DNA from: Leptospirales bacterium
Lineage (GTDB): Bacteria; Spirochaetota; Leptospiria; Leptospirales; Leptonemataceae
Length of the DNA stretch: 64,000 nt
Direction: 5' to 3'
NCBI GenBank assembly: GCA_965243385.1
Contig: CBDEUV010000001.1
Location: forward strand, 70,299 to 134,298
Shown: positions 1 through 64,000 of the stretch, piece by piece
How the letters are laid out: every line of letters begins with the position of its first letter
Position numbering within the stretch: the first letter of the stretch is position 1
The notes under the pieces: model-generated
What the model saw: the letters and a program-made list of their open reading frames with translations, nothing else
The model's database searches: none
What the model was told of the DNA's origin: nothing
Position numbers and translations under genes: made by a program

Positions 1-60
1 CCACTCCGGCCGCTGCCCACTCTTATTCGTTCCGTATTTGCGGGAATATACCTTTTCATT

Positions 61-1050
61 TTGCGGAAAGCGCTCGGCGTCGCAAAACCGACAGCGGACG
101 AAGCGCGTCGCATGCGCCGGGGCCTGGCGGATCGATCGCTGAGTCGTTTCGAAATCGCGCGGTCGTTCGTACTCGCGAAAGATTTTCCAGGGCTCAAGTA
201 CGGCCTGCACGAACTGCTCTTCGATTCTCAGGAGATCTACGATTCAGAGAGCTTCGCGGAATTCGTAAAGGCGAAAGCTTATACGGAAGAACAGCTGGTC
301 GAACTGGTCAATCCGCGCAAATGGCTGAACCCGGAGTGGTACGGCGTGCTCGCCGATATGCACGTGATCCCTCCCCAGCTGGAATTGATGCATCGCAAAG
401 CCTTCGAGTGGGTGCAGACGATCTATGGACTGAAACGCCTGGGTCATTTGCGGCCGGAAGCGCGCTGTCTGGACGTGGGCGCGGGACACGAGGCGCTGGC
501 TTATTATCTCGCGAATCACGTAGCCGAAGTCGTCGCGACCGATCTATACGAAGACGACTGGGCGCAGGCCGGCGCCCGGGAAGGCGCCGCAGACGTGCTG
601 GAAGATCCCGCGAAGTACGCGCCCTTTGAATATCGAAAAGAACATTTAAGATTTATGCGCATGGACGGTCGCAAACTCGAATTCGATTCCGATAGCTTCG
701 ACTTCGTGGTATCGCTTTCGTCGATCGAACACTTCGGCGGGGTGGCGGCCGCGGCGGATTCGATGCGCGAAATGGGCCGCGTTTGTAAACCCGGCGGACT
801 AATCGCGGTCGCCACCGAGCTGATTATCAACGACGCGACTCACGATGAATTTTTTAGCCTGGCCGAGTTACGCGAATTGGTAGCCGCTTCCGGCCTGAAA
901 TTGATTCAGCGGCCGGTCTTTCGCCTGCCCCGCGCGCTGCGGGACGCCCCGACCGTATTGCCCGATGAATTCTTTCGCGCGCCGATGCTCGTACTATCGG
1001 ACCAGGACGTACGCTTTACTTCGATTCTATTGTTTCTGGAAAAGGAGTGA
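61..1050 (+). CDS. Class I SAM-dependent methyltransferase
   Basis: 329-codon ORF. Motif I-like 'CLDVGAGHEALAYYL', then 'FDFVVSLSSIEHFG' and 'KPGGLIAVATE', typical of Methyltransf_11/25-type enzymes. The listed start is a TTG, so the true start is uncertain. Confidence 0.7.
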   Translation: MRKALGVAKPTADEARRMRRGLADRSLSRFEIARSFVLAKDFPGLKYGLHELLFDSQEIYDSESFAEFVKAKAYTEEQLVELVNPRKWLNPEWYGVLADMHVIPPQLELMHRKAFEWVQTIYGLKRLGHLRPEARCLDVGAGHEALAYYLANHVAEVVATDLYEDDWAQAGAREGAADVLEDPAKYAPFEYRKEHLRFMRMDGRKLEFDSDSFDFVVSLSSIEHFGGVAAAADSMREMGRVCKPGGLIAVATELIINDATHDEFFSLAELRELVAASGLKLIQRPVFRLPRALRDAPTVLPDEFFRAPMLVLSDQDVRFTSILLFLEKE

Positions 1051-1069
1051 ATATCGACTGGCGGCCCGT

Positions 1070-3001
1070 TTAATAAACGGCCCGGTCACTGGAATCTTCA
1101 CGAACGCTTTCGCCGCGCAATACGGACAGCGCAAGCCCGCCGCCGACTGTAAACAGCGCGACCGACCAGACCGCGGCCGCGAACCATCCGGCGAAGGGAT
1201 AGCTCGCGAAGAGAATCGTGAAGTCGATTCCGGTGAGCCCGACGAGATAACGCCCGGCGACATACGCTTCTTTTAACGGCAGATAGTACGCCTCTTGAAA
1301 ATCGACAAAGGCGAGGCTCTGCCCCAGCGTAATCACGCCGCCGACCAGCGCGAGCGCCCCGAGCAAAACGCGTAAGCGGCGGCCGGCCGCGCGCCAGGCA
1401 TGGAGCCAGCCTGCAGCCGCCAGCCAGCCGATCACCGGCAGCACGCTGACCCAGTAGCGTCCGGCCGGGCAGTAGCCGAGCAGCCAGTGGGTCTCCTCGC
1501 GTTGAAAGACCCCGGACAGATTCGTGAGCAGGATCAAAAGCCCGATGCAGGCGGCGAGCACCGCGTCTTTACGGAAGAGCAACGCGAAACCCGGGAATGC
1601 GAACACCAGCAGCGGGTTCAGCGCGAAGAGGCCCCGATCGGCGTCGATCAGGTACGTCAGGTAGCGGCGCCAGAAATCGTGCACGACGATCGAATGGTCT
1701 TTGTACGGCCCCTTCAGCACGTCTCCGTACATCAACCAGGCGAAAGCCAGAGCCGCCAGAGCGCCCACGGCCAGCACGCCGCCCGCACAGATAAACGCCC
1801 GGCGCTGCCCGCGCAATTTCCAGAGCAAGGCGCCGCCGCAGAAAAACGCGGCGGCGTTAAATTTCAGATTCAGGAATGTTAAGAGTACAATCAAAACGGC
1901 CGTAAAATAACCGGTGACCGGCGAGCGAATTTCGGGACCCGCAATTCGAGTAAAGATCGCGAGCAGGAGCAGTGCGCCCGGAACTTCGGGATAAATCTGA
2001 TTTGAATACGAAAGCAAAGGCATGCCCGCGAAGACCAGCAGCACTGTGCAGAGCGAAAAGCCGATCGAGGCGAAGCGGAGCAGGCTCTGAAAGAAGACGA
2101 CGGCTGCCAGCGCGGAGCAAACGATCATCACGGCCTTGCTGACCGTATACGGATCGATCTGCAGACCCAGGGCCGGTCCGAGAAAAGCCGGCGCAAGCAA
2201 CACGGCGACCCCGGGATAGCGCGCGGTCAGCACGCCGTGTTGCGTTTGCACGGTATGCGGCAGAAGCTCGCCTGGATAGTAGGTCTGCCGCAGCAGGCCC
2301 GCGTAATTATTCAGAACGTCGTAGTCGCCGTCGACGAAGAGCGACTCCGCGAGCGTCATATAATGCGGCTCGTCGCCGGTGAGCGGGATCAGCGCATGGT
2401 CGTGAATCCAGAAAAAGATCGCGAAGCAGGCGATGAACACAGCGAAGCCCGCTTCCCGCTCGCGAATCATAAAATCGCCCGCGTTTGAATTTCGCGCGAC
2501 AAACACCGCCAGGAGCAACAGCAAAGCCGCCGCAGTACCGGCGAGGTAGATTCCGCGACGCGCCCGGCGATAGTCCGTGGATTCGCGCTGGGTCAGGATC
2601 ACCGAATCGAGCGCGCCCGCGTCCCGCCAGCGAAATCGCAGCAGCGCGGGGCCGCCGGAGTCCGAGACCGGCAATTCCACTTTGGTCAATCCGGGAGGGA
2701 TCAGTAGATTGCTCCGAGCTTCGCGGCCGTTTGCGAAGATCGTTACGACGCCGGTCTCACTGGAGAAATTCTCGAGGTTGAACCGCAGCCGCCCGTGATC
2801 GGTAAAAAAGAGGGCCTCCCCGTCCGAAGAAACGAAGACGCGGCCCTTTACGCTACCAGCGAAAGCTGGTATTCGCCCGGAGTCTGATATCGTCGCGGCG
2901 TTTGCGGCTTGCAACGCGAACCGTGCGGCGAATACGAGCGCGACGGTAAGGCTCGCCAGACACACGACTCTGAGGGTATTGTGAAATAAGCGGAGATACA
3001 T
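1070..3001 (-). CDS. Polytopic membrane protein, possibly a GT-C-fold (PMT/ArnT-like) glycosyltransferase
   Basis: The long ORF runs to 3049. The internal ATG at 3001 gives a signal-like N-terminus (MYLRLFHNTLRVVCLASLTVALVFAA). About 170 aa of soluble sequence are followed by more than 10 hydrophobic helices. A 'GDEPHYM' loop motif resembles the DExxY/H motif of GT-C enzymes. Confidence 0.5.
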   Translation of the reverse strand: MYLRLFHNTLRVVCLASLTVALVFAARFALQAANAATISDSGRIPAFAGSVKGRVFVSSDGEALFFTDHGRLRFNLENFSSETGVVTIFANGREARSNLLIPPGLTKVELPVSDSGGPALLRFRWRDAGALDSVILTQRESTDYRRARRGIYLAGTAAALLLLLAVFVARNSNAGDFMIREREAGFAVFIACFAIFFWIHDHALIPLTGDEPHYMTLAESLFVDGDYDVLNNYAGLLRQTYYPGELLPHTVQTQHGVLTARYPGVAVLLAPAFLGPALGLQIDPYTVSKAVMIVCSALAAVVFFQSLLRFASIGFSLCTVLLVFAGMPLLSYSNQIYPEVPGALLLLAIFTRIAGPEIRSPVTGYFTAVLIVLLTFLNLKFNAAAFFCGGALLWKLRGQRRAFICAGGVLAVGALAALAFAWLMYGDVLKGPYKDHSIVVHDFWRRYLTYLIDADRGLFALNPLLVFAFPGFALLFRKDAVLAACIGLLILLTNLSGVFQREETHWLLGYCPAGRYWVSVLPVIGWLAAAGWLHAWRAAGRRLRVLLGALALVGGVITLGQSLAFVDFQEAYYLPLKEAYVAGRYLVGLTGIDFTILFASYPFAGWFAAAVWSVALFTVGGGLALSVLRGESVREDSSDRAVY

Positions 3002-3324
3002 TCTACGACCAATCCGCACCACGATCGATGCGCCCGGTCGGAGTTGCAATCACGGAAATCCGGCACGAATCTTCCCGCTCGCCACTCTGGCGAATGGACC
3101 GCCGTCCAATCTTCTGGATGTATATAATAGAAGATTTCGCTCCGTTCGACGAAACACTATGAGAAAGATCAGATCGCCGCATATTAATACGAGTCATTTC
3201 GCAGGAAGATTATTATTACATTGCCTGAAATCTTGCCAGGCCTACGGCCCCTTCCTGTATTCGGGTCTCGACGGATACGCGGATACAGGAAGGGGCCGGG
3301 CCGCCGAAATTTTCAGGAAAGCCA

Positions 3325-4260
3325 ATGCAGCCGTCCCCCCAAAAGATTCTCTTCGTCACCGACGGCCTGCGGGACGAAGGCGCCGCCCTGCGCGAATTAT
3401 TCGACTTGATGGGCGACTCCATCGCCACTCTTAAGATTCTGGCGACGACTCCGACTCTGCCCGACCGGCTGAAAGAATTCAGAGACGATCTTCAACAGCT
3501 CATGATTGAGCGGCTGGAAGCGGCCTACGACGGCGCGCATCCGGAGGGCCCCAACGCGACTCCGCCAGTGAGCTTCGAGCTCGTGCACACGGACCAGAGC
3601 TTTTTAACGATCATCGATATGATTCTAAAAGGCGACTATGACGCCGTCGTGAAAACCGCGGAACCGAAGAGCCGGGCGAATGGATACAGCGCCCTGGACA
3701 TGAGCCTCCTGCGCAAATCCCCGACTCCGCTCTGGCTGCTGAAGAACCATAACGCAGCGCCCGGCGAAATCACGGTGGCTGTCGATCCGGATATTAAGGA
3801 ATCCCGCGGGGAAGCGCTGCCCATCGCGCTCTTGCGCGCGGCCGATCATATCGCCCGCAGCCTGGGGAGCTCTTTTGTAATCGTTTCCTGCTGGATATCT
3901 CCTCTGGGAAGCGCGCAGCGAAATCCGATTTTTCGCATTGAGGACGCGGAAATCGAAGAAGAAGCCAGGGAGCTTCAGCGCGAGCATATGCATAAACTCA
4001 CGGCTCTCATCGACGAGGCGAATATCAGCTCTCCGTATGAAATCGTACAACTGAACGGCGACGCATCGTTCTTAATACCCGAGCATACCAAACGGGTGAA
4101 GAGTAGAGTTCTGCTTATGGGCACGGTGGCCCGGACCGGCATCCCCGGGTTTATCATCGGCAACACGGCCGAAGACATATTCCAGGAACTAAGCTGCTCT
4201 CTCATAGCCTTAAAGCCACCGGGTTTCGTGAGCCCGATCAGCGCGCAACAACCGCAATAA
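3325..4260 (+). CDS. Universal stress protein, tandem Usp domains (UspE-like)
   Basis: 311 aa. Each half ends in a Usp-type ATP-binding tail. The C-terminal half reads 'LLMGTVARTGIPGFIIGNTAEDIFQELSCSLIALKPPGF'. Confidence 0.75.
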   Translation: MQPSPQKILFVTDGLRDEGAALRELFDLMGDSIATLKILATTPTLPDRLKEFRDDLQQLMIERLEAAYDGAHPEGPNATPPVSFELVHTDQSFLTIIDMILKGDYDAVVKTAEPKSRANGYSALDMSLLRKSPTPLWLLKNHNAAPGEITVAVDPDIKESRGEALPIALLRAADHIARSLGSSFVIVSCWISPLGSAQRNPIFRIEDAEIEEEARELQREHMHKLTALIDEANISSPYEIVQLNGDASFLIPEHTKRVKSRVLLMGTVARTGIPGFIIGNTAEDIFQELSCSLIALKPPGFVSPISAQQPQ

Positions 4261-4261
4261 A

Positions 4262-6991
4262 ATGAACACAACGACACAAACCGCACATACTGAAACCACT
4301 GCAGCGACCTGGCATCATCTATCCGCCGACGAAGCGCTCAAGAAGCAAAACAGCCAGGCAGACGGCCTGAGCCAGACGGACGCCCGGGCGCGTCTCGCGG
4401 AGCACGGGAAAAACCGTCTGCCGCAGGCTCCCGGACGCAGCGCGCTCGTGCGTTTTCTGACGCAATTTCATAATATTCTAATTTATGTATTAATTGCTTC
4501 CGCCGCGATCACCGCCTTGCTCGGTCACTACATCGATACCGGCGTAATCCTGGCGGTCGTCATCGCGAACGCCATCATCGGATTTATCCAGGAAGGCAAA
4601 GCCGAACAGGCCATGAACGCCATTCGCCATATGCTCGCGCCCCGGGCCGATGTGATTCGCGACGGAGAGCGGATCACGATCGACGGCGAAGACCTGGTTC
4701 CCGGGGACATCGTCTTATTGAAGGCGGGCGACAAAGTGCCGGCGGACCTGCGCCTGCTCACCGCGCACAGCGCGTCGATTCAAGAAGCGATTCTCACCGG
4801 CGAATCCGTACCGGTCGAAAAGCACACCCGACCCGTGGATCCGGACGCGCCCCTGGGCGATCGATCCTGTATGGCCTTCTCGGGCACGCTGGTCACCAGC
4901 GGCCAGTGTTCCGGAATGGTGGTCGCGACCGGATCGAGCACGGAGATCGGACGCATCAGCAGCCTGCTGTCGGAAGTGGAAACGCTCACGACTCCGCTGG
5001 TGGCGCAGATGGCTTCGTTCGCGAAGTGGCTGACTGTGCTGATTCTAACGCTCGCGGCGATATTGCTCGCCTTCGGTTATTTCGTCGCGCAGTACGATTT
5101 TCGAGAAATGTTTATGGCCGTGGTGGGGCTGTCGGTCGCGGCGATCCCCGAAGGCCTGCCGGCCATGCTGACCATCACCCTGGCGATCGGCGTGCAGGCC
5201 ATGGCCCGGCGCAACGCCATCGTGCGCCGCCTGCCCGCCATTGAAACCCTGGGGGCCGTGTCGGTAATCTGTACGGATAAAACCGGCACGCTGACCCGCA
5301 ACGAAATGATGGTGGCTTCGGTCTTAACGCATGCTCATCTCTTCACCGTGGAAGGCAGCGGATACGAACCCAGAGGAGCTCTGAAGCTGGGCGACGCCCG
5401 GGCCTTGCCCGCGGAGCACGCCGTGCTGGAAGAACTCGCCCGCGCGGCGACGCTCTGCAACGACGCCGCTCTGCGCAAGCACGGCGATGTGTGGATGGTC
5501 GAAGGCGATCCGATGGAAGGCGCGCTGGTGGCCTTCAGCGAGAAAATGGACGTCGCCGTCCGCCAGGAGCGGGCCGCCTGGAATCGCACCGACTCGATTC
5601 CCTTCGACGCCCGACACCGTTTCATGGCGACCTTGAATCACGACCACGAAGGCCACGCCTGCGTTTTCGTCAAAGGCGCGCCGGAGATCATTCTGGCCAT
5701 GTGCGAAAACCAGCGGAGCGCAAACGGAACGACCGAAGCGCTGAACAAAGCCGCCTGGAATCAGCAGGCGGAATCCATCGCCGCTCTGGGCCAGCGGGTG
5801 CTGGCTTTCGCCGTGAAAAGCGTACAGCCGAAAGACACGGTTCTGGAACACGGCGATCTGCAGGGGTCGCTCACGCTGCTGGGCATGGTGGGCATGATCG
5901 ATCCGCCGCGCCCCGAAGCGATCGCGGCGGTCGGCGAATGCCATCGCGCGGGCATTCGCGTAAAAATGATTACGGGCGACCACACCCGCACCGCCGCCGC
6001 GATCGGAAAACAGATCGGCCTGCAGAATCCGGATACGGTACTCACCGGGGTCGACCTGGACGATATGGACGACGCCGCCGTACATCAGGCGGTTTTGAAT
6101 TGCGACGTCTTCGCGCGCACGAGTCCGGAACACAAACTGCGACTCGTCATGGCTTTGCAGGCGCACGGCGATACTGTCGCTATGACCGGCGACGGAGTGA
6201 ACGACGCGCCGGCGCTCAAGCGGGCCGATGCGGGCATCGCCATGGGACAAAAAGGCAGCGAAGCCGCGAAAGAGGCGGCGGAGGTCGTGCTGGCCGACGA
6301 CAACTTCGCTTCGATCGCGGCCGCCGTACGCGAAGGCCGTACCGTTTACGACAATCTCAAAAAGATCATCAGCTGGACCCTGCCGACCAACGCGGGCGAA
6401 GCGATGGTAATCATCGTGGCTCTGCTGATGGGCATCACCCTTCCGATCACGCCCGTTCAGATTCTGTGGGTCAACCTGATTACCGCGATCACCCTGGGAT
6501 TCGCGCTGGCCTTCGAACCGACCGAAGAAAATACAATGCGTCGTCCGCCGCGCGCCCGTCACGCCCCGCTCTTAAACAGCGATCTGGTCTGGCATATCGT
6601 GCTGGTTTCTTTTCTGTTTTTAGGCGGCGTATTCGGGACCTATAGCTACGCTATCGCCCAGAACTATTCGGTGGAACTGGCGCGCACGATCGCGCTCAAT
6701 ACGCTCGTGGTGATGGAAATCTTTCACCTGTTCTTTATTCGAAATATTTACAGCACCTCGCTGACCTGGAAAATGATTCGCGGCACCCGGGTGATGTGGA
6801 CGGTCGTTATCGCCGTCACCGCCGCGCAATTCGCGATCACCTATCTGCCGCCGCTGCAGGCGGTATTCGCCACCGCGCCGATCCCGTTCCTGGACGGGCT
6901 GCTGATCGTCGGCGTCGGGATCGCGCTCTTCGCCATCATCGAAATTGAAAAGCAGATTCGACTGACATTCCGACGCGTGGACAGCGCGTGA
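4262..6991 (+). CDS. Cation-transporting P-type ATPase (type II, Ca2+/Mg2+-like)
   Basis: 909 aa. Motifs present: phosphorylation 'ICTDKTGTLT', actuator 'LTGES', hinge 'MTGDGVNDAPALKRADAGIAMG' and 'KGAPE'. About 10 TM segments. Confidence 0.9.
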   Translation: MNTTTQTAHTETTAATWHHLSADEALKKQNSQADGLSQTDARARLAEHGKNRLPQAPGRSALVRFLTQFHNILIYVLIASAAITALLGHYIDTGVILAVVIANAIIGFIQEGKAEQAMNAIRHMLAPRADVIRDGERITIDGEDLVPGDIVLLKAGDKVPADLRLLTAHSASIQEAILTGESVPVEKHTRPVDPDAPLGDRSCMAFSGTLVTSGQCSGMVVATGSSTEIGRISSLLSEVETLTTPLVAQMASFAKWLTVLILTLAAILLAFGYFVAQYDFREMFMAVVGLSVAAIPEGLPAMLTITLAIGVQAMARRNAIVRRLPAIETLGAVSVICTDKTGTLTRNEMMVASVLTHAHLFTVEGSGYEPRGALKLGDARALPAEHAVLEELARAATLCNDAALRKHGDVWMVEGDPMEGALVAFSEKMDVAVRQERAAWNRTDSIPFDARHRFMATLNHDHEGHACVFVKGAPEIILAMCENQRSANGTTEALNKAAWNQQAESIAALGQRVLAFAVKSVQPKDTVLEHGDLQGSLTLLGMVGMIDPPRPEAIAAVGECHRAGIRVKMITGDHTRTAAAIGKQIGLQNPDTVLTGVDLDDMDDAAVHQAVLNCDVFARTSPEHKLRLVMALQAHGDTVAMTGDGVNDAPALKRADAGIAMGQKGSEAAKEAAEVVLADDNFASIAAAVREGRTVYDNLKKIISWTLPTNAGEAMVIIVALLMGITLPITPVQILWVNLITAITLGFALAFEPTEENTMRRPPRARHAPLLNSDLVWHIVLVSFLFLGGVFGTYSYAIAQNYSVELARTIALNTLVVMEIFHLFFIRNIYSTSLTWKMIRGTRVMWTVVIAVTAAQFAITYLPPLQAVFATAPIPFLDGLLIVGVGIALFAIIEIEKQIRLTFRRVDSA

Positions 6992-8673
6992 TGCCGGACC
7001 TGAGTTTCATCCACGCGTCCCCTTTCTATGAACTAACGGCACTGATCGCGTTGGTCGCGGTGGTCGGTTTCATCGGGGTGCTGCTGCGCCAGCCGATGAT
7101 CGTCAGCTTTATTTCCGTGGGCGTGCTGGCCGGACCGTCGGCGCTGGGCATCGTCGAATCGCGCGAGCATATCGAGCTTCTGGCGGAGCTGGGAATCGCC
7201 GTCTTACTCTTTCTGGTCGGGCTGAAACTCGACCTCAAGCTGATTCGAACCCTGGGGCCGGTCGCGCTCGCCACCGGACTCGGACAGGTAACATTCACCT
7301 CGGCCATCGGCTACGCGATGGGCATCGCGCTGGGTTTGAACAGCATGACCGCGATCTACGTCGCCGTGGCGCTGACGTTTTCGAGTACGATTATCATCGT
7401 TAAATTGCTTTCGGACAAACGCGAAGCGGATTCGCTGCACGGGCGGATCGCCGTGGGATTTTTGATCGTTCAGGATCTGGTCGTCGTGCTGGCGATGATG
7501 GTCCTGTCGGCATTCGGGCTCGGCTCGCATTCGGAAACCGAAAGCTTCACCGCCTGGACGCATGCCGGCCGGGTTCTGATGTACGGACTGGCGATGCTCG
7601 GCTTTGTGCTGTTTTTCATTCGTTATGTAGCGACGCCGCTCGTCAGCCGGGTCGCCCGTTCGCAGGAGCTGTTGATTACATTCGCCATCGGCTGGGCGAC
7701 GCTGCTGGCGGCGACCGGCAGTCAGCTGGGTTTCAGCAAAGAACTCGGCGGCCTGCTGGCGGGCGTGTCCCTGGCCTCGACCCCGTTCCGGGAAGCGATC
7801 GTCGCGCGACTCGCTTCACTGCGCGATTTTCTGTTATTATTTTTCTTTATAGCGCTGGGCATGCACCTGGACCTCAGTCTGCTCGGATCGCAGGTCGGGC
7901 CGGCGCTATTGTTTTCGCTCTTCGTATTAATCGGCAACCCGCTGATCGTGATGGTGATCATGGGTTTCATGGGCTATCGCAAACGTACCGGATTTCTGGC
8001 GGGCCTCACGGTCGCGCAAATCAGCGAATTCTCCCTGATCTTCATGGCGATGGGCCTGAGTCTCGGGCATGTAACAGCGGAATCCCTGGGATTGGTAACG
8101 CTCGTGGGATTGATCACGATCGCGACCTCGGTTTATATGATCACCTACTCGCACGCCCTGTACAATCGACTCGAGCCCTGGCTGCATATATTCGAACGCA
8201 GAAGACCGTACCGCGAAGACTCCCTGGCGGACAAACGTACCCTGAAGAAACACTACGATGTAATTCTCTTCGGTCTCGGGCGTTACGGGCAGGCGATCGC
8301 GAGTTGTCTGCAGCGCGACGGATTCCATCTGCTGGCCGTCGATTTCAATCCGGATGAAGTCCGGCGCTGGCGGGCGCAGGGGCACGCGGCCCTGTACGGC
8401 GACGCGAGCAATCCCGCCTTCGTGAGCGACCTGCCGCTCCAGGGCGTCCGCTGGGTGGTGTCCGCCATGCCGCAACATGCGATCGGCGTAACGCACGAAG
8501 ATCCACGGCTTTCGTTGATTGAGGAATTGAAACGGCAGAACTATTCCGGGGGCATCGCTATATCTACACGGCAAATGGAAGACCGAGAAATTCTCGAGGC
8601 GAAAGGCGCGAACCTGGTTTTGCTGCCGTTTCGCGACGCGGCGGAACAGGCTGTGGAGCGGATGAGGGCTTGA
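6988..8673 (+). CDS. CPA2-family cation:proton antiporter with C-terminal TrkA-N/RCK domain (Kef-like)
   Basis: 561 aa. About 12 N-terminal TM helices. The C-terminal Rossmann motif is 'VILFGLGRYGQAIASCL'. The start overlaps the ATPase stop (GTGATG at 6988-6993). Confidence 0.8.
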   Translation: MMPDLSFIHASPFYELTALIALVAVVGFIGVLLRQPMIVSFISVGVLAGPSALGIVESREHIELLAELGIAVLLFLVGLKLDLKLIRTLGPVALATGLGQVTFTSAIGYAMGIALGLNSMTAIYVAVALTFSSTIIIVKLLSDKREADSLHGRIAVGFLIVQDLVVVLAMMVLSAFGLGSHSETESFTAWTHAGRVLMYGLAMLGFVLFFIRYVATPLVSRVARSQELLITFAIGWATLLAATGSQLGFSKELGGLLAGVSLASTPFREAIVARLASLRDFLLLFFFIALGMHLDLSLLGSQVGPALLFSLFVLIGNPLIVMVIMGFMGYRKRTGFLAGLTVAQISEFSLIFMAMGLSLGHVTAESLGLVTLVGLITIATSVYMITYSHALYNRLEPWLHIFERRRPYREDSLADKRTLKKHYDVILFGLGRYGQAIASCLQRDGFHLLAVDFNPDEVRRWRAQGHAALYGDASNPAFVSDLPLQGVRWVVSAMPQHAIGVTHEDPRLSLIEELKRQNYSGGIAISTRQMEDREILEAKGANLVLLPFRDAAEQAVERMRA

Positions 8674-8715
8674 GTGTGGTTGGCGTGAGGCTTTTAGAAA
8701 GCATAGCATAATAGA

Positions 8716-9612
8716 CTATTCGCAAACGGGATTGCTGACTTCGCCCAGATCGAATTCCCCGTCGTCGGTACGAATCGAAACCCGTACGACGTCGCCGTCT
8801 CTTAAATAATAAGGCGAAGACCGTTGCCGGCGCAGAAACGCGCGGCGAAAAAAACGTTCCGCCAGAAAGCGCCGGCCCACGCGTTCGAGTAGCGGCGGCT
8901 TAAAAGCGCGACCGACCGCAGTGCCCGCCGGCGTGCCGGTCAACACCAGATCTCCGGCGCGCAGATCCGCAAAACTTCGCAGAGAATCGACCAGCTCTCC
9001 GGGAGCATGAATCATATCCGCGAGGCCCGCGTCCTGACGCAGTTCGCCGTTCACATAACAGCGCAGGCGCAGTTCGGAGAGGCGGGCGCGCAGTCGATGG
9101 TCGAGCGGCGTAAGCCAGGGACCGACGGGACAGAAACCGCGATGCGATTTGCCTTCGTACCACTGCTGGCGCGCGAACTGCAGCTCGCGGGCGGAGACGT
9201 CGTTACACACGACCAGGCCCGCGATCGCGTCCAGTCCTGGCAGTGCCGCGGGCCCCGGCTGCGTTCCGCCCAAATCCCGCCCGACGATCAGGCCCAGCTC
9301 CACTTCGAAATCCAGGAGCGCCTCGCCGACCGGACGGCGCACCGGGGCCTGGCTGCCGATGATCGCTGACGCGGCTTTGCGAAAAAACATGGGCGGCGCG
9401 CCGTCAACAACTCGGCCCATTTCACGCAGCACGCCGCGATAGTTCAAACCCACGGCGGTCACGTCGCAGGGCGCGGTCACCACGGGCAGCGGATTCAGGG
9501 CGTCCACCCGGACAGTTTCGCCGGCGCCGAAGGCCGCCCGCGTCCGATCCAGCCCTCCGCTCTCTTGAATCAATTCGCGCAACGTCGACGGTTGCTTGCG
9601 CAACAACGTCAC
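8716..9612 (-). CDS. Fumarylacetoacetate hydrolase (FAH) family protein
   Basis: The C-terminal ~290 aa of ORF 8716..10137 carry FAH-family features: 'PMFFRKAASAIIG', 'LDFEVELGLIVGRDL', 'VCNDVSARELQ', 'GKSHRGFCPVGPW' and 'GDLVLTGTPAGTAVG'. The Arg-rich N-terminal ~175 codons overlap the NRPS 3' end and were discarded. The proposed start is the GTG at 9612. Confidence 0.7.
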   Translation of the reverse strand: MTLLRKQPSTLRELIQESGGLDRTRAAFGAGETVRVDALNPLPVVTAPCDVTAVGLNYRGVLREMGRVVDGAPPMFFRKAASAIIGSQAPVRRPVGEALLDFEVELGLIVGRDLGGTQPGPAALPGLDAIAGLVVCNDVSARELQFARQQWYEGKSHRGFCPVGPWLTPLDHRLRARLSELRLRCYVNGELRQDAGLADMIHAPGELVDSLRSFADLRAGDLVLTGTPAGTAVGRAFKPPLLERVGRRFLAERFFRRAFLRRQRSSPYYLRDGDVVRVSIRTDDGEFDLGEVSNPVCE

Positions 9613-9707
9613 GTCTTCGGACGCGGCGGCCCCGGCTGAAACGGGCGCGACGACCCAGACCGCCCGACCGCGATACGCGAAGCGTCCGATCTTATCACTC
9701 GTGCGGC

Positions 9708-12700
9708 TCAAACGACGGCCGCCCGAATGGCCCGACTCAGTATTTGTAGATTGTCCGCTTCGAATACGGAAAAGTGACCGCCCGCAAGAGCGCGCACGTC
9801 GAGCTGCCCGCGAATCAATTCGCGCCAGGCGGCCGGCACACGGTCCACGCCGCCCGAGGCGAAGTACACCGCGTCGATGTCGGCGGCGACGGGTCGGTAA
9901 GCCATTTCCGCGACGACGTTCGCGGCGAATACCGGCAGGACCTGCAACAGCTCGCCGCCGAATTGCGTAAAGGTGCGCAGCAAAGCGGCCAAATCGAACG
10001 CGGCCGCGCCTGTCTGCAACGCGTTCGCGGATATGCCTGGCAGTCCGGCGGCCCGGCGCAGATCGGATTCGCCTGGATACAGAACTCGCCAGAGATTGCT
10101 CCAATCGCCGCTCAGGGCCACGCCCTGTAGCGGACAATCGATCAAGAAGAGCGCCTGAATCGCTTCGCCCTCTTCGCGCAACAATCGCGACATTTCAAAT
10201 GCCACCTGGCCTCCAAAGGACCAGCCGCCGATCGCGTACGGTCCCGCGGCCTGCACGCCGCGCATGGCGCTAACGAATTCGCGGGCAATCTCGCGAGCCG
10301 AGTACCGGGGCCAGCGTCCGTCGCCCGGGGCGCCCGGAGTTTGCAATCCGAAGCTGGCGATCCCGTCGCCGAGCTCCGCCGCCAGCGGTAGATAACACAG
10401 CGAATTGCCCGCGGTGGGCGGCGCCAGAAAAAGATTTACCCGCGCGCCGGCCGGTTCTTGCAGCGGTACGATTAGATCGCCGCCTTCGCGCCCGGCGGAC
10501 TTCGCTTCCGTGTTCGGCGAAGCCTGTGGTCTTTCCTGGCCGACTCCGGCCGCTGCCAGCAGGCGCGCCTGTTCCGCGACAGTCTGATGAGCCATAAAAT
10601 CGCGGAGTTGAAACTCCGGCCAGACTTCGCGGCGCAAGCGGGCCACGGTTTGAAACGCCAGCAGGGAGTTTCCGCCCAGCATAAAAAAATTTTCGTGCAC
10701 TCCGACGCTTTCCCGATTCAGGACCGCGCTCCAGGTTTCGGCCAGGAGTTTTTCGACGGGATTCCCGGGGGCGCCGGTCGGTTCCCGATTCGCTGCGCCT
10801 CCCGGGTCGGGCAACGCCCGGCGGTCGATTTTACCGTTCGGCGTGAGCGGCCACTCATCGAGTGCGAGGAAAAACGAGGGGATCATATGACCCGGCAAGC
10901 GGTCGCGCAGAAAGCGCCCGCATTCCTCCGCCAGAGTCGCGCGCTTCGCGTTCGCGCCGTTTTCGCGCCCGTCTTCGTTCAAAACCAGATAGGCGACCAG
11001 AGCCTGATTGGCGGGCGGGTCGCCTCGCAGGCTGACGAGCGCTTCGCGTACGCCCGGCATAGCTTTCAGGTGCGTTTCAATTTCGCCTGGCTCGATTCGA
11101 TGTCCGCGCAGTTTGACCTGGTGATCCAGACGTCCCAGAAATTCGATTTCGCCGCCCGCTTCTTCGAGAAAACGACCGCGATCGCCGGTGCGATAGAGCC
11201 GCCGCCCGCCTTCTTCGACAAAGCGGGCGGCCGTACTCTCCGGCTGATTCCAATAACCCGCCGCGACTCCTTCTCCGCCGATCCAGATTTCGCCTGGCAC
11301 GCCGGCCAGCACATTCGCGCCGGCTTCGTTTCGAATATAAATCTGCGTATTCGCGATCGGCGTGCCGATGGTAATGCGCTCAGGATCCTGGACTTCGAAA
11401 ACGCACGACCAGATGGTGGTTTCCGTCGGACCGTACATATTTAAAACCCGCCCCGCAAAGCGGTCCGCGCTCAACTCCCGGGCCAGATCGTCAGGAAAAG
11501 CTTCGCCGCCGACCAGCAGCGTTTGAATCGATTTCAGCGCGGCGGCGGAGTTCTCGTCCGCCAGCAACATGCGCGCAAACGACGGCGTGCACTGCATATG
11601 GGATATATCCCAGGCTTCGATCAACTCCTGGGTGGATCGCGCTTCCTGATCCATTCGCTTCCAGCTGTTCCGGAGAGCGTCGAGGTGTATCATGTTTTCG
11701 AGCACCAGATCCGTTTCGACGCCGAAGTCGATCAGGCAGGCGATTTCATCCACCTCCAGCTCTTTTAGTTTGCGGACCAGTTCCAGGCAACTCTCCGGCG
11801 AACCGAAGAGACCCATCTCGCTCATATAACGATCCAGAGTTTGCTCGAGCATTCGGTCGGCGTCTTCGGACGAGAGCTCTTGCGCCGGCAAATCCGTAAA
11901 TGTCTTCATGGCGGATCGTGCGAGCGACGAAGAGGAACGAATATAATCGCGCAGCGGTCCGCGCGCGGTATTCAGGGCGAATTCCCGATCCGCGGCGACA
12001 AAGGCGTGCAACATCAAAACGACGCGACCCGTTCCAACATGACCTGCTTCACGACGCGCCGCACGGTACTGCTGAATACGATCGGCCAATCCTTTTAGAT
12101 CCTGGCCCAGCAGGTGGGTCAGGACGCCGGCTCCGGAACGGCCGGCCAGCCGAAAGGTCTCCGGGTTGGTCGCCGCCGTCAGGAAGACGGGCAGTTCCGC
12201 CTGGACCGGGCGCGGATGCAATTCGATCCGCACCGCTTCGCCGTCCCCGCTCCGCATTGTTAAGGATTCGCCCCGCCAGAGTCGGCGGACCTGATCGAGA
12301 TGGCTTTCCAGTACGGAACGTCGTTTTGCAAAACGATCGGGAGCCAGGGCGAAATCCGCGGGATGCCAGCCGGTGGCGAACGAAAGCTCGACCCGACCGC
12401 CGGACAGGTTGTCGACAACGCTCCACTCTTCCGCAACCCGGACCGGTTCGTGCAGAGGCAAGACCACGCTCCCGGCGCGAATTCGAATGCGCTTCGTAAG
12501 CACGGCCAGAGCCGCGGCCGTAACCGACGGGTTCGGGAATAATCCGCCGAAGCGGTGGAAATGTCGTTCAGGAAGCCAAACGCCGGCGAAGCCGCGGTCG
12601 TCCGCGAATTTCGCACCTTCCAGTAACAGGCGATAAGCGTCCGACCCGGCGCTGTCGTCGCCCGCGAAATAGAATACGCTGAAGTCCAGTTCGCGTACGC

Positions 12701-15700
12701 TCCGGGTCGGAGGCGCGTCGTCGGCCTGGATGACCACTGTGAATCCCCGACTGAGAGTCCAGAGTAATTCGAGTACGGAGATATCGAAGGAGATGCTCGT
12801 TACCGCCAGCCAGACGCCGGGATGATCGGTCCCGGGCTCGATGCGATCATCCATGCCGGCGAAGAAATTTACAACGTTGCGATGCGACACGACGACTCCG
12901 CGCGGTCGTCCGGTCGAACCGGATGTATACAGAATGTACGCAGGATCTTCCGGGCGGGCCTGCCGCCCCCCGGTCGCGCCGTCGCCGATCGCAGATAGCG
13001 ATTCCGCTTCGTCAGGCTGCGGAGAAATCAGTCGCGGGTCTCCAGGTGCGAAACCGGGCGGAGTTTCGCCTTCGTCGGATATGATGAGCTGCAGGTCAGC
13101 GTCCTGAGTGATAAACGCCAGGCGTTCCGCCGGATAGTCGGGATCGAGCGGAATATAGGCGGCGCCGGCGGCGAGCACCGCGGGTAACGCGATGGCCATT
13201 TCGAGTGAACGACGCAAATAGATACCGACCCGGACGCCGGGACCGGCCCCGCGGCTTCGCAGCCGACGCGCAAGCTCTAGAATACGCTCCTGCAGTTCGA
13301 GATAACTCAGCCGGCGATCTTCAAAGACCAGAGCGATTCGATCCGGCGTCCGTTCGACCTGGTCGAGAATCGCCGCGTCAATGCGCGCGTCCCGCGGGAA
13401 TTCACGCTCGGTATCATTCCAGCGCGCTCGTTCCTCAAGCTGAGCCGGCGTGAGCAATTCCGCCGTAAACAAGGAGTCGCGCTCGCCCCGGCTCCGCAGA
13501 GAGTCCAGAAAGAACGCGTACGTTTCGCGCAGGCCGCGAACGCTGCGCCTGGAATAACGATCGCGGCGAAACTTAAACGCCAGCCGCAGTCCGTCAGCCG
13601 TTCGCACCGCTTCGAGAATCAAGTCGAATTGCGATTCCTGTTGAACGATCTGGACTTCCGTCCAGGCCTCGCCGGAATCGCCGGCGAAATCCAGGGCGGG
13701 ATCTTTCCGGCGCGCGTCGAGAAAATTATATAGAACTTGAAATCCCGGAGTACGATCGACCGCTCGCGGCAGATCAAATTGTTCGACCAGCAGCGAATAC
13801 GGATAATCGCGGTGGGCCTGGGCCTTCGCCGCGGTATCGCGGACTGAGGCCACGAATTCTCGAAGCGAGGGATCGCCTTCCACAATGGAACGGATCAACA
13901 CGGCGTTGGAAAAATATCCCGGCACGTCGTCGAAGCCCGTTTCCGGGCGAATATCGGTAAGCATCCCGATAACCAGATCCCGCTCTCCGGATAGCCGATG
14001 CAATATTCCCAGAAAGGCTGCGAGCAGAACCGTCGAGAGGGTCGCGTCCAGATCGCTTCCGAATTCCTGCAGACTGTGCAACGACGCCTCATCCAAAAAA
14101 AAGGCTTCCAGTTGCTCCGCTCCGCCCGCGCCGCGTTCGCGTTCCAGCGGAAGACTCACGTCGGGCAATCCGCCGTCGCGGCCGGTCACTTCGCGCCAGA
14201 AATCCGCCAGCTGCGCTCCCCGGGGTCCGGCGAGCATGGCGCGCTGCCCGGCGACGAAATCGCTGTAGTCGTAGAGCGGGCGCTGCCGCGCCGCGATGCC
14301 GCGCGCATAAATCTCCCGCAACTCGCGAACCAGCAGTTGGATCGATCGGTGGTCTACGATTAAATGATGAAAGCCGAGGAGTAAGTACGTGGCGCCTTCG
14401 CTATCGGGCAGCATGACCGCGCGCCACAGCGGGCCTGCCTCCAGATCGAAGGGGCGACGGTGCTCGACCTGAAGCTGTTGAATCGCGGCGGCGACATCGT
14501 GCTGCGAATGAGGATTCGCGTCGCCGGCATCATCCCGGCTATGGCGGCCGGCACCCGCATGCGCGTCGTCTATTGTGGTGAGCTCAACGCGTTTGCATAT
14601 CGGAGCCGGCGCCGAATAGATGGGACCGGTCGGCCGGCCGCTTCGAGCGGGAAAAGTCGAACTCAGAATCGGATAACGCGCCGCCAGACACTGCAACGCC
14701 AGATTCAGACGCTCTTCGTCCAGAGCTTCCGGAACGCGAAGCAGGCTGGCCACATTGTAGGCCGTGTCCTCTGGATCGGCCTGGTACAGAAACCAGAGCG
14801 CGGACTGACCGTGACTGAGGCCCGCCGTATCTCCGGACGAAAGTCCGGGGTCGGCAAAGGCGTGCGGCGGCGCGAATTCAGAATCAGCGTTTCGAGCGCC
14901 CCTTGCCAGTTCGTCCAGCCGGGCGCCCGTCAATACGGCTCCGGGCTGGATATCAATGCCGTAGCTTTCACGCAGATGACGTCGCAGGCGCAAGGCCAGC
15001 AGGGAGTCGACTCCCAGAGCGACCAGAGAACGGTTCCAGTCGGGATCGCCTGAAATGAACGGGCTAAGAAAATCGCGAATGCCGTTTCGCAATTGTCCGG
15101 GATCGACTGCGCCCACGGAGCGTTCGGACCACTCATCCCGCAACTCGGCGCGCAGGCTTTCGGCCAGGGCCGCCACTGCGCCCGGCCGGCGCTCCTCCGG
15201 GGGCCCTGCTGCCGACGAATTCGGCGGATCGTCCGCGCCGATCTTCGATCCCGACCGCTTTCCGAGAAATGCGAAGATCTGCGCTTCCGTTGGCCGCGGT
15301 AGATCTTCGAGTCGGTCATCAGGATGTCTCAAAATCCGCGCGACGACGACGCGGTAGTGCTCGGCCATCGCGAGAATGGTCTCTTTGGAAAACAGGTCTT
15401 CGGAGTATTCCCATACCGTGCGCAGGCGGTGCTTCTGGTCTTCCAGATACAAAAACAAATCGAAGTCGACCCCCGCCCCCACCGGGCCCGCGGCTTCGAC
15501 GAAGATATCTTCCAGTTCCAGGTTTGCGCGGGGGGTATTGAGCAACGAAAACAGAACGCGCGCGGGCTGCTGAGGACCGCGCGATAGACGAGCGGCGTAC
15601 TGAAACGGCAGATCCTGGTGCGCAAAGGCGCCGTCCGCCGCAATGCGCGCCCGTTCGATGAGTTCGACGCAGGTGGGGTTGCCGGATAAATCGGCGCCCA

Positions 15701-16679
15701 GCAGAACCAGGTTGTTAAAATAGCCGACCAGGTTCTCCAGCCCGGGACGATTGCGACAGGCTACCGGCGAGCAGACGAAAAATTTATCGCGCCGGCTGTG
15801 CCCGAAGTGATACAAAACGACGAAGAACGCGGCGAGCGCCACGGAATTGAGAGTCGTACGCCGGGCTCCGGCGAATCTTTTTAGATCGCGGGCGAAACTC
15901 TCGGGCCATTGAATTTGCAGCCGGCGTCCGGTATGCCGGGCATGCGCCTGCGCTTCGGGCAGCGGCGGCGAAACCAGGTCGCGTTCGCCGATTACGGAAT
16001 TCCAGTATCCGAGCAGATCTTCGAGCAAACCGGGTGTCGCCAGCCAGCTTCTCTGCCAGGCCGCGAAATCCGCGAAATTGAGCGGCAACGTTGGAAGTTG
16101 CGAAAGCTGATCTGCTTCGCCGTTACGACAGGCCGCATAAAGGCGCGCCAGGTCGCGATGGATTGTATCCAGGGACCAGTAATCGAAGGCGATGTGATGA
16201 AATTCCAGACACAGAATATGTAGCTTCGCTTCGACCCGCCAGAGACGCGGGCGAAAGGGCGCTTCGCTTCGCAGGTCGAAAGGGATCTCAGGAATCGCGT
16301 TGAGCATCTCCGTTAATTCGCCTTCGTCGACGACCGCGGGCATCGTTTCCACGACCAGGGGCCGGCGCGCGAAGGCGCTGAGCCGCATCCGCGGACTGCC
16401 CCGCTTTTCAAAAAATCGAGCGTCAAGAATGGGATGGCGTTCCCGCAGGCGCACGAGGGCTAATTCCAGCGCCGGCAGCTCGAGTGCGCCGCGCAGCCGA
16501 TAACACAGCGCCCGGTTATGGCCGGAGTGACCCGAAAAGCTCGCCTCCCAGATCCGTTCCTGGCCGGGAGTCAGCGCCGCGTCGGCTTCCGCCAGACCCG
16601 CCTGTAAGGGCGGCCCGGAGTTCTGCAATTCCAGCAGTCGCCGCAAACCGAACAACGCGCCCGTATCTGTTCCGCTCAT
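9708..16679 (-). CDS. Non-ribosomal peptide synthetase, C-T-C-A(LLM monooxygenase insert)-T-TE
   Basis: 2,323 aa.
- C1: 'FHHIAFDYWS' (~16.18 kb).
- T1: 'LGVDSLLAL' (~15.0 kb).
- C2: 'FHHLIVDHRS' (~14.36 kb).
- A motifs: 'YILYTSGSTGRPRG', 'SISFDISV', then 'NMYGPTETT', 'YRTGD' and 'GRLDHQVKLRGHRIE'.
- Luciferase-like block, between 'FDIS' and 'YGPTE': 'LDFSVFYFAGDD...GVWLPERHF...ATGWHP'.
- T2: 'LGGNSLLA' (~10.67 kb).
- TE: 'GGWSFGG' (~10.22 kb).
A good RBS (GAGAGGAG) precedes the ATG. Confidence 0.9.
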   Translation of the reverse strand: MSGTDTGALFGLRRLLELQNSGPPLQAGLAEADAALTPGQERIWEASFSGHSGHNRALCYRLRGALELPALELALVRLRERHPILDARFFEKRGSPRMRLSAFARRPLVVETMPAVVDEGELTEMLNAIPEIPFDLRSEAPFRPRLWRVEAKLHILCLEFHHIAFDYWSLDTIHRDLARLYAACRNGEADQLSQLPTLPLNFADFAAWQRSWLATPGLLEDLLGYWNSVIGERDLVSPPLPEAQAHARHTGRRLQIQWPESFARDLKRFAGARRTTLNSVALAAFFVVLYHFGHSRRDKFFVCSPVACRNRPGLENLVGYFNNLVLLGADLSGNPTCVELIERARIAADGAFAHQDLPFQYAARLSRGPQQPARVLFSLLNTPRANLELEDIFVEAAGPVGAGVDFDLFLYLEDQKHRLRTVWEYSEDLFSKETILAMAEHYRVVVARILRHPDDRLEDLPRPTEAQIFAFLGKRSGSKIGADDPPNSSAAGPPEERRPGAVAALAESLRAELRDEWSERSVGAVDPGQLRNGIRDFLSPFISGDPDWNRSLVALGVDSLLALRLRRHLRESYGIDIQPGAVLTGARLDELARGARNADSEFAPPHAFADPGLSSGDTAGLSHGQSALWFLYQADPEDTAYNVASLLRVPEALDEERLNLALQCLAARYPILSSTFPARSGRPTGPIYSAPAPICKRVELTTIDDAHAGAGRHSRDDAGDANPHSQHDVAAAIQQLQVEHRRPFDLEAGPLWRAVMLPDSEGATYLLLGFHHLIVDHRSIQLLVRELREIYARGIAARQRPLYDYSDFVAGQRAMLAGPRGAQLADFWREVTGRDGGLPDVSLPLERERGAGGAEQLEAFFLDEASLHSLQEFGSDLDATLSTVLLAAFLGILHRLSGERDLVIGMLTDIRPETGFDDVPGYFSNAVLIRSIVEGDPSLREFVASVRDTAAKAQAHRDYPYSLLVEQFDLPRAVDRTPGFQVLYNFLDARRKDPALDFAGDSGEAWTEVQIVQQESQFDLILEAVRTADGLRLAFKFRRDRYSRRSVRGLRETYAFFLDSLRSRGERDSLFTAELLTPAQLEERARWNDTEREFPRDARIDAAILDQVERTPDRIALVFEDRRLSYLELQERILELARRLRSRGAGPGVRVGIYLRRSLEMAIALPAVLAAGAAYIPLDPDYPAERLAFITQDADLQLIISDEGETPPGFAPGDPRLISPQPDEAESLSAIGDGATGGRQARPEDPAYILYTSGSTGRPRGVVVSHRNVVNFFAGMDDRIEPGTDHPGVWLAVTSISFDISVLELLWTLSRGFTVVIQADDAPPTRSVRELDFSVFYFAGDDSAGSDAYRLLLEGAKFADDRGFAGVWLPERHFHRFGGLFPNPSVTAAALAVLTKRIRIRAGSVVLPLHEPVRVAEEWSVVDNLSGGRVELSFATGWHPADFALAPDRFAKRRSVLESHLDQVRRLWRGESLTMRSGDGEAVRIELHPRPVQAELPVFLTAATNPETFRLAGRSGAGVLTHLLGQDLKGLADRIQQYRAARREAGHVGTGRVVLMLHAFVAADREFALNTARGPLRDYIRSSSSLARSAMKTFTDLPAQELSSEDADRMLEQTLDRYMSEMGLFGSPESCLELVRKLKELEVDEIACLIDFGVETDLVLENMIHLDALRNSWKRMDQEARSTQELIEAWDISHMQCTPSFARMLLADENSAAALKSIQTLLVGGEAFPDDLARELSADRFAGRVLNMYGPTETTIWSCVFEVQDPERITIGTPIANTQIYIRNEAGANVLAGVPGEIWIGGEGVAAGYWNQPESTAARFVEEGGRRLYRTGDRGRFLEEAGGEIEFLGRLDHQVKLRGHRIEPGEIETHLKAMPGVREALVSLRGDPPANQALVAYLVLNEDGRENGANAKRATLAEECGRFLRDRLPGHMIPSFFLALDEWPLTPNGKIDRRALPDPGGAANREPTGAPGNPVEKLLAETWSAVLNRESVGVHENFFMLGGNSLLAFQTVARLRREVWPEFQLRDFMAHQTVAEQARLLAAAGVGQERPQASPNTEAKSAGREGGDLIVPLQEPAGARVNLFLAPPTAGNSLCYLPLAAELGDGIASFGLQTPGAPGDGRWPRYSAREIAREFVSAMRGVQAAGPYAIGGWSFGGQVAFEMSRLLREEGEAIQALFLIDCPLQGVALSGDWSNLWRVLYPGESDLRRAAGLPGISANALQTGAAAFDLAALLRTFTQFGGELLQVLPVFAANVVAEMAYRPVAADIDAVYFASGGVDRVPAAWRELIRGQLDVRALAGGHFSVFEADNLQILSRAIRAAVV

Positions 16680-16698
16680 AGATAGCTCCTCTCGCCAT

Positions 16699-17367
16699 CT
16701 AGGCCGGTGCTTGCATGCGGATCGCGATGGCGGGTAGATCGTGATGCGGCCGCTGGCGAATTACGATGCAGTCCGCGATATCGAGCCACTCGAAGTACGG
16801 CGCGAAGGCCGAACGGATATTATTCACGCGGCGCTCTTTTAGTTCCCGCTCGCGCGCGGGCGTTTCCGGTTTGCCCTGGTTGGTGCTGCTGATAATCAAT
16901 AAACGCGCACCGGGAGCCGCGTACGTCCGCAGCGTTCGAGCATAACACTCGTAAAAATTCACCGGCATGCCGTGCAAACAACCGCGGTCGAAAAGCGAGT
17001 GATAGATCGGCTGGTCCGCGGTATCGCGACAAATATCCACGACGTCGTACGACAGCCGGCCTTCGATTTCAGGAAAATTTTTGCGCGCGGTGTCGATGGC
17101 CGACGGAGCGACGTCGACGCCTTTCACTGCGAATCCCTGCTCCACAAGCCAGGCGGCCAGTTCGCCCCCGCCGCAACCAATGTCCAGCAACGGCCCACCG
17201 GGTACGAAAAAGCCGTCGCGGACCGCAAGGTTCAGAGCGTCGGGCACGCCGTCGACCCGCCAGAAGGGATCGTAATCTTTGCGCGACCAGCCGTATTCCC
17301 AGACGGAACTCATCTGGTCCATAGCCCAGTCGAGCCCCGCGGTTTTTTTTCCACCCGGGCCGGTCAT
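16699..17367 (-). CDS. SAM-dependent methyltransferase
   Basis: 222 aa. Motif I is 'LLDIGCGGGELAAWLVEQGFAVKGVDVAPSAI'. The start overlaps the stop of the upstream carrier gene (ATGA). Confidence 0.75.
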   Translation of the reverse strand: MTGPGGKKTAGLDWAMDQMSSVWEYGWSRKDYDPFWRVDGVPDALNLAVRDGFFVPGGPLLDIGCGGGELAAWLVEQGFAVKGVDVAPSAIDTARKNFPEIEGRLSYDVVDICRDTADQPIYHSLFDRGCLHGMPVNFYECYARTLRTYAAPGARLLIISSTNQGKPETPARERELKERRVNNIRSAFAPYFEWLDIADCIVIRQRPHHDLPAIAIRMQAPA

Positions 17368-17630
17368 GACGCACCGCTTTCGACCACGAGTTGCGATATC
17401 GCGGCGATGCTCTGAAAATTTTCGAACATGACCTGCTCGGGCGCGATCTGAATCTGGTAGTTTTCTTTGATAAAATTTATCGTTCGGATAATCGCCATCG
17501 AATCCAGAATGCCCAGAGCAATCAGATCCGTTTCCGACTCCAATTCCTCTTCGAGCGCCTCTACCAGAATTTGATCGACAATGAATTTTTTTAATCCCCC
17601 CCGGATGTCTTCCAGTACCAGGTTAGCCAT
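17364..17630 (-). CDS. Stand-alone acyl/peptidyl carrier protein
   Basis: 88 aa and acidic. The phosphopantetheine attachment context is 'LGILDSMAI'. It lies immediately downstream of the adenylating enzyme. Confidence 0.75.
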   Translation of the reverse strand: MANLVLEDIRGGLKKFIVDQILVEALEEELESETDLIALGILDSMAIIRTINFIKENYQIQIAPEQVMFENFQSIAAISQLVVESGAS

Positions 17631-17631
17631 T

Positions 17632-19251
17632 TTATGTTCCTCCTTTTATTAATTCCTGTCCGGTCATTTCAGTGAGCAGAGCCCGCCGATCGATTTTGCC
17701 CGTGGACGTTCGCGGAAACTCCCGCATTAAGATGATCTCATCGGGAACCATATACGCCGGGAGGCGCTCCGCACAGTAGGCCCGCAGACCCGCCGGAGTC
17801 AGTTCGCTGTCCGGATTCGCAATCAGTACGCAGGCCTTCAGAATATTTCCGAATTCGTCGTGCGGTACAGGTACGATCGCGCCTTCTTCCACGGCGGGGT
17901 GCGCGGCGAGCCGCGCCTCGACTTCACCGATTTCAATACGATATCCGCGGCTTTTGATCATTCCGTCCCGGCGCCCGACGAATCGAAAATCGCCGGCCTC
18001 ATCCACGCGCACGATATCGCCTGTGCGATAGGCCGACCGCTCCCGGAGCTGCGAAATTTTTTCCGGATTCAGAAAAGCCTTTCGATTTTCCGGAGTCCGG
18101 TTCCAGTAGCCGCGCATCACTCCGGCGCCGGCCGCGCAGAGTTCGCCTTCGTCGCCGGGCGCGGGATGGGTGATCGCATTCCCTTCGTCGTCGATCAGAA
18201 AAACGCGCGTATTGGCGCAGGCCCGGCCGATGGGCAGACTGCTTTCATCCGTCCCGGGAAGTTCCGCGACCCGATAATAAGTACAAACGTTGGTTTCCGT
18301 CGGACCGTACAGGTTATAGTACTGCGGGCCCGGCAGCAGCGAACGCAATCGGCGCAGATGTTTGAGCGGAAAGACCTCCCCCGCGAAAAGCACATAACGC
18401 AGGGCGCTCAAATCCTGCGCCGGCAGGTCGCCGCGCAGAGTCAACTGGATCAGCGCCGAAGGAACCGAGTACCAGACCGTAATGCGTCGTTCCGCGACGA
18501 ATTGCGCGAGCCGGGTCGGGAACAGGGCGACTTCGGGGGGAATCAAATGGACCGCCGCGCCGGCCGCGAAGCTGACGAACAGGTCGAAAATCGAAAGGTC
18601 GAAATGAAAAGGCGCGTGCGAGCTCACCCGATCATCCGGCTTCAACTGAAACTGCTCCCCGGCCCATTCGATGAAAGTCAGAGCCGCGCGATGATCGATC
18701 ATAACCCCTTTCGGCGCGCCGGTTGAACCGGAGGTATACAGGATATAAGCGAGTGATTGTTCGGTACTATCGCGCGTTAAGTCGCAGGCGTCGCGATCTA
18801 CGCGCTCCTGCGCGGCGGCGGAGCCATGCACGGAAATCATCGGAACGTCGAGGACACCGCCGGCCCGCAGCCGTTTCTCGCTCTTTTCGTCCACGACCAA
18901 CGCGCGACACTCACAATCCCGCGCAATCAAGGCCAGCCTGGCCTTCGGCGCGTTCGGATCCAGCGGCACATACGCGGCCCCCGCCTTTACGGCGCCGAGC
19001 AGAGCCGCGACGGTAGCCGGCGATTTGCGAGCGCACACTCCCACGCGATCGCCCGGGCGGACCCCCGCCGCCGTCAGAGTCCGCGCGAAGTCGTCGGCCA
19101 GCGCGTTCAACTCCGCGTAGCTGAGCTCCGCTTCGACGTCGACTACGGCGGGACGGGTCGGATACTCCCGGGCCGAACGTTCTATGATATGCTGAATCAG
19201 GTACATGGCGATTTTAGTTTTACCGGCGGATTGAGCGATGCGAATGAACAT
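17632..19251 (-). CDS. Stand-alone adenylation enzyme (amino acid--carrier protein ligase, PltF/CloN4/DltA-like)
   Basis: AMP-binding motifs: 'YILYTSGSTGAPKGV', 'YNLYGPTETNV', 'YRTGD', 'GRRDGMIKSRGYRIE' and 'TSTGKIDR'. There is no C or T domain. An alternative start is the ATG at 19206 (MYLIQHII...). Confidence 0.85.
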   Translation of the reverse strand: MFIRIAQSAGKTKIAMYLIQHIIERSAREYPTRPAVVDVEAELSYAELNALADDFARTLTAAGVRPGDRVGVCARKSPATVAALLGAVKAGAAYVPLDPNAPKARLALIARDCECRALVVDEKSEKRLRAGGVLDVPMISVHGSAAAQERVDRDACDLTRDSTEQSLAYILYTSGSTGAPKGVMIDHRAALTFIEWAGEQFQLKPDDRVSSHAPFHFDLSIFDLFVSFAAGAAVHLIPPEVALFPTRLAQFVAERRITVWYSVPSALIQLTLRGDLPAQDLSALRYVLFAGEVFPLKHLRRLRSLLPGPQYYNLYGPTETNVCTYYRVAELPGTDESSLPIGRACANTRVFLIDDEGNAITHPAPGDEGELCAAGAGVMRGYWNRTPENRKAFLNPEKISQLRERSAYRTGDIVRVDEAGDFRFVGRRDGMIKSRGYRIEIGEVEARLAAHPAVEEGAIVPVPHDEFGNILKACVLIANPDSELTPAGLRAYCAERLPAYMVPDEIILMREFPRTSTGKIDRRALLTEMTGQELIKGGT

Positions 19252-19255
19252 CGCG

Positions 19256-20992
19256 TCAGGTGGCGGCCCCCTGCCTGCTGCAGTCCGCGATCATTTCCGG
19301 TGAAATCGCGTAGTCGTCGAACCAGCGATTGCCCAGTGGCCGGTCTACCTGTACGATCGCGTCCGTAGAATACGTCAGGACCTTTCGGTTCCAATCGACG
19401 ATAGCCTTGCGCAACCCTGCAGGGGCGCGCCGGTCTTCGCGCAACACCGCATCGTATTCTTCCGTCAGCGCTCGCGATCGTTCCAGACGATCCAGGGCGG
19501 CGGCGCCGTCCGCAGGACTGAGCCGTCCGGTCTCCATTTTATGGCGCGTCATGCTTCCGAGCGCGTCATACACCAGCGGCAAAAATTGTTTCCTGGAAAG
19601 CCACCTGGTTTCGTAATTCAGGCGATAGTTCCAGCGGGGTTCTTCCAGAGCGGCGACGTGTTCGCTCAGCCCGCGAAAGAATACGCGATAGCCGTGCTTT
19701 TCCGGTTCTTCAAAAAAGCGGGAGCCTGGATCCAGAAAAGGCGCCATTGGAGTCAGTGTGGGAACGACCCGCGTTTCGTGCGCGAAGCGATCCATGAGTC
19801 GTCTTGAATAGGCGACGGTTCGCATGACCGACTCGGGGGTCTGACGCGGCATACCGATAAAAAACCAGACGTAAACGCCTTTTACCCCTTCGCCGAGGGC
19901 CATCTCAATCCAGTCTTCCATCTGTCGCATCGAATAGACGCCCCGCCCCGACAGACGACTCACGTCGGCGTCGCTCGACTCTGGTGAAAGATTGATGTAC
20001 AGGCCCGCCCGGCCCGCGGCGTGAACCATGCGACGCAGGGATGCGCGCTTCGCGAGGTGAAATTGTTCGAGGGCGACCGAGCCGACGCGTCCGCTGTCGC
20101 CGACAGCCTGCAGGTACTCCACCAGGCGGCTTGTGGGTTCCGAATAGGCCTGCAACGAATATATATTCACGGGAGCCGGCAGCCGGTTGATCGATTCGAC
20201 TTCCCGATCCAGAGCGCGCTGTCCGCGAAAGATCACGGTCTTTTTATCCAGTCCCATGATATTGCGGTAGGCGAAACGCGACCCGCCGCACCAACCGCAG
20301 TCGTGCGCGCAACCGGAGTTGGGCAGGATCATCAGTGTCGGCAGATTCAGGAGATTGATTCCGGTCGGCAGATAATACGACCAATCCACGTCCGTATCGT
20401 TGAGCTTCTCCGGTAAATAGTTGAACGGGGTTTCGTTAATATCGCCGCTGCGATCCTTAAAGCTCAGGTTCGGAATATTTTTTAGTTCGTCGCGACGACT
20501 CTCACAGATCGCGCTTACCAGTTTACAGGTCGGCTCCAGCGTATCGTATCCGGCGATCACGACGTCCACCTGCGGGTAACGAATCAATTCGTCCCGATAG
20601 TACGTGGCCGATATGCCCCCGAAGATGACGAATGTTTCCGGCCGGCGCCGTTTGAGTTCCGCGGCCGCCGCCAGAGAGCCCTGGCAATGGATCATCCAGT
20701 GCAAATCGAAGCCGATCACCGGAGCATCCAGTCGTTCGAGCAAACGTCCCGCGTCGAGATCCGGGAAACGTAACATCAACGACGCCAGGTTAACGATCTC
20801 CACCCGCAGGCCTCTGGCCTTCAGATAACTGGCCAGGGATAAAAAACCCACGGGATACATTTCGAAGACCGGAGTGATATTCACGCTGAGCGAATCCGCG
20901 AGAGCACCGAAGATCAGGTCGTCGCGCTCCCGAAAGTCGAAGACCGACGGGGCGTGGACGAGAATCAAATCTGCCTGAATCGTAGTACTCAT
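19256..20992 (-). CDS. B12-binding-domain radical SAM enzyme (class B, methyltransferase-like)
   Basis: 578 aa. An N-terminal Rossmann-like, cobalamin-type domain is followed by a CxxxCxxC cluster, 'GCAHDCGWCGG'. Confidence 0.75.
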   Translation of the reverse strand: MSTTIQADLILVHAPSVFDFRERDDLIFGALADSLSVNITPVFEMYPVGFLSLASYLKARGLRVEIVNLASLMLRFPDLDAGRLLERLDAPVIGFDLHWMIHCQGSLAAAAELKRRRPETFVIFGGISATYYRDELIRYPQVDVVIAGYDTLEPTCKLVSAICESRRDELKNIPNLSFKDRSGDINETPFNYLPEKLNDTDVDWSYYLPTGINLLNLPTLMILPNSGCAHDCGWCGGSRFAYRNIMGLDKKTVIFRGQRALDREVESINRLPAPVNIYSLQAYSEPTSRLVEYLQAVGDSGRVGSVALEQFHLAKRASLRRMVHAAGRAGLYINLSPESSDADVSRLSGRGVYSMRQMEDWIEMALGEGVKGVYVWFFIGMPRQTPESVMRTVAYSRRLMDRFAHETRVVPTLTPMAPFLDPGSRFFEEPEKHGYRVFFRGLSEHVAALEEPRWNYRLNYETRWLSRKQFLPLVYDALGSMTRHKMETGRLSPADGAAALDRLERSRALTEEYDAVLREDRRAPAGLRKAIVDWNRKVLTYSTDAIVQVDRPLGNRWFDDYAISPEMIADCSRQGAAT

Positions 20993-21023
20993 GATGGTCT
21001 GGCCGGAGCGGACTGCCAGCCGC

Positions 21024-22451
21024 TCAAACGGTGTTTGTGGCCCGCCGCTTTCGGGTTCCCGCGGGGAATAGAAGCTCCAGGGACTCGTCCCGCCGGCAGG
21101 TTTTGGAGTAAAAGTCTTCGCGGTTGATCACCAGGTTTTTATAACCTTCAAACATTTTCTGATCGCGGCCTATAAGATCGAAGAGCTCTTCGTACTTCGC
21201 CGAGTTTTCGAAGAAATCTCCGGCCAGAATATAGTGACCGGCGGCCAGGGCGTCTGCGGAATCCCGCGCGAGAACGGACCCCGCCGCGGCGAAATTAACA
21301 GCGTGCGGGTCGTAATACAGACGAATCAGCTTGTACACCACGTCGTACGCGCGGTTGATCAGATCGTAGACCTGGACCAACGGGCCTTTGCCGACACCGT
21401 GCTCTTCCGGATGCTCAAGGATCTGATGCAGTGCGTCGCCCAATAGCGTTCCGCTTTTCATCGAAAGATATACGCCGCTGGAAAAGATCGGATCGATAAA
21501 ACGCGAAGCGTCTCCGACCAGCGCGAAATTCGCTCCGAATTTTTCTTCGGAAAAATATGAATAGTCGCCTTCGACTCGCGGCGCCATAGTCAGCTCCGCG
21601 CCCGCGGTCAGCTCTCGGGTAAACTCGGTCTTCTGGATTTCTGCTCGAAAGAGATCGGCTTTCCAGTCTTCGCCGCCGTCTTTCTGAATCGCTTCTTTCT
21701 GAACCGCTTCTTTCGCCGCCTGAAAGCCGGCGTTGTCCATGACCACTCCCAGAGTCACCGTGTCGGGTCCGAGCGGAAAGATCCACATCCAGCCTTTGCG
21801 ATCCCCGCCGAGATACATGATGATCGAAGTGCCCTCTTCAAGGCCGCCGCTCAATTCGCGTATTCCGGAGAAGTGGCTCCAGATCGCCGTCCGGGCCAGG
21901 CCCGCGTGCGGTTTGCGCTGGCCTCGCTTGTTTGAAAGAAATCCGGAACGTCCCGTGGCATCGACCAGGAATCGAGCGCGATATTCGCGTTCGCCGCCAT
22001 CGGGGCCGTTCGCTCTGACCAGAACCCCTGCTCCCGCTCCTTCCAGGTCGACCGCGGTCGCCCGGGTTTCTTCGCGCACGACGACACCCTTCGAGCGGGC
22101 GTTTTCCAGCAGGATCTGATCGAATTCGGCACGTTTGACCTGAAAGGAAAGATAGCTCTCGTCGTGCAACACGTGATCGAAGCACCAATAGGTGGAATAC
22201 GAATTGTCCGGACTGGCGAAACGCACGCCGGGTTTACGAACGAAACTGCCCTTCATTTGATCGAGCACGCCGATTCGTTTGAAGATGTCGTAACAAAACG
22301 GCAGCAACGATTCGCCCACGTGCTCCCGGGGGAATTTCTCTTTTTCGAGCAGGAGTACGGAATGACCTTGCTGGGCGAGTACGCAGCTCGTGGTCGAACC
22401 GGCCGGTCCACCGCCCATTACGATTACGTCGGCGTCATATTTGTTGTTCAT
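21024..22451 (-). CDS. FAD-dependent oxidoreductase, probable flavin-dependent halogenase (PltA/CmlS type)
   Basis: 475 aa. Motifs: dinucleotide fold 'VIVMGGGPAGS', 'REHVGESLLP', a WxWxIP-like 'GWMWIFPL' and 'GDASRFIDPIFSSGV'. Confidence 0.7.
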   Translation of the reverse strand: MNNKYDADVIVMGGGPAGSTTSCVLAQQGHSVLLLEKEKFPREHVGESLLPFCYDIFKRIGVLDQMKGSFVRKPGVRFASPDNSYSTYWCFDHVLHDESYLSFQVKRAEFDQILLENARSKGVVVREETRATAVDLEGAGAGVLVRANGPDGGEREYRARFLVDATGRSGFLSNKRGQRKPHAGLARTAIWSHFSGIRELSGGLEEGTSIIMYLGGDRKGWMWIFPLGPDTVTLGVVMDNAGFQAAKEAVQKEAIQKDGGEDWKADLFRAEIQKTEFTRELTAGAELTMAPRVEGDYSYFSEEKFGANFALVGDASRFIDPIFSSGVYLSMKSGTLLGDALHQILEHPEEHGVGKGPLVQVYDLINRAYDVVYKLIRLYYDPHAVNFAAAGSVLARDSADALAAGHYILAGDFFENSAKYEELFDLIGRDQKMFEGYKNLVINREDFYSKTCRRDESLELLFPAGTRKRRATNTV

Positions 22452-22493
22452 CGTGATTTTCTCTTTTCCTGTACATTCAGTCGCCCGCTGCGC

Positions 22494-23678
22494 TCAGAGT
22501 CCGAGCAGGCCCGCAATCAGATTTTTTTGAATTTCGGTGGTGCCCGAATACAGCCGGCTGGCCAGGGCGTCCCTTAACTCTCGCTCAATTTCAGTTTCCT
22601 GGAGATAGCCTCTACCCCCGAAAATCTGCAGCGCGTCCAAACAGGTCTGAACATAAGCTTCACTGACGACGCACTTCACCATAGCCGCCTGCATAAAGAT
22701 CATCTCGCCCTGTTGTTTGCTCCAGGCGGCGCGGTACAGCAGGCCGCGGGCCTGCTCCAGACGCAGCTGCATGTCGACGATTTTTTCCGCGATCATCTGG
22801 TATTTGCCGATCGCCTGGCCGCCCTGCTTTCTTTTGCGTGCGAAGGCGATGCACTGCTCCATGATTCGGCGGATTGTCCCGATCGCGGGCGCCAGAATAA
22901 AAGCGCGCTCCCACTCCATAATATGATTGAATAGAGCCATGCCCGCGCCTTCGGCGCCGAGCAATCGATTCGCCGGCACGCGACAGTCTTCGAGAATTAA
23001 TTCGCCCATTTGAGCGGTGCGAACGCCCATTTTCGAATTTTTGATCACCCGGAGACCTTCCGTTTCCCGATCCACCAGAAAACAACTGATGCCGTCCGCG
23101 CCCGATCCACTTCCGGTGCGCGCGAAAACCAGAAAGATGGTCGCAACGGGCCCGTTCGTAACGAACAGCTTTCGGCCGTTTAGTATATAATCCGCGCCGT
23201 CGTTCAGGGCGCGCGTAGTCATAGCATAAATATCCGAGCCGGCCGCAGCTTCGCTCGCAGCGTGCGCTCCAATGAATTCGCCGGAGCACAGCCCCGGTAA
23301 GTACTCTGCTTTCTGGGAATCCGTTCCGAAGTGCAGAAGGGGCGTCTGACAGGCCCACATCTGCGCGTTCAAACCGAAAACCAGCCCGTTGTCGCGACAA
23401 GCGTACCCAAAGGCTTCCAGCCCGCGAATGGTCGTTAAAAGATCATATTCGCCCCCGCCGTAAACGCGGGGCACGATCGTTCCGGGAATTCCCCGGGAAC
23501 AACACTTGCGCCAGCCCTCCGCGTTAAAACTTTGCTCCGCGTCGAGAGCGATGATCTCCGAATCGATCCGGGAGTCGCGGACGAATTCCAGGATTTCCTG
23601 GTGATGCGATTCCTGCCCGGCAGACCACTCGAAATTCATGTCGGAACCCGTAACGAGAACGTCATACTCGAAAATCAC
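22494..23678 (-). CDS. Acyl-CoA dehydrogenase family flavoprotein (PltE/CloN3-like candidate)
   Basis: 394 aa with ACAD N, middle and C-terminal domains ('FIGAHAASEAAAGSD', 'FVTNGPVA', 'LQIFGGRGY', 'RLYSGTTEIQKNLIA'). The listed start is a GTG. An ATG at 23639 is an alternative. Confidence 0.85.
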   Translation of the reverse strand: MIFEYDVLVTGSDMNFEWSAGQESHHQEILEFVRDSRIDSEIIALDAEQSFNAEGWRKCCSRGIPGTIVPRVYGGGEYDLLTTIRGLEAFGYACRDNGLVFGLNAQMWACQTPLLHFGTDSQKAEYLPGLCSGEFIGAHAASEAAAGSDIYAMTTRALNDGADYILNGRKLFVTNGPVATIFLVFARTGSGSGADGISCFLVDRETEGLRVIKNSKMGVRTAQMGELILEDCRVPANRLLGAEGAGMALFNHIMEWERAFILAPAIGTIRRIMEQCIAFARKRKQGGQAIGKYQMIAEKIVDMQLRLEQARGLLYRAAWSKQQGEMIFMQAAMVKCVVSEAYVQTCLDALQIFGGRGYLQETEIERELRDALASRLYSGTTEIQKNLIAGLLGL

Positions 23679-23976
23679 TCAAGAATTCGCGCTCCAGTGA
23701 TTCGCCTCGTAAACTGATCGGGTTATATCAGCCTCGTCCGGGATTGTAAATAGCCCAAATGGTATACTGTTGAACAACGGGCAGATTATTTTCGCGAAAA
23801 AAATCAATTAGCTCAGGTTTCTTCTAACTTAAGCATGGATTAAATTTACTAACTATGAATGCGGGCGAAACGCCGAGCAGGAATCGCGCGGGATGCCGCT
23901 CTTGTGTTGGACGAATCCTCTGGGGACCGGGCCGCTACGAGATCTGCGGCGCACGCAAGCATACGCCTGGCTTTTT

Positions 23977-25511
23977 GAATTCTGAACGCGGCGTGCGGAA
24001 TTCCTCCTGAAGGCCGTCGCAACTGAGATTTCCATGACCCCGAAGAACATCCCCCCACAGCATGGCCCGAAGCCGGCGACCGGCATGTCGGTTTTTGATT
24101 CAGCAATGAAACACGTTAGATTTAGCAAGCGTACATACAGTACAAATATAAAGGTCGCATTCTGTCTGGGACTTTTGCCGCCGGAGTTGGCCGCATTGAT
24201 TCCGTCATCCACGAGAGCGGACTGGCGAAGGCGCGGTTTCACGCATTTTTTTGGATTGAATTTCCCGGGCCCCGTACTCGGAGACGTTCAGTTCCACCGC
24301 GAATTCGTCAGCGTCCCGGCGTTGCGTGCGATCGCGAAGGCTTTGTTTCGACTGTATCGCTTTTATGCGCGCGCCACCGGGCAAATTCGGGGGGCTAAGA
24401 AATTCTGGAAAAACAATCGTGAAAAGATCGTGGCGGCAGTGCAGTCTCTGCGGCCTGCTTTTGGCTTGAAGCGCGCCTGTCGTATGCTGCGAATTACGGT
24501 TTCGAAATTCTATCGCTGGCGAGACGCGGTCGCCTGTGTTTCGTCCAGCAGAGGCGTGTGTCGCAAGCGACATCCCACCCAGATTTCGTCCGCCGAGGAG
24601 CGCGCGGTTCGCGATTACGTGAACGATCCCCGTTTCGCCGGTTTCAGTATTGTAAATATCTGGCTGCAGATGATGCGGGACGGAGCGGCGGCGTTTGGCC
24701 TCTCTACGTTTCGAAAGTACGCCCGAATGTGCGAAACCACGCCCGAAAGATTTCACAAAGCACGACCACCGGCCGGTATTCGCGCGGAGCGAAAGCTGGA
24801 GCTACTGCATATGGATAGCACGGTTTTTCATCTGGCGGATCGCCGACGCATGTGGATTCATTTGATCATCGACAATTTCTCTCGCGCGATTCTGGGCTGG
24901 CGACTGATGGAAAGCAATCGTTCGCTGGAAGTCGCGGCCAATCTGCGCGAGGTTTGCGAAACGTACAAGCTGCGCGAAAAGGGCGTCGTGGTTCTCGCGG
25001 ACGACGGTTCCGAAAACCAGGGCGCGGTCACTGAATTTCTCGCGGAGCCGGGCGGCATGGTTCGCCGACTGATCGCCCAGGTGGACATTCGGCCCTCGAA
25101 CAGCATGGTGGAAGCCGTCAACAAGGTTTTGAAAAATCAGTTTCTTTTACCGCTGAAAACCGCGTTGCGCACCGCTCGCGAGCTTGAAAAAGCGCTCGCT
25201 CAGCAAATCGAACGCTATAATCATACGCCGAAATTCGCGCTGCATGGTCTGACTCCGGCCGAAGTGCTGGCGGGGCAGATTCCCGATCCGAAAATTTTCG
25301 CTGACGCATTGAGAGACGCGCGAATCGAACGTATTGCTGTGAATCGCGCGGCAGCCTGCGGAGTTTGTTAGAACGAGCGCGAGAAAACGGGCGACCCCGA
25401 GCCGCTCAGTCTTTTTCGATACGCGGTCCCGGGTTCATTAGAGGGGGTTCGGATACCCGGATTCCGATTCTCGTTTTGGCGTGGTGAGTGCAGCGCGCCG
25501 TGCAGAATTGG
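23977..25511 (+). mobile_element. IS-like element (DDE transposase gene bracketed by related palindromic motifs)
   Basis: The transposase ORF is flanked by 'GAATTCTGAACGCGGCGTGCGGAATTC' (23977-24003) and '...GCGCGCCGTGCAGAATTGG' (25493-25511). I could not define the exact termini or a target-site duplication. Confidence 0.4.
24034..25371 (+). CDS. DDE (rve/integrase-core) transposase
   Basis: The catalytic core pattern is 'LHMDSTVF...HLIIDNFSRAILGW...VLADDGSENQG...MVEAVNKVLKNQF'. The N-terminus looks HTH-like. The true start is probably an internal ATG (e.g. MSVFDSAMKH...). Confidence 0.8.
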   Translation: MTPKNIPPQHGPKPATGMSVFDSAMKHVRFSKRTYSTNIKVAFCLGLLPPELAALIPSSTRADWRRRGFTHFFGLNFPGPVLGDVQFHREFVSVPALRAIAKALFRLYRFYARATGQIRGAKKFWKNNREKIVAAVQSLRPAFGLKRACRMLRITVSKFYRWRDAVACVSSSRGVCRKRHPTQISSAEERAVRDYVNDPRFAGFSIVNIWLQMMRDGAAAFGLSTFRKYARMCETTPERFHKARPPAGIRAERKLELLHMDSTVFHLADRRRMWIHLIIDNFSRAILGWRLMESNRSLEVAANLREVCETYKLREKGVVVLADDGSENQGAVTEFLAEPGGMVRRLIAQVDIRPSNSMVEAVNKVLKNQFLLPLKTALRTARELEKALAQQIERYNHTPKFALHGLTPAEVLAGQIPDPKIFADALRDARIERIAVNRAAACGVC

Positions 25512-25636
25512 TTGGGTCTTAGGGTGGTTGGTTTCGCCCCCGAAATGGTTTCTATTTCGCAGGGCTTCCGGCACGACTTAGTCTCGCACCTCGTGAGGAG
25601 GAAAGAATGTTCGATGCGCCTTGCTCGCCATCGGAC
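25491..25636. repeat. Cassette-flanking repeat, copy A (~146 bp)
   Basis: Aligns base-for-base, with scattered substitutions, to 28627-28771 in direct orientation. It contains a CGAAAT-N7-ATTTCG stem. It also has 'GAGGAGGAAAGA-ATG' followed by a 14-codon mini-ORF (25607-25651). Confidence 0.85.
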
Positions 25637-25657
25637 AGATTTGATGAATAAAATTCA

Positions 25658-26038
25658 TTATTGTTCCTGGTTTTCTAAAGGCCCACCAGTCTCTGCTTGC
25701 GCCGCCTCCATTTTCACCTGGCGCTCAATCAATCCAACGGACGTTCCAAGAATCACCGCGCCTGTAAAGAGCCAGACCTGAAATACTCTCTGCTTGCTGC
25801 GAAATTTTTCATGCAGTTGGAATAGACCGCCCATAATGGTTGCCAGTATGAATGGACCGAATACGCCACCACCGATTAAATACAGGAATCCATTAGGGCT
25901 GTCTGTGTCTATGACAGCGACCATAATGATCAGCAGTGGCACGCAACTCAAAAGGAGCAGAAACAAAGCGCCGAGCATCCAGAGGACATACGGTTCTTTC
26001 TCGTTTGATTTCGATTCGTTCATTTTTCTCTCAACCAA
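25658..26038 (-). CDS. Small membrane protein (3 predicted TM helices), unknown function
   Basis: 126 aa. Hydrophobic stretches include 'VLWMLGALFLLLLSCVPLLIIMVAVI', 'LYLIGGGVFGPFILATIMGGLF' and 'VWLFTGAVILGTSVGLI'. It lies between the two halves of repeat copy A. Composition is lower in GC than the surroundings. Confidence 0.5.
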   Translation of the reverse strand: MVERKMNESKSNEKEPYVLWMLGALFLLLLSCVPLLIIMVAVIDTDSPNGFLYLIGGGVFGPFILATIMGGLFQLHEKFRSKQRVFQVWLFTGAVILGTSVGLIERQVKMEAAQAETGGPLENQEQ

Positions 26039-26080
26039 ACTGTTTGAGTTTTATCCGAAAGCCAAATATCGCCCTGTATG

Positions 26081-26138
26081 CGACGACTTTTCGTCACCAC
26101 GCCGGGAACCAGCGCCGATGAGTTTTTGGACCTTACAC
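26081..26138. repeat. Conserved segment spanning the stop codon of a small (immunity-like) ORF, copy A'
   Basis: 'CGACGACTTTTCGTCACC...GCGCCGATGAGTTTTTGGACCTTACAC' is similar to 28803-28860. In both copies the segment's last six bases are the terminal Val and stop codons of the small ORF (minus-strand GTGTAA), and the rest is the sequence immediately 3' of the stop. Confidence 0.7.
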
Positions 26139-26570
26139 CTGCCGAGAAGGCCCTCCTGACAATTTCTGGACCCACTCGGGATTCAAGTTGGCTCTCTCTA
26201 GAATTTGCGATATTATTCTCACCTCTACCTCTTCTGGTTCAATCAACACAAATTGGGGGAGCGCGCTTTTGCGAAAAATAAAGATCACAGTGCTATCCAG
26301 GCGCGATTGCATCTCATCCACCGCATGACGCGCCAGCAGTGCAAGTTCGTCTTGTATGGGATGGTCCAACTCTAGTTTTTGAACAAGTGTTGGGTTATGC
26401 TTATCAATCAGCCACACGGACGAGCGGCCTTTCGCAAAGAACAGCTGCTTGTCTCTCGCCGGGCACATAAACAGCTCCTCTTCAGACTCAAGGTTGATCC
26501 CCTGCTTAAGCTCATTTCGAAGAGAACTGAAAAAATCTTGTATGGCCGGATCATTTGGATCGTTTATCAT
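26133..26570 (-). CDS. Putative immunity protein for the orphan toxin cassette
   Basis: 145 aa, acidic, no signal peptide. Its ATG directly abuts the toxin-cassette stop (TAAATG at 26568-26573). No recognisable family. The assignment rests on position only. Confidence 0.55.
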   Translation of the reverse strand: MINDPNDPAIQDFFSSLRNELKQGINLESEEELFMCPARDKQLFFAKGRSSVWLIDKHNPTLVQKLELDHPIQDELALLARHAVDEMQSRLDSTVIFIFRKSALPQFVLIEPEEVEVRIISQILERANLNPEWVQKLSGGPSRQV

Positions 26571-28268
26571 TTATCTTAACCTTATTCGCCTTGCAGCAAT
26601 GTCTTCAGGTATCAAGACCGAACTTTTTTGGCCGAGCCGAGAGAACATTAACCGATCGGCCACTGAAAATGAATGGTCCGTAACTGGATGAGTATGGGCT
26701 ATAACGCGCTTAACATTATGCGGGACAAAGATCTCAGTTTCCGATGTACCGAGCACTAATTGGCGTAGCCCATCGTTCGTACGAATCAGACCTACCTCTC
26801 TCCCTGTAGCAAATTGGATGTCTTTCATTATCTGGGAATTGATCTCACCACGCCCGATAGTTAGAAGGCCATCAGCCGAGTCTTCGAAATCTCGAATATA
26901 TTTTTGGGCTTCAGGGCTAATTTTGTTCCAGTTGCGCGTTGGAATCCAGTCATTTTTCGGTGAACCGAATTGCAAGTTCGAGCCTAACCGAGCCTCCGTG
27001 AGAGGGCCTGAGGCTCTGCCAAAATCGTCAATCGAATTCGCAAACCGTCGAGCCGTCCCCGCCTTCGCCGCAACACCAACGCCCGCCATCGCACTGGCAA
27101 CCTCAAAGCCTACCTGGCCGGCGTTAAACTGCCCCTGTATCCGAGCCGTAAAATTCGCCGGCTGGTAGAAGGCCTCCGGCGTTGAGGCGCCGTAAGCCAG
27201 GTTCAGTTTCGTCTTCAGGCCGTTCCAGAGACCGGAGACGTCATCTCCGAGGCTCGCCTTGCCTTCAATACGATCGGCAATTCCGCCAGAGACCTCGCCA
27301 AACACTCCTGCCAGACGGCCTACCTGACCGAGCGGATCGCTCACGAAACGCAGGACGTCCATCGCTCCCTGGCCTACCGCATTCGTGATACCACGATAAG
27401 CATTATTACCGATGTGGTAATAGGCGTTTTCATAATCGCGCGCGCCTTCCCAGCCGCCTTGTTCATAGGCATCCTTGTGCCCCTCAACTGCCTCCCGGTA
27501 CGCGGACGTGCTCGGATCGTTGAAATTCAGCACGTCATTCATCGTGTTCTGCGCCCCTCGCAACCAGTTATCCAGAGCCGAGAACGGATTGTACTTATGG
27601 TACAGACCGCCGGTTTTCAGATCCGTTTGCGAAACGCCCACTTTGCTCGTGCTGGCATAATTCATCAGCTGACCGTATTTCTGCATGCCGTACTGGTAAC
27701 CACGGAATGGAAGGGCCACTGTACTGCGACCGGCTTGAACAGCAGCGCTGCCCCATTCGCCCGCCGTCATATTGCGCGCTTGATTGTATTTGCCGGTGGC
27801 TTTGACGTCTGTGCTCTTAAGGCCCCAGTCATCGTATTTCTTCTGCAGGTAGCCCTGAGTTTTCCAGCCTGTCTGCTTGTCCACCCAGCCGGCCATTCCA
27901 TTAATCAGACCGTCTTGCAGGAGTAACCAACTGCTATCGCCGCGAGCCGCTTGCTGTTGAGCGACCTTCTGTTGCTGTTTGATCGCCGCCGCTTTCGCGA
28001 GCTCCGCCTGCTTGATTTGCTGCCGCCCGCGGTAGTCCGCGTTGATATACTTCTGATATTTATCCGCGAACTCGGTACTGAGACCTCGTTCACGCAGCTC
28101 GGCCTTCACCGCCAGTGCTTCCTTGATGCGTCCGCCCTTGTATAGTTTCTGGAACTCCTGGTTTTTCGCGTACGCGAATTCCGCGTCCGCATGCGATTGA
28201 AGCTTGCCGATGATTTCTTCGCGGCGATTCATCGAATAACCCATGCCGGCAATGATATCGCGCGCCTC
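26571..28268 (-). CDS. Orphan (5'-truncated) polymorphic-toxin C-terminal cassette with JAB/MPN-like motif
   Basis: The open frame runs to 28709, but similarity to the giant protein begins only at 'HEARDIIAGMGYSMNRREEI' (~28208-28268). The C-terminus carries 'EVGLIRT...AHTHPVTDHSFSVADRLMF' (HxHx7SxxD). No convincing start or RBS lies near the junction. Confidence 0.6.
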   Translation of the reverse strand, partial: EARDIIAGMGYSMNRREEIIGKLQSHADAEFAYAKNQEFQKLYKGGRIKEALAVKAELRERGLSTEFADKYQKYINADYRGRQQIKQAELAKAAAIKQQQKVAQQQAARGDSSWLLLQDGLINGMAGWVDKQTGWKTQGYLQKKYDDWGLKSTDVKATGKYNQARNMTAGEWGSAAVQAGRSTVALPFRGYQYGMQKYGQLMNYASTSKVGVSQTDLKTGGLYHKYNPFSALDNWLRGAQNTMNDVLNFNDPSTSAYREAVEGHKDAYEQGGWEGARDYENAYYHIGNNAYRGITNAVGQGAMDVLRFVSDPLGQVGRLAGVFGEVSGGIADRIEGKASLGDDVSGLWNGLKTKLNLAYGASTPEAFYQPANFTARIQGQFNAGQVGFEVASAMAGVGVAAKAGTARRFANSIDDFGRASGPLTEARLGSNLQFGSPKNDWIPTRNWNKISPEAQKYIRDFEDSADGLLTIGRGEINSQIMKDIQFATGREVGLIRTNDGLRQLVLGTSETEIFVPHNVKRVIAHTHPVTDHSFSVADRLMFSRLGQKSSVLIPEDIAARRIRLR

Positions 28269-28617
28269 ATGGTCACTACGCAACACCCAGATCGCGCACG
28301 CTTCACTTCCTGTGAAGAGCGCTGCGACGACTCGCCTTCCTGGCTCGTCGGCTGGGTATTGCTTCGTTCTCGTTTGGGGCGAATCCCCCGCCCGGCTTCG
28401 CCGGCCAGGGGACCGGGCCGCTACGGGCTCCGCGTTCGCTACGGTCCTTCGCTTGGGTACTTCCAAACACTCGAAGTATTTCTGCAGATTTCGCCCGCTA
28501 CGGACTCGCACTTCGTGCGACCCTGCACGTCCCTTTCGCTTGCTCTTCGCAGCGAAAGAACTGCCAATTAAGGGTGACTGACCGCTTCGCGGCCCTGGTA
28601 AACATTTGATTGGATCT

Positions 28618-28646
28618 CCAATTCTGCACGCGCCGTGCAGAATTGG
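28618..28646. repeat. Perfect palindrome (13-bp stem, 3-nt loop)
   Basis: 'CCAATTCTGCACG-CGC-CGTGCAGAATTGG'. Degenerate relatives sit on both sides of the transposase gene, at 23977-24003 and 25493-25511. Confidence 0.85.
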
Positions 28647-28771
28647 TCGTATTTTTGGATGGTTGGTTTGGCCCCCGAAATGGTTTTTATTTCGAAGGGC
28701 TTTCGGCACGACTTAGTCTCGCGCCTCGTGAGGAGGAAAGAATGCTCGATGCGCCTTGCGCGCTATCGGAC
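28627..28771. repeat. Cassette-flanking repeat, copy B (~145 bp)
   Basis: Direct repeat of 25491-25636. It has the same stem and the same SD+ATG with a 14-codon mini-ORF (28742-28786). It is nearly contiguous with the post-immunity segment 28803-28860. Confidence 0.85.
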
Positions 28772-28854
28772 TGTTTTGCTGGGTGAGATTCATTTTACAA
28801 CACGACGGTTTTTCGTCACCAGACAAAGGGAGGGCGCCGATGACTTTTTGGGCC

Positions 28855-29415
28855 TTACACATTTTGGATCTCACCATATACTTCTTCAATCCGTTCCTTA
28901 AAATATGGTGCACTTTTCTTGACCTTATTCTTGAAGTAGTCAGGATTTTTGTCCCAAGGATCATGCACGGCTGCACGCTCGCGCAATAGTCGATCAACTT
29001 CATCCGCCAGGTCGTCGTCTTCGTCTATTATAAAGAAGCTGAAAGCATCTACGGCCGTGTAGTGGACTCCAGTGGAATTGGGGAGAAAACCAAGAGTACG
29101 GATCATTCCCTCTCCTGCGACCAATTCGCGAAAAGAATCGAACGACAGTTCAACTTGAGGGAGCGCGCTCGGATGTTCTATTGCATGGATGCGCTCCAGA
29201 TATGCCACAGCTAATTTCTCATTTGCGTCCGAATCAAATTGCACTGCCTCAAATTGGTCTGTCACGAAGTATCGCGAATTTGAGGGTGATTTAATTGATG
29301 AGGGATAGAATTTACCCTCCTGATCTAGATATATGGGAGGCTGGTAACAAAGAATCAGATTTTGTTCGTCGATTATCTCATTTGCAATCTGAGTAATATT
29401 TCTACTCCGCACCAT
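28855..29415 (-). CDS. Putative immunity protein, paralog 2
   Basis: About 186 aa, starting at the ATG at 29415 (AAGGTGG upstream). It aligns along its length with the 184-aa ORF at 29484-30038. Examples: 'NSRYFVTDQFEA' vs 'DSRYFMTDQYEV', 'GMIRTLGFLPNS' vs 'GMLRTIGFLGNS', 'FSFFIIDEDDDL' vs 'YSFYVIDEDDEL'. Confidence 0.6.
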   Translation of the reverse strand: MVRSRNITQIANEIIDEQNLILCYQPPIYLDQEGKFYPSSIKSPSNSRYFVTDQFEAVQFDSDANEKLAVAYLERIHAIEHPSALPQVELSFDSFRELVAGEGMIRTLGFLPNSTGVHYTAVDAFSFFIIDEDDDLADEVDRLLRERAAVHDPWDKNPDYFKNKVKKSAPYFKERIEEVYGEIQNV

Positions 29416-29483
29416 AACCACCTTTTAGAGGAACACGTATGACCTTTTTAGATCCTGCAGATGACGAATTTCTCGCGCTTTAT

Positions 29484-30038
29484 CTATTCACAAAAGGTAT
29501 TCAGTACGTTCTCTATCCGATCAGACGGATAACCCGCATCGAATAGCTTCTTGCCTTCGAAATACTCTGATATATTGTCCCAGACATTTCTGATTCCGGC
29601 CTCCTGTCTTAGCCGAGTCTTAACCGCATCGTACAGTTCATCATCCTCATCTATCACGTAGAAACTATACGCATCAACAACTGTACGCAGCGAATTCCCC
29701 AAAAAACCAATGGTCCGAAGCATTCCGGGACCCTCCAGGTAGTTTCGAGCTACTTCCTTCGTTGGCCGCGAATCTGGCATCGGAGATGGATTATCCAGTG
29801 CAAGGACACGCTCTATGCTGGCCAAGGTAAACCTTTTTGCTTCCTCGTCTGGGAAGCTAGCGACCTCATATTGATCTGTCATGAAATACCTCGAATCGTT
29901 CGGGTCATCACCGTTTTGCGGCGCATAGAAGCCATTTGAATCAACGAAAGCCGGAGTATTGCAGCAGAGTATCAACGATTCCTCGCTGATTGTTTTTTCC
30001 ACTATTCGATTCAAAGTATTAGAGTCTCTTGATTTCAT
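29484..30038 (-). CDS. Putative cognate immunity protein of the giant toxin, paralog 1
   Basis: 184 aa, cytoplasmic-looking and acidic. Its ATG overlaps the giant ORF's stop (ATGA at 30035-30038), implying translational coupling. Confidence 0.65.
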   Translation of the reverse strand: MKSRDSNTLNRIVEKTISEESLILCCNTPAFVDSNGFYAPQNGDDPNDSRYFMTDQYEVASFPDEEAKRFTLASIERVLALDNPSPMPDSRPTKEVARNYLEGPGMLRTIGFLGNSLRTVVDAYSFYVIDEDDELYDAVKTRLRQEAGIRNVWDNISEYFEGKKLFDAGYPSDRIENVLNTFCE

Positions 30039-33000
30039 CTCAGATTCCTCACAACCTCAACTCCCCCAATATCGTCGATCAGTATTTTCACTGCATTCTG
30101 GCTCTTAAGCCCCAGGTCCTTAAACCGTCTCGCAGAGGCCTCACTCCAGCGATACAGTTGGCCATCAAATATCACGTCTAAACTATTTAGCTTACCGCCG
30201 CTGGCTCGTCGTGCGTAAGAAAAGAAATCGAAATCTGCTTTGGACGGGCCGCCATAGTTAAAATGCGTATGTACCGAGACATCGGTGGACTTATCTGCAA
30301 ACATTCGAATACTACGCTTCGTCAGATTTCCAGCTTCATCGTAATGATTCACGCCTCTCTTCAGCCAGAGCTTTCCTTTGAATCTAAACATTCCCCACTC
30401 ATGCTGAGTATGCTTCGCAAGATGTTGCAACTGTCGTACGCTCAGCGCCTCTGAAATTTCCAGCCCATCCTCAAACTTATTGAGCATGAAATCGACGGAA
30501 CGCTGCCCGGGCTGCCTGGGACTCCTAACACCCTGCACTCCCTGACGCATTTTACGCGCGTCGCCAAACCAGCCTTTCGCGAGGCTATCGCCATACGTCT
30601 CCTGGACCAATCGGCCCCGACCAGTCCCGGACAGGGAAGCCCCGGTCAGTCGCGATTCAAGCGTCGCGGCAAGGCGCTCTGTTCGCAGCGCATTCCGAAC
30701 CTGCCCAAACCTGGCCGGGTTACCATACGCCAACCCAACCCGGCCGCCGTTGCGCGCTAGCAGAACCGAGCGACTCACCGCCGCAGCTCCTCTCAGGGCT
30801 GTGGTCGCGATCTTGCCGGCACCCCACGTCGCGACCGCTTCGCCGACGAATATCGCAGTATTGCCGATCATCCGGCCCGTGTCAATCGCACTCTGCGTGC
30901 CGTAGTACAGCGCCGCGTTCAACGCCTGGTCGTTCGATCCGAATCGATTCAGTTGCTGCAGCTCCCGCACTGGCTTGTAGTGATTCACTATGTCCTGGTT
31001 TACGTGCGCGGAATTTCGATGATACGTATCTTTCCAGCCGCCGTCCGCCTGGCCTACTGCCCATTGTGCCGTCGTCGCAATGCCCCATCCGATCTTGCGA
31101 ATCGTCGTCTGGTAGTCGAAGAGCGCGTTCTTGACTCCAATCCATTTCGCCGTGCTGTTCTGCGCCATTTCGATGCGGTTCGGTTTGAACACAGTATCGT
31201 AGTTGCTGACTTCGCCTGGCCTCAATACGCCCAACTCCGCCCGGCGGCGGGCTGCGTTTCGGTCATAGCTCGGGTTCCGGCGTCCGCGCCAGGCCCGCTG
31301 GCCGGCTTTGTATGCGTTTTCGTAACGTTCCTGCTCAGCGATCGCCGCGATCGGACTCTCAAATCCGTTCTGGCGCGCGGCCATGTATTCGTTATATGCT
31401 TCTTCGCTGCCGAGGATCCGGATGCCGCGATCTCGCTGGCTTTCGCGGTTGTAACGTCCTGCATGTCCGCCGGGACGCCGTTCGATTTGCGCCGATAGCC
31501 TGCGGTATTCCATGACACGGCCGTGTTTTTCCACGAGTGCTTTCTGCTGCGCCTGCGCTTGTTCTTGCGCGATACGCTCCTGACGCTCCACATACGCTTT
31601 GCCGTACTTCGCAATTGCGATCGCCCGCGTGTTGCCGCTCGTGTTCAGTGCTGAGCGATAAGAGTCTACCTTCTTCGCCATCCCGCGAATGTCATAGCCG
31701 GCCAGCGCAGCTTCCTTCAGGAAAGCATTTGTCTGGCCGGTGGTCTGCTTCATGAACAGCTCTGAGTCAAACTTGGCTTCCAGTTCCGCGAAGCTCTTCA
31801 CTCCGTGTTTCGCGAGCAGTGTTTCCTGCCGATCGATTGTGCCGAAGATCTCTTCGCGGCGGTTCATCGAATAGCCCATACCGGCTATGATGTCGCGGGC
31901 TTCATGTTTCTGCCCATTTCGCAGCGCGTCGCGTGCTTGCTGAATTTTACGTTCGGTTGCCTGCCGGTCCTGTTCGGCACGCGCCTCGTTCAGCTTTGTA
32001 CTGAGCCCAATTCCACCCAGCGCGCCGAGTCGCCCGCCGTCCACGTTATACATCCCCATGAAGCCGCTCTGGTCCGCACCCCAGGCTCTGTACTTTCCGT
32101 ATTCGCTGGCCACTCCGAAAGCTGTCGATGCTCCGTCCTGCGCGAGTCCTGCCGCGAAGCCGCCGATCTTTTGATCCTGCAGATGCGCTCCTACCGCGCT
32201 GCCCAGCAGGCTACCGCCGACCGCCAGCGCCGCACTGGCGCCCTGGTTCCCTGCGAAATTGAAGCCCTGGAGTGTGCCATCCGCACCGTAATTCGCACCG
32301 GCTCGAACTGCGGCGCTCGTTGCGCCGGCAATCGCATTCATTGTTGTCACTGTGCCCTGAGCCGCCCGACCCAGTTCCACCATCTTCGCACCGGCACCGC
32401 CAATGAATGAAGTGGCGGTCACCAGCGCGGTATCCATCGCCGCCTGGTCCGTCATCTTCATCATGCGCTCGCCGGTCGTGGGGTTCACCTGGATCGAGTT
32501 CGCGATTCCCGTAATCGCCATACCGGCAGCCGCCACGAGCAGTCCCAGAGGCCCGGTCGCTACCGTCATCGCGGCGCCGATGCCTGTGACCACACCGCCG
32601 GCTGCTGCAAGCGGCGCTTTAATCATGTTCAGGCTCTGCGCTTCCCACATGTATCCACGGCTCTTGCCGTTTACCTGTGCCGCGATCTCTACGTTTTTAT
32701 AACTATTCGCCATCATCAGCGGAACGTTATACTGATTTAAGAACGTGCCGGCCATTACGCCCACGTCTGCGAGGACTGTGTTCTGGAACGGGCCGAATGC
32801 GACTCCGGGATCCGCCGCCTGCGCCAGTGCTTTGCTATCGCCCTGTCCTGTTAAACGACCCGCCAGTTCCAGCTGCGGATAGAATCCCAACGGCGCTCCA
32901 CCGGGCCGCACGCCCATCACGCCCTGTTCGCCGAAGCCGGCGAAGCCCACGTATTTCAGCGCTGTTAAAGCATTGCCGCCGTCTGCCAGATCGATCTTCG

Positions 33001-36000
33001 CGGCCTGCACTGCATTGCTGGCCAGCTGCGATTCGCCGTTCGCTCCACCGGGCGCGCGTCCTGCCCACGTTCCGAAGCGGCCGATGATTTCTTCATCCTG
33101 ACTTTCGCGGCGCTCTTCCTGAGTGCCACGCCCCATCAAGACTTCATAGACGCGTTGTAACGCCAGCTTCTGAACGTGAAAGAAGGCCTCCACTTCCACA
33201 TCATCTTTGCCCGCCAGGAACGTCGTCAGCTCTCCGCCGTCCATTTCCTTGAAGCCGGACTTATCCAGCTCTTCGCGCAGTACGCCTGCGGTGTCGAAGT
33301 ACGAATACGCATTCACGACTCCCAGTGCGTCTGATATATTACCCGATTTTACAAAAAACGCGCCGCTGCGTACAAAGCCTGCATTAAACGCCGCTGTCTG
33401 CGTCTGCTGGTCGATGATCGCGTTCTGGTCTTCCAGCTGAGCCGCGAAACCATCAAAGAGCTTTCTGTACTCCTCGAATACTTTCACATTCGCGAGAACC
33501 TTCAGGTTCTTCGCGTGCAGCCTGAGCGCTTCACGATAATCCGCATCCACCCCTGTGATCGCTGAACCGAGGTTGGCGCCGGTCAGTTCGGATACGCTCA
33601 AGCGCGTTTTGAAATCCTTGATGTTGTTATTAATCTTCTGGAATTTCTCCGTGAAGCTCGGCTTATCGTTCTCCAGCCCGGCCAGAATTTCATTCACGTA
33701 CGCCGTCGTGCTGATCGAAGCCATATTCGCGCCCATATTCTGGTTCGCGATCGCAATCTGGTTATTCAGTTCGTTTACGGACTGAGTTAATACTGCCGTC
33801 AGATTCTCTTCGCTCGAACGATCACGGACATCCTGCTCCCACTGTTCTTTCTTCTCAAAGTGCTCCGCAATCTGCTCATCCCACTTCCGATTTCCTTCAG
33901 CCTCGTCGTTATCGAGCTTCCGCTCCCACTCACGCCACTCTTGTAAGAAGCGGTTCTCAGCGTTGCCCCATGAACTGCGACCGCGCGCAAGCAGCAGATC
34001 CATCTTTCGCTCCCACTCTTCGTAGCGGTCTTGCAGCTCCTGCTCGCGGAGGTCCCACTCTTTTTCCTGCACGACTACGCGCTGCTGTAGTTCGGCGTCG
34101 AACACATCGCTCTGGTTTTCCACGTAATCCGCGTGGGTCAGCCGGTAGCCGGTGTATTCCCGGCCGCCCTGGTCTTGGTCCGTGGCCTGTCCGTACAGGT
34201 TCTCGTATGTGGCGTCGCGTTCCTGGTAAAGGAACGTGGTATCCACTGTCGCTGCTGCGCCGGCTGCGAGATAACGTTGCTTTCTGTCGTTGCGTAGATC
34301 CGTTCCGTGCTGGACCAGCATATCCATGATGCTGCCCATATTATAAGCGTCTTCCAGCGGTTCGCTATCGTCGATGATGCGTGCGTATTGGTAAACGGTA
34401 CCACCATTATTCTGCATCGCTCGGACTCGCGTATAACGCTGGCCACCGATGATATAGGCGTTGCCGTCGCGCGGTCCGCCGACTGACGTAAGAGTCGAAG
34501 GATCGTAGCGTCGGCCGAATGCGTCTTTGTATGTGACCTGGTCTTTGAAGCCGTCGACATCCAGCGCGTCGTTTTGCTCTTCAGCGGTCAGCGTCTGTGC
34601 GGCTCCGGTTTGTGTTTGATAGACGGGATCGCCGTTGCCGTCTCTATCGAAGAGATATTTCAGATCTTCATCTGTGAGATCGTACAAGTTGTTGGCGCTG
34701 TCGTTATCGCCGTGCTGCGCGCCCCATTGCACCATCCGCTCTTTCAGACTTTGCATATCCGGGACTTTGCTGAAATAGTCCACCGCGGCCTGTGCGTCTT
34801 CGTATTCCGCCTGCTTCGCACGTACATCGTTGATCTGTGGCATGAATCCGGCGTTAAACGTCGCCGCCCCCATGAATAGCATACTGAACAGCGCCACCAT
34901 GTACTGCGCCTGGCTGATGATCATCTGGCTTTGCGCGTACGTGATCTGAGCCATACCCGCCGCGCGCATCGTCGCGGTGATAGCGGTTGCGGCTACGGCC
35001 GTGTACGGGTTCGCGGAGAGCGTCGCCTGTAACGCGCTTGCTGCGGCGATCATCGCTACCCCCGCGGCCATGACTGTTGCCATGAGCGTTTGCGTGATGG
35101 CGTTTCGGATCAGATCCAGATCATGCGCCATGATGGTCATCAAATAGCCGGTGTATACTCCCTGGAATCCGGAGAAGGCTGCCAGGTTGCCGCCGGTTCC
35201 TAACCACAGACCGATCGCATTCTGATCGCTGGCGGGCATGAGCGCCGCGCCCAGAATGCCGCTTGATGCTTCCAGCACCTGCCCAGGTGTGATCTGCACC
35301 TGCGTTCCACCGAGTGCTGCGCCGTATGCGGCCTGCCCGACGCTTCCTGCCCATGCTCCTGCGCCCCAAAACCACGATCGGAATTCGTTGACGTAATTGA
35401 TGTCGCCGGTTTCTGCCTGCGCGGCCATGCGCATGTAGACTGCATCGCGGGCGGCCATGATTTCCGGGTCATTCTTCTGGGCTGCGTTTACCTGGAATAC
35501 ACTGTCCAGTTTCGCATAGAATTGTTGTTTCTTTTCATCTAGGACGCTTTGTCTGCGCTGCATCTCGGCTTCGATGATTTCTTCCGCCTTATGAATGCGG
35601 ACCATTCTCATCGTATGTTTAATATGTTCGGCGCGCGCCGTGATTACATCCGCGTAGCGTTCGTACATCTCGCGGTGGGTCAGCTCTTGCAGTTCCGTTT
35701 CTTCGGCGGCTGTGAGCGTTTCGTTGTCCGTGAATTTCCGGTCGCGCAGTTCGAGCAAGCGATCGCGCTCTGTCGCTCCCAGCGGCGGGTAGCTTTGATT
35801 TGCTTCGATGCCGGTTACGATCTGGTAGAAATCCCCCAGATTGTCCTGCGTTTGCACGTTATACGCGGCCGTTTGCAGGCTGGCGTTGGCCTGGTCGAGT
35901 ACGGCCACGGCTCTGCGATACTCTTCGCGGGCATTATTCGCCCAATCTTCGATCGTGGCGTTTTCGTCTTCCCCGTCGTTAATCAAATACGGTGTTTCGG

Positions 36001-39000
36001 CGTAGTCCTGAATGCTGCGCCGCATTTCATATTCGCCGTTCGCGGCCTGATAGTTGCGGTACCGGGACGCCATCTCGTTCAGCGCGTTGACGTGATTCTG
36101 ATTCGCGATGGCGTATGCGTTCCGCAGGGCGTTTTCCTGGTCGCTCAGATTGCCCAGCGTGGTCTGCGCGAGATCGAATTCGTCGGCGATCGGCTGCATG
36201 ACGTTGTTCAGGTACGCCACCTGCCCGATGGTCCGGATCTGGTTTCGGCGGCCGGCGTCGGCGAATTGTTCGCCGTTGCGTAATACGGTCGCGAGGCCTT
36301 GCTCGATCGCTTGTTGCTTTTCGCCGATCTGCAGCTGGCCGTGGGCCGCGAGTCTTGCTGTCGCGTCCTGTTCGATGGTCTGCAGTACGGTGAGGTCGTT
36401 TACGCCTGCGGTTGCGTTTGCGTCGTAGCCGGTGAGTTGCTGCGCGATGCGTTCGTCGGGCGGTGTGGCACGTCTTGCGTCGGCCATCTGCGTGGCGTTG
36501 AAGATATTCGCGAAGGCCGCGTTCAGATTGCTGGCGGCTTCCAGATAGTTATTCGCGAGATGTTCTCTAAACGTATACTGCAGCTCGACGTTGTAATCCG
36601 CGTTTGTGCGATTGTTCGGATTCGCCACGGTGCGGATTCGTTTGAAATCAACGGTGATATCGTCGTCCGGATTCGCGGTATCGGTTCCCAGATCGACTGT
36701 ACCGGCAATCGCTGCGTCGTCTGATAGGAGGAGGTCTTCCCAGTTGGCGTTATCGAAGAGCGTATTCGGATCCAGGTTCAGGCTGTCTGCCGCGAAGATC
36801 TGGCCGTTGTGGTATTCCTCGAAAGTCTTTGGACTGCCGCTGGTGACGTGGTCCTGTTCCTGGTATGTGCGTTCCGTTCCGATATACGTGCGATAGTGCG
36901 CGAAGCGACTCGCAAGCAGATCGTCGCCCACGCTGTTTGCGAAGTCCTTCAGTCGGTTCGTCAGCTCGCGCTCGCGGGCGTATTCGCGTTCTTTGTTCTT
37001 TAAGTAGCGGCTGTGGTCCGCTACGGTTCCCTGCAATGCTTGCGTGAGTTCCTGCATCACGGCCGCGGTTTCCGCCTGGCGGATGCTCGTGCCGTAGCTC
37101 GGTCCTATTTTCTGGAACGGATCGAGTAAGCCGGGATCGGTTAAGATCTCGTCGATATAGTTGCGTTCGACGTCGGTCTCCATCAATTGCGTGAGATAGC
37201 GATCGATTAAGACGGCTTCTTTTTCCGCGAGTTCACGCACGGCCGGGTTGGCCTGTTGCGCGGCGGTTTCCAGTAGCGTCTGCAGTCCGGGGATTCCGCC
37301 CAATAACGTCGCGCTTTCCGCACTTAAGCTGCCGCGCACGCCGGCTTCGACCTGCAGCGCTTCTAAGTACGCGCGCATGATCCCGTTGCGGTTCTGGCGC
37401 GCCGCCTGCAGTTGCGTATCATCCGCGGTGCGGTTGATATAGGCGAAGGCCCCGGCTTCGAACGCGTCGAAAATACCGCTGGCGGCTAACTCCTGCGCAC
37501 TCTTCACGTCGAAGGCGGTCTGGTAGTCGGCGATATTCGCCACTAAGGCCGCGCTGTCGGTTGCGCCCAGCGCAGTCCAGATCGCGGTTTGCAGCTGATC
37601 GAAGGCGGTCTGTTGCGTCGCGCTCATGCCGGCGTACAGCGCGGGTGTGCCGCCCTGACTTCTGCTCACGAGCGCTGCTAAGAATTCGCCGCGGTTTTCT
37701 TTGGCGGCTTGCTGTAGTTCGCCGTTTCCTTGCGCCAGTTCGGCGAAGAAGGTGTTCTCAACTTTCGCGTAGCGTTCGCCCTGCGCTGCGTAGAAATTGT
37801 TCAGCTGCTGGCGGTCAGCTTCGTTCGGCAGCAATTCGCGCAATACTCGATCCTGTCGCAGCACGTTTAACGGTGCAGTGGTTTGCCCTTGCGATGCGAG
37901 CACCGCCGCGCTGTGGTTCGCGCGGATCATATTCAGGAGCTGCGTGCGATCCGCGCCTGCGGTCGCGCCGTATCCCGCGCGATTTAGCACGGCTTCGGCT
38001 TCCGCGTCGCTCAAAAAGAGGCCGCTGGCGTTCGAGTTGCCGCCGTTCGCCGCAAGTAACACGTCCAATCGGCCGAGTTCTTCGGCGAAGCGTGCGTCCA
38101 CTGCGGCCGCCATCGCTTTGTGGTCAGCGGTCGTGTAGCCTGCGATATTCGTTAAATCATCCGGCAGATATTCGTTCGCTGTCCTCACGGCGTTATTCAA
38201 TTCGCCGGCCGTGCGTAGATCATCCAGATAAGCGGGTAGATATTCTTCAGTCGCCGTTCCGTTTTCGATGGCGTTGAAGCTCAATAATTCGAAGGCTTCC
38301 AGTTGCGACTTCGCGAGCAGGCGCTGCCTTAAACTCTCGCCGCCGCGAGTATAGGCCGCGTCGTCCAGCACCGCTTCGAAGACCGCCTCGAATTCCGTCT
38401 GGCGATCGGCGACGGTTGCTCCGGAGAAGGTGACGCCGTTGCGGGCGATATAGTCGCGCACCATGCTCAAGACGATCACCGGCCGGAATTCGCCGGCGTA
38501 TTCGGTTTCGTTCAGGGTATACGCGTTGTCCGGCGTGGTCGCCAGTCGCTGGTATTCGCGTTGCGCCAATTGTTCAAACAACGTCGCGTATCCCGCGCCT
38601 AGCAGCTCCGGGCTCGTGCCGCGGTCGATCATATACTCTTCTATATAGCTGGCGATCCCGCGTCCGCCGTTCTCTTCGGCTCCGGCGATGTACGTCGCGT
38701 AGTCATTCGCCGCTAAATAGTCCGCGAAGTCCTGCACGGCCAGGGATCGCGCCACGTCGCCCAGCAGACCGCGCAGATCAAGCGCTGCGGCGGCGCGTTC
38801 GCTCTCCACGTCCGAATTCTTGCGCGCGAGATAGTCGGCGTAGCGTTGCTGGCCCGCTTCGTACTGGCGCACCAGTACGATTTCGCGCAGTTCCGCCGGA
38901 TAGTCCGCGGCTTCGTACGTATCGGCGTACTGCGCGGTGATCACAGCAGTGCGCAGGCTGCGCGCGTACAGATCGTCTTCGAGCGCTACGGTCGCCGTGG

Positions 39001-46381: not shown

Positions 46382-47635
46382 TCACCCGAAGAGTCGCCAC
46401 AGGCTCCATGCCGGACGCGCCGGGTCCTTTAAAGCGTTTCCATCCTGCAGAGCGCTCAGGGCCGCCTCGATCGCCGCCTGATACACCGGGTCGGACGGAG
46501 CCCGGCCTGCGAATAGATAGCCGTCTTGAAACGGACCGGCCGTGCGCATCAGTATTTCGCAGCCGAAGTGGGCGCCCGCGTCCGCATCGAGACTGACCAG
46601 GCGCGACGCCGCGGCCGACGCCTGATAGGCCGACAAAAACGCGCGCCCGAACTCCGCCAGGCGTTTGCGTTCCGCCCTGCCCGCAACGAGCGTGCGCATG
46701 TACAGATGCGCCGCCAGATGCGCGACGTCCTGGGCAGGCCGGCCGAAGTGCGCGAATTCCCAATCGATGATTCCCATTCCGTTTGGAGTTACGAGTACGG
46801 AAGCGGGCCACAGATCGCCCATCACCAGGCAAAGGCCGGGTTCCAGCAGACGCCGGCCCAGCTCCACAGCGCGATCACCGCAGGCCTCCGCCGCAGCGAG
46901 CGGGACCTGCGCCTTCTTGAGATATTCGCGCGCACCCTCGTACTCCACCTGGTATCGTTTTACCTGCACGGCCTGGTTGCGAAATTGATCGGCGTCGATG
47001 GCGGTCTCATCGAAATTATGCAGACGCGCGAGCCAGCGGCCGAGGGTCGCGCCGTATGCAAAGCAATCGATCTCGCCGGCGGCGTCGCGATCAGGCAGCC
47101 CCGCGAAATCGCCAGGGCCGCTTCCGCAAACCCGGCCCAGATCCGGCGCATCGCCCAGGTCTTCCATCAGCAGTACCGCGTTGCGTGAATCATAGTCGTA
47201 AAGCCGCGGGCCGCGCACGACGAGTCGGGTCTCCGGATCCGCGTTTTGCGCAAGCTTGTGCTGAAGGAATTCTAAGGCCCGGGCCTCAAACCCCAGGCGG
47301 CCCGGGTCGAGCGCGATCTCCGGACGGCGCGCGACGAAAGGCGGCGCGTGCTTCAGGATCCAGCGAGCCGGCCGCGAAGCGGGAGTGCCATCGAATCCAG
47401 ACGAAGCATTCGAACTAAACGGGGCATGCGATACCGAAAGAGCGCGCGAATCGGAGGCCGCGCCGGAATCGTCGATGATCCGCCACACCCGATTCAAATT
47501 CCCGCCAGAGAGCTCGCTCACGCGGAAAGGACCCGGCCCGCAGTCGCCGCGCGCTTCCAGATAGGCGACTACTCCCGCGGGAGCCGCGAAATCGAAATTC
47601 GCGCCCCGGGGTTTCGCGTCCGCATTATCGCTCAC
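46382..47635 (-). CDS. APH-fold phosphotransferase, 5-methylthioribose-kinase-like
   Basis: Motifs resemble MtnK/APH kinases: 'LSGGNLNRVWRI', 'VLLMEDL', 'LVMGDLWPASVLV' and 'IIDWEFAHFGRPAQDVAHL'. The long ORF (to 47770) overlaps the upstream gene, so the GTG at 47635 is proposed as the start. Confidence 0.6.
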   Translation of the reverse strand: MSDNADAKPRGANFDFAAPAGVVAYLEARGDCGPGPFRVSELSGGNLNRVWRIIDDSGAASDSRALSVSHAPFSSNASSGFDGTPASRPARWILKHAPPFVARRPEIALDPGRLGFEARALEFLQHKLAQNADPETRLVVRGPRLYDYDSRNAVLLMEDLGDAPDLGRVCGSGPGDFAGLPDRDAAGEIDCFAYGATLGRWLARLHNFDETAIDADQFRNQAVQVKRYQVEYEGAREYLKKAQVPLAAAEACGDRAVELGRRLLEPGLCLVMGDLWPASVLVTPNGMGIIDWEFAHFGRPAQDVAHLAAHLYMRTLVAGRAERKRLAEFGRAFLSAYQASAAASRLVSLDADAGAHFGCEILMRTAGPFQDGYLFAGRAPSDPVYQAAIEAALSALQDGNALKDPARPAWSLWRLFG

Positions 47636-47645
47636 ATCGTCCTGC

Positions 47646-48461
47646 TCATGTATTAAAACGAAAGATGCGGTTCCCCGACGCCACCGGCCGCGCCTCGGCC
47701 AGAAAATCCAGAACGATCCGCTCCTGCGCCCCACGCGAGCGTTCGAGCGATTCTTTGAGATCGGCTTCATCGGCGTCGTACTTCCGCGCTCCCGAAGAGT
47801 ACTTGTGACCGACCACGAAACCGACTGTGGGAATTTCGAGCTCCGCGGCGAGCACGACCTCCGGCGCGAGGGTCATCGAATTCACCTGCGCGCCCAGGCC
47901 GGCCCAGTAGCGATTCTCCGCGCGGGTTTTCGTGCGCGGCCCGCCGACGTAAGCGAAGATCACGTCGCGAAGGGCGGGCTGTCCGTGTCGCTCGCAGATC
48001 GCGGCCGCCTGATCCCCGAGAGCGGTCGAAAACATTCCTTCTTCGAGTACGAGATGTCCCTGCCCCGCCCGTGGCCGATCGAAGAGCGTGCAGGCGGAAC
48101 CGTCGGGCAGGCGATTGTCGGGCATCAGCAGATCGCCGAGTAAGAGCGGTCGATAGAGCGGCAGCTCCCCGTCCATCACGCCGACCGAACTCGTCACCAT
48201 CAGCGAACGGCAGCCCAACTCCCGCAAACTCGAGGCGAGCGCGCGATAGTTAACCTGGTTCGGCAGAAGCGAATGCGGCAAACCGTGGCGAAAGATCACA
48301 GCCGCCGGACGCTGCAGGCCGTGAACGCGGTGCACCTGCTGCGGGCCGTACAGCGTTTCGATGCTTTGCGCTTCGAGCGAAATCCCCGCGGGCATTTCGT
48401 GAAAATCGAAGGCGCTGCCGAGAATCGCGACGGCGAAATCAGAATCGTGCGAATCGTTCAT
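47646..48461 (-). CDS. MTAP-family purine nucleoside / methylthioadenosine phosphorylase
   Basis: 'AILGSAFD', 'FRHGLPHSLLPNQVNYRALASSLRELGCRSLMVTSSVG' and 'YVGGPRTKTRAE' resemble PNP/MTAP family 2. The start is taken at the ATG at 48461 (MNDSHDS...). The upstream extension is Arg/Leu-rich and overlaps the transporter gene. Confidence 0.75.
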   Translation of the reverse strand: MNDSHDSDFAVAILGSAFDFHEMPAGISLEAQSIETLYGPQQVHRVHGLQRPAAVIFRHGLPHSLLPNQVNYRALASSLRELGCRSLMVTSSVGVMDGELPLYRPLLLGDLLMPDNRLPDGSACTLFDRPRAGQGHLVLEEGMFSTALGDQAAAICERHGQPALRDVIFAYVGGPRTKTRAENRYWAGLGAQVNSMTLAPEVVLAAELEIPTVGFVVGHKYSSGARKYDADEADLKESLERSRGAQERIVLDFLAEARPVASGNRIFRFNT

Positions 48462-48466
48462 AATAT

Positions 48467-49969
48467 TCAGCTTTCGCCCGCGCGTACCGGCGACACCGCG
48501 GGAGGCCAGATCAGACTGAAGGTGATGCCCGAGACGAAGATCGCCGGCAGGCCGTAGACCACCCAGTACCAGGTGTACATGCCGGCTTCGCCGAAATAGG
48601 CGTAACAAAAAACGCCCCAGACCAGACCGACGACGATGCTCGCGAAGGCGCCCGCGCGCGAAGCGCCGCGCCAGTAAAACGCGGCGAGCAGCGCAAAGGA
48701 CAGCGCCGCCACGGGGATATTCGCGAGAATCAGTTTGTCCAGTATTCGATCGATGGCGATATTCGCGAGCAGCAGACTGAGGCCGGCGAATATAGCGGTG
48801 ATCAGCATGTCGCCGCGCAAATTCGATCCAGTCCCTGTTGACTGCACATCGCCGCGAGGCGAAGCTCCCCGCTGCAGAAAATCCGTGCGCAGCATGGCCG
48901 TCATCGCGTTCCAGACTCCCGCCAGGGTCGTCGTGCCGGCAATCAAAAAGAGCGCGAAGGCCGCACCGCGCACGCCGACCGGCGCAAAAAATTCAATCGC
49001 AACCGGTAAGGCCGTTTCCGGATTCTCGACCGCCAGACCACGCAGGCGCGCGAAATACACCGCGGCGGTCATGGCGCCGTACAATAGAAAAACCAGCACC
49101 GCCGAAAGCGCGACCGAGGCGAAGGCGACCCCTTCGCTGCGGGCGGCGAAGATCTTTTGGCCGTACCAGGGCGCCAGAATATAGGTGAACATGGTCAGTA
49201 GAACCAGCGAAAACAAAAACGCGGGCGGCAGGGCCTGCTGTCCTGCTGCCAGACTGATGGCGCGCGAAGCTTCCGGAGACCCGCTCTCCGCCGGCGATAT
49301 GTCGGGAAGCACCCTCGCTCCCGTTCGATCCGCGGTCGCGCCTTCGAAAAATTCGCCCGGGCCGCTGTAACCGCCATAAGCGACGCTCCACAAAATCGCC
49401 GGGATCAAAACACACACCGCCAGGAAAGCAACGATATCCGTGCGAATCACCGCCATCAACCCGCCGCGCAGGGTCATCGCCAGTACCAGCGCCACCGCCA
49501 CGCACGATAAAAACAATTCGCCCGCCTGCGGAAACAACGGCGCGAAGATCAATACCAGTGAACGTACATAAGTAGCGCTAAAGCCGGCCATGGCCAGCAG
49601 GAGCGCGAAGCTCGCGGTTCGGCCGAGCAGCGGACCGTAGCGCTGCGTGAAAATATCGGCGACCGATTGGCCGTCGAAACGTTTCCAGTGTTTCGCGACC
49701 GCGACGGCGTAAAACGAGAGGCCCGCCAGAAATACGAAGGGCAAACCCAGGCCCCACCAGCCCGCGAAATAGCCGACGGACGAGAAGGCCAGCAGCGTCG
49801 TAGGATTAAACTCGGTCATGACCAGCGTCGCGGTCAGCGCGAAGAGGCCGGTTTTGCGAGAAGCGAAGAGATAGGCCGACTCGTCACGCGTCCGCAACGA
49901 CCGGAATACGCCGCTCGCGAAGGTGGCCAGCAGCAGCACGGCGAAGGCCAGCCAGTCGAGAGAATCCAT
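48467..49969 (-). CDS. Sodium:solute symporter (SSF) family transporter
   Basis: 500 aa with about 13 TM helices. The N-terminus 'DWLAFAVLLLATFASGVF...SRKTGLFALTATLVMTEFN' is typical of SSF permeases. Confidence 0.7.
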   Translation of the reverse strand: MDSLDWLAFAVLLLATFASGVFRSLRTRDESAYLFASRKTGLFALTATLVMTEFNPTTLLAFSSVGYFAGWWGLGLPFVFLAGLSFYAVAVAKHWKRFDGQSVADIFTQRYGPLLGRTASFALLLAMAGFSATYVRSLVLIFAPLFPQAGELFLSCVAVALVLAMTLRGGLMAVIRTDIVAFLAVCVLIPAILWSVAYGGYSGPGEFFEGATADRTGARVLPDISPAESGSPEASRAISLAAGQQALPPAFLFSLVLLTMFTYILAPWYGQKIFAARSEGVAFASVALSAVLVFLLYGAMTAAVYFARLRGLAVENPETALPVAIEFFAPVGVRGAAFALFLIAGTTTLAGVWNAMTAMLRTDFLQRGASPRGDVQSTGTGSNLRGDMLITAIFAGLSLLLANIAIDRILDKLILANIPVAALSFALLAAFYWRGASRAGAFASIVVGLVWGVFCYAYFGEAGMYTWYWVVYGLPAIFVSGITFSLIWPPAVSPVRAGES

Positions 49970-50045
49970 CAGAGCTTAGACCCCGACCGGAGCCCGTGGT
50001 TACGAAACACGATCAGCCGGTTGGGATGAACAGTCGGGACGCCGC

Positions 50046-50327
50046 TCAGCTGAACTGTTTTTTGATTTCGTCCGGCAACGCGATCGCGCCGAATTTCGCT
50101 TCGTATTCCGCCAGGTTTTTTTCCAGAGCTTTCGACAGCGTCCAGGCGGTTTGCGGACTCATGCGCACGTTCACGGCGCCCTTCAGATTCTGAGACGAAT
50201 CCACGAGCAAATTCTGTAACTCAACCTCGAACGGCGAAACGTTGATGGCGATGGAGTTCGCATAGAATTCAGGGATCGGGGCGGCGTCTTGCGCGCCGGA
50301 CGCTTCGGTTTGATTGGCTGGTTTCAT
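50046..50327 (-). CDS. DUF3467-like small protein
   Basis: 'EFYANSIAINVSPFEVELQ...VRMSPQTAWTLSKAL' resembles DUF3467. The start is taken at the ATG at 50327. The upstream extension looks non-coding. Confidence 0.55.
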   Translation of the reverse strand: MKPANQTEASGAQDAAPIPEFYANSIAINVSPFEVELQNLLVDSSQNLKGAVNVRMSPQTAWTLSKALEKNLAEYEAKFGAIALPDEIKKQFS

Positions 50328-50798
50328 AAAATGGCGGTTCCTCTGGCGCGACGACCGGACGTCACCGGAGGTGACGGACTGAACGCCGCTTTTCGCAGAC
50401 ACCAATTGAAGACCGGCCCCGGGTTTCGCGAGCACTATTTTCGCACGCCGGGGGCTTGTACGTGCGGGCAATCCCGACAATGGAATCGCGGGGCCTTTCA
50501 TTCGCACGCTCCGCGAAGAGCTACTGAATTGCATGTCGCCCCGCAGCGAAGCTGTCGTTCGTCAGCGGCTACTGGAGGATCAAGAATTCGGTCCCGCATT
50601 TCGCACGCATCCAATGAACGACCATGACCCGTCAAGGGGAGGCCTCACGGACAAAGCGAACTGCCATTCAGTAGCATTGGATATCAAATTATATTCGATC
50701 TCGCATGTATTAAACTTTCTGTTAGATTTCTGTTAAAACTCTTGCAATCTAACATCGCTAAATACAAAACCGGGCAAAAAAATATATGGAGAGTTCCA

Positions 50799-51497
50799 AT
50801 GAAACAAAAGATCGTAAGTGTTTTTGTGATTCTTGCCTCAGTCGCGTTTACAACGCAGCTGTCCGCATACGATTACGAATTCAGCATAATTGAGCCTGGA
50901 GATATAGATCAGGTATTACGTATAGGCAGCGATGCGACAGGGACGCCTCCGGCCCTGCAGGGCCTGTGGTGGATGGACGGCAATCCCCTGCCGGACGAAG
51001 TCGTTTCCTTTGCTGGAGCGGAATTCAGCGAGATAGTTCAAAACGGCGAAGTCGTCGGCCATCATGTCGTCATTAATACAACGGACGAAGGCGTTTGGAG
51101 CTGGCATCACAGTCTTCCGGGATATATGTTGTACTTTAACCTGCGCATGTCGCGAGCACAGCATATCATGGACTTTAATCTGGACTATAGCTACGCCGAT
51201 CTCACCCTGGGATCAGCGCGCGGTTTTAATCTGGGCGATATCGTCGGCGGCGAAGGCGGCGATTCGTCGGCCACGCTGGTAAAAGTGAATGAAAACGAAT
51301 ACAGGAGAGATACAGTATTCTTTGGCGGGGACGTGAGGTCTTATCGACTGCGTCGAATCGTAGACGGAGACGGTAATCGCCTGCCCGCTTACCAGGATTA
51401 CGTCGACGATCTGCACGCCCGAGGCGTCGATAAGTTGTTTCTCCCCTTCTGCACTATCGGCGACGGACAACAGCTACCCACGCCCTGTTTCGATTAA
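50799..51497 (+). CDS. Secreted hypothetical protein
   Basis: The ATG at 50799 is preceded by GGAGAG. The signal peptide is 'MKQKIVSVFVILASVAFTTQLSA'. Confidence 0.55.
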   Translation: MKQKIVSVFVILASVAFTTQLSAYDYEFSIIEPGDIDQVLRIGSDATGTPPALQGLWWMDGNPLPDEVVSFAGAEFSEIVQNGEVVGHHVVINTTDEGVWSWHHSLPGYMLYFNLRMSRAQHIMDFNLDYSYADLTLGSARGFNLGDIVGGEGGDSSATLVKVNENEYRRDTVFFGGDVRSYRLRRIVDGDGNRLPAYQDYVDDLHARGVDKLFLPFCTIGDGQQLPTPCFD

Positions 51498-51669
51498 CGC
51501 GTTCCGCGAGCGTTTCATACGTCGCCTCGAAGCCCAGAGCTTTCGGGGCGATTGCAAAATCGTTTAGGGCCCTGGATTCGAAGGACGCCAGAACAAACCG
51601 CGCAGTATCGTTCGCGACTTCGGCCTGACAAAACCTGGCCAGCACGCGTCCCGGGCGCGGCAATTTCCG

Positions 51670-52650
51670 TCAGTCGCCGCCGACTGTGGCCAGCACTATC
51701 TCCGACAGACCGCTATTGCCGTACGTCCCGATCGCGACCAACCGATAATAGTATGTTGTGCCGTTCACCAGACCGGTATGCGTATAACCCGTTACGGGCC
51801 CGAGCCGCACAGAAGGACTCGTCCATTCGACGCCCGGCGTATCCAACCAGAATACCAGATACTCCGTCGCCCGGGGCACCGCTTCCCAACTCAGCTCTAC
51901 ACCGCCGTCAATTCCGCGCGCCTCGAAGTGTTCCGGCGTCGGCGGCGCGCCTGGATTGGCGATGGCCTGCACCTCGCGTCCCGGTTCGCTCGTTCCGGCC
52001 GCGTTATCGGCGGCCAGGCGATAATAATAGGTAACGCCGTTCGTACGACCGGTATGATTATAACTCGGGGCCGTCAGCCCGGTGATCTGCGCATCGGCGG
52101 TTGTCACGCCGCCGACTGTATTCCAGTACAGGGTATAGCTGGTCGCCCCGACGGTCCGGGTCCACAACAACTGGACGAAGCCATCCCTACCGCGCGCCCT
52201 CAGATCCCCCGGGATCACAGCGAGCCGGGGGCCTGCGGGTCCGTCATCAAAGGCCATACCGAAAGAGTTACCAGCGAGGACCGAGCCGTCCGCAAAGATC
52301 GTCAGCGTGAGAAAGCGGCCGCCCGGCGCCTGGCACTGCGATGGGCCCTCCAGTAATTCGACTGAAAAATTCCCGTTGGCGTCCGTGCGAACCGTGGTGG
52401 AATAAGCGCCGGAAGTACACTCTACGTCAAAGTTTGCGAGCGCCTGACCGAAATCATCGCTCAGCGAACCCGAGACGGTGTACATTGGGGCCGACCCGCC
52501 TCCGGCGGCCAACCCCAGCATCAGAAGCTCTGACCCGGCGCCCGCTGTTGAGTCGCTCGACAGATCGCCAAGAACCGGCATGCAGGCCGCCTGCCCGCCC
52601 AGGGACAACACCGCCAGTATCGTCAGCATCAGGTTTGTGATATTTCTCAT
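51670..52650 (-). CDS. Secreted protein or possible lipoprotein with two fibronectin type III-like repeats
   Basis: Signal sequence with a Cys: 'LTILAVLSLGGQAAC'. Two repeats follow, 'YTLYWNTVGG...YNHTGRTNGVTYYYRLAA' and 'YLVFWLDTPG...YTHTGLVNGTTYYYRLVA'. Confidence 0.65.
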   Translation of the reverse strand: MRNITNLMLTILAVLSLGGQAACMPVLGDLSSDSTAGAGSELLMLGLAAGGGSAPMYTVSGSLSDDFGQALANFDVECTSGAYSTTVRTDANGNFSVELLEGPSQCQAPGGRFLTLTIFADGSVLAGNSFGMAFDDGPAGPRLAVIPGDLRARGRDGFVQLLWTRTVGATSYTLYWNTVGGVTTADAQITGLTAPSYNHTGRTNGVTYYYRLAADNAAGTSEPGREVQAIANPGAPPTPEHFEARGIDGGVELSWEAVPRATEYLVFWLDTPGVEWTSPSVRLGPVTGYTHTGLVNGTTYYYRLVAIGTYGNSGLSEIVLATVGGD

Positions 52651-52785
52651 ATCCGCCTCCCGGGTCGAATCGCTGCGACCTCAGAAACAACACCACGCAG
52701 GAGAAATCACTAACTGCAACGTCATGGCCGACAAGCACAAATCGAATAGCGGCGAATTTAGACCGGGGCTGGCGCCGACGACTCT

Positions 52786-53643
52786 TCAAAGTCCGCGCAG
52801 CTTTTTCGGCAGCGCCACGTCTTCCAGTAATTGCAGCGCAGCCAGAACTTTGCGGCGTTTCGCTTCCGAAAGTTCCGCCCAGCCTTTCCATTCGACGAGC
52901 TGTCGCGGCGGGCTCACCGGGCCGGCCTTCGCGTTCGATCGGCCGCCGGCTTTATCGGCTCCCGCGCCTGAGACCGGGCCGGCTGCGTAGTCGCGGCGCA
53001 GTTCCGCGAGCAGCCGCTGGGCCGTACCCTTTGGGATTTTGCCGCGGGACTCGCGCTCGATCTCCGCGGCGAGATTGCCCGAACCCTGTCCGCCGCCGTG
53101 TTTTTTACGGCGAATGCGCGCGCCGAATTTCGCGTCGATCCAGGCTTTCTTTTTAGCCGCGCTGTTCGAACCGCCCCGGCGCCGATCGTTTTCGGCCTCC
53201 ATGATTTCGTCTTCGAGTTCCGGCGCGATTTTCGCCGGGCTCATCACGCGCCGCGCCGGCGCCGCCAGCAATTCTCCCAGCCGCGCCGCGCGAAAACGGT
53301 TCTCTCCGCAGATCAGTACATAATCCACGCCGGCCGGAGCGCCGTCGGCGGGGGTGGCGTCGCGCAGAATCAACGCGTTCAGGACCCCGACCCGCTCAAT
53401 GCTTTCCGCCAGGCTCTGCAGTTCTTTCGCGCTCATCGACTCATAGTCGTTGCGCGGATTGGGCATGATGCGCGACAATTCGACGGGCAGGACTTTGCCG
53501 AATTCGACGACCTGGCCGTCGCGGCTCGTCGCCTGGATCGCCTCGTCGGGCTGCGCCTGGGTCAATCGCCCGAGACCGCCGCCCAGACTGCGGGTCGCCA
53601 GTCGCAGTCCGCCGGCTGCCGCGATTCTTTTATTTTTCGCCAT
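52786..53643 (-). CDS. parB: ParB/Spo0J-family partition protein
   Basis: The ParB N-terminal box reads 'IMPNPRNDYESMSAKELQSLAESIERVGVLNALILRD...ICGENRFRAARL'. It lies next to parA and palindromic repeats. Confidence 0.8.
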   Translation of the reverse strand: MAKNKRIAAAGGLRLATRSLGGGLGRLTQAQPDEAIQATSRDGQVVEFGKVLPVELSRIMPNPRNDYESMSAKELQSLAESIERVGVLNALILRDATPADGAPAGVDYVLICGENRFRAARLGELLAAPARRVMSPAKIAPELEDEIMEAENDRRRGGSNSAAKKKAWIDAKFGARIRRKKHGGGQGSGNLAAEIERESRGKIPKGTAQRLLAELRRDYAAGPVSGAGADKAGGRSNAKAGPVSPPRQLVEWKGWAELSEAKRRKVLAALQLLEDVALPKKLRGL

Positions 53644-53670
53644 AGGATTCGTCTCTTTGCTTTACTCGCG

Positions 53671-53759
53671 CAAGATTCGGTGAATCTTACGATGCTCCGG
53701 GCATGCAAGATTCACTGAATCTTGCTATGGTTCGGTCTTTCAAGATTTAGTGAATCTTG
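53671..53759. promoter_or_regulatory. Three parS/operator-like palindromes at 35-bp spacing
   Basis: 'AAGATTC-GGT-GAATCTT' (53672-53688), 'AAGATTC-ACT-GAATCTT' (53707-53723) and 'AAGATTT-AGT-GAATCTT' (53742-53758). All three lie in the 123-bp parA-parB intergenic region. Confidence 0.6.
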
Positions 53760-53766
53760 AAAAGCC

Positions 53767-54603
53767 TCACGCCACCTGGATTTCCTTTCGCAACAGATCG
53801 AGCTGCCGGATCGCCTCGCGTTCTTTCTCGCCCTTCGATTCCGGATTCAGCGCCGTCTTCTTGATCATGCTGGTGTCGATCGGCGAAGACTTGAGCACCC
53901 CGACGCCGGTGCACACATAACCTTCTTCCGCCAGCAGCTCCCGCAACTGCGCGTCCTGCTTCTCGGTGACATTGCAGGGCACCGCGAGATGCACCGGCGG
54001 CTTCAGCTTGATCTCGTCCGTAAACAGCTGCCCCAGCACCGCGCGAATATAGGCCAGACCTTTCAGGGAATCGGTTTTGAGGTCCGTGGGGGTCAGCAAA
54101 ACGTCGGCGGCGTAAATGCCGGCCTGCTGCGAATACTGCGGCGACGGCGGGGTATCGATGACGATCAGATCATAGGGCAGGGCCTTGAGCGCTTTGCGCA
54201 CCCGAAAGATGGCCGAGCGGTCGCGCATCATCTCGAAGCCGACCATGGCCAGCTCCAGAGTCGCCGGCATCACGTCCGGGCCCGCGGCCTTCGATCTGGC
54301 ATCGGGGTCGCGGCTCGCATAAATACACTCTTCCGGCTCGCACTGCTCGGCCAGAAAATGATACGCGTTGCGTTCAAAAACCGGCGACTCCCCGGCGGAT
54401 TCTGAGGGTGGCTCAGGGGCGGATTCCCTGAGAGACGGAAGGGCGTATTCGAAATGATCGCTGGCGTTCGCCTGAGCGTCCCAATCGCAGAGCAGGACCC
54501 GCAGGCCTTCGGCCGCCGAACGACTCGCGATATGCACCGCCAGGGTGGTCTTGCCCACGCCGCCTTTGTAATTCGCCACCGCGATGATTCTCGGGCCTTT
54601 CAT
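53767..54603 (-). CDS. parA: ParA/Soj-family partition ATPase
   Basis: Deviant Walker A: 'IIAVANYKGGVGKTTLA'. 'LIVIDTPPS' is also present. The start is taken at the ATG at 54603 (MKGPRII...). Confidence 0.85.
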   Translation of the reverse strand: MKGPRIIAVANYKGGVGKTTLAVHIASRSAAEGLRVLLCDWDAQANASDHFEYALPSLRESAPEPPSESAGESPVFERNAYHFLAEQCEPEECIYASRDPDARSKAAGPDVMPATLELAMVGFEMMRDRSAIFRVRKALKALPYDLIVIDTPPSPQYSQQAGIYAADVLLTPTDLKTDSLKGLAYIRAVLGQLFTDEIKLKPPVHLAVPCNVTEKQDAQLRELLAEEGYVCTGVGVLKSSPIDTSMIKKTALNPESKGEKEREAIRQLDLLRKEIQVA

Positions 54604-54656
54604 GCCGCTTGCTCCTGTGCTCTTCCGTGACGGCTCCACCGGGATTCGAATATCCC

Positions 54657-54677
54657 GTAAGATTCACCGAATCTTAC
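54657..54677. promoter_or_regulatory. Fourth copy of the palindrome, upstream of parA (putative operator)
   Basis: 'GTAAGATTC-ACC-GAATCTTAC' lies about 55-75 bp upstream of the parA start, in the divergent intergenic region. Confidence 0.5.
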
Positions 54678-54718
54678 GGAGCCGCGCTCCCGACGATCAA
54701 TGTACCAGTCCGGGGATT

Positions 54719-55468
54719 ATGTCGCATATGACACGCTACAACGAGCCAGTCAATGATTTAATGCTTCCGCCCGGGGTAAGCGGGCTTGCGGGCCAGGTGG
54801 CAATCAGGCGCGATTCCGGACTCAATTCCGGGGGAGGGGAGGCCGAAGTACAAAACCTGTCTACTATGCCCGAAGTTCTCAACCCCGATATCCAGATCGC
54901 CCTCCAGGCCGCGGTCGCCTATCTGGCTGACACCGTCACGGCCGGCGAACGCGAAATCGGCATACCCCTGTCCGGCGCCTATCTCAACGGCTTCGTCTTT
55001 TCCTGCGGCCGCGCGCGTCTGATCGCATCGCAGCCAGGCGAAGCAACGAAATCTCTTGCGACCGATAGCCCCAAGCTCGACCCCGAGGACGACCCCGGGC
55101 CTGATTCCCTGACTCCGCAGACTCTTGAAATTTCGCTTCTGGGAGCCCACCGCGACGGCGACTGGCGCCATAGCTTCAGCGGAACCGCGGTGCTTTTGCC
55201 GGAAGATCGCAGCGCGGGCAGCCCCGACCTGTTACGACGACTGAGCGGCGGCCTGCAGGAAGTCCTGGCCGATACAGTCAGCACCGGCTTCGCGCAGCGC
55301 TGGAACCCCGACTGGCTCGAAAAGATTTCGACGCTCGAAAACGAAATCGGTATGACCCGCGGCTTTCTCGACGTCGCCGGCGAAGCCGAACCCGACGAAG
55401 CGGAACTGGACGGCCACCTCTTTCGCCGGGTCGCCGGACACTGGACCTGGATCGGCCGGGCCCAATAG
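54719..55468 (+). CDS. Hypothetical protein
   Basis: ORF divergent from parA. The ATG at 54719 is in frame with the listed ORF. The acidic composition looks coding. No recognisable domain. Confidence 0.4.
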   Translation: MSHMTRYNEPVNDLMLPPGVSGLAGQVAIRRDSGLNSGGGEAEVQNLSTMPEVLNPDIQIALQAAVAYLADTVTAGEREIGIPLSGAYLNGFVFSCGRARLIASQPGEATKSLATDSPKLDPEDDPGPDSLTPQTLEISLLGAHRDGDWRHSFSGTAVLLPEDRSAGSPDLLRRLSGGLQEVLADTVSTGFAQRWNPDWLEKISTLENEIGMTRGFLDVAGEAEPDEAELDGHLFRRVAGHWTWIGRAQ

Positions 55469-55538
55469 AACTCGAAGAGAAGAACTCGCAGAGCAATAAT
55501 CCCTTTTCCTTTTCACCAGTTCCAGAATCCTCGACGTT

Positions 55539-56480
55539 ATGCTCCGGCCAAATCGCTTCGTCGTGCTCTTCATCGTCTGTCTGCTGGGCCTTGCGGGCGG
55601 CGGGGCCGTAATTTACGGACAGGCCGACGGAACCGCACAGGTGCCCGCGCTCGCTGCGGATGCGAGTAACGCGCAAATGTGCACTCGCATCGTTCAATGT
55701 GACCCGGAAGCCCGGGATGCGACGGAGTTTCGCAAAGACTGTCCTGATTTTCTCAAGCGCAGCGCCGCCCGCTTTCCCGTCCAGTTCGAGCCGTTTTCGC
55801 AGTGCGTACGCACCACGCGCTGCGAAAATTTGAGAACTCGCTGGTGCCTGAGGTCGTTCTTTACGGCGATCGACCTGGATCTCGGAAGCATCATTCGATG
55901 GCCGCAAATTCCGAAAACCCGACACGGGCCCATTCGCAAACTCGCCAACTGGCCGACGCAGACCCCGGAGCCCGATGAAGCCGAACTCGCGCGAATAAAG
56001 CGCATTTGCGAAAGCAGCCTTGCATGCCCCGGAGCGCAGCAAAACCCCGCCGCAACAACACAGTCTCGCAAATACTGCGGAGAATGGCTCAAAACCATAC
56101 GCCGCGCGAAACCGGAGGAATACCCGGTAGCGGCGATTTGCCTTGAGCGACACCCATGCTCTCAGACCGAACGGTACAAATGCATAGTCCAGGAAACGAA
56201 AGCCGCAGAGGAAGCTCTTAAGCAGACACCGGAATACAAAGCTGCCCTGCGCGAAATCCAACCCTATTGCGATCGAGTCCGTGAATGCCACCGGAGCACG
56301 AGCGAAGCGGACAGCGAGCTCTCGGGCGACCCGGGCGCGCTCTGCGAAAATCTCCTGATCCGACTGGGAGATTTCCCAGACCATCGGGAAGAGCTGACCT
56401 CCTGTCTTAAAACGGAAGAGTGCACTCCGCAACTTTTCTCAACCTGCGTAAAGAAAAGCTGGATGTTCTCCAGCCAATAG
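55539..56480 (+). CDS. Secreted Cys-rich hypothetical protein
   Basis: The signal peptide is 'FVVLFIVCLLGLAGGGAVIYGQA', followed by many spaced Cys residues. I prefer it to the overlapping Arg-rich minus-strand ORF 55278-56432. Confidence 0.5.
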   Translation: MLRPNRFVVLFIVCLLGLAGGGAVIYGQADGTAQVPALAADASNAQMCTRIVQCDPEARDATEFRKDCPDFLKRSAARFPVQFEPFSQCVRTTRCENLRTRWCLRSFFTAIDLDLGSIIRWPQIPKTRHGPIRKLANWPTQTPEPDEAELARIKRICESSLACPGAQQNPAATTQSRKYCGEWLKTIRRAKPEEYPVAAICLERHPCSQTERYKCIVQETKAAEEALKQTPEYKAALREIQPYCDRVRECHRSTSEADSELSGDPGALCENLLIRLGDFPDHREELTSCLKTEECTPQLFSTCVKKSWMFSSQ

Positions 56481-56563
56481 CGGCCCGCGCCGCGCCTGGT
56501 GCATGAATCTGAAAATATTCGCTCGCCGATCCCGTCGCGAATTCCCATTTTACCGGGAATTAT

Positions 56564-57403
56564 ATGAGCGAAAATTTGAAAGGGACGACCGTCCTCATCA
56601 CTGGAATCACCGACGCGGGCTCGCTGGCCATGGCCATCGCCAAACAGGTGCGCGAAGAAGGGGGCACCATCGTCTGTTCGGGCCTGGGGCGCACCCCGCA
56701 CCACGAAGGCCTCTCAGAGCGCGCGACCGCCTTTCTGGATAGCACCTACGAAGCCTTCGAGAACACCGTAAAGAGCGAACTGGGCCCGGACACGCCGACC
56801 TTCCCGCTGGATGTAACTCTCGACGGCAGCATCGAGGACTTCTGCGTCGCGTTGAAAGCGAAGAATATCACGCTGAACGGCTTTCTGCATTCCATCGCAA
56901 TGGACAAAACGATCAAAGCCGGTGTGGTGATCAAATCGATACTCGAGGTAACCAAAGACCAGTTCTTCAGCGCGATGGACGTCTCCGCCTATTCGCTCGT
57001 ATCGTTGACCCGCGGTTTAATCCACAACGAAATCTTGCAGAAAAACGCGGCCATTCTTGCGCTGAGTTATCTCGGCGCCGAAAAGGTCGCCTATCATCCC
57101 TATAAAAATATCGGCGTGGCGAAAGCGGCGCTCGAACGCATCGTCGTCGAACTCGCGCACGAGCTGGGGGTATCGCACCAGATCAAAGTCAACGCGATCC
57201 GCTTTTCGCCTTATACCGGCAGCAAGGCCGGCAGCGCGATCCAGGGGCTGGCGGAGGCCGTCGCTTTTTGCGACGAGCACAGCCCGCTCGGCAACGCGCA
57301 GCCCGAGGATCTCGCCTACGAATCCGCCTATCTGCTACGACCCTACGGCCGGGTCACCGGCGAGATTCGCAACGTGGATGGCGGCTATCATATTCGCGGC
57401 TGA
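56564..57403 (+). CDS. Enoyl-[acyl-carrier-protein] reductase-like SDR (FabI-like)
   Basis: 'LKGTTVLITGITDAGSLAMAIAKQV' matches the FabI-type N-terminus. The Y-x6-K-type centre is 'YHPYKNIGVAKAALE'. 'VNAIRFSP' is also present. Confidence 0.65.
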   Translation: MSENLKGTTVLITGITDAGSLAMAIAKQVREEGGTIVCSGLGRTPHHEGLSERATAFLDSTYEAFENTVKSELGPDTPTFPLDVTLDGSIEDFCVALKAKNITLNGFLHSIAMDKTIKAGVVIKSILEVTKDQFFSAMDVSAYSLVSLTRGLIHNEILQKNAAILALSYLGAEKVAYHPYKNIGVAKAALERIVVELAHELGVSHQIKVNAIRFSPYTGSKAGSAIQGLAEAVAFCDEHSPLGNAQPEDLAYESAYLLRPYGRVTGEIRNVDGGYHIRG

Positions 57404-57407
57404 GCGA

Positions 57408-58130
57408 TCAGATTCCGCCGCGCGCGAGCACAGCGATAAAATAGCCGCCGAACCACAGACCGCAGCACAAAAAGGTTCCGGCGAAGGGCGACCAGGCCCA
57501 GCTCAAAAACGCCCGCCCGGAGTTTTGTTTATAGATGCATTTGAGCGCCTTGATCGCCACGACCCCGTGCCAGACATAACCGCCCAGAAAGAGGGCCGTA
57601 CTCAAAAGAGCGGCCGGACCGGCGGCGCCCGCGGGAACGCCCGGACCGGGCACGTAGGGAAATAACACACCCAGCGCGTAACCCGGAACCGAAAGCAGGA
57701 TCAGCGGAACGCTCGCGTACATGCCGACTGTCTGCGTACGCGCCAGAGTCGCGTCGGGCTCGCCGAGCAGGCGGATCAATATGTGGCGCATCAGGCCGCC
57801 GTAGAAGATCAGAATGATCCAGAACACCGGGAACAAAATCCGGTTCCAGGCGACGCCTTCCTGGAGCCAGGCGGGCAGGGCGTTCGGCGGACCGTAACTC
57901 TTCATCGCCTGCACCTGGGCTTCCAGGGAGCTCAGATTCATAAACGTGAAGACAAAGTACAACGCCGTAGACGCCACGAGCACCAGGAGAATCATTCGTA
58001 GAGCGTCGCGAAATAAATAATCGCTGCGATCCTGCATGGCCTGCTCGAAAAACGCGCCCGGGGCGCGCAGCAGACTCAGTAGCCTGGCCCATTCCATTTT
58101 AAGATTCATTTCGTTCTCCTGTAATTTCAT
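57408..58130 (-). CDS. Yip1-like polytopic membrane protein
   Basis: 240 aa with five hydrophobic helices after a short cytosolic N-terminus ('LLRAPGAFFEQ'). Confidence 0.45.
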   Translation of the reverse strand: MKLQENEMNLKMEWARLLSLLRAPGAFFEQAMQDRSDYLFRDALRMILLVLVASTALYFVFTFMNLSSLEAQVQAMKSYGPPNALPAWLQEGVAWNRILFPVFWIILIFYGGLMRHILIRLLGEPDATLARTQTVGMYASVPLILLSVPGYALGVLFPYVPGPGVPAGAAGPAALLSTALFLGGYVWHGVVAIKALKCIYKQNSGRAFLSWAWSPFAGTFLCCGLWFGGYFIAVLARGGI

Positions 58131-58671
58131 GCAGTTCGCTCAGTATGCGTTCTGCCGAATAGTTTTTCTTCGCCGCGAGATGCAGATATTTTTCGATGCG
58201 TTCTTCCTGCTGGGTCAAACGCACCACGACTCCATTGTAGGCGTCGGCGACGATCTTAAAATATTCGTCGCCTTCGCGGATGTGAAAGGGCGTCAAATGC
58301 CCCGGGACCTGATTGAGATGTTGGGCGAATCGCTCGTAGGGACCGGCCGCGAGCGCTTCGCCCCCCGCCTGGGCCAGATCCATCACGGCCCAGCCCCAGG
58401 CCAGCAGCAAGATCAGCTTCATGCCGAAGGACTCGTTCATCCACTGCCTGAGCGGCGTCAGCGCGGATACCCCATCCTGGGTCAGAAAAATCCAGTCCAG
58501 TAAATCCACCCCGAAAAACAGGACGAAGACCGCGAGCGTAATGCTCGCGCCGACTACGACCTTGCGAAACAGCGCCGGACTGTGGCGCAGCAGCTTCTGG
58601 AATCCGCTGCGTTCCCAGCTCCGGTATCCCGACCCTCGATCTTCCGCTGAATGCTCTTGCGAAACGGCCAC
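58099..58671 (-). CDS. Hypothetical membrane protein
   Basis: 190 aa with two or three hydrophobic segments. Co-directional with its neighbours. No recognisable domain. Confidence 0.4.
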   Translation of the reverse strand: MAVSQEHSAEDRGSGYRSWERSGFQKLLRHSPALFRKVVVGASITLAVFVLFFGVDLLDWIFLTQDGVSALTPLRQWMNESFGMKLILLLAWGWAVMDLAQAGGEALAAGPYERFAQHLNQVPGHLTPFHIREGDEYFKIVADAYNGVVVRLTQQEERIEKYLHLAAKKNYSAERILSELHEITGERNES

Positions 58672-58685
58672 GGCGCTACTCCCGT

Positions 58686-59504
58686 CTATTCCTGGTTCAT
58701 CCGCGGACCGATGCGGTCTTTGAGCTGGCCCACGATTCGCGAGCGTTCCACCGCCAGTTGCTGCCGCAGTTGATCCCGACGCAGGCCGGCCAGGGTGTTC
58801 TTAATGACCTGCAGCGAGGCGGCTTCGTTCAAACCGGACGCATCGTAGAAGTCTTTGTTGCGTCCGTAATATTCCCGTGCCTCCGCGTCGGTCACGTTCA
58901 CGCGAAAATCCGTGGCTTCAGTGCCCACCCGCTTGTAGAGATAATAATCCGCAGCGGCCTGGCGCAGCGCGTTCTCCATGAACATCTTCGCTTCCCGCTC
59001 GTTCAGGACGCGTTCCTGCAGAGCGGCGAAAGCCATCAAATCCGTTTCGTACTGCTCGCGAACATAACTTTCGTACAGCTCGCGGTCCCCCAAAAGCGAC
59101 TGCGCTCCCGCGTCGCCGTACGTCAGCTTCGCGAGCACCGGATACAGATTATTCAAATGCACTTTATCGATATAATAACGCTCGATATTGTACTGCCAGC
59201 CGTCCGTTTCGCCGGCGAAGCGACTGAAATAGGCTTCGACCGCTTCGCGAGCGCTCGCGCCGTCGTCCTGGCGCATCACGACTACGAATGACAGGATGAT
59301 CGCCAGAAAAAACGCGGCGTAGATCGCGCGCTTGTGGCGATGCGACCAGCGCTGAAAACGTCCGAAGGCCGTCGTGGGCGGCCCGCTGAAACGCGGGTCT
59401 TCGTACAGACCCTGCGGGTTCTCCGGGTTCAGTTCGCGTTCTTCGACGGCCGCATCCGGCTCTTCGTTTTCGATTGATTCAGGATCTTTTTTCTTTCCTG
59501 CCAT
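58686..59504 (-). CDS. Membrane-anchored SurA-N/PpiD-like chaperone-domain protein
   Basis: The start is taken at the ATG at 59504 (MAGKKKDPE...). The TM anchor is 'AIYAAFFLAIILSFVVVM'. 'VTDAEAREYYGRNKDFY' is typical of SurA N-terminal-type domains. Confidence 0.4.
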   Translation of the reverse strand: MAGKKKDPESIENEEPDAAVEERELNPENPQGLYEDPRFSGPPTTAFGRFQRWSHRHKRAIYAAFFLAIILSFVVVMRQDDGASAREAVEAYFSRFAGETDGWQYNIERYYIDKVHLNNLYPVLAKLTYGDAGAQSLLGDRELYESYVREQYETDLMAFAALQERVLNEREAKMFMENALRQAAADYYLYKRVGTEATDFRVNVTDAEAREYYGRNKDFYDASGLNEAASLQVIKNTLAGLRRDQLRQQLAVERSRIVGQLKDRIGPRMNQE

Positions 59505-59505
59505 A

Positions 59506-62500
59506 TCACATACTCCTCTGGGCAATCGTACGATAATATAAATACGAGGCGAAGGGCACCAGCACCAGGCTGACCAGCAACGAGAGGCTCAAACCGAAAG
59601 AGACGGTAATAGCCAGCGGCCGCCACAGTCCGGAGCCTTCGCTGAAATCAACCACCATCGGCAGGAGACCGAAGACCGTCGTCAGTGTCGTCATCAAAAT
59701 CGGGCGGATGCGAAAAGACGCCGCCCGCAATATCGGCCGGATCAATTGCGGCCCGACCGGCCGGGCGCCCGCGGCCCGCAGCTCCGCCAGGGCCTTGTTG
59801 ACGGTGCTCACCACCAGGATCGCGTTATTGACCACGATTCCGCCGAGCATGATCAATCCAATATACACGCTCATATTGAGCGGCATGCGCGTAATCGCCA
59901 GAAAGAGCAGCACCCCGGTCGCCGTCACCGGCACCGTCACCATGATGATGAACGGCTGGCTATACGATTCGAATAAAAACGCGAGCAGCATGTAGATAAT
60001 CACAATCGAAAGCCCGATGGCGATCAGCATTTCGCGCTGACTGGCCTTTAATTTCTCGTACTCGTCCCCGAAGGCGTAGATCGTATCCGGCGGCGGTTCG
60101 ACTCCGGCCATCACGCGATCTATATCCGCGGCCACGGCGTCCACCGAACGCGATTTGATCTTAAAGCTGATACCCACGGACTTGCGTTTGTTTTTGCGCC
60201 AGAGCCGGGTTTCGCCTTCGCCATTGTCGAAAGCGACCATGCTCGCCAGCGGGATCGTTCGCTGGGCGAGCGGCAGCATGAATTTTTTGACGTCGGCCGG
60301 AGTCTCAAGCGCGCCGGGACGGCCCTGGAGTCGCACGTCCACTTCGCGATCGCCGTCGTAGTACTTCGTAATGATCGTGCCCGACAGGAATTGTCGCAGG
60401 GTTTCGCCGATTTCGCGAGTAGTGGTTTGATTCTGGGCGAGCTTGGTCTTCTGCGGATAGAGCAGGATGTCCTGCTTGCCGTCCCGAAAGCGCAGGATCG
60501 CCTGGTCCACGCCTTCGACTTCGCCCTGAATCTTAGAAGAGACTTCCCGGGCGAAAGCTTTGATGACGGCGGTGTCGTCTCCGAAAAACTCCAGATCCAG
60601 CTCGCGTCCGCCGGAGCCTTCGCCGGCCTCGTTATAGTACACGAAGGCCTCTTCGATCGGGTCGGTGATCTTACGCAACTCCGCAATGATCTCGGAGGAG
60701 GATTGAAAGCGGGTCTGTTCCGAATCGAGCTTGATATTCAGAGTCGCCCGGGATTTCTCCACTTTCGCGTTCACTTCTTTAACCGAAGGATGCTTGCGCA
60801 CCGCCGCTTCGATGCGATTCGTGATGCGACGGGTATGTTCGAGGTGCGTGCCGGTTTCCAGGTCGACGCTCGCTTCGATATCGTTCGAATCGACGGGGCT
60901 TACGAATTCTTTTTCGATGATGCTGAACACCAGCGGGCTGACGGCCAGCACGACGATCGGCACCAGAAAGGCCGGCACGATGTTGCGAAACACTACCCGG
61001 CAACGCAGCCGGTACCAGCGCGCGATATCCTCGACGCGGAGAGTCTCTAATCGGCGCCACAGAGCGAGCAGGGGACGCGCGAGCGCGCTCAGAGCCTTCG
61101 CAAATCCTCCCGGCCGCCTTCCGCTCAACTTCGAAAACATCACATGAAGGCCCGCCCGCGATTCCGGCTCTCCGGCGCTCGAAAGCGAAACGAAACGCAG
61201 AATCAGCGAAGGCAGCACAGTCAGCGAAAAGAATAGCGAAACTAATAGCGAATAGATTACAGTTAACGAAAGACTTTCATACAGCTTGCGCGTTTCGGGA
61301 TTCGAAAAAATCAGCGGGATAAACACCACGATCGTGGTCAGGGTCGCCGACACGATCTCCGCCTGCACGCCGACGGTGGCCGAACGCACGGCTTCGGCCA
61401 CATCCCCCCTGGTGCTTTTAGAATCCGCAAGCGACGCGTCCGGACTGCGCAGATCCCGCAGCCGGCGATCGATCGCTTCGGACACCACAATCGAGTTGTC
61501 GATCAACATTCCGGCCCCGAGGGCGAGCCCGGAGAGACTCATCACATTGAGCTCGAGCCCGGACAAAAACATCAGAAAGAACGTCGTCATCACCGAAGCC
61601 GGAATTGTAATCCCGATGATCATCGTCACCGCCGCCCGGCGCAAAAAGACGTACAGTACGACCACGGCGATGATCGCGCCCGAGATCACGGCGCCGGTCA
61701 CTCTATCGATCGAACGGCGGATATAGGTACCCTGGTTATAGGCCACGTTGTAGCTGATGCCTTCGCGCGCCTCCAGGTCGGCGAAACCCTCGACGATCGC
61801 TTCGCAGGCCTCGGTAATACCCAGGGTATTCGCATTGCCCGCCTTTTGCACGTAGACGGTCACCCGGTCTTCGCCGTTCGTCTGGGCGATGCTGTCGCGG
61901 TCCCGGTAATGATCGCGCACCTCGGCGAGCTGGCGAATTTCGACCGTCCCGCCCTGCTGGCCCGTCGTAAATCGCAGGCCGCCGATGTCTTCGATCCGGT
62001 CGATGCGTCCGTAGCTGTAAATATAACGTTCGGACTGCCCGCGGGCGCTGAGCTTGCCCCCGGGCAAAAAGATATTATTCGCGGCCACGGTCGAAGCCAG
62101 CGGCTGCACCGGTACGCCGTGGGCGGAAAGCCGCGCGGGATCGGCCAGCACCTGGATTTCACGTTCAAAGCCGCCGCCCACGAAGACTTCGCTGACGCCG
62201 TCGATGCGTTCGAAGCGGGGTTTGAATCTGCGGTCCACGATTTCGCGCAAGACTTTCAGATCGTGGCGTTCGCTTGCGAAACTTACGATGAATACCGGTT
62301 TATCCGAAGGATCGTAGCGGACGATCGCCGGCTCGTTCACTTCGCGCGGCCAATTCGCGCGCACCAGCCGCACCCGCTCGCTGCTCTCGAGAATATTTAC
62401 TTTGATGTCCGAATTATAATCGAAAATCAGATTCACACGCGATTCGCCTTCGCTCGACGTCGCGACGATCTTTTCGATGCCCGGGATATCGCTGACGGCG

Positions 62501-62709
62501 CGCTCGACGGGTATGGTAATCAATTCCTCGATCTTTTCCGCGCTCACGCCGGGATAGCGCGTAATCACGGTAATGCCGGGCGACGCGAGATTCGGCAGGA
62601 GACCGACCGGCAGGCGGGGAATCGAGATCGCGCCGAGCATGGAAAAGGCGAGGGCGAGCATGGCGCTCATCACCGGCTTGCGAATAAAGATGGCGATCAG
62701 AGCTTTCAC
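59506..62709 (-). CDS. RND efflux transporter permease (AcrB/MdtC-like)
   Basis: 1,067 aa with the 12-TM plus two-large-loop architecture. The N-terminus is 'FIRKPVMSAMLALAF'. Conserved TM4-like and TM10-like segments are present. Confidence 0.9.
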   Translation of the reverse strand: MKALIAIFIRKPVMSAMLALAFSMLGAISIPRLPVGLLPNLASPGITVITRYPGVSAEKIEELITIPVERAVSDIPGIEKIVATSSEGESRVNLIFDYNSDIKVNILESSERVRLVRANWPREVNEPAIVRYDPSDKPVFIVSFASERHDLKVLREIVDRRFKPRFERIDGVSEVFVGGGFEREIQVLADPARLSAHGVPVQPLASTVAANNIFLPGGKLSARGQSERYIYSYGRIDRIEDIGGLRFTTGQQGGTVEIRQLAEVRDHYRDRDSIAQTNGEDRVTVYVQKAGNANTLGITEACEAIVEGFADLEAREGISYNVAYNQGTYIRRSIDRVTGAVISGAIIAVVVLYVFLRRAAVTMIIGITIPASVMTTFFLMFLSGLELNVMSLSGLALGAGMLIDNSIVVSEAIDRRLRDLRSPDASLADSKSTRGDVAEAVRSATVGVQAEIVSATLTTIVVFIPLIFSNPETRKLYESLSLTVIYSLLVSLFFSLTVLPSLILRFVSLSSAGEPESRAGLHVMFSKLSGRRPGGFAKALSALARPLLALWRRLETLRVEDIARWYRLRCRVVFRNIVPAFLVPIVVLAVSPLVFSIIEKEFVSPVDSNDIEASVDLETGTHLEHTRRITNRIEAAVRKHPSVKEVNAKVEKSRATLNIKLDSEQTRFQSSSEIIAELRKITDPIEEAFVYYNEAGEGSGGRELDLEFFGDDTAVIKAFAREVSSKIQGEVEGVDQAILRFRDGKQDILLYPQKTKLAQNQTTTREIGETLRQFLSGTIITKYYDGDREVDVRLQGRPGALETPADVKKFMLPLAQRTIPLASMVAFDNGEGETRLWRKNKRKSVGISFKIKSRSVDAVAADIDRVMAGVEPPPDTIYAFGDEYEKLKASQREMLIAIGLSIVIIYMLLAFLFESYSQPFIIMVTVPVTATGVLLFLAITRMPLNMSVYIGLIMLGGIVVNNAILVVSTVNKALAELRAAGARPVGPQLIRPILRAASFRIRPILMTTLTTVFGLLPMVVDFSEGSGLWRPLAITVSFGLSLSLLVSLVLVPFASYLYYRTIAQRSM

Positions 62710-64000
62710 CCCCGCGGCTCCCCGCCGGATTCGCGGTCCGCGAAACCCGCTTCGTTATCCCCCCGATTCGTTCGATTCGTCTCGGGCCGGGGCAGGCGCA
62801 TGCGTTCGAAGACGTAGTACAGAGTCGGAAAGGCGATCAGGGTCAGCACCGAAGACACCAGCAACCCGCCGATCACCACGATCGCCATGGGCGCCTGGAG
62901 ATCGCCGCCTTCGCCCAGACCCAGCGCCATCGGAATCAATCCGAGAATGGTCGTCAGCGTCGTCAAAAGAATCGGCCGCAGGCGATGCGAACCGCTTTCC
63001 GCGAGAATCTCCGGCAGCGCTTCGATTTCCGCTCGCAAATCCGGGTCGTGCTTTTCGCGATACGCCGCCCGGTTCTGCTGTATATATTCGTACAAAACGA
63101 TCGCCGAATTCACCACGATGCCCACCAGCAAAATCATGCCGATGGCCGAGGTAATGTTCAGACTGTGGCCCGTTACCAGCAGCGAAAGCGATACCCCGAA
63201 CAACATCATCGGAATCGAAAGCGCCAGGGTAATCGGATGCACGATGGACTCGAACTGCCCGGCGAGCAACATATAGATCAGGATGCTGGACAATAAAAAC
63301 GCATACAGCAGGTTGCTGAGCGAATCCAGGGTTTCCTGGTTCTCTTCGCGCACCCGCAGGTCCGGAACGCTTTCGGCGTCCAGGCCGTCCGGCGGATTCT
63401 CGCGCAGCTCCCGTCGCGCGTCGATCAACAGACTTTCCAGAGTTTCGCGCACGTCATCGCGTCGCTCCGGCAGAAACTCGACTTCGATGCGTTCGATCTT
63501 GCGCTGGTTGTCGCGCAGAATCGTCGGAAAGCTCAGACCTTCCTCCGGCCGGATCAAATCGCCCACTTCAATAGCCGCGCCGCCGGCGGTCGGCACATAC
63601 AATGAATGCAGCTGGTCGGTACGCTGGCGGTCCGGTTCGCGCAGGCGTACGCGTACGTCGATTTCGCGGTCGCCTTCGCGATAGATCGTCGAGACCCGAC
63701 CGAAGACTCCCGTGCGAATGGTGCCGGCCACAGCCTCGGGGGTCAGTCCGAACGCGGCGATCTTGTCCCGATCGAGATAGAGACGCACTTCCGGATCCCG
63801 CGCGACGGCGGTCGACCGCACGGCGGTGACGGCGCCGGACTGCATGACCTCGCTCTTTTGCAGACGCTCGTAGATGCGCGACGCGATTTCGCGGGCCGGC
63901 TCGCGGTCGCGGCTTTCAATTTCAAAGAGCAGTTTGCCGCCGGATTCGCCGAGCACTTCCTGTAAAACGTCGCCGCGTATGCGAAACGAAGCCCGAAGCC
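62706..64000 (-). CDS. RND efflux transporter permease, 5'-truncated by the window edge
   Basis: This is the C-terminal half of an RND permease ('LRPILLTTLTTILGLIPMALG'). The frame stays open to position 64000. Its stop overlaps the start of the downstream RND gene (62706-62709). Confidence 0.85.
   Translation of the reverse strand, partial: LRASFRIRGDVLQEVLGESGGKLLFEIESRDREPAREIASRIYERLQKSEVMQSGAVTAVRSTAVARDPEVRLYLDRDKIAAFGLTPEAVAGTIRTGVFGRVSTIYREGDREIDVRVRLREPDRQRTDQLHSLYVPTAGGAAIEVGDLIRPEEGLSFPTILRDNQRKIERIEVEFLPERRDDVRETLESLLIDARRELRENPPDGLDAESVPDLRVREENQETLDSLSNLLYAFLLSSILIYMLLAGQFESIVHPITLALSIPMMLFGVSLSLLVTGHSLNITSAIGMILLVGIVVNSAIVLYEYIQQNRAAYREKHDPDLRAEIEALPEILAESGSHRLRPILLTTLTTILGLIPMALGLGEGGDLQAPMAIVVIGGLLVSSVLTLIAFPTLYYVFERMRLPRPETNRTNRGDNEAGFADRESGGEPRG

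Follow-up and report, generated by a model that had tools for sequence, protein, structure and literature searches.

The locus raises the question of how a nonribosomal peptide synthetase (NRPS), whose last adenylation (A) domain is interrupted by a luciferase-like monooxygenase (LLM; here called MOx for the embedded domain), releases its product. The initial annotation compared it with MtaG (myxothiazol) and MelG (melithiazol), in which, according to the proposed chemistry, the chain leaves as a primary amide after alpha-hydroxylation of the tethered glycine (PMC11411415, PMC10204066). All coordinates refer to the window, that is, the whole stretch of 64,000 nucleotides that was analysed, and are collected in Table 1. 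The domain identities, the insertion point, the glycine and proline codes, the intact catalytic motifs and the operon structure were read directly from the sequence. The most probable reading is that of a termination module like those of MtaG and MelG, amide-forming and dependent on glycine, which closes a short pyrrole-carboxylate assembly line.

Table 1. Features of the NRPS gene and its operon, with positions in the window and the basis of each assignment
Feature	Size or residues	Position	Strand	Basis
NRPS gene, C1-T1-C2-A[MOx]-T2-TE	2323 aa	9708..16679	minus	ORF list and translation; Pfam and NCBIfam; identical gene call on source contig
C1, N-terminal condensation domain	~aa 1-480	15240..16679	minus	Pfam Condensation, two stretches; HHIAFD intact (aa 161-166)
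T1, carrier of the A-less first module	~aa 530-605	14865..15092	minus	Pfam PP-binding, second stretch; GVDSL serine motif (aa 556-560)
C2, condensation domain of the terminal module	aa 618-1059	13503..14828	minus	Best Pfam Condensation stretch; HHLIVD
Gly A domain, N-terminal part	aa 1106-1332	12684..13364	minus	Pfam AMP-binding 1106-1337 (profile 3-261 of 384); motifs A1-A4
Embedded FMN-dependent luciferase-like monooxygenase (MOx)	aa 1333-1670	11670..12683	minus	TIGR04020; Bac_luciferase; 6KET; model
Gly A domain, C-terminal part	aa 1671-1950	10830..11669	minus	TIGR01733 second stretch (1678-1882); AMP-binding_C (1866-1950); motifs A5-A10
T2, carrier of the terminal module	aa 1978-2041	10557..10748	minus	Pfam PP-binding; GGNSL
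Thioesterase (TE)	aa 2083-2320	9720..10433	minus	Pfam Thioesterase (3e-26); GWSFG serine; C-terminal GGH histidine
Fumarylacetoacetate-hydrolase-family gene	331 aa	8716..9711	minus	Gene call; Pfam FAA_hydrolase
SAM-dependent methyltransferase, TPMT-like	222 aa	16699..17367	minus	Pfam TPMT, Methyltransf_25
Free-standing carrier protein	88 aa	17364..17630	minus	Gene call and weak PP-binding match on source contig; LDS serine motif
Free-standing adenylation enzyme, Pro-type code	539 aa	17632..19251	minus	Pfam AMP-binding; code DLFYLALVCK
B12-binding radical SAM enzyme	578 aa	19256..20992	minus	Pfam B12-binding and Radical_SAM; CxxxCxxC at aa 228
Flavin-dependent halogenase-like enzyme	475 aa	21024..22451	minus	Pfam Trp_halogenase (1.8e-24)
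Acyl-CoA-dehydrogenase-family (ACAD) enzyme, prolyl-carrier-protein dehydrogenase type	394 aa	22494..23678	minus	NCBIfam PigA/RedW

Domain layout and insertion point

The five motifs on which the initial annotation relied all occur, where it had placed them, in the single 2323-aa ORF of the NRPS: SISFDISV (motif A4) at aa 1295-1302 (12774-12797), LDFSVFYFAGDD at 12654-12689, GFAGVWLPERHF at 12558-12593, ELSFATGWHP at 12360-12389, and NMYGPTETT (motif A5) at aa 1747-1755 (11415-11441). The distance that separates motif A4 from motif A5 is 444 aa and not the approximately 360 aa first reported; some 340-355 of these residues are counted as insert, because A4 and A5 are usually some 85-90 aa apart, as the alignment to GrsA shows. 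The range 11600-12700 proposed for the monooxygenase encloses the domain.

Pfam splits the AMP-binding domain, which breaks off at aa 1337 and resumes near aa 1678 with Bac_luciferase in between, and when MOx was excised in silico the remaining A domain aligned to GrsA without a break. Further N-terminal motifs include AYILYTSGSTG; those of the C-terminal part include YRTGD and NGKIDR. Read against GrsA, the specificity code of the interrupted domain is DILQLGMIWK. The pattern DILQxGxxWK is one that we take, from published codes, to be a glycine code, and the domain is predicted from it to be glycine-specific; the A domains of this interrupted type are also described as Gly-specific (PMC13548996, PMC11411415). 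The insertion lies between A4 and A5, the same point as in MtaG and MelG (PMC10204066), as had been claimed.

The position in the final module was also correctly recognised: the carrier T2 and the thioesterase follow the A[MOx] domain directly in the same protein, which ends after aa 2323. A motif check found the TE intact in its serine and histidine, both carriers (T1 and T2) in their serines, and C1 and C2 in their HHxxxD motifs. Since the glycine code and the directly following T-TE reproduce the MtaG/MelG layout, the sequence supports the MtaG/MelG-type reading of the initial annotation. In homology searches the nearest relatives of C1 were A-less C-T and C-T-TE proteins, and a search with the whole protein returned no ortholog with the architecture of this NRPS (best non-self match 42% identity over 59% of the query); therefore no characterised cluster can be transferred to it.

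The insert itself is a bona fide LLM by profile and predicted fold. The NCBIfam family TIGR04020 (MupA/Atu3671 FMN-dependent LLM) matches it with 481.3 bits (cut-off 244.45) over the full profile (positions 1-341 of 341), and Pfam Bac_luciferase matches aa 1338-1644 (E=5.4e-53), both far above chance level; these searches, proposed at the outset as a check, thus confirmed the LLM domain inside the A domain. Its closest solved structure is the OX domain of PuwE (PDB 6KET; 1.2e-106, 48% identity). An AlphaFold model of A[MOx] (mean pLDDT 86) predicts an A-domain fold and a TIM-barrel LLM, the latter superposing on 6KET with a TM score of 0.94 and an rmsd of 2.0 A; a PDB search retrieved no solved A domain that contains an insert of this monooxygenase type. 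Conserved residues and fold stand in here for the FMN and active site. Of 105 positions with 95% or higher conservation across 130 relatives, MOx retains 96, including the segments PERHFH, FGG, PNP, AEEW, VDN, LTHLLGQ and DFG, and its profile is covered from end to end with no large deletions. The nine remaining positions are changed mostly conservatively, one of them, in the WTPERHFH segment that is invariant elsewhere, being T to L.

Operon neighbours and the predicted pyrrole cassette

The NRPS gene belongs to a set of eight operon genes spaced by -4 to 42 bp. The operon is predicted to encode a Pro-to-pyrrole cassette made up of a PltF-like A enzyme and a PCP, together with a dehydrogenase resembling PigA and RedW, a halogenase-like flavoprotein, a methyltransferase and a B12-radical SAM enzyme. 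At the other end, the start of the FAA_hydrolase gene overlaps the NRPS stop by 4 nt; its belonging to the pathway is uncertain.

The pocket region of the free-standing A enzyme has PltF (PDB 6O6E) as its top PDB match (2e-34), with nine of the ten code residues shared in the alignment (DLLYLALVCK in PltF). Over its full length the best PDB match is LgrA (503 bits summed over two stretches), of which the best-matching stretch is presumably the glycine-activating second module. Activation of glycine by this enzyme was considered, and was rejected in view of its code and of the best pocket match to PltF. For the dehydrogenase, NCBIfam gives PigA at 390 bits (cut-off 500) and the L-prolyl-PCP dehydrogenase RedW at 365 bits (cut-off 650) as the best families by far, and for the radical SAM enzyme the best family is TIGR04190 (377 bits, cut-off 500); both enzymes score below the curated equivalog cut-offs. 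The halogenase-like enzyme matches 8ZOP, CmlS, 3E1T, 5BUL/5BVA and PltA in the PDB (1e-39 to 5e-46) and contains the GxGxxG motif (GGGPAG), and the WxWxIP position reads as the variant WMWIFP. This putative enzyme resembles PltA, Bmp2 and CmlS.

In having a free Pro A enzyme, a free carrier, a candidate ACAD-type prolyl dehydrogenase and a PltA/Bmp2/CmlS-like flavoprotein, the operon resembles the pyrrolyl-2-carboxyl-S-carrier cassettes (PltF/PltL/PltE/PltA, PigA/RedW and CloN3-CloN6). A B12-radical SAM methylase can accompany pyrrolyl cassettes, as does CloN6. Unlike in the known cassettes, the pyrrolyl unit would here feed an A-less C-T module, an arrangement for which no description was found in the cited literature. 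The mini-cluster of a C-T-TE relative was checked for the way in which an A-less T is loaded, and gave no answer because its only A enzyme lacks Asp235 (code AHGPFALSVK).

A neighbouring ORF of 5088 aa, both halves of which gave no match in Pfam searches, is neither an NRPS nor a PKS and does not belong to the system. The operon lies on a 380-kb contig of an uncultured organism, and this replicon may be a circular plasmid.

Relatives and characterised systems

The A[LLM] arrangement is a common one, to which NCBIfam gives a name automatically: it was found in 1,952 cluster representatives at 50% identity (E<=1e-30) and in at least 600 genome loci. The DILQxGxxWK code and an insert at the same A4-A5 place were present in all 131 related A[LLM] domains (131/131). 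The presence of a TE downstream of A[MOx]-T in the genome loci was first assessed by a crude tblastn test; as this could miss divergent TEs, a read-through to the stop codon was used, and both gave the same answer. By read-through, the protein ends right after T, with no TE in the same protein, in 53 of the 58 evaluable genome loci. Some related modules are non-terminal and are followed by another C domain; in these, hydroxyglycine or a derivative must pass onward. A further group (26 of 120 relatives, and many genome loci alike) consists of A[LLM]-T proteins without a C domain. Because most relatives carry no TE in the same protein, the chemistry of the family is not uniformly amide release plus TE, and because their modules may also be non-terminal the insertion alone is no proof of amide release. 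The assignment of amide release is carried by the T-TE context, and the module, with its widespread arrangement, is most likely a further example of a known mechanism. MtaG and MelG were not among the listed matches of the protein searches, and the 80 genome loci scanned included no Stigmatella or Melittangium.

The comparison with MtaG and MelG was thus made by motif and architecture from published descriptions, which give the order C-A-MOX-A-T-TE (PMC11411415). The present NRPS shares with them the Gly A domain, the a4-a5 flavin monooxygenase and the terminal position with T-TE; it differs by the extra A-less C-T module at its N-terminus and by an upstream chain that apparently comes from the Pro-to-pyrrole cassette and not from a long PKS/NRPS line. 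FshJ of the fischerazole pathway (Fischerella sp. PCC 9431) likewise ends in a terminal A[MOx] with T-TE, is proposed to release a terminal carboxamide, and yielded a Gly-specific call only after in silico excision of its MOx (PMC13548996). Unlike the NRPS studied here, which has no such domain between A and T, it contains an added N-methyltransferase domain and gives an N-methyl carboxamide.

Two other systems are related by the monooxygenase and differ in its placement. The OX domain of PuwE, from the puwainaphycin PKS/NRPS, is likewise an LLM of the TIGR04020 type and works at the position alpha to a carrier thioester, being assigned the alpha-hydroxylation of a carrier-bound acyl chain (PMC4219810); it lies between an aminotransferase-bearing PKS module and an NRPS module, not within an A domain, and its substrate is a beta-amino fatty acyl chain on which the hydroxyl is retained. 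SolF (solanimycin) resembles the present module in activating glycine and bearing an embedded flavin monooxygenase, and makes alpha-hydroxyglycine (PMC10204066), but its insert lies between a8 and a9, and it is an internal module whose hydroxyglycine stays in place and is extended.

Predicted chemistry and competing readings

For every chemical step, alpha-hydroxylation and amide release included, we infer the following route by analogy. Proline would be loaded onto the 88-aa carrier by the free A enzyme and oxidised there by the PigA/RedW-like dehydrogenase to pyrrolyl-2-carboxyl-S-PCP, a possible substrate for decoration by the halogenase-like flavoprotein, the methyltransferase and the B12-radical SAM enzyme. 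The interrupted A domain would activate glycine and load it onto T2, and C2 would couple the glycine nitrogen to an acyl chain delivered from upstream, where the first module has no A domain. MOx, with O2 and FMNH2 (from a flavin reductase encoded elsewhere), would then hydroxylate the alpha-carbon of the T2-bound N-acyl-glycine. Cleavage of the resulting carbinolamide at N-C(alpha) would release the chain as a primary amide, its nitrogen coming from glycine, and the glyoxylyl-S-T2 left behind would be hydrolysed by the TE to regenerate the carrier. Literature accounts treat amidative release by this glycine-dependent route as established and accepted for myxothiazol, with a comparable release in the sarpeptins and zwittermicin A (bioRxiv 10.1101/2024.10.28.620694); a literature search for details of sarpeptin biosynthesis retrieved passing mentions only.

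As product we predict a small primary amide with a substituted pyrrole-2-carbonyl group. A more specific and tentative proposal, possible at best, is that of a minimal assembly line with glycine only as ammonia donor, in which the A-less C-T would link the free pyrrolyl carrier to the amide-forming module as a relay or a station for shared loading, and the product would be very small: a pyrrole-2-carboxamide, possibly halogenated and C-methylated, or a pyrrolyl-aminoacyl amide.

The hydroxylated glycine could also be kept, with the TE releasing an N-acyl-alpha-hydroxyglycine acid. Alpha-hydroxyglycine is indeed retained in solanimycin B, skyllamycin (where the monooxygenase is stand-alone) and spergualin (PMC10204066), and the non-terminal A[LLM] modules of relatives imply that a hydroxylated residue can last until it is passed on. 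Among these products, however, SolF is the sole example with an embedded flavin monooxygenase, and its insert is not at a4-a5 (PMC10204066). The combination of Gly code, A4-A5 insert and T-TE is the layout with which amide release is associated in myxothiazol, melithiazol and the fischerazoles. Carbinolamides that are free, acyclic and C-terminal are, moreover, chemically labile, and retention is considered unlikely here; spontaneous carbinolamide cleavage is discussed in PMC10204066.

Very unlikely, in our estimate, is action of MOx at another step or on another substrate, for example on free glycyl-S-T2 ahead of condensation, which would yield a glyoxylyl or hydroxy unit, or on the upstream unit bound to T1, in which case the module would not be an ammonia donor. 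This would agree with the many A[LLM]-T relatives, in which unacylated glycyl-S-T is the sole possible substrate because there is no C domain, and the cited literature does not fix when hydroxylation takes place. In the present NRPS, by contrast, a C domain with intact HHxxxD stands directly before the A domain and a TE follows, as in the characterised amide-forming modules. The least probable of these readings is that MOx is an inactive relic, the module merely adding glycine and the TE releasing an acyl-glycine acid. The nine altered positions, the T to L change among them, point in this direction, as does the fact that no flavin reductase gene was found among the window ORFs scanned (those of 200 aa or more, less several of the longer listed ones); yet most conserved positions are unchanged (96 of 105), the substitutions are largely conservative, the profile is matched in full, and the confident model superposes on 6KET. 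Flavin reductases are, in addition, commonly encoded elsewhere in the genome.

If the predicted amide-forming function is true, the compact 15-kb operon, with one NRPS and six or seven small genes, would be a tractable system for glycine-dependent amidative release. For genome mining, caution is called for: A[LLM] glycine modules are very common, usually without a TE in the same protein and sometimes internal, so that the insertion by itself should not lead to the label "terminal amide" in an annotation. The pyrrole-carboxamide predicted as product and the recurrence of an A-less C-T after pyrrole cassettes are natural-product leads and not established findings. Such a recurrence is seen in Corallococcus terminator, where the order is rSAM-ACAD-A-PCP-[C-T] and where the corresponding small protein of the cassette is 32% identical to the 88-aa carrier.

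Organisation of the NRPS and its interrupted adenylation domain

The NRPS was recovered from the ORF list and its translation as a single 2323-aa ORF with the domain order C1-T1-C2-A[MOx]-T2-TE, where A[MOx] denotes an adenylation (A) domain interrupted by a luciferase-like monooxygenase (MOx), and T1 and T2 the carriers of the first and terminal modules. Its Pfam content comprises two Condensation domains, a split AMP-binding domain, Bac_luciferase, AMP-binding_C, two PP-binding domains and a Thioesterase, and a motif search of the translation found the catalytic or attachment motifs of all domains intact. The five motifs quoted in the initial annotation all lie in this ORF where it had placed them, the three luciferase-like ones between SISFDISV (A4) and NMYGPTETT (A5). 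The monooxygenase that it had proposed inside the A domain was confirmed by Bac_luciferase and by TIGR04020 (MupA/Atu3671 family FMN-dependent luciferase-like monooxygenase), the latter scoring 481 bits along the full length of its profile (NCBIfam cut-off 244 bits); the proposed range of 11600-12700 encloses the domain. The estimate of about 360 aa separating motif A4 from motif A5 has to be corrected to 444 residues, approximately 340-355 of which are the insert and the remainder a normal A4-A5 segment, as judged from the alignment with GrsA once the insert had been excised in silico. The ten specificity residues read against GrsA (DILQLGMIWK) are, by sequence, a glycine code.

Features of the biosynthetic operon, the NRPS and neighbouring regions (window coordinates; operon genes numbered in order of transcription)
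Feature	Position	Residues (aa) or motif	Strand	Basis
1, ACAD-family dehydrogenase	22494-23678		minus	NCBIfam
2, halogenase-like flavoprotein	21024-22451		minus	Pfam + PDB matches
3, B12-binding radical SAM (rSAM) enzyme	19256-20992		minus	Pfam, NCBIfam
4, free A enzyme	17632-19251		minus	specificity code
5, carrier protein	17364-17630	88 aa	minus	gene call
6, methyltransferase	16699-17367		minus	Pfam
7, NRPS	9708-16679	2323 aa	minus	ORF list
NRPS, C1-T1 module	14865-16679		minus
NRPS, AMP-binding, split		1106-1337, resumes near 1678	minus	Pfam
NRPS, SISFDISV (A4-type)	12774-12797	1295-1302	minus	motif search
NRPS, MOx insert	11670-12683	1333-1670	minus	NCBIfam TIGR04020
NRPS, Bac_luciferase		1338-1644	minus	Pfam E = 5.4e-53
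NRPS, NMYGPTETT (A5-type)	11415-11441	1747-1755	minus	motif search
NRPS, C1 motif		HHIAFD
NRPS, C2 motif		HHLIVD
NRPS, T1 motif		GVDSL
NRPS, T2 motif		GGNSL
NRPS, TE motifs		GWSFG + C-terminal GGH
8, FAH (fumarylacetoacetate-hydrolase)-family gene	8716-9711		minus	Pfam, gene call
rve-family integrase/transposase	24034-25371		plus	Pfam
Large ORF	30035-45301	5088 aa	minus
Three-gene row adjoining it	46382-49969		minus
ParA/ParB-like gene pair	52786-54639		minus

The A[MOx] region (871 aa) was modelled with AlphaFold2 (36-sequence alignment as input; mean pLDDT 86), and the model was compared with the PDB using Foldseek. It matches ordinary A domains and, separately, the isolated PuwE OX domain 6KET (TM 0.94, rmsd 2.0 Å, 48% identity), the nearest solved relative of the MOx domain and also the best PDB match by sequence (1.2e-106). 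No solved structure uniting the two folds was found in this search.

Relatives and contexts of the glycine/MOx unit

In a collection of 5.8 billion proteins, no ortholog of matching overall architecture was found, the best non-self match to the whole NRPS having 42% identity across 59% of the query. The best 120 matches to the A[MOx] unit show 47-53% identity, all but one covering at least 97% of it, and are mainly C-A[MOx]-T (87) or A[MOx]-T (26), with a TE in very few. The MOx domain alone retrieved 1,952 cluster representatives (50% identity clustering, E <= 1e-30). A genome scan (one genome per species) gave at least 600 matching stretches, those listed including Myxococcota, Rhodobacteraceae, Acidobacteriota, Cyanobacteria and Actinomycetota. 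The A4-A5 insert position and the code DILQxGxxWK are common to all 131 alignable interrupted domains. The contexts vary: the protein terminates directly after T in 53 of 58 evaluable genome loci, about 11 of 149 representatives go on to T-TE and about 30 to another C domain, and in several multimodular relatives the A[MOx] module is internal or comes first. Thus, as judged from these sequences, the glycine/MOx unit is a conserved building block, and the MtaG-like terminal T-TE setting is one of several in which it is used.

At many Rhodobacteraceae loci (L014, L020, L022, L026, L028, L032, L039 and others), T-TE lies directly upstream of A[MOx](-T) on the same strand, with no C domain detected ahead of A[MOx](-T) (domain order, considered without gene boundaries). 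In this arrangement the MOx can act solely on unacylated glycyl-S-T.

Probable mode of chain release by the terminal module

The published domain order of the MtaG (myxothiazol) and MelG (melithiazol) modules is C-A-MOX-A-T-TE; once condensation has added glycine to the chain, MOX hydroxylates the glycine alpha-carbon, carbinolamide cleavage yields the terminal amide and the TE clears the leftover two-carbon thioester (PMC11411415, PMC10204066). Their insertion site lies between a4 and a5 (PMC10204066). According to a 2024 preprint, the mechanism is established in the case of myxothiazol, and that of sarpeptins and zwittermicin A is similar (10.1101/2024.10.28.620694); a 2026 paper proposes the MtaG/MelG mechanism for the fischerazole-pathway protein FshJ (PMC13548996). 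PuwE OX is credited with hydroxylating a carrier-bound acyl chain at the alpha position (PMC4219810). The window module resembles MtaG and MelG, as known here by published description, in glycine code, a4-a5 insert and T-TE. This agreement in every sequence-level feature of the type supports the MtaG/MelG-type reading of the initial annotation, and leads us to favour amidative release dependent on glycine as the most likely, and a reasonably probable, function. The interrupted A domain would supply glycine for condensation onto the upstream chain, MOx would hydroxylate its alpha-carbon, the carbinolamide would cleave so that the chain leaves as a terminal amide, and the TE would remove the two-carbon thioester left on the carrier.

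Hydroxyglycine might instead be retained in the product, as in solanimycin B, but that system differs in both insert position and module position. MOx might also have a different substrate or work at a different step. An inactive domain is argued against by conservation: 105 positions show at least 95% conservation among 130 relatives, and MOx keeps 96 of them (including PERHFH, FGG, PNP, AEEW, VDN, LTHLLGQ and DFG), the nine differing positions being mostly conservative changes. In the window ORFs covered by the scans, no flavin reductase turned up.

The MOx-in-A feature is of a known, very common type; since NCBIfam names it automatically and the amide-release mechanism is already in the literature, it would not surprise a specialist. 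The locus is of modest interest as a compact, tractable operon for a reaction so far lacking a didomain structure, for its predicted product, a small decorated pyrrole amide, and for its A-less C-T unit.

Putative pyrrole cassette, A-less module and genomic setting

Genes in the operon are tightly packed (intergenic gaps of -4 to 42 bp, from gene calls on the source contig), and the NRPS is the last but one of them. The ACAD-family dehydrogenase scores highest in NCBIfam with PigA and with RedW, an L-prolyl-carrier-protein dehydrogenase, both scores lying below the equivalog cut-offs. The halogenase-like flavoprotein resembles CmlS, 5BUL/5BVA and PltA (Pfam, PDB search). The free A enzyme (code DLFYLALVCK) best matches, in its pocket region, the prolyl-carrier ligase PltF (6O6E, 2e-34), whose code in that alignment, DLLYLALVCK, is identical at 9 of 10 residues. 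From this enzyme set and PltF-like code, the operon looks like a cassette converting proline to pyrrolyl-2-carboxyl-S-carrier, with tailoring enzymes, feeding the two-module NRPS. There is a 4-nt overlap between the NRPS stop codon and the start of the FAH-family gene, which suggests co-translation; the product of the FAH-family gene may handle a by-product (e.g. glyoxylate) or be unrelated to the pathway.

C1-T1, the first module, lacks an A domain; closest to it are A-less C-T and C-T-TE proteins that stand alone (30-34% identity). In a Corallococcus terminator locus (L002, 5120-11830), a homologous rSAM-ACAD-A-PCP cassette (ACAD 51%, rSAM 49%, A 44% and PCP 32% identity; identical A enzyme pocket code) directly precedes such a C-T protein, followed by a large NRPS/PKS; on this match, the pyrrole cassette with an A-less C-T appears to be a recurring unit. 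T1 might be served by the glycine A domain loading both carriers, by the proline A enzyme loading both, or by C1 relaying the pyrrolyl group, and the product would then be pyrrolyl-glycinamide, pyrrolyl-prolinamide or pyrrole-2-carboxamide; a second relative's cluster, consulted on T1 loading, gave no answer.

The rve-family gene directly adjoins the operon, consistent with acquisition via mobile DNA. The source sequence, ctg12097_141x_c, is a metagenome contig of 380,518 bp; the suffix of its name may mean circular, so an uncultured bacterium may carry the cluster on a megaplasmid or secondary replicon. Elsewhere in the window, the 5088-aa ORF is Ala/Leu/Glu-rich, cysteine-free and non-repetitive, has no Pfam match in either half, and lies in DNA with strong AT skew. 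Adjoining it are, in a row, genes for an APH-family phosphotransferase, a PNP_UDP_1 phosphorylase-family protein and a sodium:solute symporter; a ParA/ParB-like gene pair is also present.

Follow-up and report, generated by a model that had tools for sequence, protein, structure and literature searches.

The window analysed here, a 64,000-nucleotide stretch of DNA from an uncultured Leptospirales bacterium (a spirochaete), carries on its minus strand an eight-gene, 15 kb operon (8716-23678), of which a five-gene cassette (17364-23678) forms the front part. The operon begins with a putative prolyl-carrier-protein dehydrogenase of the acyl-CoA dehydrogenase (ACAD) family (22494..23678, 394 aa), followed by a flavin-dependent halogenase (FDH; 21024..22451, 475 aa), assigned from its Trp_halogenase Pfam match, motifs and clade context, a B12-binding radical-SAM enzyme of the CloN6/CouN6 family and putative pyrrole C-methylase (19256..20992, 578 aa), a free-standing, PltF-like adenylase of predicted L-Pro type (17632..19251, 539 aa) and a type II carrier protein (17364..17630, 88 aa). 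Downstream lie genes for a TPMT-fold SAM methyltransferase (16699..17367), a 2323-aa NRPS with the organization C1-T1-C2-A(MOx inserted)-T2-TE (9708..16679), whose luciferase-like monooxygenase (MOx) domain spans 11670..12683, and, in last place, an FAA-hydrolase-family protein (8716..9711), all on the minus strand. Gaps of 42, 31, 4 and 1 nt separate the five cassette genes, and 4-nt overlaps join the methyltransferase to the carrier gene and the FAA-hydrolase-family to the NRPS gene. These five minus-strand reading frames bear out the original prediction of a tight, co-directional cassette with a cobalamin-type radical-SAM enzyme in its interior, here between the FDH and adenylase genes. The adenylase may alternatively start at Met16 (nt 19206), its gene call in a strain variant being 524 aa, and a flavin reductase gene is absent from the operon.

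Upstream, the cluster is bounded by a divergent rve-family transposase gene (24034..25371, plus strand; PF00665 match), which three strain-variant contigs have at the identical position. Comparison with the ~98% identical strain variant L171 gave pN/pS values of 0.07-0.25 for all seven genes compared; the cassette genes are therefore not decaying, and purifying selection acts on all seven.

The adenylase matches the AMP-binding Pfam family with 312.9 bits and carries the specificity code DLFYLALVCK, nine of whose ten positions are common to the PltF code as read from the alignment (DLLYLALVCK); a second solved Pro-carrier ligase, 7thn, has the code DLFYIAWVCK. Among solved structures PltF (6o6e) is the top free-standing match, with 347 bits. 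The extracted code is thus of the Pro type, in keeping with the predicted proline-derived starter unit, and supports a specificity that would be for L-Pro. The carrier protein (PP-binding Pfam, 28.2 bits) has its phosphopantetheine Ser43 in the motif LGILDSM, and its top solved-structure matches include the prolyl/pyrrolyl carriers PltL and PigG and the carrier domain of Bmp1.

All three Pfam Acyl-CoA_dh domains (N/M/C) are matched by the ACAD, which scores 390 bits with the PigA model and 366 bits with the RedW model, against at most 264 bits with any ordinary ACAD model, a pattern given equally by AnaB and Bmp3. In the window enzyme, as in AnaB, Bmp3 and PigA, Ser stands in place of the canonical catalytic Glu (Y-S-G-T), and the Glu of WE[RK] is retained. 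Judged by these features, the enzyme would belong to the prolyl-carrier dehydrogenase group; a grouping with ordinary fatty-acyl-CoA dehydrogenases, named beforehand as an outcome that would count against the cassette, did not occur.

Within this group the best solved-structure match by far is AnaB (4irn; 444 bits, 50% identity), compared with 277 and 274 bits and 38% identity for Bmp3 and PigA, and in a neighbour-joining tree AnaB nests with the ACADs of the window, of locus L005 and of myxobacteria, while no characterised four-electron enzyme lies within the window ACAD's subclade. AnaB, in the studies of Mann et al. from 2011 and Moncoq et al. from 2013, is said to carry out a two-electron oxidation only, stopping at the pyrroline. 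If the window enzyme did the same, it would deliver an (S)-pyrroline-5-carboxyl-S-carrier, the radical-SAM enzyme would alkylate a pyrroline or proline carbon, the FAD enzyme would act on the enamine tautomer or on some other substrate, and the pathway would yield a substituted dehydroproline or proline amide in place of a pyrrole. We regard this course as unlikely. The clade that contains AnaB also includes ACADs adjoining pyrrole halogenases of the Mpy16/PltA type: at the Microcoleus locus L174 an ACAD 61% identical to AnaB adjoins an FDH 55% identical to Mpy16, an arrangement showing that AnaB-clade ACADs pair with pyrrole halogenases. Moreover, the characterised relatives of the FDH and of the radical-SAM enzyme use aromatic pyrroles, and NCBIfam scores do not separate AnaB from Bmp3, so that sequence similarity is a poor guide to how many electrons are removed. 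By analogy, the context of FDH, CloN6-type radical-SAM enzyme and the L174 precedent favours, without proving, a four-electron oxidation to the pyrrole.

The radical-SAM enzyme matches the B12-binding family PF02310 with 55.6 bits and Radical_SAM (PF04055) with 27 bits, just below the cut-off of 29.5, and has the CxxxCxxC motif as CAHDCGWC at residue 228. Over residues 5-572, its full length, it is 49% identical to the radical-SAM enzyme in the CouN6 position of the Streptomyces rishiriensis locus L062, which from the organism name and the gene order (N3-N4-N5-N6) only we take to be the published cou cluster. TIGR04190 scores 377 bits with the window enzyme versus 412 bits with that of L062, and the ACAD, adenylase and carrier genes are adjacent at both loci. 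With this full-length identity and N3/N4/N5-like neighbours, the predicted link to CloN6 and CouN6 holds. Among 80 genome loci encoding a member of this radical-SAM family, about 55 have an ACAD gene within 10 kb, most of them with a PltF-like adenylase as well; members co-occur with FDHs in other lineages, where at least three other FDH types are involved, and the family is also present in loci lacking a PltF-like adenylase in Stappia and Mesorhizobium (ACAD-CP-rSAM-KSIII-ECH).

These last loci, together with the lack of any homologue among solved structures, would be compatible with a reaction other than a single C5 methylation, be it iterative methylation, methylation elsewhere on the ring or a B12 chemistry that transfers no methyl group, which would leave the TPMT-like enzyme as the only ordinary methyl source. 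CloN6 and CouN6 are known from genetics only and were never reconstituted, the family being without biochemical or structural study (PMC9204698; PMC12931638), which is why we assign by analogy what is methylated, at what stage and at which position. Such a departure from C5 methylation nevertheless appears distinctly improbable, since identity within the family is uniformly ~50% across phyla, the CouN6-position enzyme included, which suggests one conserved reaction, and since the account of Westrich 2003 cited in PMC10849742 gives the 5-methyl group as the only loss upon cloN6 deletion.

The FDH matches Trp_halogenase with 86.8 bits (cut-off 21). It contains GGGPAG (GxGxxG) and, as had been pointed out, WMWIFP (at residue 221) and FIDPIFSSG (at residue 318), and its Lys71 aligns with the catalytic K71 of CmlS. 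Its identity to Mpy16, Bmp2, CndH, CmlS and 8zop is 30-35%, and to the PltA/Mpy16 and Bmp2 types 30-32%. Together with its closest relative, from L005, and the FDHs encoded beside cassettes at L085, L087 and L089 it forms a clade of its own, in which the catalytic Lys and FxDPxFSxG are kept throughout and the Ile of WxWxIP is changed to Phe (WMWIFP in the window; WCWLFT at this position in L005). Phylogeny thus places it outside the PltA/Mpy16 and Bmp2 clades of carrier-tethered pyrrole halogenases, where the original prediction had looked for it. Seven of the eight independent members of the clade, the window counted, adjoin an ACAD, a PltF-like adenylase and a ~90-aa carrier, and the clade is widespread among Chloroflexota, cyanobacteria, myxobacteria and actinomycetes; we know of no characterised member. 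FDHs of this clade and PltA-type halogenases often occur together.

That the enzyme is instead a hydroxylase or reductase of the FAD_binding_3/GGR superfamily, giving a product without halogen, is very unlikely, for although the altered WxWxIP motif, the identity of just 30-35% to any characterised FDH and weaker matches to the QhpG monooxygenase (133 bits) and the geranylgeranyl-reductase family (120 bits, under the cut-off of 158.8) speak for it, all reductase and monooxygenase models score under their own cut-offs and under the CmlS halogenase model (183 bits), so that the grouping with geranylgeranyl reductases that would have counted against the prediction was not seen, nine of the best ten solved-structure matches carry halogenase names, and the catalytic Lys and FxDPxFSxG are preserved clade-wide.

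In the NRPS, condensation motifs occur at 161 (HHIAFD) and 771 (HHLIVD), carrier serines at 559 and 2005, and the TE motif GWSFG at 2152. The first module is without an A domain, and the operon gives no indication of the enzyme that loads T1. The code of the A domain in the second module is DILQLGMIWK (position 278 read by eye past the insertion, MAFFT having misplaced the residue), which we assume, going by published codes, to be of the Gly type. The insertion is the Bac_luciferase domain (180.8 bits), which occupies residues 1338-1644 between A4 and A5 (FDISV at 1298, NMYGPTE at 1747), is followed by T-TE and matches TIGR04020 with 482.6 bits (cut-off 244). The same layout, a MOx set between A4 and A5 of the A domain and T-TE after it, has been described for MtaG/MelG (PMC11411415), and by its domain architecture the last module would be of this amide-forming type. 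The methyltransferase (PF05724 TPMT, 37.6 bits, cut-off 26) has no close relative in the metagenome scan or in any fetched locus, and the FAA-hydrolase-family protein (PF01557, 178 bits) has only generic NCBIfam matches (at most 110 bits).

Taken together, the adenylase code, carrier matches, ACAD models, FDH lysine and motifs and radical-SAM identity largely support the pyrrole-2-carboxyl starter cassette first proposed. Its more specific equation with PltF/PltL/PltE/PltA stands for the adenylase and carrier, and needs correction for the ACAD, which is nearest to AnaB rather than to PltE/PigA, and for the halogenase, which is not of PltA type. We propose that the operon probably converts proline on a thiotemplate to a pyrrole acid that is both methylated and halogenated, and releases this as a small pyrrole-2-carboxamide. 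By homology, the adenylase would load L-proline onto the 88-aa carrier, the ACAD-family flavoprotein would oxidize prolyl-S-carrier to pyrrolyl-2-carboxyl-S-carrier, and the FDH would place Cl or Br on the carrier-bound pyrrole. C-methylation of the ring would fall to the radical-SAM enzyme; if it occurs at C5, as the analogy with clorobiocin suggests, C3 and C4 would remain open to halogenation. The domain order suggests that C1 uses the pyrrolyl-S-carrier as donor to acylate the aminoacyl group carried by the A-less T1, possibly Gly from the in-cis A domain or Pro from the free adenylase, and that C2 then adds the Gly on T2. The MOx embedded in the predicted Gly-specific A domain would hydroxylate the Gly alpha-carbon, the hemiaminal would collapse to free the primary amide product, and the TE would clear glyoxylate, as proposed for MtaG/MelG; it is the Gly code, the MOx between A4 and A5 and the T-TE ending that lead us to suggest this release. 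Speculatively, the TPMT-like methyltransferase may add a further methyl, for instance at the nitrogen of the pyrrole, and any part of the FAA-hydrolase-family protein in the pathway is likewise speculation.

A bolder and tentative proposal, which we consider possible but doubtful, is that the FDH founds a third clade of carrier-tethered pyrrole halogenases, distinct in function and with a regiochemistry complementary to that of the PltA type, and that it works here alone with a CloN6-type methylase to give a minimal halo-5-methylpyrrole-2-carboxamide. Complementary regiochemistry, if true, would explain the frequent co-occurrence with PltA-type enzymes.

Being short and self-contained, the operon would be convenient for reconstituting a pyrrole methylase of the CloN6 family of B12/radical-SAM enzymes, which according to reviews is still biochemically and structurally uncharacterised more than 20 years after its discovery, and could serve to establish what reaction, with what regiochemistry, the large and unstudied FDH clade catalyses. 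The predicted halogenated 5-methylpyrrole-2-carboxamides overlap the gyrase-B-binding pharmacophore of known antibiotics: in kibdelomycin, amycolamicin and clorobiocin the halo-5-methylpyrrole-2-carboxamide warhead binds the ATP site of GyrB. In Leptospirales, such an NRPS would widen the known taxonomic range of halogenated pyrrole metabolism, spirochaetes being, to our knowledge, a phylum hardly associated with secondary metabolism.

The enzyme kit itself is of a known kind; its host, its product and the lineage of its halogenase are uncharacterised. The pyoluteorin PltF/L/E/A, Bmp4/1/3/2 and PigI/G/A systems follow the same logic of a free Pro adenylase, a small carrier and an ACAD oxidase, with a flavin halogenase that modifies the carrier-bound ring; whereas a PKS KS receives the unit in pyoluteorin-type systems, the C domain of a two-module NRPS does so here. 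Clorobiocin and coumermycin (CloN3-N6/CouN3-N6) likewise unite ACAD, adenylase, carrier and B12-radical-SAM enzyme in one block; the window differs in its order ACAD-FDH-rSAM-A-CP, with the halogenase within the cassette, in an ACAD just 38% identical to that of the Cou-type locus, and in lacking acyl-transfer genes of the CloN1/N2/N7 type, the acyl group passing to the NRPS instead. In the anatoxin-a pathway (AnaC/AnaD/AnaB), AnaB, which shares the Y-S-G-T signature and the WER Glu with the window ACAD, stops at the pyrroline and the unit passes to a PKS; that pathway has neither halogenase nor radical-SAM enzyme, whereas the window has both, of pyrrole-acting types. MtaG and MelG of myxothiazol and melithiazol biosynthesis share with the window the C-A(MOx)-T-TE architecture, the A domain split between A4 and A5 and the Gly code, but here such a module is preceded in the same polypeptide by an additional A-less C-T, and the chain that it ends is a tiny pyrrole peptide, not a long PKS/NRPS product. 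Finally, kibdelomycin and amycolamicin carry 3,4-dichloro-5-methylpyrrole-2-carboxyl units, and the Kibdelosporangium banguiense locus L074, taken here as a genomic proxy for the kibdelomycin cluster, has, like the window, a flavin halogenase and a CloN6-family radical-SAM enzyme in one neighbourhood; its halogenase is of the Mpy16/PltA type (653 bits to 5buk), unlike the window's FDH clade, and by analogy 3,4-dichloro-5-methylpyrrole-2-carboxyl is the chemotype to be expected from the window's cassette.

The five minus-strand genes at 17364-23678, which the original prediction had read as a cassette converting proline to a (halo)pyrrolyl-carrier thioester, were confirmed by their open reading frames and by strong Pfam matches. 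They encode, in transcription order, an acyl-CoA-dehydrogenase-family protein (ACAD; 22494-23678, 394 aa), a Trp_halogenase/FAD_binding_3 protein or flavin-dependent halogenase (FDH; 21024-22451, 475 aa), a B12-binding/radical-SAM protein (rSAM; 19256-20992, 578 aa), an AMP-binding adenylase (17632-19251, 539 aa) and a PP-binding carrier protein (17364-17630, 88 aa), separated by gaps of 42, 31, 4 and 1 nt. The motifs quoted earlier for the halogenase-like enzyme were located in the FDH at residues 221 (WMWIFP) and 318 (FIDPIFSSG), and the rSAM carries CAHDCGWC at residue 228. The minus-strand run continues unbroken beyond the cassette into genes for a methyltransferase of the TPMT fold (16699-17367), a nonribosomal peptide synthetase (NRPS; 9708-16679, 2323 aa) and an FAA-hydrolase-family protein (8716-9711). 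The first and last of these overlap the carrier and NRPS genes, respectively, by 4 nt each. The biosynthetic unit is an eight-gene, 15-kb operon at 8716-23678, delimited by a divergent rve transposase gene upstream (24034-25371) and a convergent Na+/H+ exchanger gene downstream; a giant open reading frame farther upstream is not a synthase. A promoter and terminator scan performed no better than on shuffled sequence, leaving gene spacing and strand as the support for the operon boundaries; an Rfam gathering scan and a tRNA scan of the window were both empty.

The giant frame (30035-45301, minus strand, 5088 aa) was considered as a PKS/NRPS partner and dropped, since neither of its halves matches Pfam, which places the cluster limit at the transposase. 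Its small neighbors (28855-30038 and 45298-46254) are likewise without a match, and just upstream of it, at 46382-48608 on the minus strand, lie genes for a PNP_UDP_1 phosphorylase-superfamily protein and an APH-type kinase that matches TCAD9 (ternary-complex-associated domain) weakly; together, the three could form a conflict or defense system. The segment at 24000-30000, which holds the transposase and Pfam-less frames, has a GC fraction of ~0.52 versus 0.605 in the operon, and the arrangement between giant frame and transposase differs in strain variants; this junction appears to be variable and possibly mobile.

The source is a metagenomic contig of 380,518 bp (ENA ERZ25074452, ctg12097_141x_c) with a coverage label of 141x and a name ending in "_c" (possibly circular). 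The best named relatives of an RND pump in the window come from a Leptospirales metagenome-assembled genome (MAG; 85%), Spirochaetia (53%), Leptonema illini (42%) and Leptospira (37-39%), and the rSAM, FDH and ACAD have their nearest relatives in a Leptospiraceae MAG. ParB- and ParA-like genes are present at 52786-54639, and Leptospira species possess a second chromosome of ~300-350 kb; the contig may be a secondary replicon of the Leptospirales bacterium. Operon and transposase also occur in three other assemblies at ~98% nucleotide identity, with pN/pS of 0.07-0.25 across the seven genes compared, indicating that the genes are maintained by selection. The FDH value was computed on a codon alignment, as the gene differs from that of one such variant (L171, 6695-8107) by an in-frame 5-aa indel (QKEAI) around residue 251, in a surface-looking stretch of low conservation.

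Alignment of the adenylase to GrsA-PheA, with a numbering validated by recovery of DAWTIAAICK at the canonical positions of GrsA, gave the specificity code DLFYLALVCK. HMMER alignments showed that this code is shared at nine of ten positions with the proline adenylase PltF (6o6e, DLLYLALVCK) and at eight of ten with a second Pro-carrier ligase (7thn, DLFYIAWVCK), in line with the proposed proline substrate. Among free-standing adenylases of solved structure, PltF is also the best match (347 bits), and the best solved-structure matches of the carrier include PltL, PigG and the 6cxt carrier chain (the Bmp1 carrier domain).

The ACAD scores 390 and 366 bits with the PigA and RedW models and at most 264 bits with any other ACAD model, separating it from ordinary acyl-CoA dehydrogenases. 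All of its scores fall below the NCBI equivalog cut-offs, as do those of AnaB (409/377) and Bmp3 (430/392), and hence these cut-offs mark narrow orthologue groups only; with the rSAM in the CouN6 position of Streptomyces rishiriensis (locus L062) also below its NCBIfam cut-off, they do not settle membership for either the ACAD or the rSAM. In alignments, a serine (Y/F-S-G-T) replaces the catalytic glutamate of ordinary ACADs in all four of the window ACAD, AnaB, Bmp3 and PigA, which also share a glutamate in a WE[R/K] motif; a conserved catalytic glutamate has been described for AnaB and Bmp3 (PMC10849742). The prolyl-carrier dehydrogenase signature of the predicted PltE-type enzyme thus stands, while its closest likeness is not to PltE: AnaB was, unexpectedly, the top-ranked solved structure (444 bits, 50% identity) versus Bmp3 (277 bits) and PigA (274 bits, 38%). 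AnaB is the one member of the family known to halt at pyrroline-5-carboxyl-ACP, once two electrons have been removed. In a neighbor-joining tree of 59 ACADs, a sample without PltE, RedW, CloN3, HrmM, Dkx and Leu enzymes, AnaB, the window ACAD, three enzymes from myxobacteria and that of the Leptospiraceae MAG (L005) cluster together. This group is nested in a large clade whose ACADs are linked to CloN6-type rSAMs; the S. rishiriensis ACAD in the CouN3 position clusters with PigA. The myxobacterial ACADs (from Corallococcus, Myxococcus and Citreicoccus) are the nearest relatives of the window ACAD and AnaB from cultured organisms. A Microcoleus cassette (L174) combines an ACAD 61% identical to AnaB with an FDH 55% identical to Mpy16, a proven pyrrolyl-S-carrier halogenase. 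Similarity to AnaB therefore carries little weight against the pyrrole formation predicted for the window ACAD.

Assignment of the FDH to halogenases rather than geranylgeranyl reductases was borne out by its top model, the CmlS halogenase (183 bits), and it remained below the cut-offs of the geranylgeranyl reductase (120 vs 158.8) and QhpG models. Nine of its ten best solved-structure matches (127-161 bits) are named halogenases, including 8zop, CmlS, Bmp2, PltA, RadH and ChlB4, and Lys71 aligns with K71 of CmlS. The predicted membership of the PltA type did not hold: in a tree whose references were reconstructed from HMMER alignments, the FDH joins neither the PltA/Mpy16 clade nor Bmp2, and forms a new, separate clade with the FDHs of L005 and of three further loci (L085, L087 and L089), in which the gene directly follows those for adenylase and carrier. 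Members share 60-62% core identity and a W-x-W-[IV]-F-P motif in place of WxWxIP; identity of the window FDH to all characterized enzymes is 30-35%, and homologues at ~50% identity are many and without names. For seven of the eight independent clade FDHs examined, the window's included, the gene adjoins those for an ACAD, a ~90-aa carrier and a PltF-like adenylase; this association speaks strongly for a pyrrolyl-S-carrier as the putative substrate. At least four also have a second FDH nearby, of PltA/Mpy16 type wherever compared, which points tentatively to complementary roles of the window clade and PltA-type enzymes. Pyrrole cassettes, often with two halogenases, were seen in cyanobacteria, Chloroflexota and unassigned metagenome contigs (L085, L087, L089, L174 and L175); where there are two, a window-clade FDH directly follows the carrier gene and the other is of PltA/Mpy16 type, suggesting that labor is divided between the two clades.

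The rSAM belongs to a large and unusually uniform family of more than 1500 matching proteins, all ~50% identical to it, many of which are annotated by JGI as CloN6/CouN6. The CloN6/CouN6 comparison made earlier is upheld by S. rishiriensis, where the genes for ACAD, adenylase, carrier and rSAM are arranged as N3-N4-N5-N6 and rSAM identity to the window enzyme is 49% over residues 5-572. This locus is one of 80 rSAM loci from a scan across species-representative genomes; in ~55 of the 80 a related ACAD lies no more than 10 kb away, mostly accompanied by a PltF-like adenylase. An FDH accompanies the rSAM in few of the 80, and its type differs: window clade in L005, PltA/Mpy16 type in L026 and in Kibdelosporangium banguiense (L074, 653 bits to 5buk), Bmp2-like in L038, CmlS-like in L063 and very distant in L050, indicating that the pairing of halogenase and methylase evolved several times. 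The dichloro-methylpyrrole of kibdelomycin and amycolamicin is a known chemotype that fits this pairing; a literature search for a published kibdelomycin/amycolamicin gene cluster returned nothing usable. A solved-structure search with the rSAM found no homologue, and according to reviews neither the mechanism nor the structure of CloN6 or CouN6 has ever been investigated, a radical or TsrM-like route being possible (PMC9204698, PMC12931638). In Stappia, Mesorhizobium and Hyphomicrobiales (L004, L006-L019), a CloN6-family rSAM is part of a conserved ACAD-carrier-rSAM-unknown-KSIII-enoyl-CoA hydratase block with no PltF-like adenylase within 10 kb, a distinct use of the rSAM and ACAD pair that has yet to be described.

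The NRPS has the domain order C1 (HHIAFD), T1 (Ser559), C2 (HHLIVD), A, T2 (Ser2005), TE (GWSFG). Lacking an A domain in its first module, it would have T1 loaded in trans by the free proline adenylase or in cis by the A domain of the second module, whose code (DILQLGMIWK) is of the glycine type. This hand-off design recurs in the three myxobacterial loci (L024, L025 and L070), where a free-standing A-less C-T protein comes right after rSAM, ACAD, adenylase and carrier; large NRPS/PKS genes follow it there. No homologues of the methyltransferase or of the monooxygenase domain of the NRPS were present among 90 loci compared, and recurrence of the full operon architecture was observed in close strain variants; a metagenome scan found no close relative of the methyltransferase (best 33%, on a 2.9-kb contig). 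A role of FAA hydrolase and methyltransferase as mimics of MelJ/MelK was dropped for want of supporting evidence, a literature search on these amide-to-ester enzymes having returned nothing usable.

The original interpretation is thus supported overall, and the value of the operon is practical, as a compact system from an unexpected phylum for two uncharacterized enzyme groups. Our analysis extends that interpretation in that the cassette is predicted to feed a two-module, amide-forming NRPS, with a very small halo-methyl-pyrrole-2-carbonyl amino amide as the probable product. A luciferase-like monooxygenase domain (482.6 bits on TIGR04020, cut-off 244) splits the NRPS A domain between motifs A4 and A5, and the terminal module has the arrangement of MtaG and MelG, in which the terminal glycine is alpha-hydroxylated and the upstream chain leaves as a primary amide (PMC11411415).

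Follow-up and report, generated by a model that had tools for sequence, protein, structure and literature searches.

The question raised by this locus is whether a short metal-site motif, read near the end of an orphan reading frame, marks a genuine enzymatic domain and what such a domain would do. The window (the whole stretch of 64,000 nucleotides from a Leptospirales bacterium that was analysed) had been described beforehand as holding an orphan toxin with a JAB/MPN (JAMM)-type metal-binding motif in its C-terminus at 26648-26800. We consider it probable that the orphan is a toxin-immunity cassette ending in a toxin domain of the JAB superfamily. The reading frame, the domain and the residues of the motif are the following:

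26571..28709, minus strand, mechanical open reading frame containing the orphan cassette (712 codons from GTG)
26574..26960, minus strand, JAB/JAMM-like toxin domain (residues 584-712, 129 aa, pI 9.6, GC 0.46)
26796..26798, minus strand, codon of Glu638 (domain E55), invariant in 46/46 domains and aligned with the Glu of RadC
26688..26696, minus strand, codons of His672-Thr-His674 (domain H89 and H91), with His672 at 26694-26696 and His674 at 26688-26690
26655..26666, minus strand, codons of Ser682-Val-Ala-Asp685 (domain S99 and D102), with Ser682 at 26664-26666 and Asp685 at 26655-26657

The frame stops at a TAA (26571-26573) and the C-terminal end of its minus-strand translation reads ...GREVGLIRT...VIAHTHPVTDHSFSVAD.... 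The motif residues E638, H672-x-H674, S682 and D685 have their codons between 26655 and 26798; all five codons lie within the interval given in the preliminary description, whose quoted peptide comes from this minus-strand frame. The His, Ser and Asp residues follow the pattern H-x-H-x7-S-x2-D without deviation and the Glu precedes the first His by 34 residues, so that the E...HxHx7SxxD signature claimed there is present as written. By itself, this motif is weak evidence and not beyond chance: the regular expression H.H.{7}S..D was found once in the six-frame translation of the window (95,836 residues), against 0.18 occurrences expected by composition. It was counted as real because it is conserved across a homologous domain family.

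This family, of about 130 residues, comprises 220 cluster representatives at E<=1e-3, of which 111 reach E<=1e-10, and the copy of the window matches the family HMM with 117 bits (E 8e-36). Conservation was measured on an alignment of 46 diverse members, whose domains share 23-74% identity with the copy of the window. The columns E55, G71, H89, H91 and D102 are invariant, which includes the E, H, H and D of the signature, and S99 is conserved in at least 90% of the sequences. The consensus HTHPSGxLxFSxxD is shared by most of the homologues retrieved (157 in all), and HTH predominates over the variants HSH and HVH. The named matches come mainly from Planctomycetota, plus one from Acidobacteriota. 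In many members, a short cassette of some 100-200 aa holds little besides the domain, and some metagenomic proteins (P0010, P0016) hold two to five internal copies. A search for related loci with a family alignment gave five genome loci and no viral contigs. Among 40 database matches of the family, none carries a precomputed Pfam domain. Against the closest homologue, the toxin displays a pN of 0.20 and a pS of 0.88 (these values are given in place of dN/dS since synonymous sites are saturated), and the domain is under purifying selection.

The relationship of this family to JAB/JAMM proteins was examined with Pfam, profile-profile and fold comparisons, which all point in that direction, none of them overwhelmingly. 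No curated model of the JAB clan reaches its gathering score on the protein of the window, where Prok-JAB scores 15-18 bits (17.9) for a cutoff of 25. The sub-threshold matches are nevertheless recurrent in the family: Prok-JAB matched 26 of the 46 members (best E-value 2.1e-4) and RadC 24 of the 46 (best E-value 4.6e-4), whereas each of the other Pfam families that appeared matched a single member. In the hhalign comparison with an alignment of 112 RadC JAB sequences, the family was matched with a probability of 89% (E 2.3e-6, 50 columns) and the residues E, G, HxH, S and D fall in register, while the reversed control and the 20 column-shuffled controls did not exceed 0.5%. This probability is under the customary 95%, and the comparison of profiles is supportive of a homology to RadC rather than conclusive. 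Searches of the PDB sequences with the single sequence and with profiles of 10 and 46 sequences gave no significant match; the best JAB entries in the profile search were RadC 2qlc (E 0.27, motif region only) and the AMSH-like Sst2 (E 1.8).

AlphaFold models of the domain were obtained with pLDDT values of 83.6 and 91.1 (pTM 0.86 for the latter). The order of the secondary structure elements is compatible with an MPN/deaminase-like fold; H89 and H91, aligned with the HNH of RadC, stand at the end of a beta-strand (residues 83-91) and S99 and D102 at the start of a helix (residues 100-109). With both models, the best PDB fold matches are the JAB1/MPN protein AF2198, JAMM1 from P. furiosus, Cap3, Rpn11/Rpn8, CSN5 and cytidine deaminases, the last scoring as high as the JAB proteins. 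The Foldseek probabilities are of 0.9-0.97 for AF2198 and JAMM1, yet the TM-scores of the top matches are only 0.37-0.45 and the E-values at least 0.025; the TM-score is 0.39-0.45 to AF2198 and JAMM1 and about 0.3 to Cap3, Rpn11/Rpn8 and CSN5. In the BFVD databank, the matches are phage JAB, RadC-like and tail-K-like proteins, and the best of them (TMq 0.71, E 1.7e-6) corresponds to the C-terminal portion of a "minor capsid protein" from a phage. The profile searches and structure comparisons proposed as checks in the preliminary description both point towards its JAB/JAMM assignment.

The description of the cassette as an orphan toxin is supported by the position of the domain, its RHS carriers, a homology junction and a partner gene. 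In 126 of 143 copies, the domain ends at 25 aa or less from the C-terminus of the protein. The carriers, which include RHS-repeat proteins, are mutually unrelated and have the domain alone in common. In the window, the domain is followed by this gene:

26133..26570, minus strand, candidate cognate immunity gene (145 aa, pI 5.0, GC 0.48)

The ATG of this gene directly abuts the TAA of the toxin, a translationally coupled arrangement. Neither a signal peptide nor a lipobox is visible in the sequence of the protein, which has no relatives in Pfam, NCBIfam or the PDB. At the locus of the closest toxin homologue (L007), a partner of the same length, 145 aa, overlaps the toxin stop by 4 nt. The two partners are 36% identical (E 1e-32) and the two toxins about 70% identical, so the partners are the more diverged. 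The toxin is basic (pI 9.6) and the partners acidic (pI 5.0 and 4.4). Apart from L007, no partner was found in the other JAB loci with the immunity HMM, and therefore the immunity proteins do not form one family. The GC content is 0.46-0.48 over the domain and the partner gene, against 0.57-0.60 in the flanking coding sequence. This acidic protein of 145 aa is a candidate cognate immunity protein.

The remainder of the locus is composed of the following features:

26961..28204, minus strand, variable pre-toxin region of the orphan (about 415 aa, GC 0.57, backbone-like)
28205..28271, minus strand, homology junction with the full-length gene, peptide HEARDIIAGMGYSMNRREEI (counterpart at 31840-31906)
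30035..45301, minus strand, full-length gene of 5088 aa, source of the junction sequence
28855..30038, minus strand, two paralogous immunity-like genes after the main gene (184 and 188 aa, 39% identical)
25658..26023, minus strand, gene of a small predicted membrane protein (121 aa as called), between the immunity gene and the downstream repeat
25489..25659, strand not given, copy A of a direct repeat (about 170 nt; copies A and B are 87% identical)
28625..28794, strand not given, copy B of the direct repeat, between the second immunity paralogue and the orphan

Within the orphan frame, only codons 147-712 resemble coding sequence of a toxin system; codons 1-146 cross the repeated intergenic element and appear non-coding. 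On identical metagenome contigs, gene callers give this frame 712, 646 or 589 aa. The orphan shows no obvious promoter and no obvious proper start, and a scan of the locus for promoters and terminators gave nothing above the shuffled expectation. The pre-toxin region is without relatives in Pfam, NCBIfam and the PDB, and the corresponding part of the main gene bears no relationship to it. The junction is the sole similarity between the orphan and the 5088-aa gene (86.6% over 67 nt with blastn; 21 of 24 residues identical with BLASTP) and is presumed to be a recombination handle. The 5088-aa protein contains no Pfam or NCBIfam domain and no recognised secretion or trafficking module, and no secretion-system genes occur among the neighbouring genes scanned. 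Its last 155 residues or so (GC 0.47) show E4968...H5011-T-H...S-K-A-D in register with the family, and its C-terminus looks distantly JAB-like. The first of the two immunity-like paralogues overlaps the stop codon of the main gene by ATGA. Each toxin-immunity module is followed downstream by one copy of the 170-nt repeat, and copy B begins with a palindrome with a 13-bp stem (28618-28646). It is uncertain whether the gene of the small membrane protein is part of the orphan module. An insertion sequence (IS) adjoins this module.

This organisation recalls the orphan Rhs/CdiA cassettes, for example the orphan rhs of Salmonella (PMC3967940, PMC7043789). As in these systems, the cassette is truncated at its 5' end, lacks the delivery part, lies downstream of a full-length gene, shares a short stretch of identity with this gene and has its own immunity gene. 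It differs from them by the very short length of the shared stretch (67 nt), by a carrier that is a protein of 5088 aa without recognised domain rather than an Rhs or CdiA protein, and by the direct repeat that brackets the module with an IS alongside.

Three other explanations of the C-terminal domain were weighed against a JAB-superfamily toxin. The motif could be a coincidence in a decaying or non-coding frame, the orphan then being a dead remnant devoid of a JAB domain; the 0.18 occurrences expected in the window, the first 146 codons that cross the repeat and the lack of a Pfam match above threshold are all compatible with this. We nonetheless rejected it as highly improbable in view of the same five residues conserved in 220 homologous representatives, the profile match to RadC, the pN and pS values and the hhalign controls, which exclude an artefact of the motif only; the confident AlphaFold model and the frame, which stays intact as far as the stop directly next to the conserved partner gene, are further points against it. 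A nucleic-acid deaminase toxin with the cytidine-deaminase fold (such as DddA or the TOD toxins) is scarcely more probable. The cytidine deaminases 3dmo, 2d30, 6k63 and 1ctt are among the top fold matches (probabilities 0.7-0.97), with deaminase toxins (TOD4/6) and the DYW domain lower in the list, but such cross-matches are expected because JAB proteins and deaminases share one fold (PMC3239186). This explanation was rejected since the deaminase signature (H/C-x-E on one helix, PCxxC on the following one) is missing and the 46 domains have no conserved Cys, their invariants being E, G, H, H and D. In addition, the sequence-profile signals lead to Prok-JAB and RadC only.

The domain could, finally, be a self-processing or maturation peptidase that frees or activates another part of the carrier instead of a toxic payload, which we regard as unlikely. 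JAB enzymes do act elsewhere as processing peptidases (PMC3482391), the domain is preceded in the orphan by about 415 aa of variable and uncharacterised sequence, and the multiple internal copies of P0010 and P0016 would fit such a role. Against this, the domain is the last module in 126 of 143 cases, RHS proteins included. The terminal domain of RHS proteins is the encapsulated toxin. Moreover, the many short cassettes hold little else, the low GC is common to the domain and the partner gene, and the domain and its small acidic partner co-vary; such close coupling and fast divergence of the partner are typical of immunity proteins.

We thus return to the JAB-superfamily toxin. According to this explanation, a polymorphic-toxin locus would have its orphan toxin-immunity module at 26133-28271 (minus strand), and the 129 codons that close the orphan frame (26574-26960) would specify a compact domain of the JAB/JAMM (MPN+) superfamily. 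His672, His674 and, as third ligand, Asp685 are predicted to hold Zn2+. By analogy with JAMM enzymology, Glu638 is the predicted general base that would activate the Zn-bound water, and Ser682 the predicted stabiliser of the transition state, that is, of the tetrahedral intermediate. The domain would be the killing module, and the abutting acidic protein of 145 aa would neutralise it as the cognate cytoplasmic immunity protein. The orphan would most likely be used as a reserve cassette: through the stretch of identity kept with the 5088-aa gene (67 nt, about 22 codons), a recombination at the junction would move the cassette together with its immunity gene onto the full-length carrier. The internal starts M156 or M160 could also permit a low-level stand-alone expression.

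The signature and its canonical spacing are those of the JAMM/MPN+ isopeptidases (AF2198, P. furiosus JAMM1, Rpn11, CSN5, AMSH and the CBASS protein Cap3), and the model places HxH at the end of a strand and SxxD at the start of a helix as in these enzymes. The domain differs from them by the lack of a significant sequence-profile match, by the lack of an evident ubiquitin-like partner in the locus and by its predicted nature of secreted-toxin module with an immunity protein. The best profile-profile match of the family is the RadC-like JAB domain (PF04002; E. coli YicR, PDB 2qlc). The two cores are nearly identical, HNHPSGxxxPSxxD in RadC and HTHPSGxLxFSxxD in the family, but the family stays under the threshold of the RadC HMM (best E-value 4.6e-4 of the 46 members) and is devoid of the additional helix of about 11 residues (PREI...) found between strands in RadC. 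Furthermore, the RadC proteins are intracellular housekeeping or mobile-element proteins and not C-terminal modules with immunity genes.

Among the toxins, Tox-JAB-1, which we take to be the Pfam family Toxin-JAB1 (PF15659), differs from the present family by its NxxxE motif: here an Ala is found four residues before the Glu (...FATGRE...). It resembles the family, a predicted JAB-fold toxin as well, in the residues HxH, S and D and in its place at the C-terminal end of RHS proteins; it is restricted to Bacteroidetes and paired with the lipoprotein immunity protein Imm65 (PMC3482391), whereas the family has no Pfam match and the partner shows no visible lipobox or signal peptide. The likeness is closer with Tox-JAB-2, described by Zhang, de Souza, Anantharaman, Iyer and Aravind in 2012 and covered in part by the Pfam family DUF4329 (PF14220). 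Both are C-terminal JAB-superfamily toxin domains of classical polymorphic toxins with a cytoplasmic immunity gene, here a candidate one, downstream, both are found on RHS carriers and in phage proteins, and the Tox-JAB-2 signature "E, H[ST]H, S, D" (PMC3482391) is present in the family. Nevertheless, none of the 46 members matches PF14220 at E<=1, the partner has no Pfam match and thus is not a recognisable Imm-NTF2-2, and neither Planctomycetota nor Acidobacteriota, in which the family is found, is listed for Tox-JAB-2 in PMC3482391. A bona fide DUF4329 protein, ORF24 of phage OP1 (E 6.4e-5), was compared with the family by hhalign; the probability is of 7%, with E, HTH and D in register. 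A scan of the OP1 genome with the family HMM detected nothing, and this protein was located by its motif.

The substrate is the point on which the JAB toxin divides into two versions. Our guess, an evenly balanced one, is that the domain would use Zn to hydrolyse an amide-type bond of a cytoplasmic target. The same JAB-fold domain could instead be a metal-dependent nuclease acting on DNA or RNA, a close second that we hold to be less probable though to be taken seriously. The JAB/JAMM enzymes that have been characterised biochemically are, to our knowledge, all (iso)peptidases, and the complete set of amide-hydrolase residues, Ser included, is conserved in the family; both points count against a nuclease. 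On the other hand, the toxin has a pI of 9.6 and its partner a pI of 5.0. A basic toxin with an acidic partner is the usual pattern for nucleic-acid-targeting toxins. The nearest JAB clade by profile comparison is RadC (HNHPSG against HTHPSG in the family), and Zhang et al. predicted a nucleic-acid target for Tox-JAB and RadC; the toxin JABs, like RadC, are without the residues of the ubiquitin-tail tunnel and were considered likelier nucleases (PMC3482391). Tox-JAB-2 is also placed among the nuclease-type T6SS effectors in PMC9635880, whereas a 2024 preprint gives the activity and the substrate of Rhs-Tox-JAB-2 as still unknown (bioRxiv 10.1101/2024.03.05.583533). JAB-fold toxins having been predicted in 2012 (PMC3482391), this preprint agrees with the earlier remark that they were proposed and remain little characterised. 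The domain is probably a new member of the known "Tox-JAB" kind. The preliminary description implied deubiquitinase or isopeptidase chemistry; the computed data are compatible with an amide bond as well as with a nucleic acid as substrate.

A bolder joint reading, which we put forward as a tentative possibility, would make the family a third clade of JAB-fold toxins, not yet curated, which would stand apart from both Tox-JAB-1 and Tox-JAB-2 and have RadC as its nearest relative. Its minimal MPN core of about 115-130 aa would have reached RHS proteins, "minor capsid" proteins of phages and giant proteins of Planctomycetota, and it might hydrolyse a cytoplasmic substrate of a kind new for any JAB enzyme. 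In the same reading, the 5088-aa carrier with its distantly JAB-like C-terminus might be an undescribed scaffold for the delivery of polymorphic toxins.

The family offers an experimental handle: a domain of 129 aa modelled with high confidence, five obvious residues, a paired candidate neutraliser of 145 aa and, with L007, a natural second toxin-immunity pair for questions of specificity. The finding also draws attention to a Pfam-less carrier of 5088 aa. A curated family model would annotate a few hundred "hypothetical proteins", none of the retrieved members having a Pfam assignment. The substrate of the family, once found, would settle the choice between peptidase and nuclease for the JAB toxins, and would probably illuminate RadC, which is equally unexplained.

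The orphan ORF (26571..28709, minus strand) ends in translation with ...FATGREVGLIRTNDGLRQLVLGTSETEIFVPHNVKRVIAHTHPVTDHSFSVADRLMFSRLGQKSSVLIPEDIAARRIRLR, directly followed by the stop codon. The motif E...HxHx7SxxD, which the preliminary description had read in this C-terminus as a JAB/JAMM-type metal site, is present with the exact spacing and its five codons all lie inside 26648-26800:

26796-26798, minus strand, codon of E638
26694-26696, minus strand, codon of H672
26688-26690, minus strand, codon of H674
26664-26666, minus strand, codon of S682
26655-26657, minus strand, codon of D685

The six-frame translation of the window (95,836 residues) contains the pattern H.H.{7}S..D once, against 0.18 occurrences expected; the motif alone is no more than chance and its significance derives from the homologues. 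The last 179 aa of the orphan were used as query in a word-indexed search, which gave 9 relatives. A full HMM search with the alignment of these 9 sequences recovered 220 cluster representatives at E<=1e-3, including 111 at E<=1e-10, and HTHPSGxLxFSxxD is present in most of these homologues of the toxin domain. An alignment of 46 diverse members, whose identity with the window's domain is 23-74%, reveals that the sole invariant columns are E55, G71, H89, H91 and D102 (domain numbering; E55, H89, H91 and D102 are E638, H672, H674 and D685 of the orphan), and that S99 (S682), S113, R60, G53 and P92 are kept in at least 90% of sequences. The gap between S and D is 3-6 residues longer in the first few relatives found (Planctomycetota), and canonical spacing, as in the window's copy, is the majority form.

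Profile searches, proposed as a check on the JAB reading, bear it out in part. Pfam matches the orphan protein with Prok-JAB alone, at 15-18 bits (E 0.003-0.02), a score below the cutoff of 25, and only over the HxH...D stretch. Of the 46 family members, 26 match Prok-JAB and 24 match RadC, again below threshold (best E 2e-4); the other Pfam families matched one member each, and neither of the curated families of toxin JABs matched any. No precomputed Pfam domain is found in the database matches to the family profile (0/40). Compared by hhalign with a RadC JAB alignment (E. coli YicR, PDB 2qlc and 112 domain cuts), the family gave a probability of 89% (E 2.3e-6, 50 columns), with rEV paired to rE-F, G to G, HTHPSG to HNHPSG and S..D to S..D, and one RadC-specific helix skipped; the reversed template and 20 column-shuffled templates gave at most 0.5% (E >=0.13).

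The toxin domain was modelled by AlphaFold with a pLDDT of 83.6 from 10 sequences and of 91.1 (pTM 0.86) from 46 sequences. In the model, HxH ends strand 83-91 and S..D opens helix 100-109. The PDB fold search returned the JAB1/MPN protein AF2198 (probability 0.97), P. furiosus JAMM1 (TM 0.45, probability 0.9) and further JAB proteins (Cap3, Rpn8/Rpn11, CSN5); TM is 0.37-0.45 for the best matches, and none has an E-value below 0.01. Cytidine deaminases were returned beside the JAB proteins, a mixture that is expected because both share one fold, as described in PMC3239186. A deaminase active site was excluded, since no Cys is conserved across the 46 family members. The BFVD viral fold search matched phage JAB, RadC-like and tail-component (K-like) proteins. 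The JAB reading of the orphan C-terminus is thus supported by the recurrent Prok-JAB and RadC matches, the RadC alignment and the JAB fold matches; with three independent, individually moderate lines (Pfam, profile-profile, structure), membership in the JAB superfamily is well supported, not proven.

Tox-JAB-1, described by Zhang et al. 2012 (PMC3482391), has the signature NxxxE, occurs in Bacteroidetes and goes with Imm65; Tox-JAB-2, from the same paper, has E, H[ST]H, S, D, falls partly under DUF4329 and goes with Imm-NTF2-2. By residue signature the window's family resembles Tox-JAB-2, but the DUF4329 model fails in 46/46 members, phage OP1 ORF24, a real DUF4329 protein, aligns to the family with only 7% probability, Pfam gives no sign that the window's partner is NTF2-like, and the named matches of the family are Planctomycetota and Acidobacteriota MAGs and Urbifossiella. 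The family may be a distant branch of Tox-JAB-2, from which it is set apart by the DUF4329 tests and the published description of Tox-JAB-2. Having this signature but failing the membership tests, it is therefore filed as an uncurated JAB-superfamily polymorphic-toxin domain, on sequence grounds a putative new member of the Tox-JAB kind with RadC as its nearest family.

The domain ends at most 25 residues from the protein C-terminus in 126 of 143 well-covered copies. Among the long carriers are RHS-repeat proteins that also have DUF6531 and TIG domains, and the toxin domain is the only part that carriers have in common with the window's proteins. A region of BFVD A0A8S5MRD2, annotated as a phage 'minor capsid protein' and 490 aa long, is the best structural match of all (TMq 0.71, rmsd 3.0, E 1.7e-6) and fits the toxin model much more closely than do the solved JAB structures. 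The annotation class 'minor capsid protein' includes MuF-type polymorphic-toxin carriers. Several more 'minor capsid proteins' stand lower in the BFVD match list, a hint that phage MuF-type proteins carry the same toxin domain. The metagenomic proteins P0010 (6027 aa) and P0016 (5193 aa) contain five and two internal JAB-like domain copies, respectively, spaced by ~400-1400 aa; each may be a genuine multi-toxin protein, or else a single ORF that, in high-GC DNA, runs through an array of orphan cassettes. An array in a Planctomycetota MAG (L005, 412-3036) is composed of a 284-aa protein ending in a JAB-like domain, a Cys-rich 158-aa ORF and a 322-aa ORF whose C-terminus (..GVEYGYF...VLMHTHIDEVSPGACEYD..) aligns with the family by hhalign (35%), the catalytic positions being matched; tandem arrays of JAB-type cassettes are therefore apparently frequent in Planctomycetota.

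The candidate immunity gene of the orphan (26133..26570, minus strand, 145 aa) begins at the base directly after the toxin TAA. L007, the nearest homologous locus, has a homologue of this partner (36% identity, E 1e-32), also 145 aa long, whose gene overlaps the toxin stop by 4 nt; the two toxins are ~70% identical. For these pairs, pS is 0.88 (saturated) and pN is 0.20 for the toxin versus 0.44 for the partner; purifying selection acts on both genes, and change is faster in the partner. At other loci the small ORF downstream of the domain is an unrelated one, which is what polymorphic immunity would predict. The pI is 9.6 for the toxin domain (basic) and 5.0 and 4.4 for the partners (acidic). 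No signal peptide was seen in the partner protein sequence, which argues for a cytoplasmic target. The GC content is 0.46 in the toxin domain and 0.48 in the partner versus 0.57 in the upstream part of the orphan and 0.60 in the main gene (30035..45301, minus strand, 5088 aa); the same drop is observed in the last ~155 codons of the main gene (0.47) and in its two downstream genes.

No Pfam or NCBIfam domain was found in either half of the 5088-aa protein, and it does not resemble the other proteins that carry the toxin domain. Most of it looks helical, and Gly/Ala-rich hydrophobic stretches occur towards its end. Its ORF is coupled by ATGA to an upstream 318-aa ORF (45298..46254) with an N-terminal hydrophobic segment. 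The C-terminus (30038-30502, minus strand, last ~155 aa) reads ...TQHE(4968)WGMFRF...VSVH(5011)THFNYGGPSKAD..., a JAB-like site of the form HxHx6SxxD; hhalign against the family gave only 37% (E 3.5e-4), though 121 columns align and pair E, G, HTH and S..D. From sequence, the toxin of the main gene may be a remote paralogue of the orphan's, each paired with a different immunity gene. Two paralogous genes (39% identical, E 3e-45), without known family, follow the main toxin:

28855-29421, minus strand, 188-aa gene
29484-30038, minus strand, 184-aa gene

The first of them after the main gene overlaps the main toxin stop by ATGA, and the pair probably represents the cognate immunity gene and a spare.

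The sole stretch common to the orphan and the main gene is HEARDIIAGMGYSMNRREEI (main-gene residues 4466-4489; 21/24 aa), at a junction of 67 nt with 86.6% identity (28205-28271 versus 31840-31906). The ~415 aa past the junction are unrelated between the two genes and without known relatives, and upstream of it the orphan 'ORF' passes through a direct repeat. The elements around the modules are:

25489-25659 and 28625-28794, ~170-nt direct repeat, 87% identical, one copy downstream of each toxin-immunity module
26081-26138 and 28803-28860, shorter repeat
23922-23948 and 28408-28434, shorter repeat
28618-28646, perfect palindrome with a 13-bp stem
24034..25371, plus strand, rve-type (IS-type) transposase gene (rve integrase core, E 3e-8)

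The ~170-nt repeat is intergenic, and the shorter repeats accompany it downstream of each module in the same order; the spacer between the modules therefore appears duplicated. Between the orphan's partner and the repeat, 25658-26023 (minus strand) encodes a small protein, 121 aa as called, that is predicted to cross the membrane several times and has weak DUF2157-type matches; the matching position behind the main module has no counterpart. This protein may be a second immunity factor, acting at the membrane, or cargo unrelated to the module. The transposase gene is localized between the lower repeat copy and an acyl-CoA dehydrogenase gene. One metagenome contig, L008, agrees fully with the window as far as 25269, inside the transposase gene, but differs beyond that point, which suggests that the IS at 24034-25371 is multi-copy or marks a structural variant. 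The promoter scan of the orphan region gave no signal above shuffled expectation; the in-frame ATGs of the orphan are codons 156 and 160. We infer that the orphan is most likely a reserve module recombining onto the main gene, a role for which orphan Rhs cassettes are the model (PMC3967940, PMC7043789).

A natural-product cluster directly adjoins the toxin locus:

9708-23678, minus strand, cluster including a 2323-aa NRPS (C-A with embedded luciferase-like monooxygenase-T-TE), a methyltransferase, an acyl-AMP ligase, a B12-radical SAM enzyme, a flavin halogenase and the acyl-CoA dehydrogenase

In JAMM enzymes, His, His and Asp are the Zn2+ ligands, Glu activates water and Ser stabilises the intermediate. 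By homology, H672, H674 and D685 would bind Zn2+, E638 would activate water and S682 would stabilise the intermediate. There is about an even chance that the toxin domain hydrolyses an amide bond: the full JAMM residue set is conserved in the family, and all characterised JAB enzymes are, to our knowledge, (iso)peptidases. The proximity of the domain to RadC and the charge pattern of basic toxin and acidic partner, as in nucleic-acid toxins, point to a nuclease, and Zhang et al. reasoned likewise for toxin JABs (PMC3482391); this reading is somewhat less probable than amide hydrolysis.

The JAB toxin as a kind is already known (Zhang et al. 2012) and is no surprise to specialists; with this compact toxin-immunity pair, the substrate question of JAB toxins and RadC becomes directly approachable.

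What the first reader, a model, noticed from the sequence alone, without database searches (positions are those of the whole stretch)
31843..31906. Conserved junction (HEARDIIAGMGYSMNRREEI) marking the swappable C-terminal module
About 65 nt at 31843-31906 in the giant gene align with 28207-28272 in the orphan; most positions are identical by eye. Sequence on either side is unrelated (5' side) or highly diverged (3' side). This is the behaviour of the VENN (CdiA) or PxxxxDPxGL (Rhs) demarcation motifs, which serve as homologous-recombination handles for toxin-tip replacement. The motif here is different from those, and I do not recognise it.
Basis: seen in the sequence. Interest (0 to 1): 0.7.

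Follow-up and report, generated by a model that had tools for sequence, protein, structure and literature searches.

The report
Junction motif of giant spirochete toxins
A 20-residue peptide shared by a 5,088-residue Leptospirales protein and a promoter-less gene fragment downstream marks where a family of giant bacterial toxins changes from a conserved body to interchangeable toxin ends, like the junction motifs of other polymorphic toxins but in an undescribed family.

Summary
HEARDIIAGMGYSMNRREEI is encoded twice on the minus strand, at 31847-31906 in the 5,088-aa gene and at 28212-28271 at the head of an orphan. The DNA is 58/67 identical. All 8 differences in the 20 codons are synonymous.

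It is a family feature. An exhaustive HMMER search found 94 relatives, 14 of them giants of 3,800-5,020 aa, named only in Leptospirales/Leptospiraceae/Spirochaetales MAGs. The peptide is the second helix of a roughly 33-residue predicted helix-turn-helix, about A[RQ]xAxxxGxKxxAxxILxGLGYxxxRRE. Before it, 67% of sequence pairs are similar. After it, 1.6% are. Four pairs that are 69-81% identical upstream lose similarity inside or just after this hairpin.

Relatives carry AHH and Tox-REase-7 toxin tips and Imm11 or Imm33-like neighbour genes. This is therefore a polymorphic toxin family, and the window's orphan plus its 145-aa neighbour is a spare cassette.

The motif matches no Pfam pre-toxin domain.

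The "recombination handle" reading is unproven. The longest exact DNA run is 11 nt, conservation acts on the peptide, and three assemblies show no recombinant.

In four loci, toxin-immunity cassettes ride primase/tyrosine-recombinase elements. That is an open lead on how the ends move.

The parts
30035..45301 (-). Giant toxin gene, 5,088 aa. Residues about 200-4200 are collinear with 17 other giants at about 35% identity.
   Evidence: sources name Leptospirales MAGs
31946..32653 (-). Conserved pre-toxin domain, aa 4217-4452. It has a hydrophobic Gly/Ala-rich hairpin, the block NSIQVNPTTGERxxKMTDQAA, and the block EYGKYRAWGADQSG. Many short relatives begin at its first residues (YMWEAQ).
   Evidence: structure model is helical but of low confidence
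31847..31945 (-). Junction hairpin, aa 4453-4485. This is the last conserved island of the family, about A[RQ]xAxxxGxKxxAxxILxGLGYxxxRRE. It is predicted as helix, turn (NGQ), helix.
   Evidence: pLDDT 77-90 over this stretch
31847..31906 (-). The reported peptide HEARDIIAGMGYSMNRREEI, which is helix 2 of the hairpin. The DNA repeat runs over 31840-31906.
30038..31846 (-). Resident variable C-terminal region, 603 aa. It is unrelated to the ends of the other giants.
30038..30532 (-). Resident toxin tip, the last 165 aa. It has conserved E, HxH, S and D residues resembling a JAB signature. The fold was not confirmed.
29484..30038 (-). Candidate immunity gene, 184 aa. Its start overlaps the giant's stop. 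GC is low (0.46).
28855..29421 (-). Paralogue of the 184-aa gene, 188 aa, 39% identical.
28618..28794 (.). Repeat D1b, beginning with a palindrome. It is 87% identical to 25489-25659.
28272..28617 (-). Stretch upstream of the orphan. It is open in frame but shows no coding signal and no similarity to the giant.
28212..28271 (-). Orphan copy of the peptide. Similarity to the giant starts exactly at its His codon.
26571..28211 (-). Orphan C-terminal region, 546 aa plus stop. Its tip has the same E/HxH/S/D signature. It has no credible start codon.
26133..26570 (-). Candidate immunity gene of the orphan, 145 aa, abutting the orphan's stop codon.
25658..26038 (-). Small ORF, 126 aa, with weak sub-threshold matches to membrane-protein families. 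It lies at the end of the orphan cassette.
25489..25659 (.). Repeat D1a, the partner of D1b.
24034..25371 (+). rve-type transposase gene, flanked by copies of the D1 palindrome at 23978-24002 and 25489-25511.
45298..46254 (-). 318-aa ORF with a signal-peptide-like N-terminus. It overlaps the giant's start by 4 nt. Four other giant loci have an ORF in the same position overlapping the start; a fifth has one that does not overlap.

Best explanation
The giant gene encodes a polymorphic toxin of a family so far seen only in uncultured Leptospirales and related spirochetes. About 4,200 residues form a conserved, mostly helical body. A conserved pre-toxin domain of about 250 residues follows. It ends in a helix-turn-helix hairpin, and the reported peptide is the second helix of that hairpin.

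Everything after the hairpin is a variable module of about 200-650 residues. This module is made of mosaic linker or entry segments and a toxin tip of about 150 residues. It is paired with an immunity gene directly downstream.

The fragment at 26571-28271, together with the 145-aa gene after it, is a silent spare cassette that keeps only helix 2 of the hairpin.

New toxin ends join the conserved body by recombination whose breakpoints fall in or next to the hairpin. The peptide is conserved because the protein needs it there. Plausible roles are closing off the pre-toxin domain, or presenting the variable module for release or translocation. The DNA likeness between cassettes is a by-product of that constraint, and offers at most microhomology.

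Shown here: the family, the breakpoint, the toxin and immunity domains in relatives, and the orphan's anatomy. Inferred: that exchange actually happens at this locus, the enzyme responsible, and the peptide's function in the protein.
For: Family:
- 94 relatives were found, 14 of them giants.
- The only source names are Leptospirales, Leptospiraceae or Spirochaetales MAGs.
- All 17 other giant sequences cover aa about 200-4200 of the window's giant. None covers aa 4601-5088.

Breakpoint:
- phmmer alignments of about 25 relatives end at query positions 593-610, which is the motif's end.
- After cutting at the motif, 333/496 pairs are similar (E < 1e-5) in the 248 aa before it, against 8/496 after it. 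The 33 C-terminal regions fall into 24 clusters.
- Column conservation peaks at aa 4456-4483 and then stays at background.
- P0038/P0070, P0021/P0032, P0052/P0059 and P0020/P0026 are 69-81% identical before the motif and 22-27% after it. Similarity is lost at the hairpin turn in two pairs, right after RRE in one, and about 12 aa later in one.

Toxin and immunity:
- AHH, 50 bits, in P0092, followed by an Imm11 gene.
- Tox-REase-7, 26.4 bits against a cut-off of 25, in P0019.
- An Imm33-like gene overlaps the end of the giant P0012.

Orphans:
- In the window, the orphan follows the resident toxin and two immunity-like genes in the same orientation.
- A second case occurs in L013/L014, downstream of the giant P0026.

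Peptide-level selection: 0 non-synonymous and 8 synonymous differences in the 20 codons, pS 0.65.

Foreign origin of the cassettes: GC3 is 0.43-0.53 for the immunity-like genes, against 0.71 for the giant's body.
Against: - No recombinant was seen. Three assemblies of the locus are identical to the window or differ by a single gap.
- The orphan's C-terminal region has no other copy in 5.8 billion proteins.
- The longest exact DNA match between the two motif copies is 11 nt, which is poor for RecA-type recombination.
- The motif HMM misses 7 of 18 giant sequences. Two of those are 3'-truncated. The junction is therefore not universal in the wider family.
- The window's own immunity-like genes match no known immunity family.
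- The resident tip's activity is unknown.
- No secretion route is identified.
- An IS and IS-related palindromes flank the orphan, so its 5' limit could be due to IS damage.
Confidence: 0.75

Rival explanations
1. The exchanged unit is larger than the part after the motif. Whole toxin ends (pre-toxin domain, hairpin, variable region and immunity gene) are cargo of a family of mobile elements that carry a primase and a large tyrosine recombinase. These elements bring the ends into genomes, perhaps by integrating at the 3' end of a giant gene. On this reading the hairpin is conserved only for protein function and is not the crossover site.
For: - Four independent loci (L001, L008, L009, L015) have the same layout. 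The order is Xre-type HTH gene, DnaG/Toprim primase, tyrosine recombinase of 620-838 aa, ParA and/or ParB, small ORFs, then a 668-801 aa motif-bearing toxin gene and a downstream gene.
- L009 has two such units in tandem, with a 165-nt 90% repeat after each immunity-like gene.
- At least nine non-redundant short relatives begin at giant-equivalent aa about 4212-4233.
- In L001 the DNA-level similarity starts exactly at YMWEAQ.
Against: - The 5' limits differ between loci. They fall at giant-equivalent aa 4122 in L009, 4217 in L001 and L015, 4466 in the window's orphan, and about 45 aa before the motif in L013. No single attachment point is visible.
- No element was seen next to a giant gene in seven giant loci (and the window).
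- Pairs with nearly identical pre-toxin domains and unrelated ends show that exchange also happens at the hairpin itself.
Confidence: 0.15
2. The orphan is only the wreck of a second giant gene, or of an older toxin end, cut down by insertion-sequence activity. The shared peptide then reflects common descent and protein constraint alone. The fragment has no role as a reserve cassette.
For: - An rve transposase gene lies 1.2 kb beyond the cassette. The palindrome that flanks it also lies 350 nt upstream of the orphan.
- The orphan's similarity begins inside the conserved hairpin, not at its edge.
- One MAG carries two giant genes, so paralogues exist.
- No recombinant is seen in three assemblies.
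Against: - The orphan keeps 566 codons without a stop, and an intact gene abuts it.
- It lies directly after the resident toxin-immunity genes in the same orientation, as classical orphan arrays do. The same layout recurs in L013/L014.
- Its 5' limit coincides with the place where two closely related pairs lose similarity, the hairpin turn.
Confidence: 0.1

Closest known systems
CdiA toxins with the VENN pre-toxin motif (PT-VENN, PF04829) and orphan cdiA-CT/cdiI modules
   Same: - A very large conserved protein with a short conserved peptide at the start of a variable C-terminal region.
- A cognate immunity gene directly downstream.
- 5'-truncated orphan toxin-immunity pairs further downstream.
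- A variable region that is itself composite. Segments just after the motif are shared between ends that carry different tips, as with the entry domains of CdiA-CT (from my own knowledge).
   Different: No TPS secretion domain, filamentous haemagglutinin repeats, VENN motif or CdiB partner is present. The body is helical and acidic. The junction is a helical hairpin of about 33 residues. The hosts are spirochetes.
Rhs/YD-repeat toxins with the PxxxxDPxGL demarcation motif
   Same: A conserved core, a sharp demarcation motif, variable toxin tips with immunity genes, and orphan tips.
   Different: No YD/RHS repeats are found; the only match is noise at E = 0.22. In Rhs the motif is part of an aspartyl autoprotease site (from my own knowledge). 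No protease signature or cleavage evidence exists here.
Pre-toxin TG domain (PT-TG, PF14449) of polymorphic toxins (Zhang et al. 2012, PMC3482391)
   Same: A helical, partly hydrophobic domain placed before toxin modules and holding a conserved TG. The giant's pre-toxin domain has NPTTGE.
   Different: Pfam reports no PT-TG match in the giant at E <= 0.1. The only match is a sub-threshold one in the variable region of relative P0093, 17.3 bits against a cut-off of 23.5.
Tox-JAB-2 / DUF4329 toxin tips (Zhang et al. 2012, PMC3482391)
   Same: The paper gives the signature as E, H[ST]H, S, D. Both tips in the window have E, then HTH, then S-x-x-D.
   Different: The Prok-JAB match is below threshold (15-17 bits against 25). 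No DUF4329 match is reported. A fairly confident model (pLDDT 80, pTM 0.73) finds no JAB/MPN structure in the PDB.
Phage 21 / e14 integration into the E. coli icd gene, where the element supplies a replacement 3' end (from my own knowledge)
   Same: This is a precedent for the novel reading: an integrating element that carries an alternative 3' end for the gene it enters.
   Different: No integration into a giant gene was observed here. This is an analogy only.

Membership tests
Polymorphic toxin system (sense of Zhang et al. 2012) | Homologues share a long N-terminal and central region but differ in the C-terminal region | tested here: met
   17 giants cover aa about 200-4200 and none covers aa 4601-5088. 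67% of pairs are similar before the motif against 1.6% after it.
Polymorphic toxin system (sense of Zhang et al. 2012) | C-terminal tips include recognised toxin domains | tested here: met
   AHH in P0092 (50.4 bits, cut-off 22.3) and Tox-REase-7 in P0019 (26.4 bits, cut-off 25). The window's own tips are unclassified.
Polymorphic toxin system (sense of Zhang et al. 2012) | Immunity gene immediately downstream of the toxin | tested here: met
   An Imm11 gene follows P0092. An Imm33-like gene overlaps the end of the giant P0012. In the window, small ORFs abut both the resident and the orphan ends but match no known immunity family.
Polymorphic toxin system (sense of Zhang et al. 2012) | Stand-alone or orphan C-terminal cassettes near the full-length gene | tested here: met
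   Window 26133-28271. L013 27410-28880, downstream of the giant P0026.
Polymorphic toxin system (sense of Zhang et al. 2012) | Toxicity of the tip and protection by the neighbouring gene | not testable with these tools
   This needs expression experiments.
CdiA / two-partner secretion toxins | TPS domain, haemagglutinin repeats, VENN motif, CdiB gene | tested here: not met
   Neither half of the giant has a relevant Pfam or NCBIfam match. The neighbouring genes are unrelated.
Rhs / YD-repeat toxins | YD repeats and PxxxxDPxGL before the tip | tested here: not met
   No RHS match reaches significance. The junction sequence is different.
PT-TG pre-toxin domain (PF14449) | Match to the Pfam model at or above its gathering score | tested here: not met
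   The giant has no match at E <= 0.1.
JAB/MPN metallohydrolase (Tox-JAB-2 type) | Catalytic signature E, HxH, S, D | tested here: met
   In the alignment of five tips, E45, H90, S97 and D100 are invariant. The first His of HxH is present in four of the five.
JAB/MPN metallohydrolase (Tox-JAB-2 type) | Profile match or fold match to JAB/MPN | tested here: not met
   Prok-JAB scores 15.1 and 16.8 bits against a cut-off of 25. Foldseek against the PDB gives no match with E <= 0.001.

The most novel reading that the evidence does not exclude
Toxin ends of these giants are moved by a dedicated family of elements that carry a primase and a large tyrosine recombinase. Each element carries a ready-made replacement 3' end (pre-toxin domain, hairpin, toxin and immunity gene). 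It inserts at the end of a giant gene, re-arming it in one step and pushing the old end downstream as an orphan. That would be site-specific toxin-tip replacement, not replacement by homologous recombination.
Probability: 0.15. Interest if true: 0.75.

Novelty: new member of a known kind. Interest (0 to 1): 0.5.

Why it matters
Polymorphic toxins are a main means of bacterial competition and kin discrimination. They are well described in proteobacteria, firmicutes and bacteroidetes, but I found no description of this family in the spirochete order Leptospirales (two literature searches).

This locus defines a family of toxins of about 5,000 residues. It has no recognisable secretion domain, a new junction motif, and mostly unclassified toxin tips and immunity genes. 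The motif HMM gives a practical handle for collecting new toxin and immunity domains from marine and other metagenomes.

The pairs that are about 80% identical up to the hairpin and unrelated after it offer a clean system for asking where and how toxin ends are exchanged. The link with primase/recombinase elements, if it holds, would add a new route for spreading toxin-immunity cassettes.

Tried and rejected
- **DNA pattern scans.** I scanned for a degenerate pattern encoding ARDIIAGMGY. The 185,579-species genome set gave one chance match in an Oscillospiraceae MAG (ASDIIAGMGY in a non-homologous context). The metagenome set gave none. The exact peptide is therefore rare, and the source genome is not in those sets.
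- **Word-indexed protein searches.** These were nearly empty. The junction region found only P0001. A profile of the pre-toxin domain returned only P0004, probably because its Gly/Ala-rich words flooded the candidate list. The orphan found only itself.
- **Annotation libraries.** Pfam and NCBIfam give nothing relevant for the giant, the orphan or the window's immunity-like genes. Rfam finds nothing in the window. There are no tRNA genes.
- **Pre-toxin domain structure.** The model has low confidence (pLDDT 65, pTM 0.38). Its PDB matches are generic helical membrane proteins with E > 0.4. I draw no fold conclusion from it.
- **Tip structure.** The tip model finds no PDB match. Sequence searches of the PDB also find nothing.
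- **D1 repeat.** I tested it as a structured RNA. One copy has a z-score of -3.3 and the other -0.5, so it is not convincing.
- **Promoters and terminators.** The scan around the orphan is at chance level.
- **Single fixed attachment point.** I rejected this for the mobile elements because the 5' limits of their toxin genes differ.
- **Shared upstream partner.** I rejected this for the ORFs that overlap the giants' starts, because BLAST finds no similarity among them.
Full report
**1. The observation**

The window carries a 15.3-kb gene on the minus strand (30035..45301, 5,088 aa). Downstream, on the same strand, is an ORF at 26571..28709. The peptide HEARDIIAGMGYSMNRREEI is aa 4466-4485 of the giant (nt 31847-31906) and recurs at nt 28212-28271.

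- The DNA repeat spans 67 nt and is 58/67 identical. blastn against the window gives E = 2e-17.
- BLASTP gives 21/24 identical residues, E = 5e-10. Otherwise there is only a 25% match over 169 aa, E = 0.005.
- Upstream of the orphan's His codon there is no similarity to the giant. That stretch lacks the third-position GC excess of coding DNA (GC3 0.56 against 0.71 in the giant).

**2. Selection acts on the peptide, not the DNA**

In the 20 shared codons there are 8 differences. All are synonymous, over 12.3 synonymous sites (pS 0.65). None is non-synonymous. The longest exact DNA run is 11 nt. The two copies are therefore old and diverged, and the DNA likeness is what an invariant peptide forces.

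**3. The peptide belongs to a family-wide feature**

A word-indexed search with the junction region found one relative, P0001. It is 58% identical over 269 aa, and the similarity stops right after HQARDIIAGMGYTGARREQM.

An exhaustive HMMER search with the last 1,200 aa found 94 relatives, 14 of them 3,800-5,020 aa long. The only source names are Leptospirales, Leptospiraceae and Spirochaetales MAGs. Two relatives come from ocean metagenomes. All 17 other giant sequences align with aa about 200-4200 of the window's protein at about 35% identity. None reaches aa 4601-5088.

**4. The peptide sits at a breakpoint**

- About 25 phmmer alignments end at query positions 593-610, which is the end of the motif.
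- I cut 32 sequences at the motif. In the 248 aa before it, 333/496 pairs are similar at E < 1e-5. In the regions after it, 8/496 are. The 33 C-terminal regions form 24 clusters.
- Column conservation shows an island at aa 4456-4483, about A[RQ]xAxxxGxKxxAxxILxGLGYxxxRRE. A variable linker precedes it, and background follows it to the end.
- The structure model is confident only over this stretch (pLDDT 77-90). It shows a long helix, a turn at NGQ, and a second helix that is the reported peptide.
- An HMM of the island finds it in 49 relatives and in 11 of 18 giant sequences. Between 27 and 652 aa follow it (median about 460), and the lowest values probably reflect truncated fragments. It is common in the wider family but not universal.

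**5. Evidence of actual exchange**

Four pairs of relatives are 69-81% identical in the 190 aa before the motif and 22-27% identical after it, which is noise level for such alignments. Their alignments show where similarity is lost:

- at the hairpin turn in P0021/P0032 and P0052/P0059;
- right after RRE in P0038/P0070;
- about 12 aa later in P0020/P0026.

The window's orphan begins four residues after the turn. Breakpoints therefore cluster in the hairpin. This is protein-level evidence. I did not have the DNA of these pairs.

**6. These are toxins**

- Relative P0092 ends in an AHH nuclease domain and is followed by an Imm11 gene.
- P0019 ends in Tox-REase-7.
- The giant P0012 is followed by an overlapping Imm33-like gene.
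- By eye, other ends look like HNH, PD-(D/E)xK, papain-like and L,D-peptidase domains (sequences printed). Pfam did not confirm these, so I do not rely on them.
- The segments just after the motif, and a middle segment, are shared between ends with different tips (P0074). The variable region is therefore mosaic.
- The window's two tips share E, HxH, S and D residues, as in the Tox-JAB-2 signature given by Zhang et al. 2012 (PMC3482391). However, the Prok-JAB match is below threshold. A model with pLDDT 80 also finds no PDB match. Their activity is unknown.

**7. Layout of the locus**

Reading along the minus strand:

- the giant gene;
- a 184-aa gene whose start overlaps the giant's stop;
- a 188-aa paralogue, 39% identical;
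- repeat D1b;
- about 350 nt with no coding signal;
- the orphan, 566 codons without a stop;
- a 145-aa gene abutting it;
- a 126-aa ORF with weak sub-threshold membrane-protein matches;
- repeat D1a;
- an rve transposase gene on the other strand.

The immunity-like genes have GC3 of 0.43-0.53 against 0.71 for the giant's body, which suggests foreign origin. A 60-nt similarity follows both the 188-aa and the 145-aa genes.

Three assemblies of this locus match the window at 99.99-100% identity in the same arrangement. The orphan's end has no other copy in the protein collection. A second giant-plus-orphan layout exists in a marine MAG. There the giant P0026 is followed by a 361-aa gene, an IS3 element, and an ORF that starts about 45 aa before a variant junction motif.

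**8. How it most likely works**

The hairpin closes the conserved pre-toxin domain, and the variable module starts after it.

Conservation of the peptide points to a role in the protein. Plausible roles are a structural cap or hinge, or a site for release or handover of the toxin module. I could not test these.

Exchange breakpoints cluster here for one of two reasons. The constrained coding sequence may offer microhomology. Alternatively, only fusions at this domain boundary may give working toxins and so survive. The data do not separate these two.

Classical RecA recombination between the two copies in this window looks inefficient, given 87% identity and runs of at most 11 nt.

**9. A lead that cuts across the simple picture**

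In four independent loci, motif-bearing toxin genes of 668-801 aa lie in one type of mobile element. These genes carry the pre-toxin domain, hairpin and variable end, and have downstream partner genes. The element has an HTH gene, a primase, a large tyrosine recombinase and ParA and/or ParB. L009 has two units in tandem, with a 165-nt repeat after each partner gene.

The toxin genes' 5' limits differ between loci, and none of the seven giant loci shows such an element next to the giant. I therefore rank integration-driven tip replacement as a minority reading.

**10. Comparison and novelty**

In behaviour this matches the VENN and PxxxxDPxGL junctions. In sequence and context it belongs to none of the known families. 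Two literature searches turned up nothing on such toxins in Leptospirales.

I class it as a new member of a known kind. It is useful and moderately interesting, and it does not change the concept.

Noticed in passing
L001 1-13000; L008 1-10350; L009 1-21172; L015 1-12773: One family of mobile elements carries motif-bearing toxin genes with downstream partner genes. The elements have an Xre-type HTH gene, a DnaG/Toprim primase, a tyrosine recombinase of 620-838 aa, ParA and/or ParB, and small ORFs. L009 holds two units in tandem, with a 165-nt 90% direct repeat (1673-1837 and 13168-13328) after each partner gene.
   Followed up: partly
window 25489-25659 and 28618-28794: A repeat of about 170 nt (87% identical) brackets the orphan cassette. 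It begins with the palindrome AATTCTGCACGnnCGTGCAGAATT. The same palindrome flanks the rve transposase gene at 23978-24002 and 25489-25511. There is no Rfam match and no convincing fold.
   Followed up: partly
window 28855-29421 and 29484-30038: Two tandem paralogous immunity-like genes (39% identical) follow the giant, with no toxin fragment between them. A 60-nt similarity lies just downstream of the 188-aa and the 145-aa genes (28803-28860 and 26081-26138).
   Followed up: partly
window 45298-46254; L010 9297-10004; L011 3556-4176; L012 9144-10007; L013 9136-10008: In these five loci the giant gene is preceded by an ORF of 206-318 aa that overlaps the giant's start codon by 4-8 nt. In the three I translated (window, L010, L011) it has a signal-peptide-like N-terminus. 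BLAST finds no similarity among them.
   Followed up: partly
L006 3611-8286; L010 2394-5048; L013 1-6148; window 59506-63956: RND pump, membrane-fusion and outer-membrane-factor genes recur near giant genes in three loci. In L010 and L013 they come with Big_5, TPR and FGE-sulfatase genes. The window has AcrB-type genes about 14 kb upstream of the giant. A role in export is unknown.
   Followed up: no
window 52786-54639: ParA and ParB genes lie 7-9 kb upstream of the giant. The source contig is 380,518 bp and its name ends in '_c'. It may be a circular secondary replicon, similar in size to the second chromosome of Leptospira. This is my own inference.
   Followed up: no
L013 and L014 27410-28880: A second orphan-like ORF lies downstream of a giant (P0026, whose variable end has a LysM domain), after an IS3 element. 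Its junction motif is a variant, ANQNDQNRRSAGLLQGWQFWKD, shared with P0063 (E = 6e-8). This suggests sub-types of the junction.
   Followed up: partly
window 9708-23678: A 2,323-aa ORF is followed by genes for a methyltransferase, an AMP-binding enzyme, a B12-binding radical SAM protein, a tryptophan-halogenase-like flavoprotein and an acyl-CoA dehydrogenase. It looks like a natural-product biosynthesis cluster. I did not analyse the 2,323-aa ORF.
   Followed up: no
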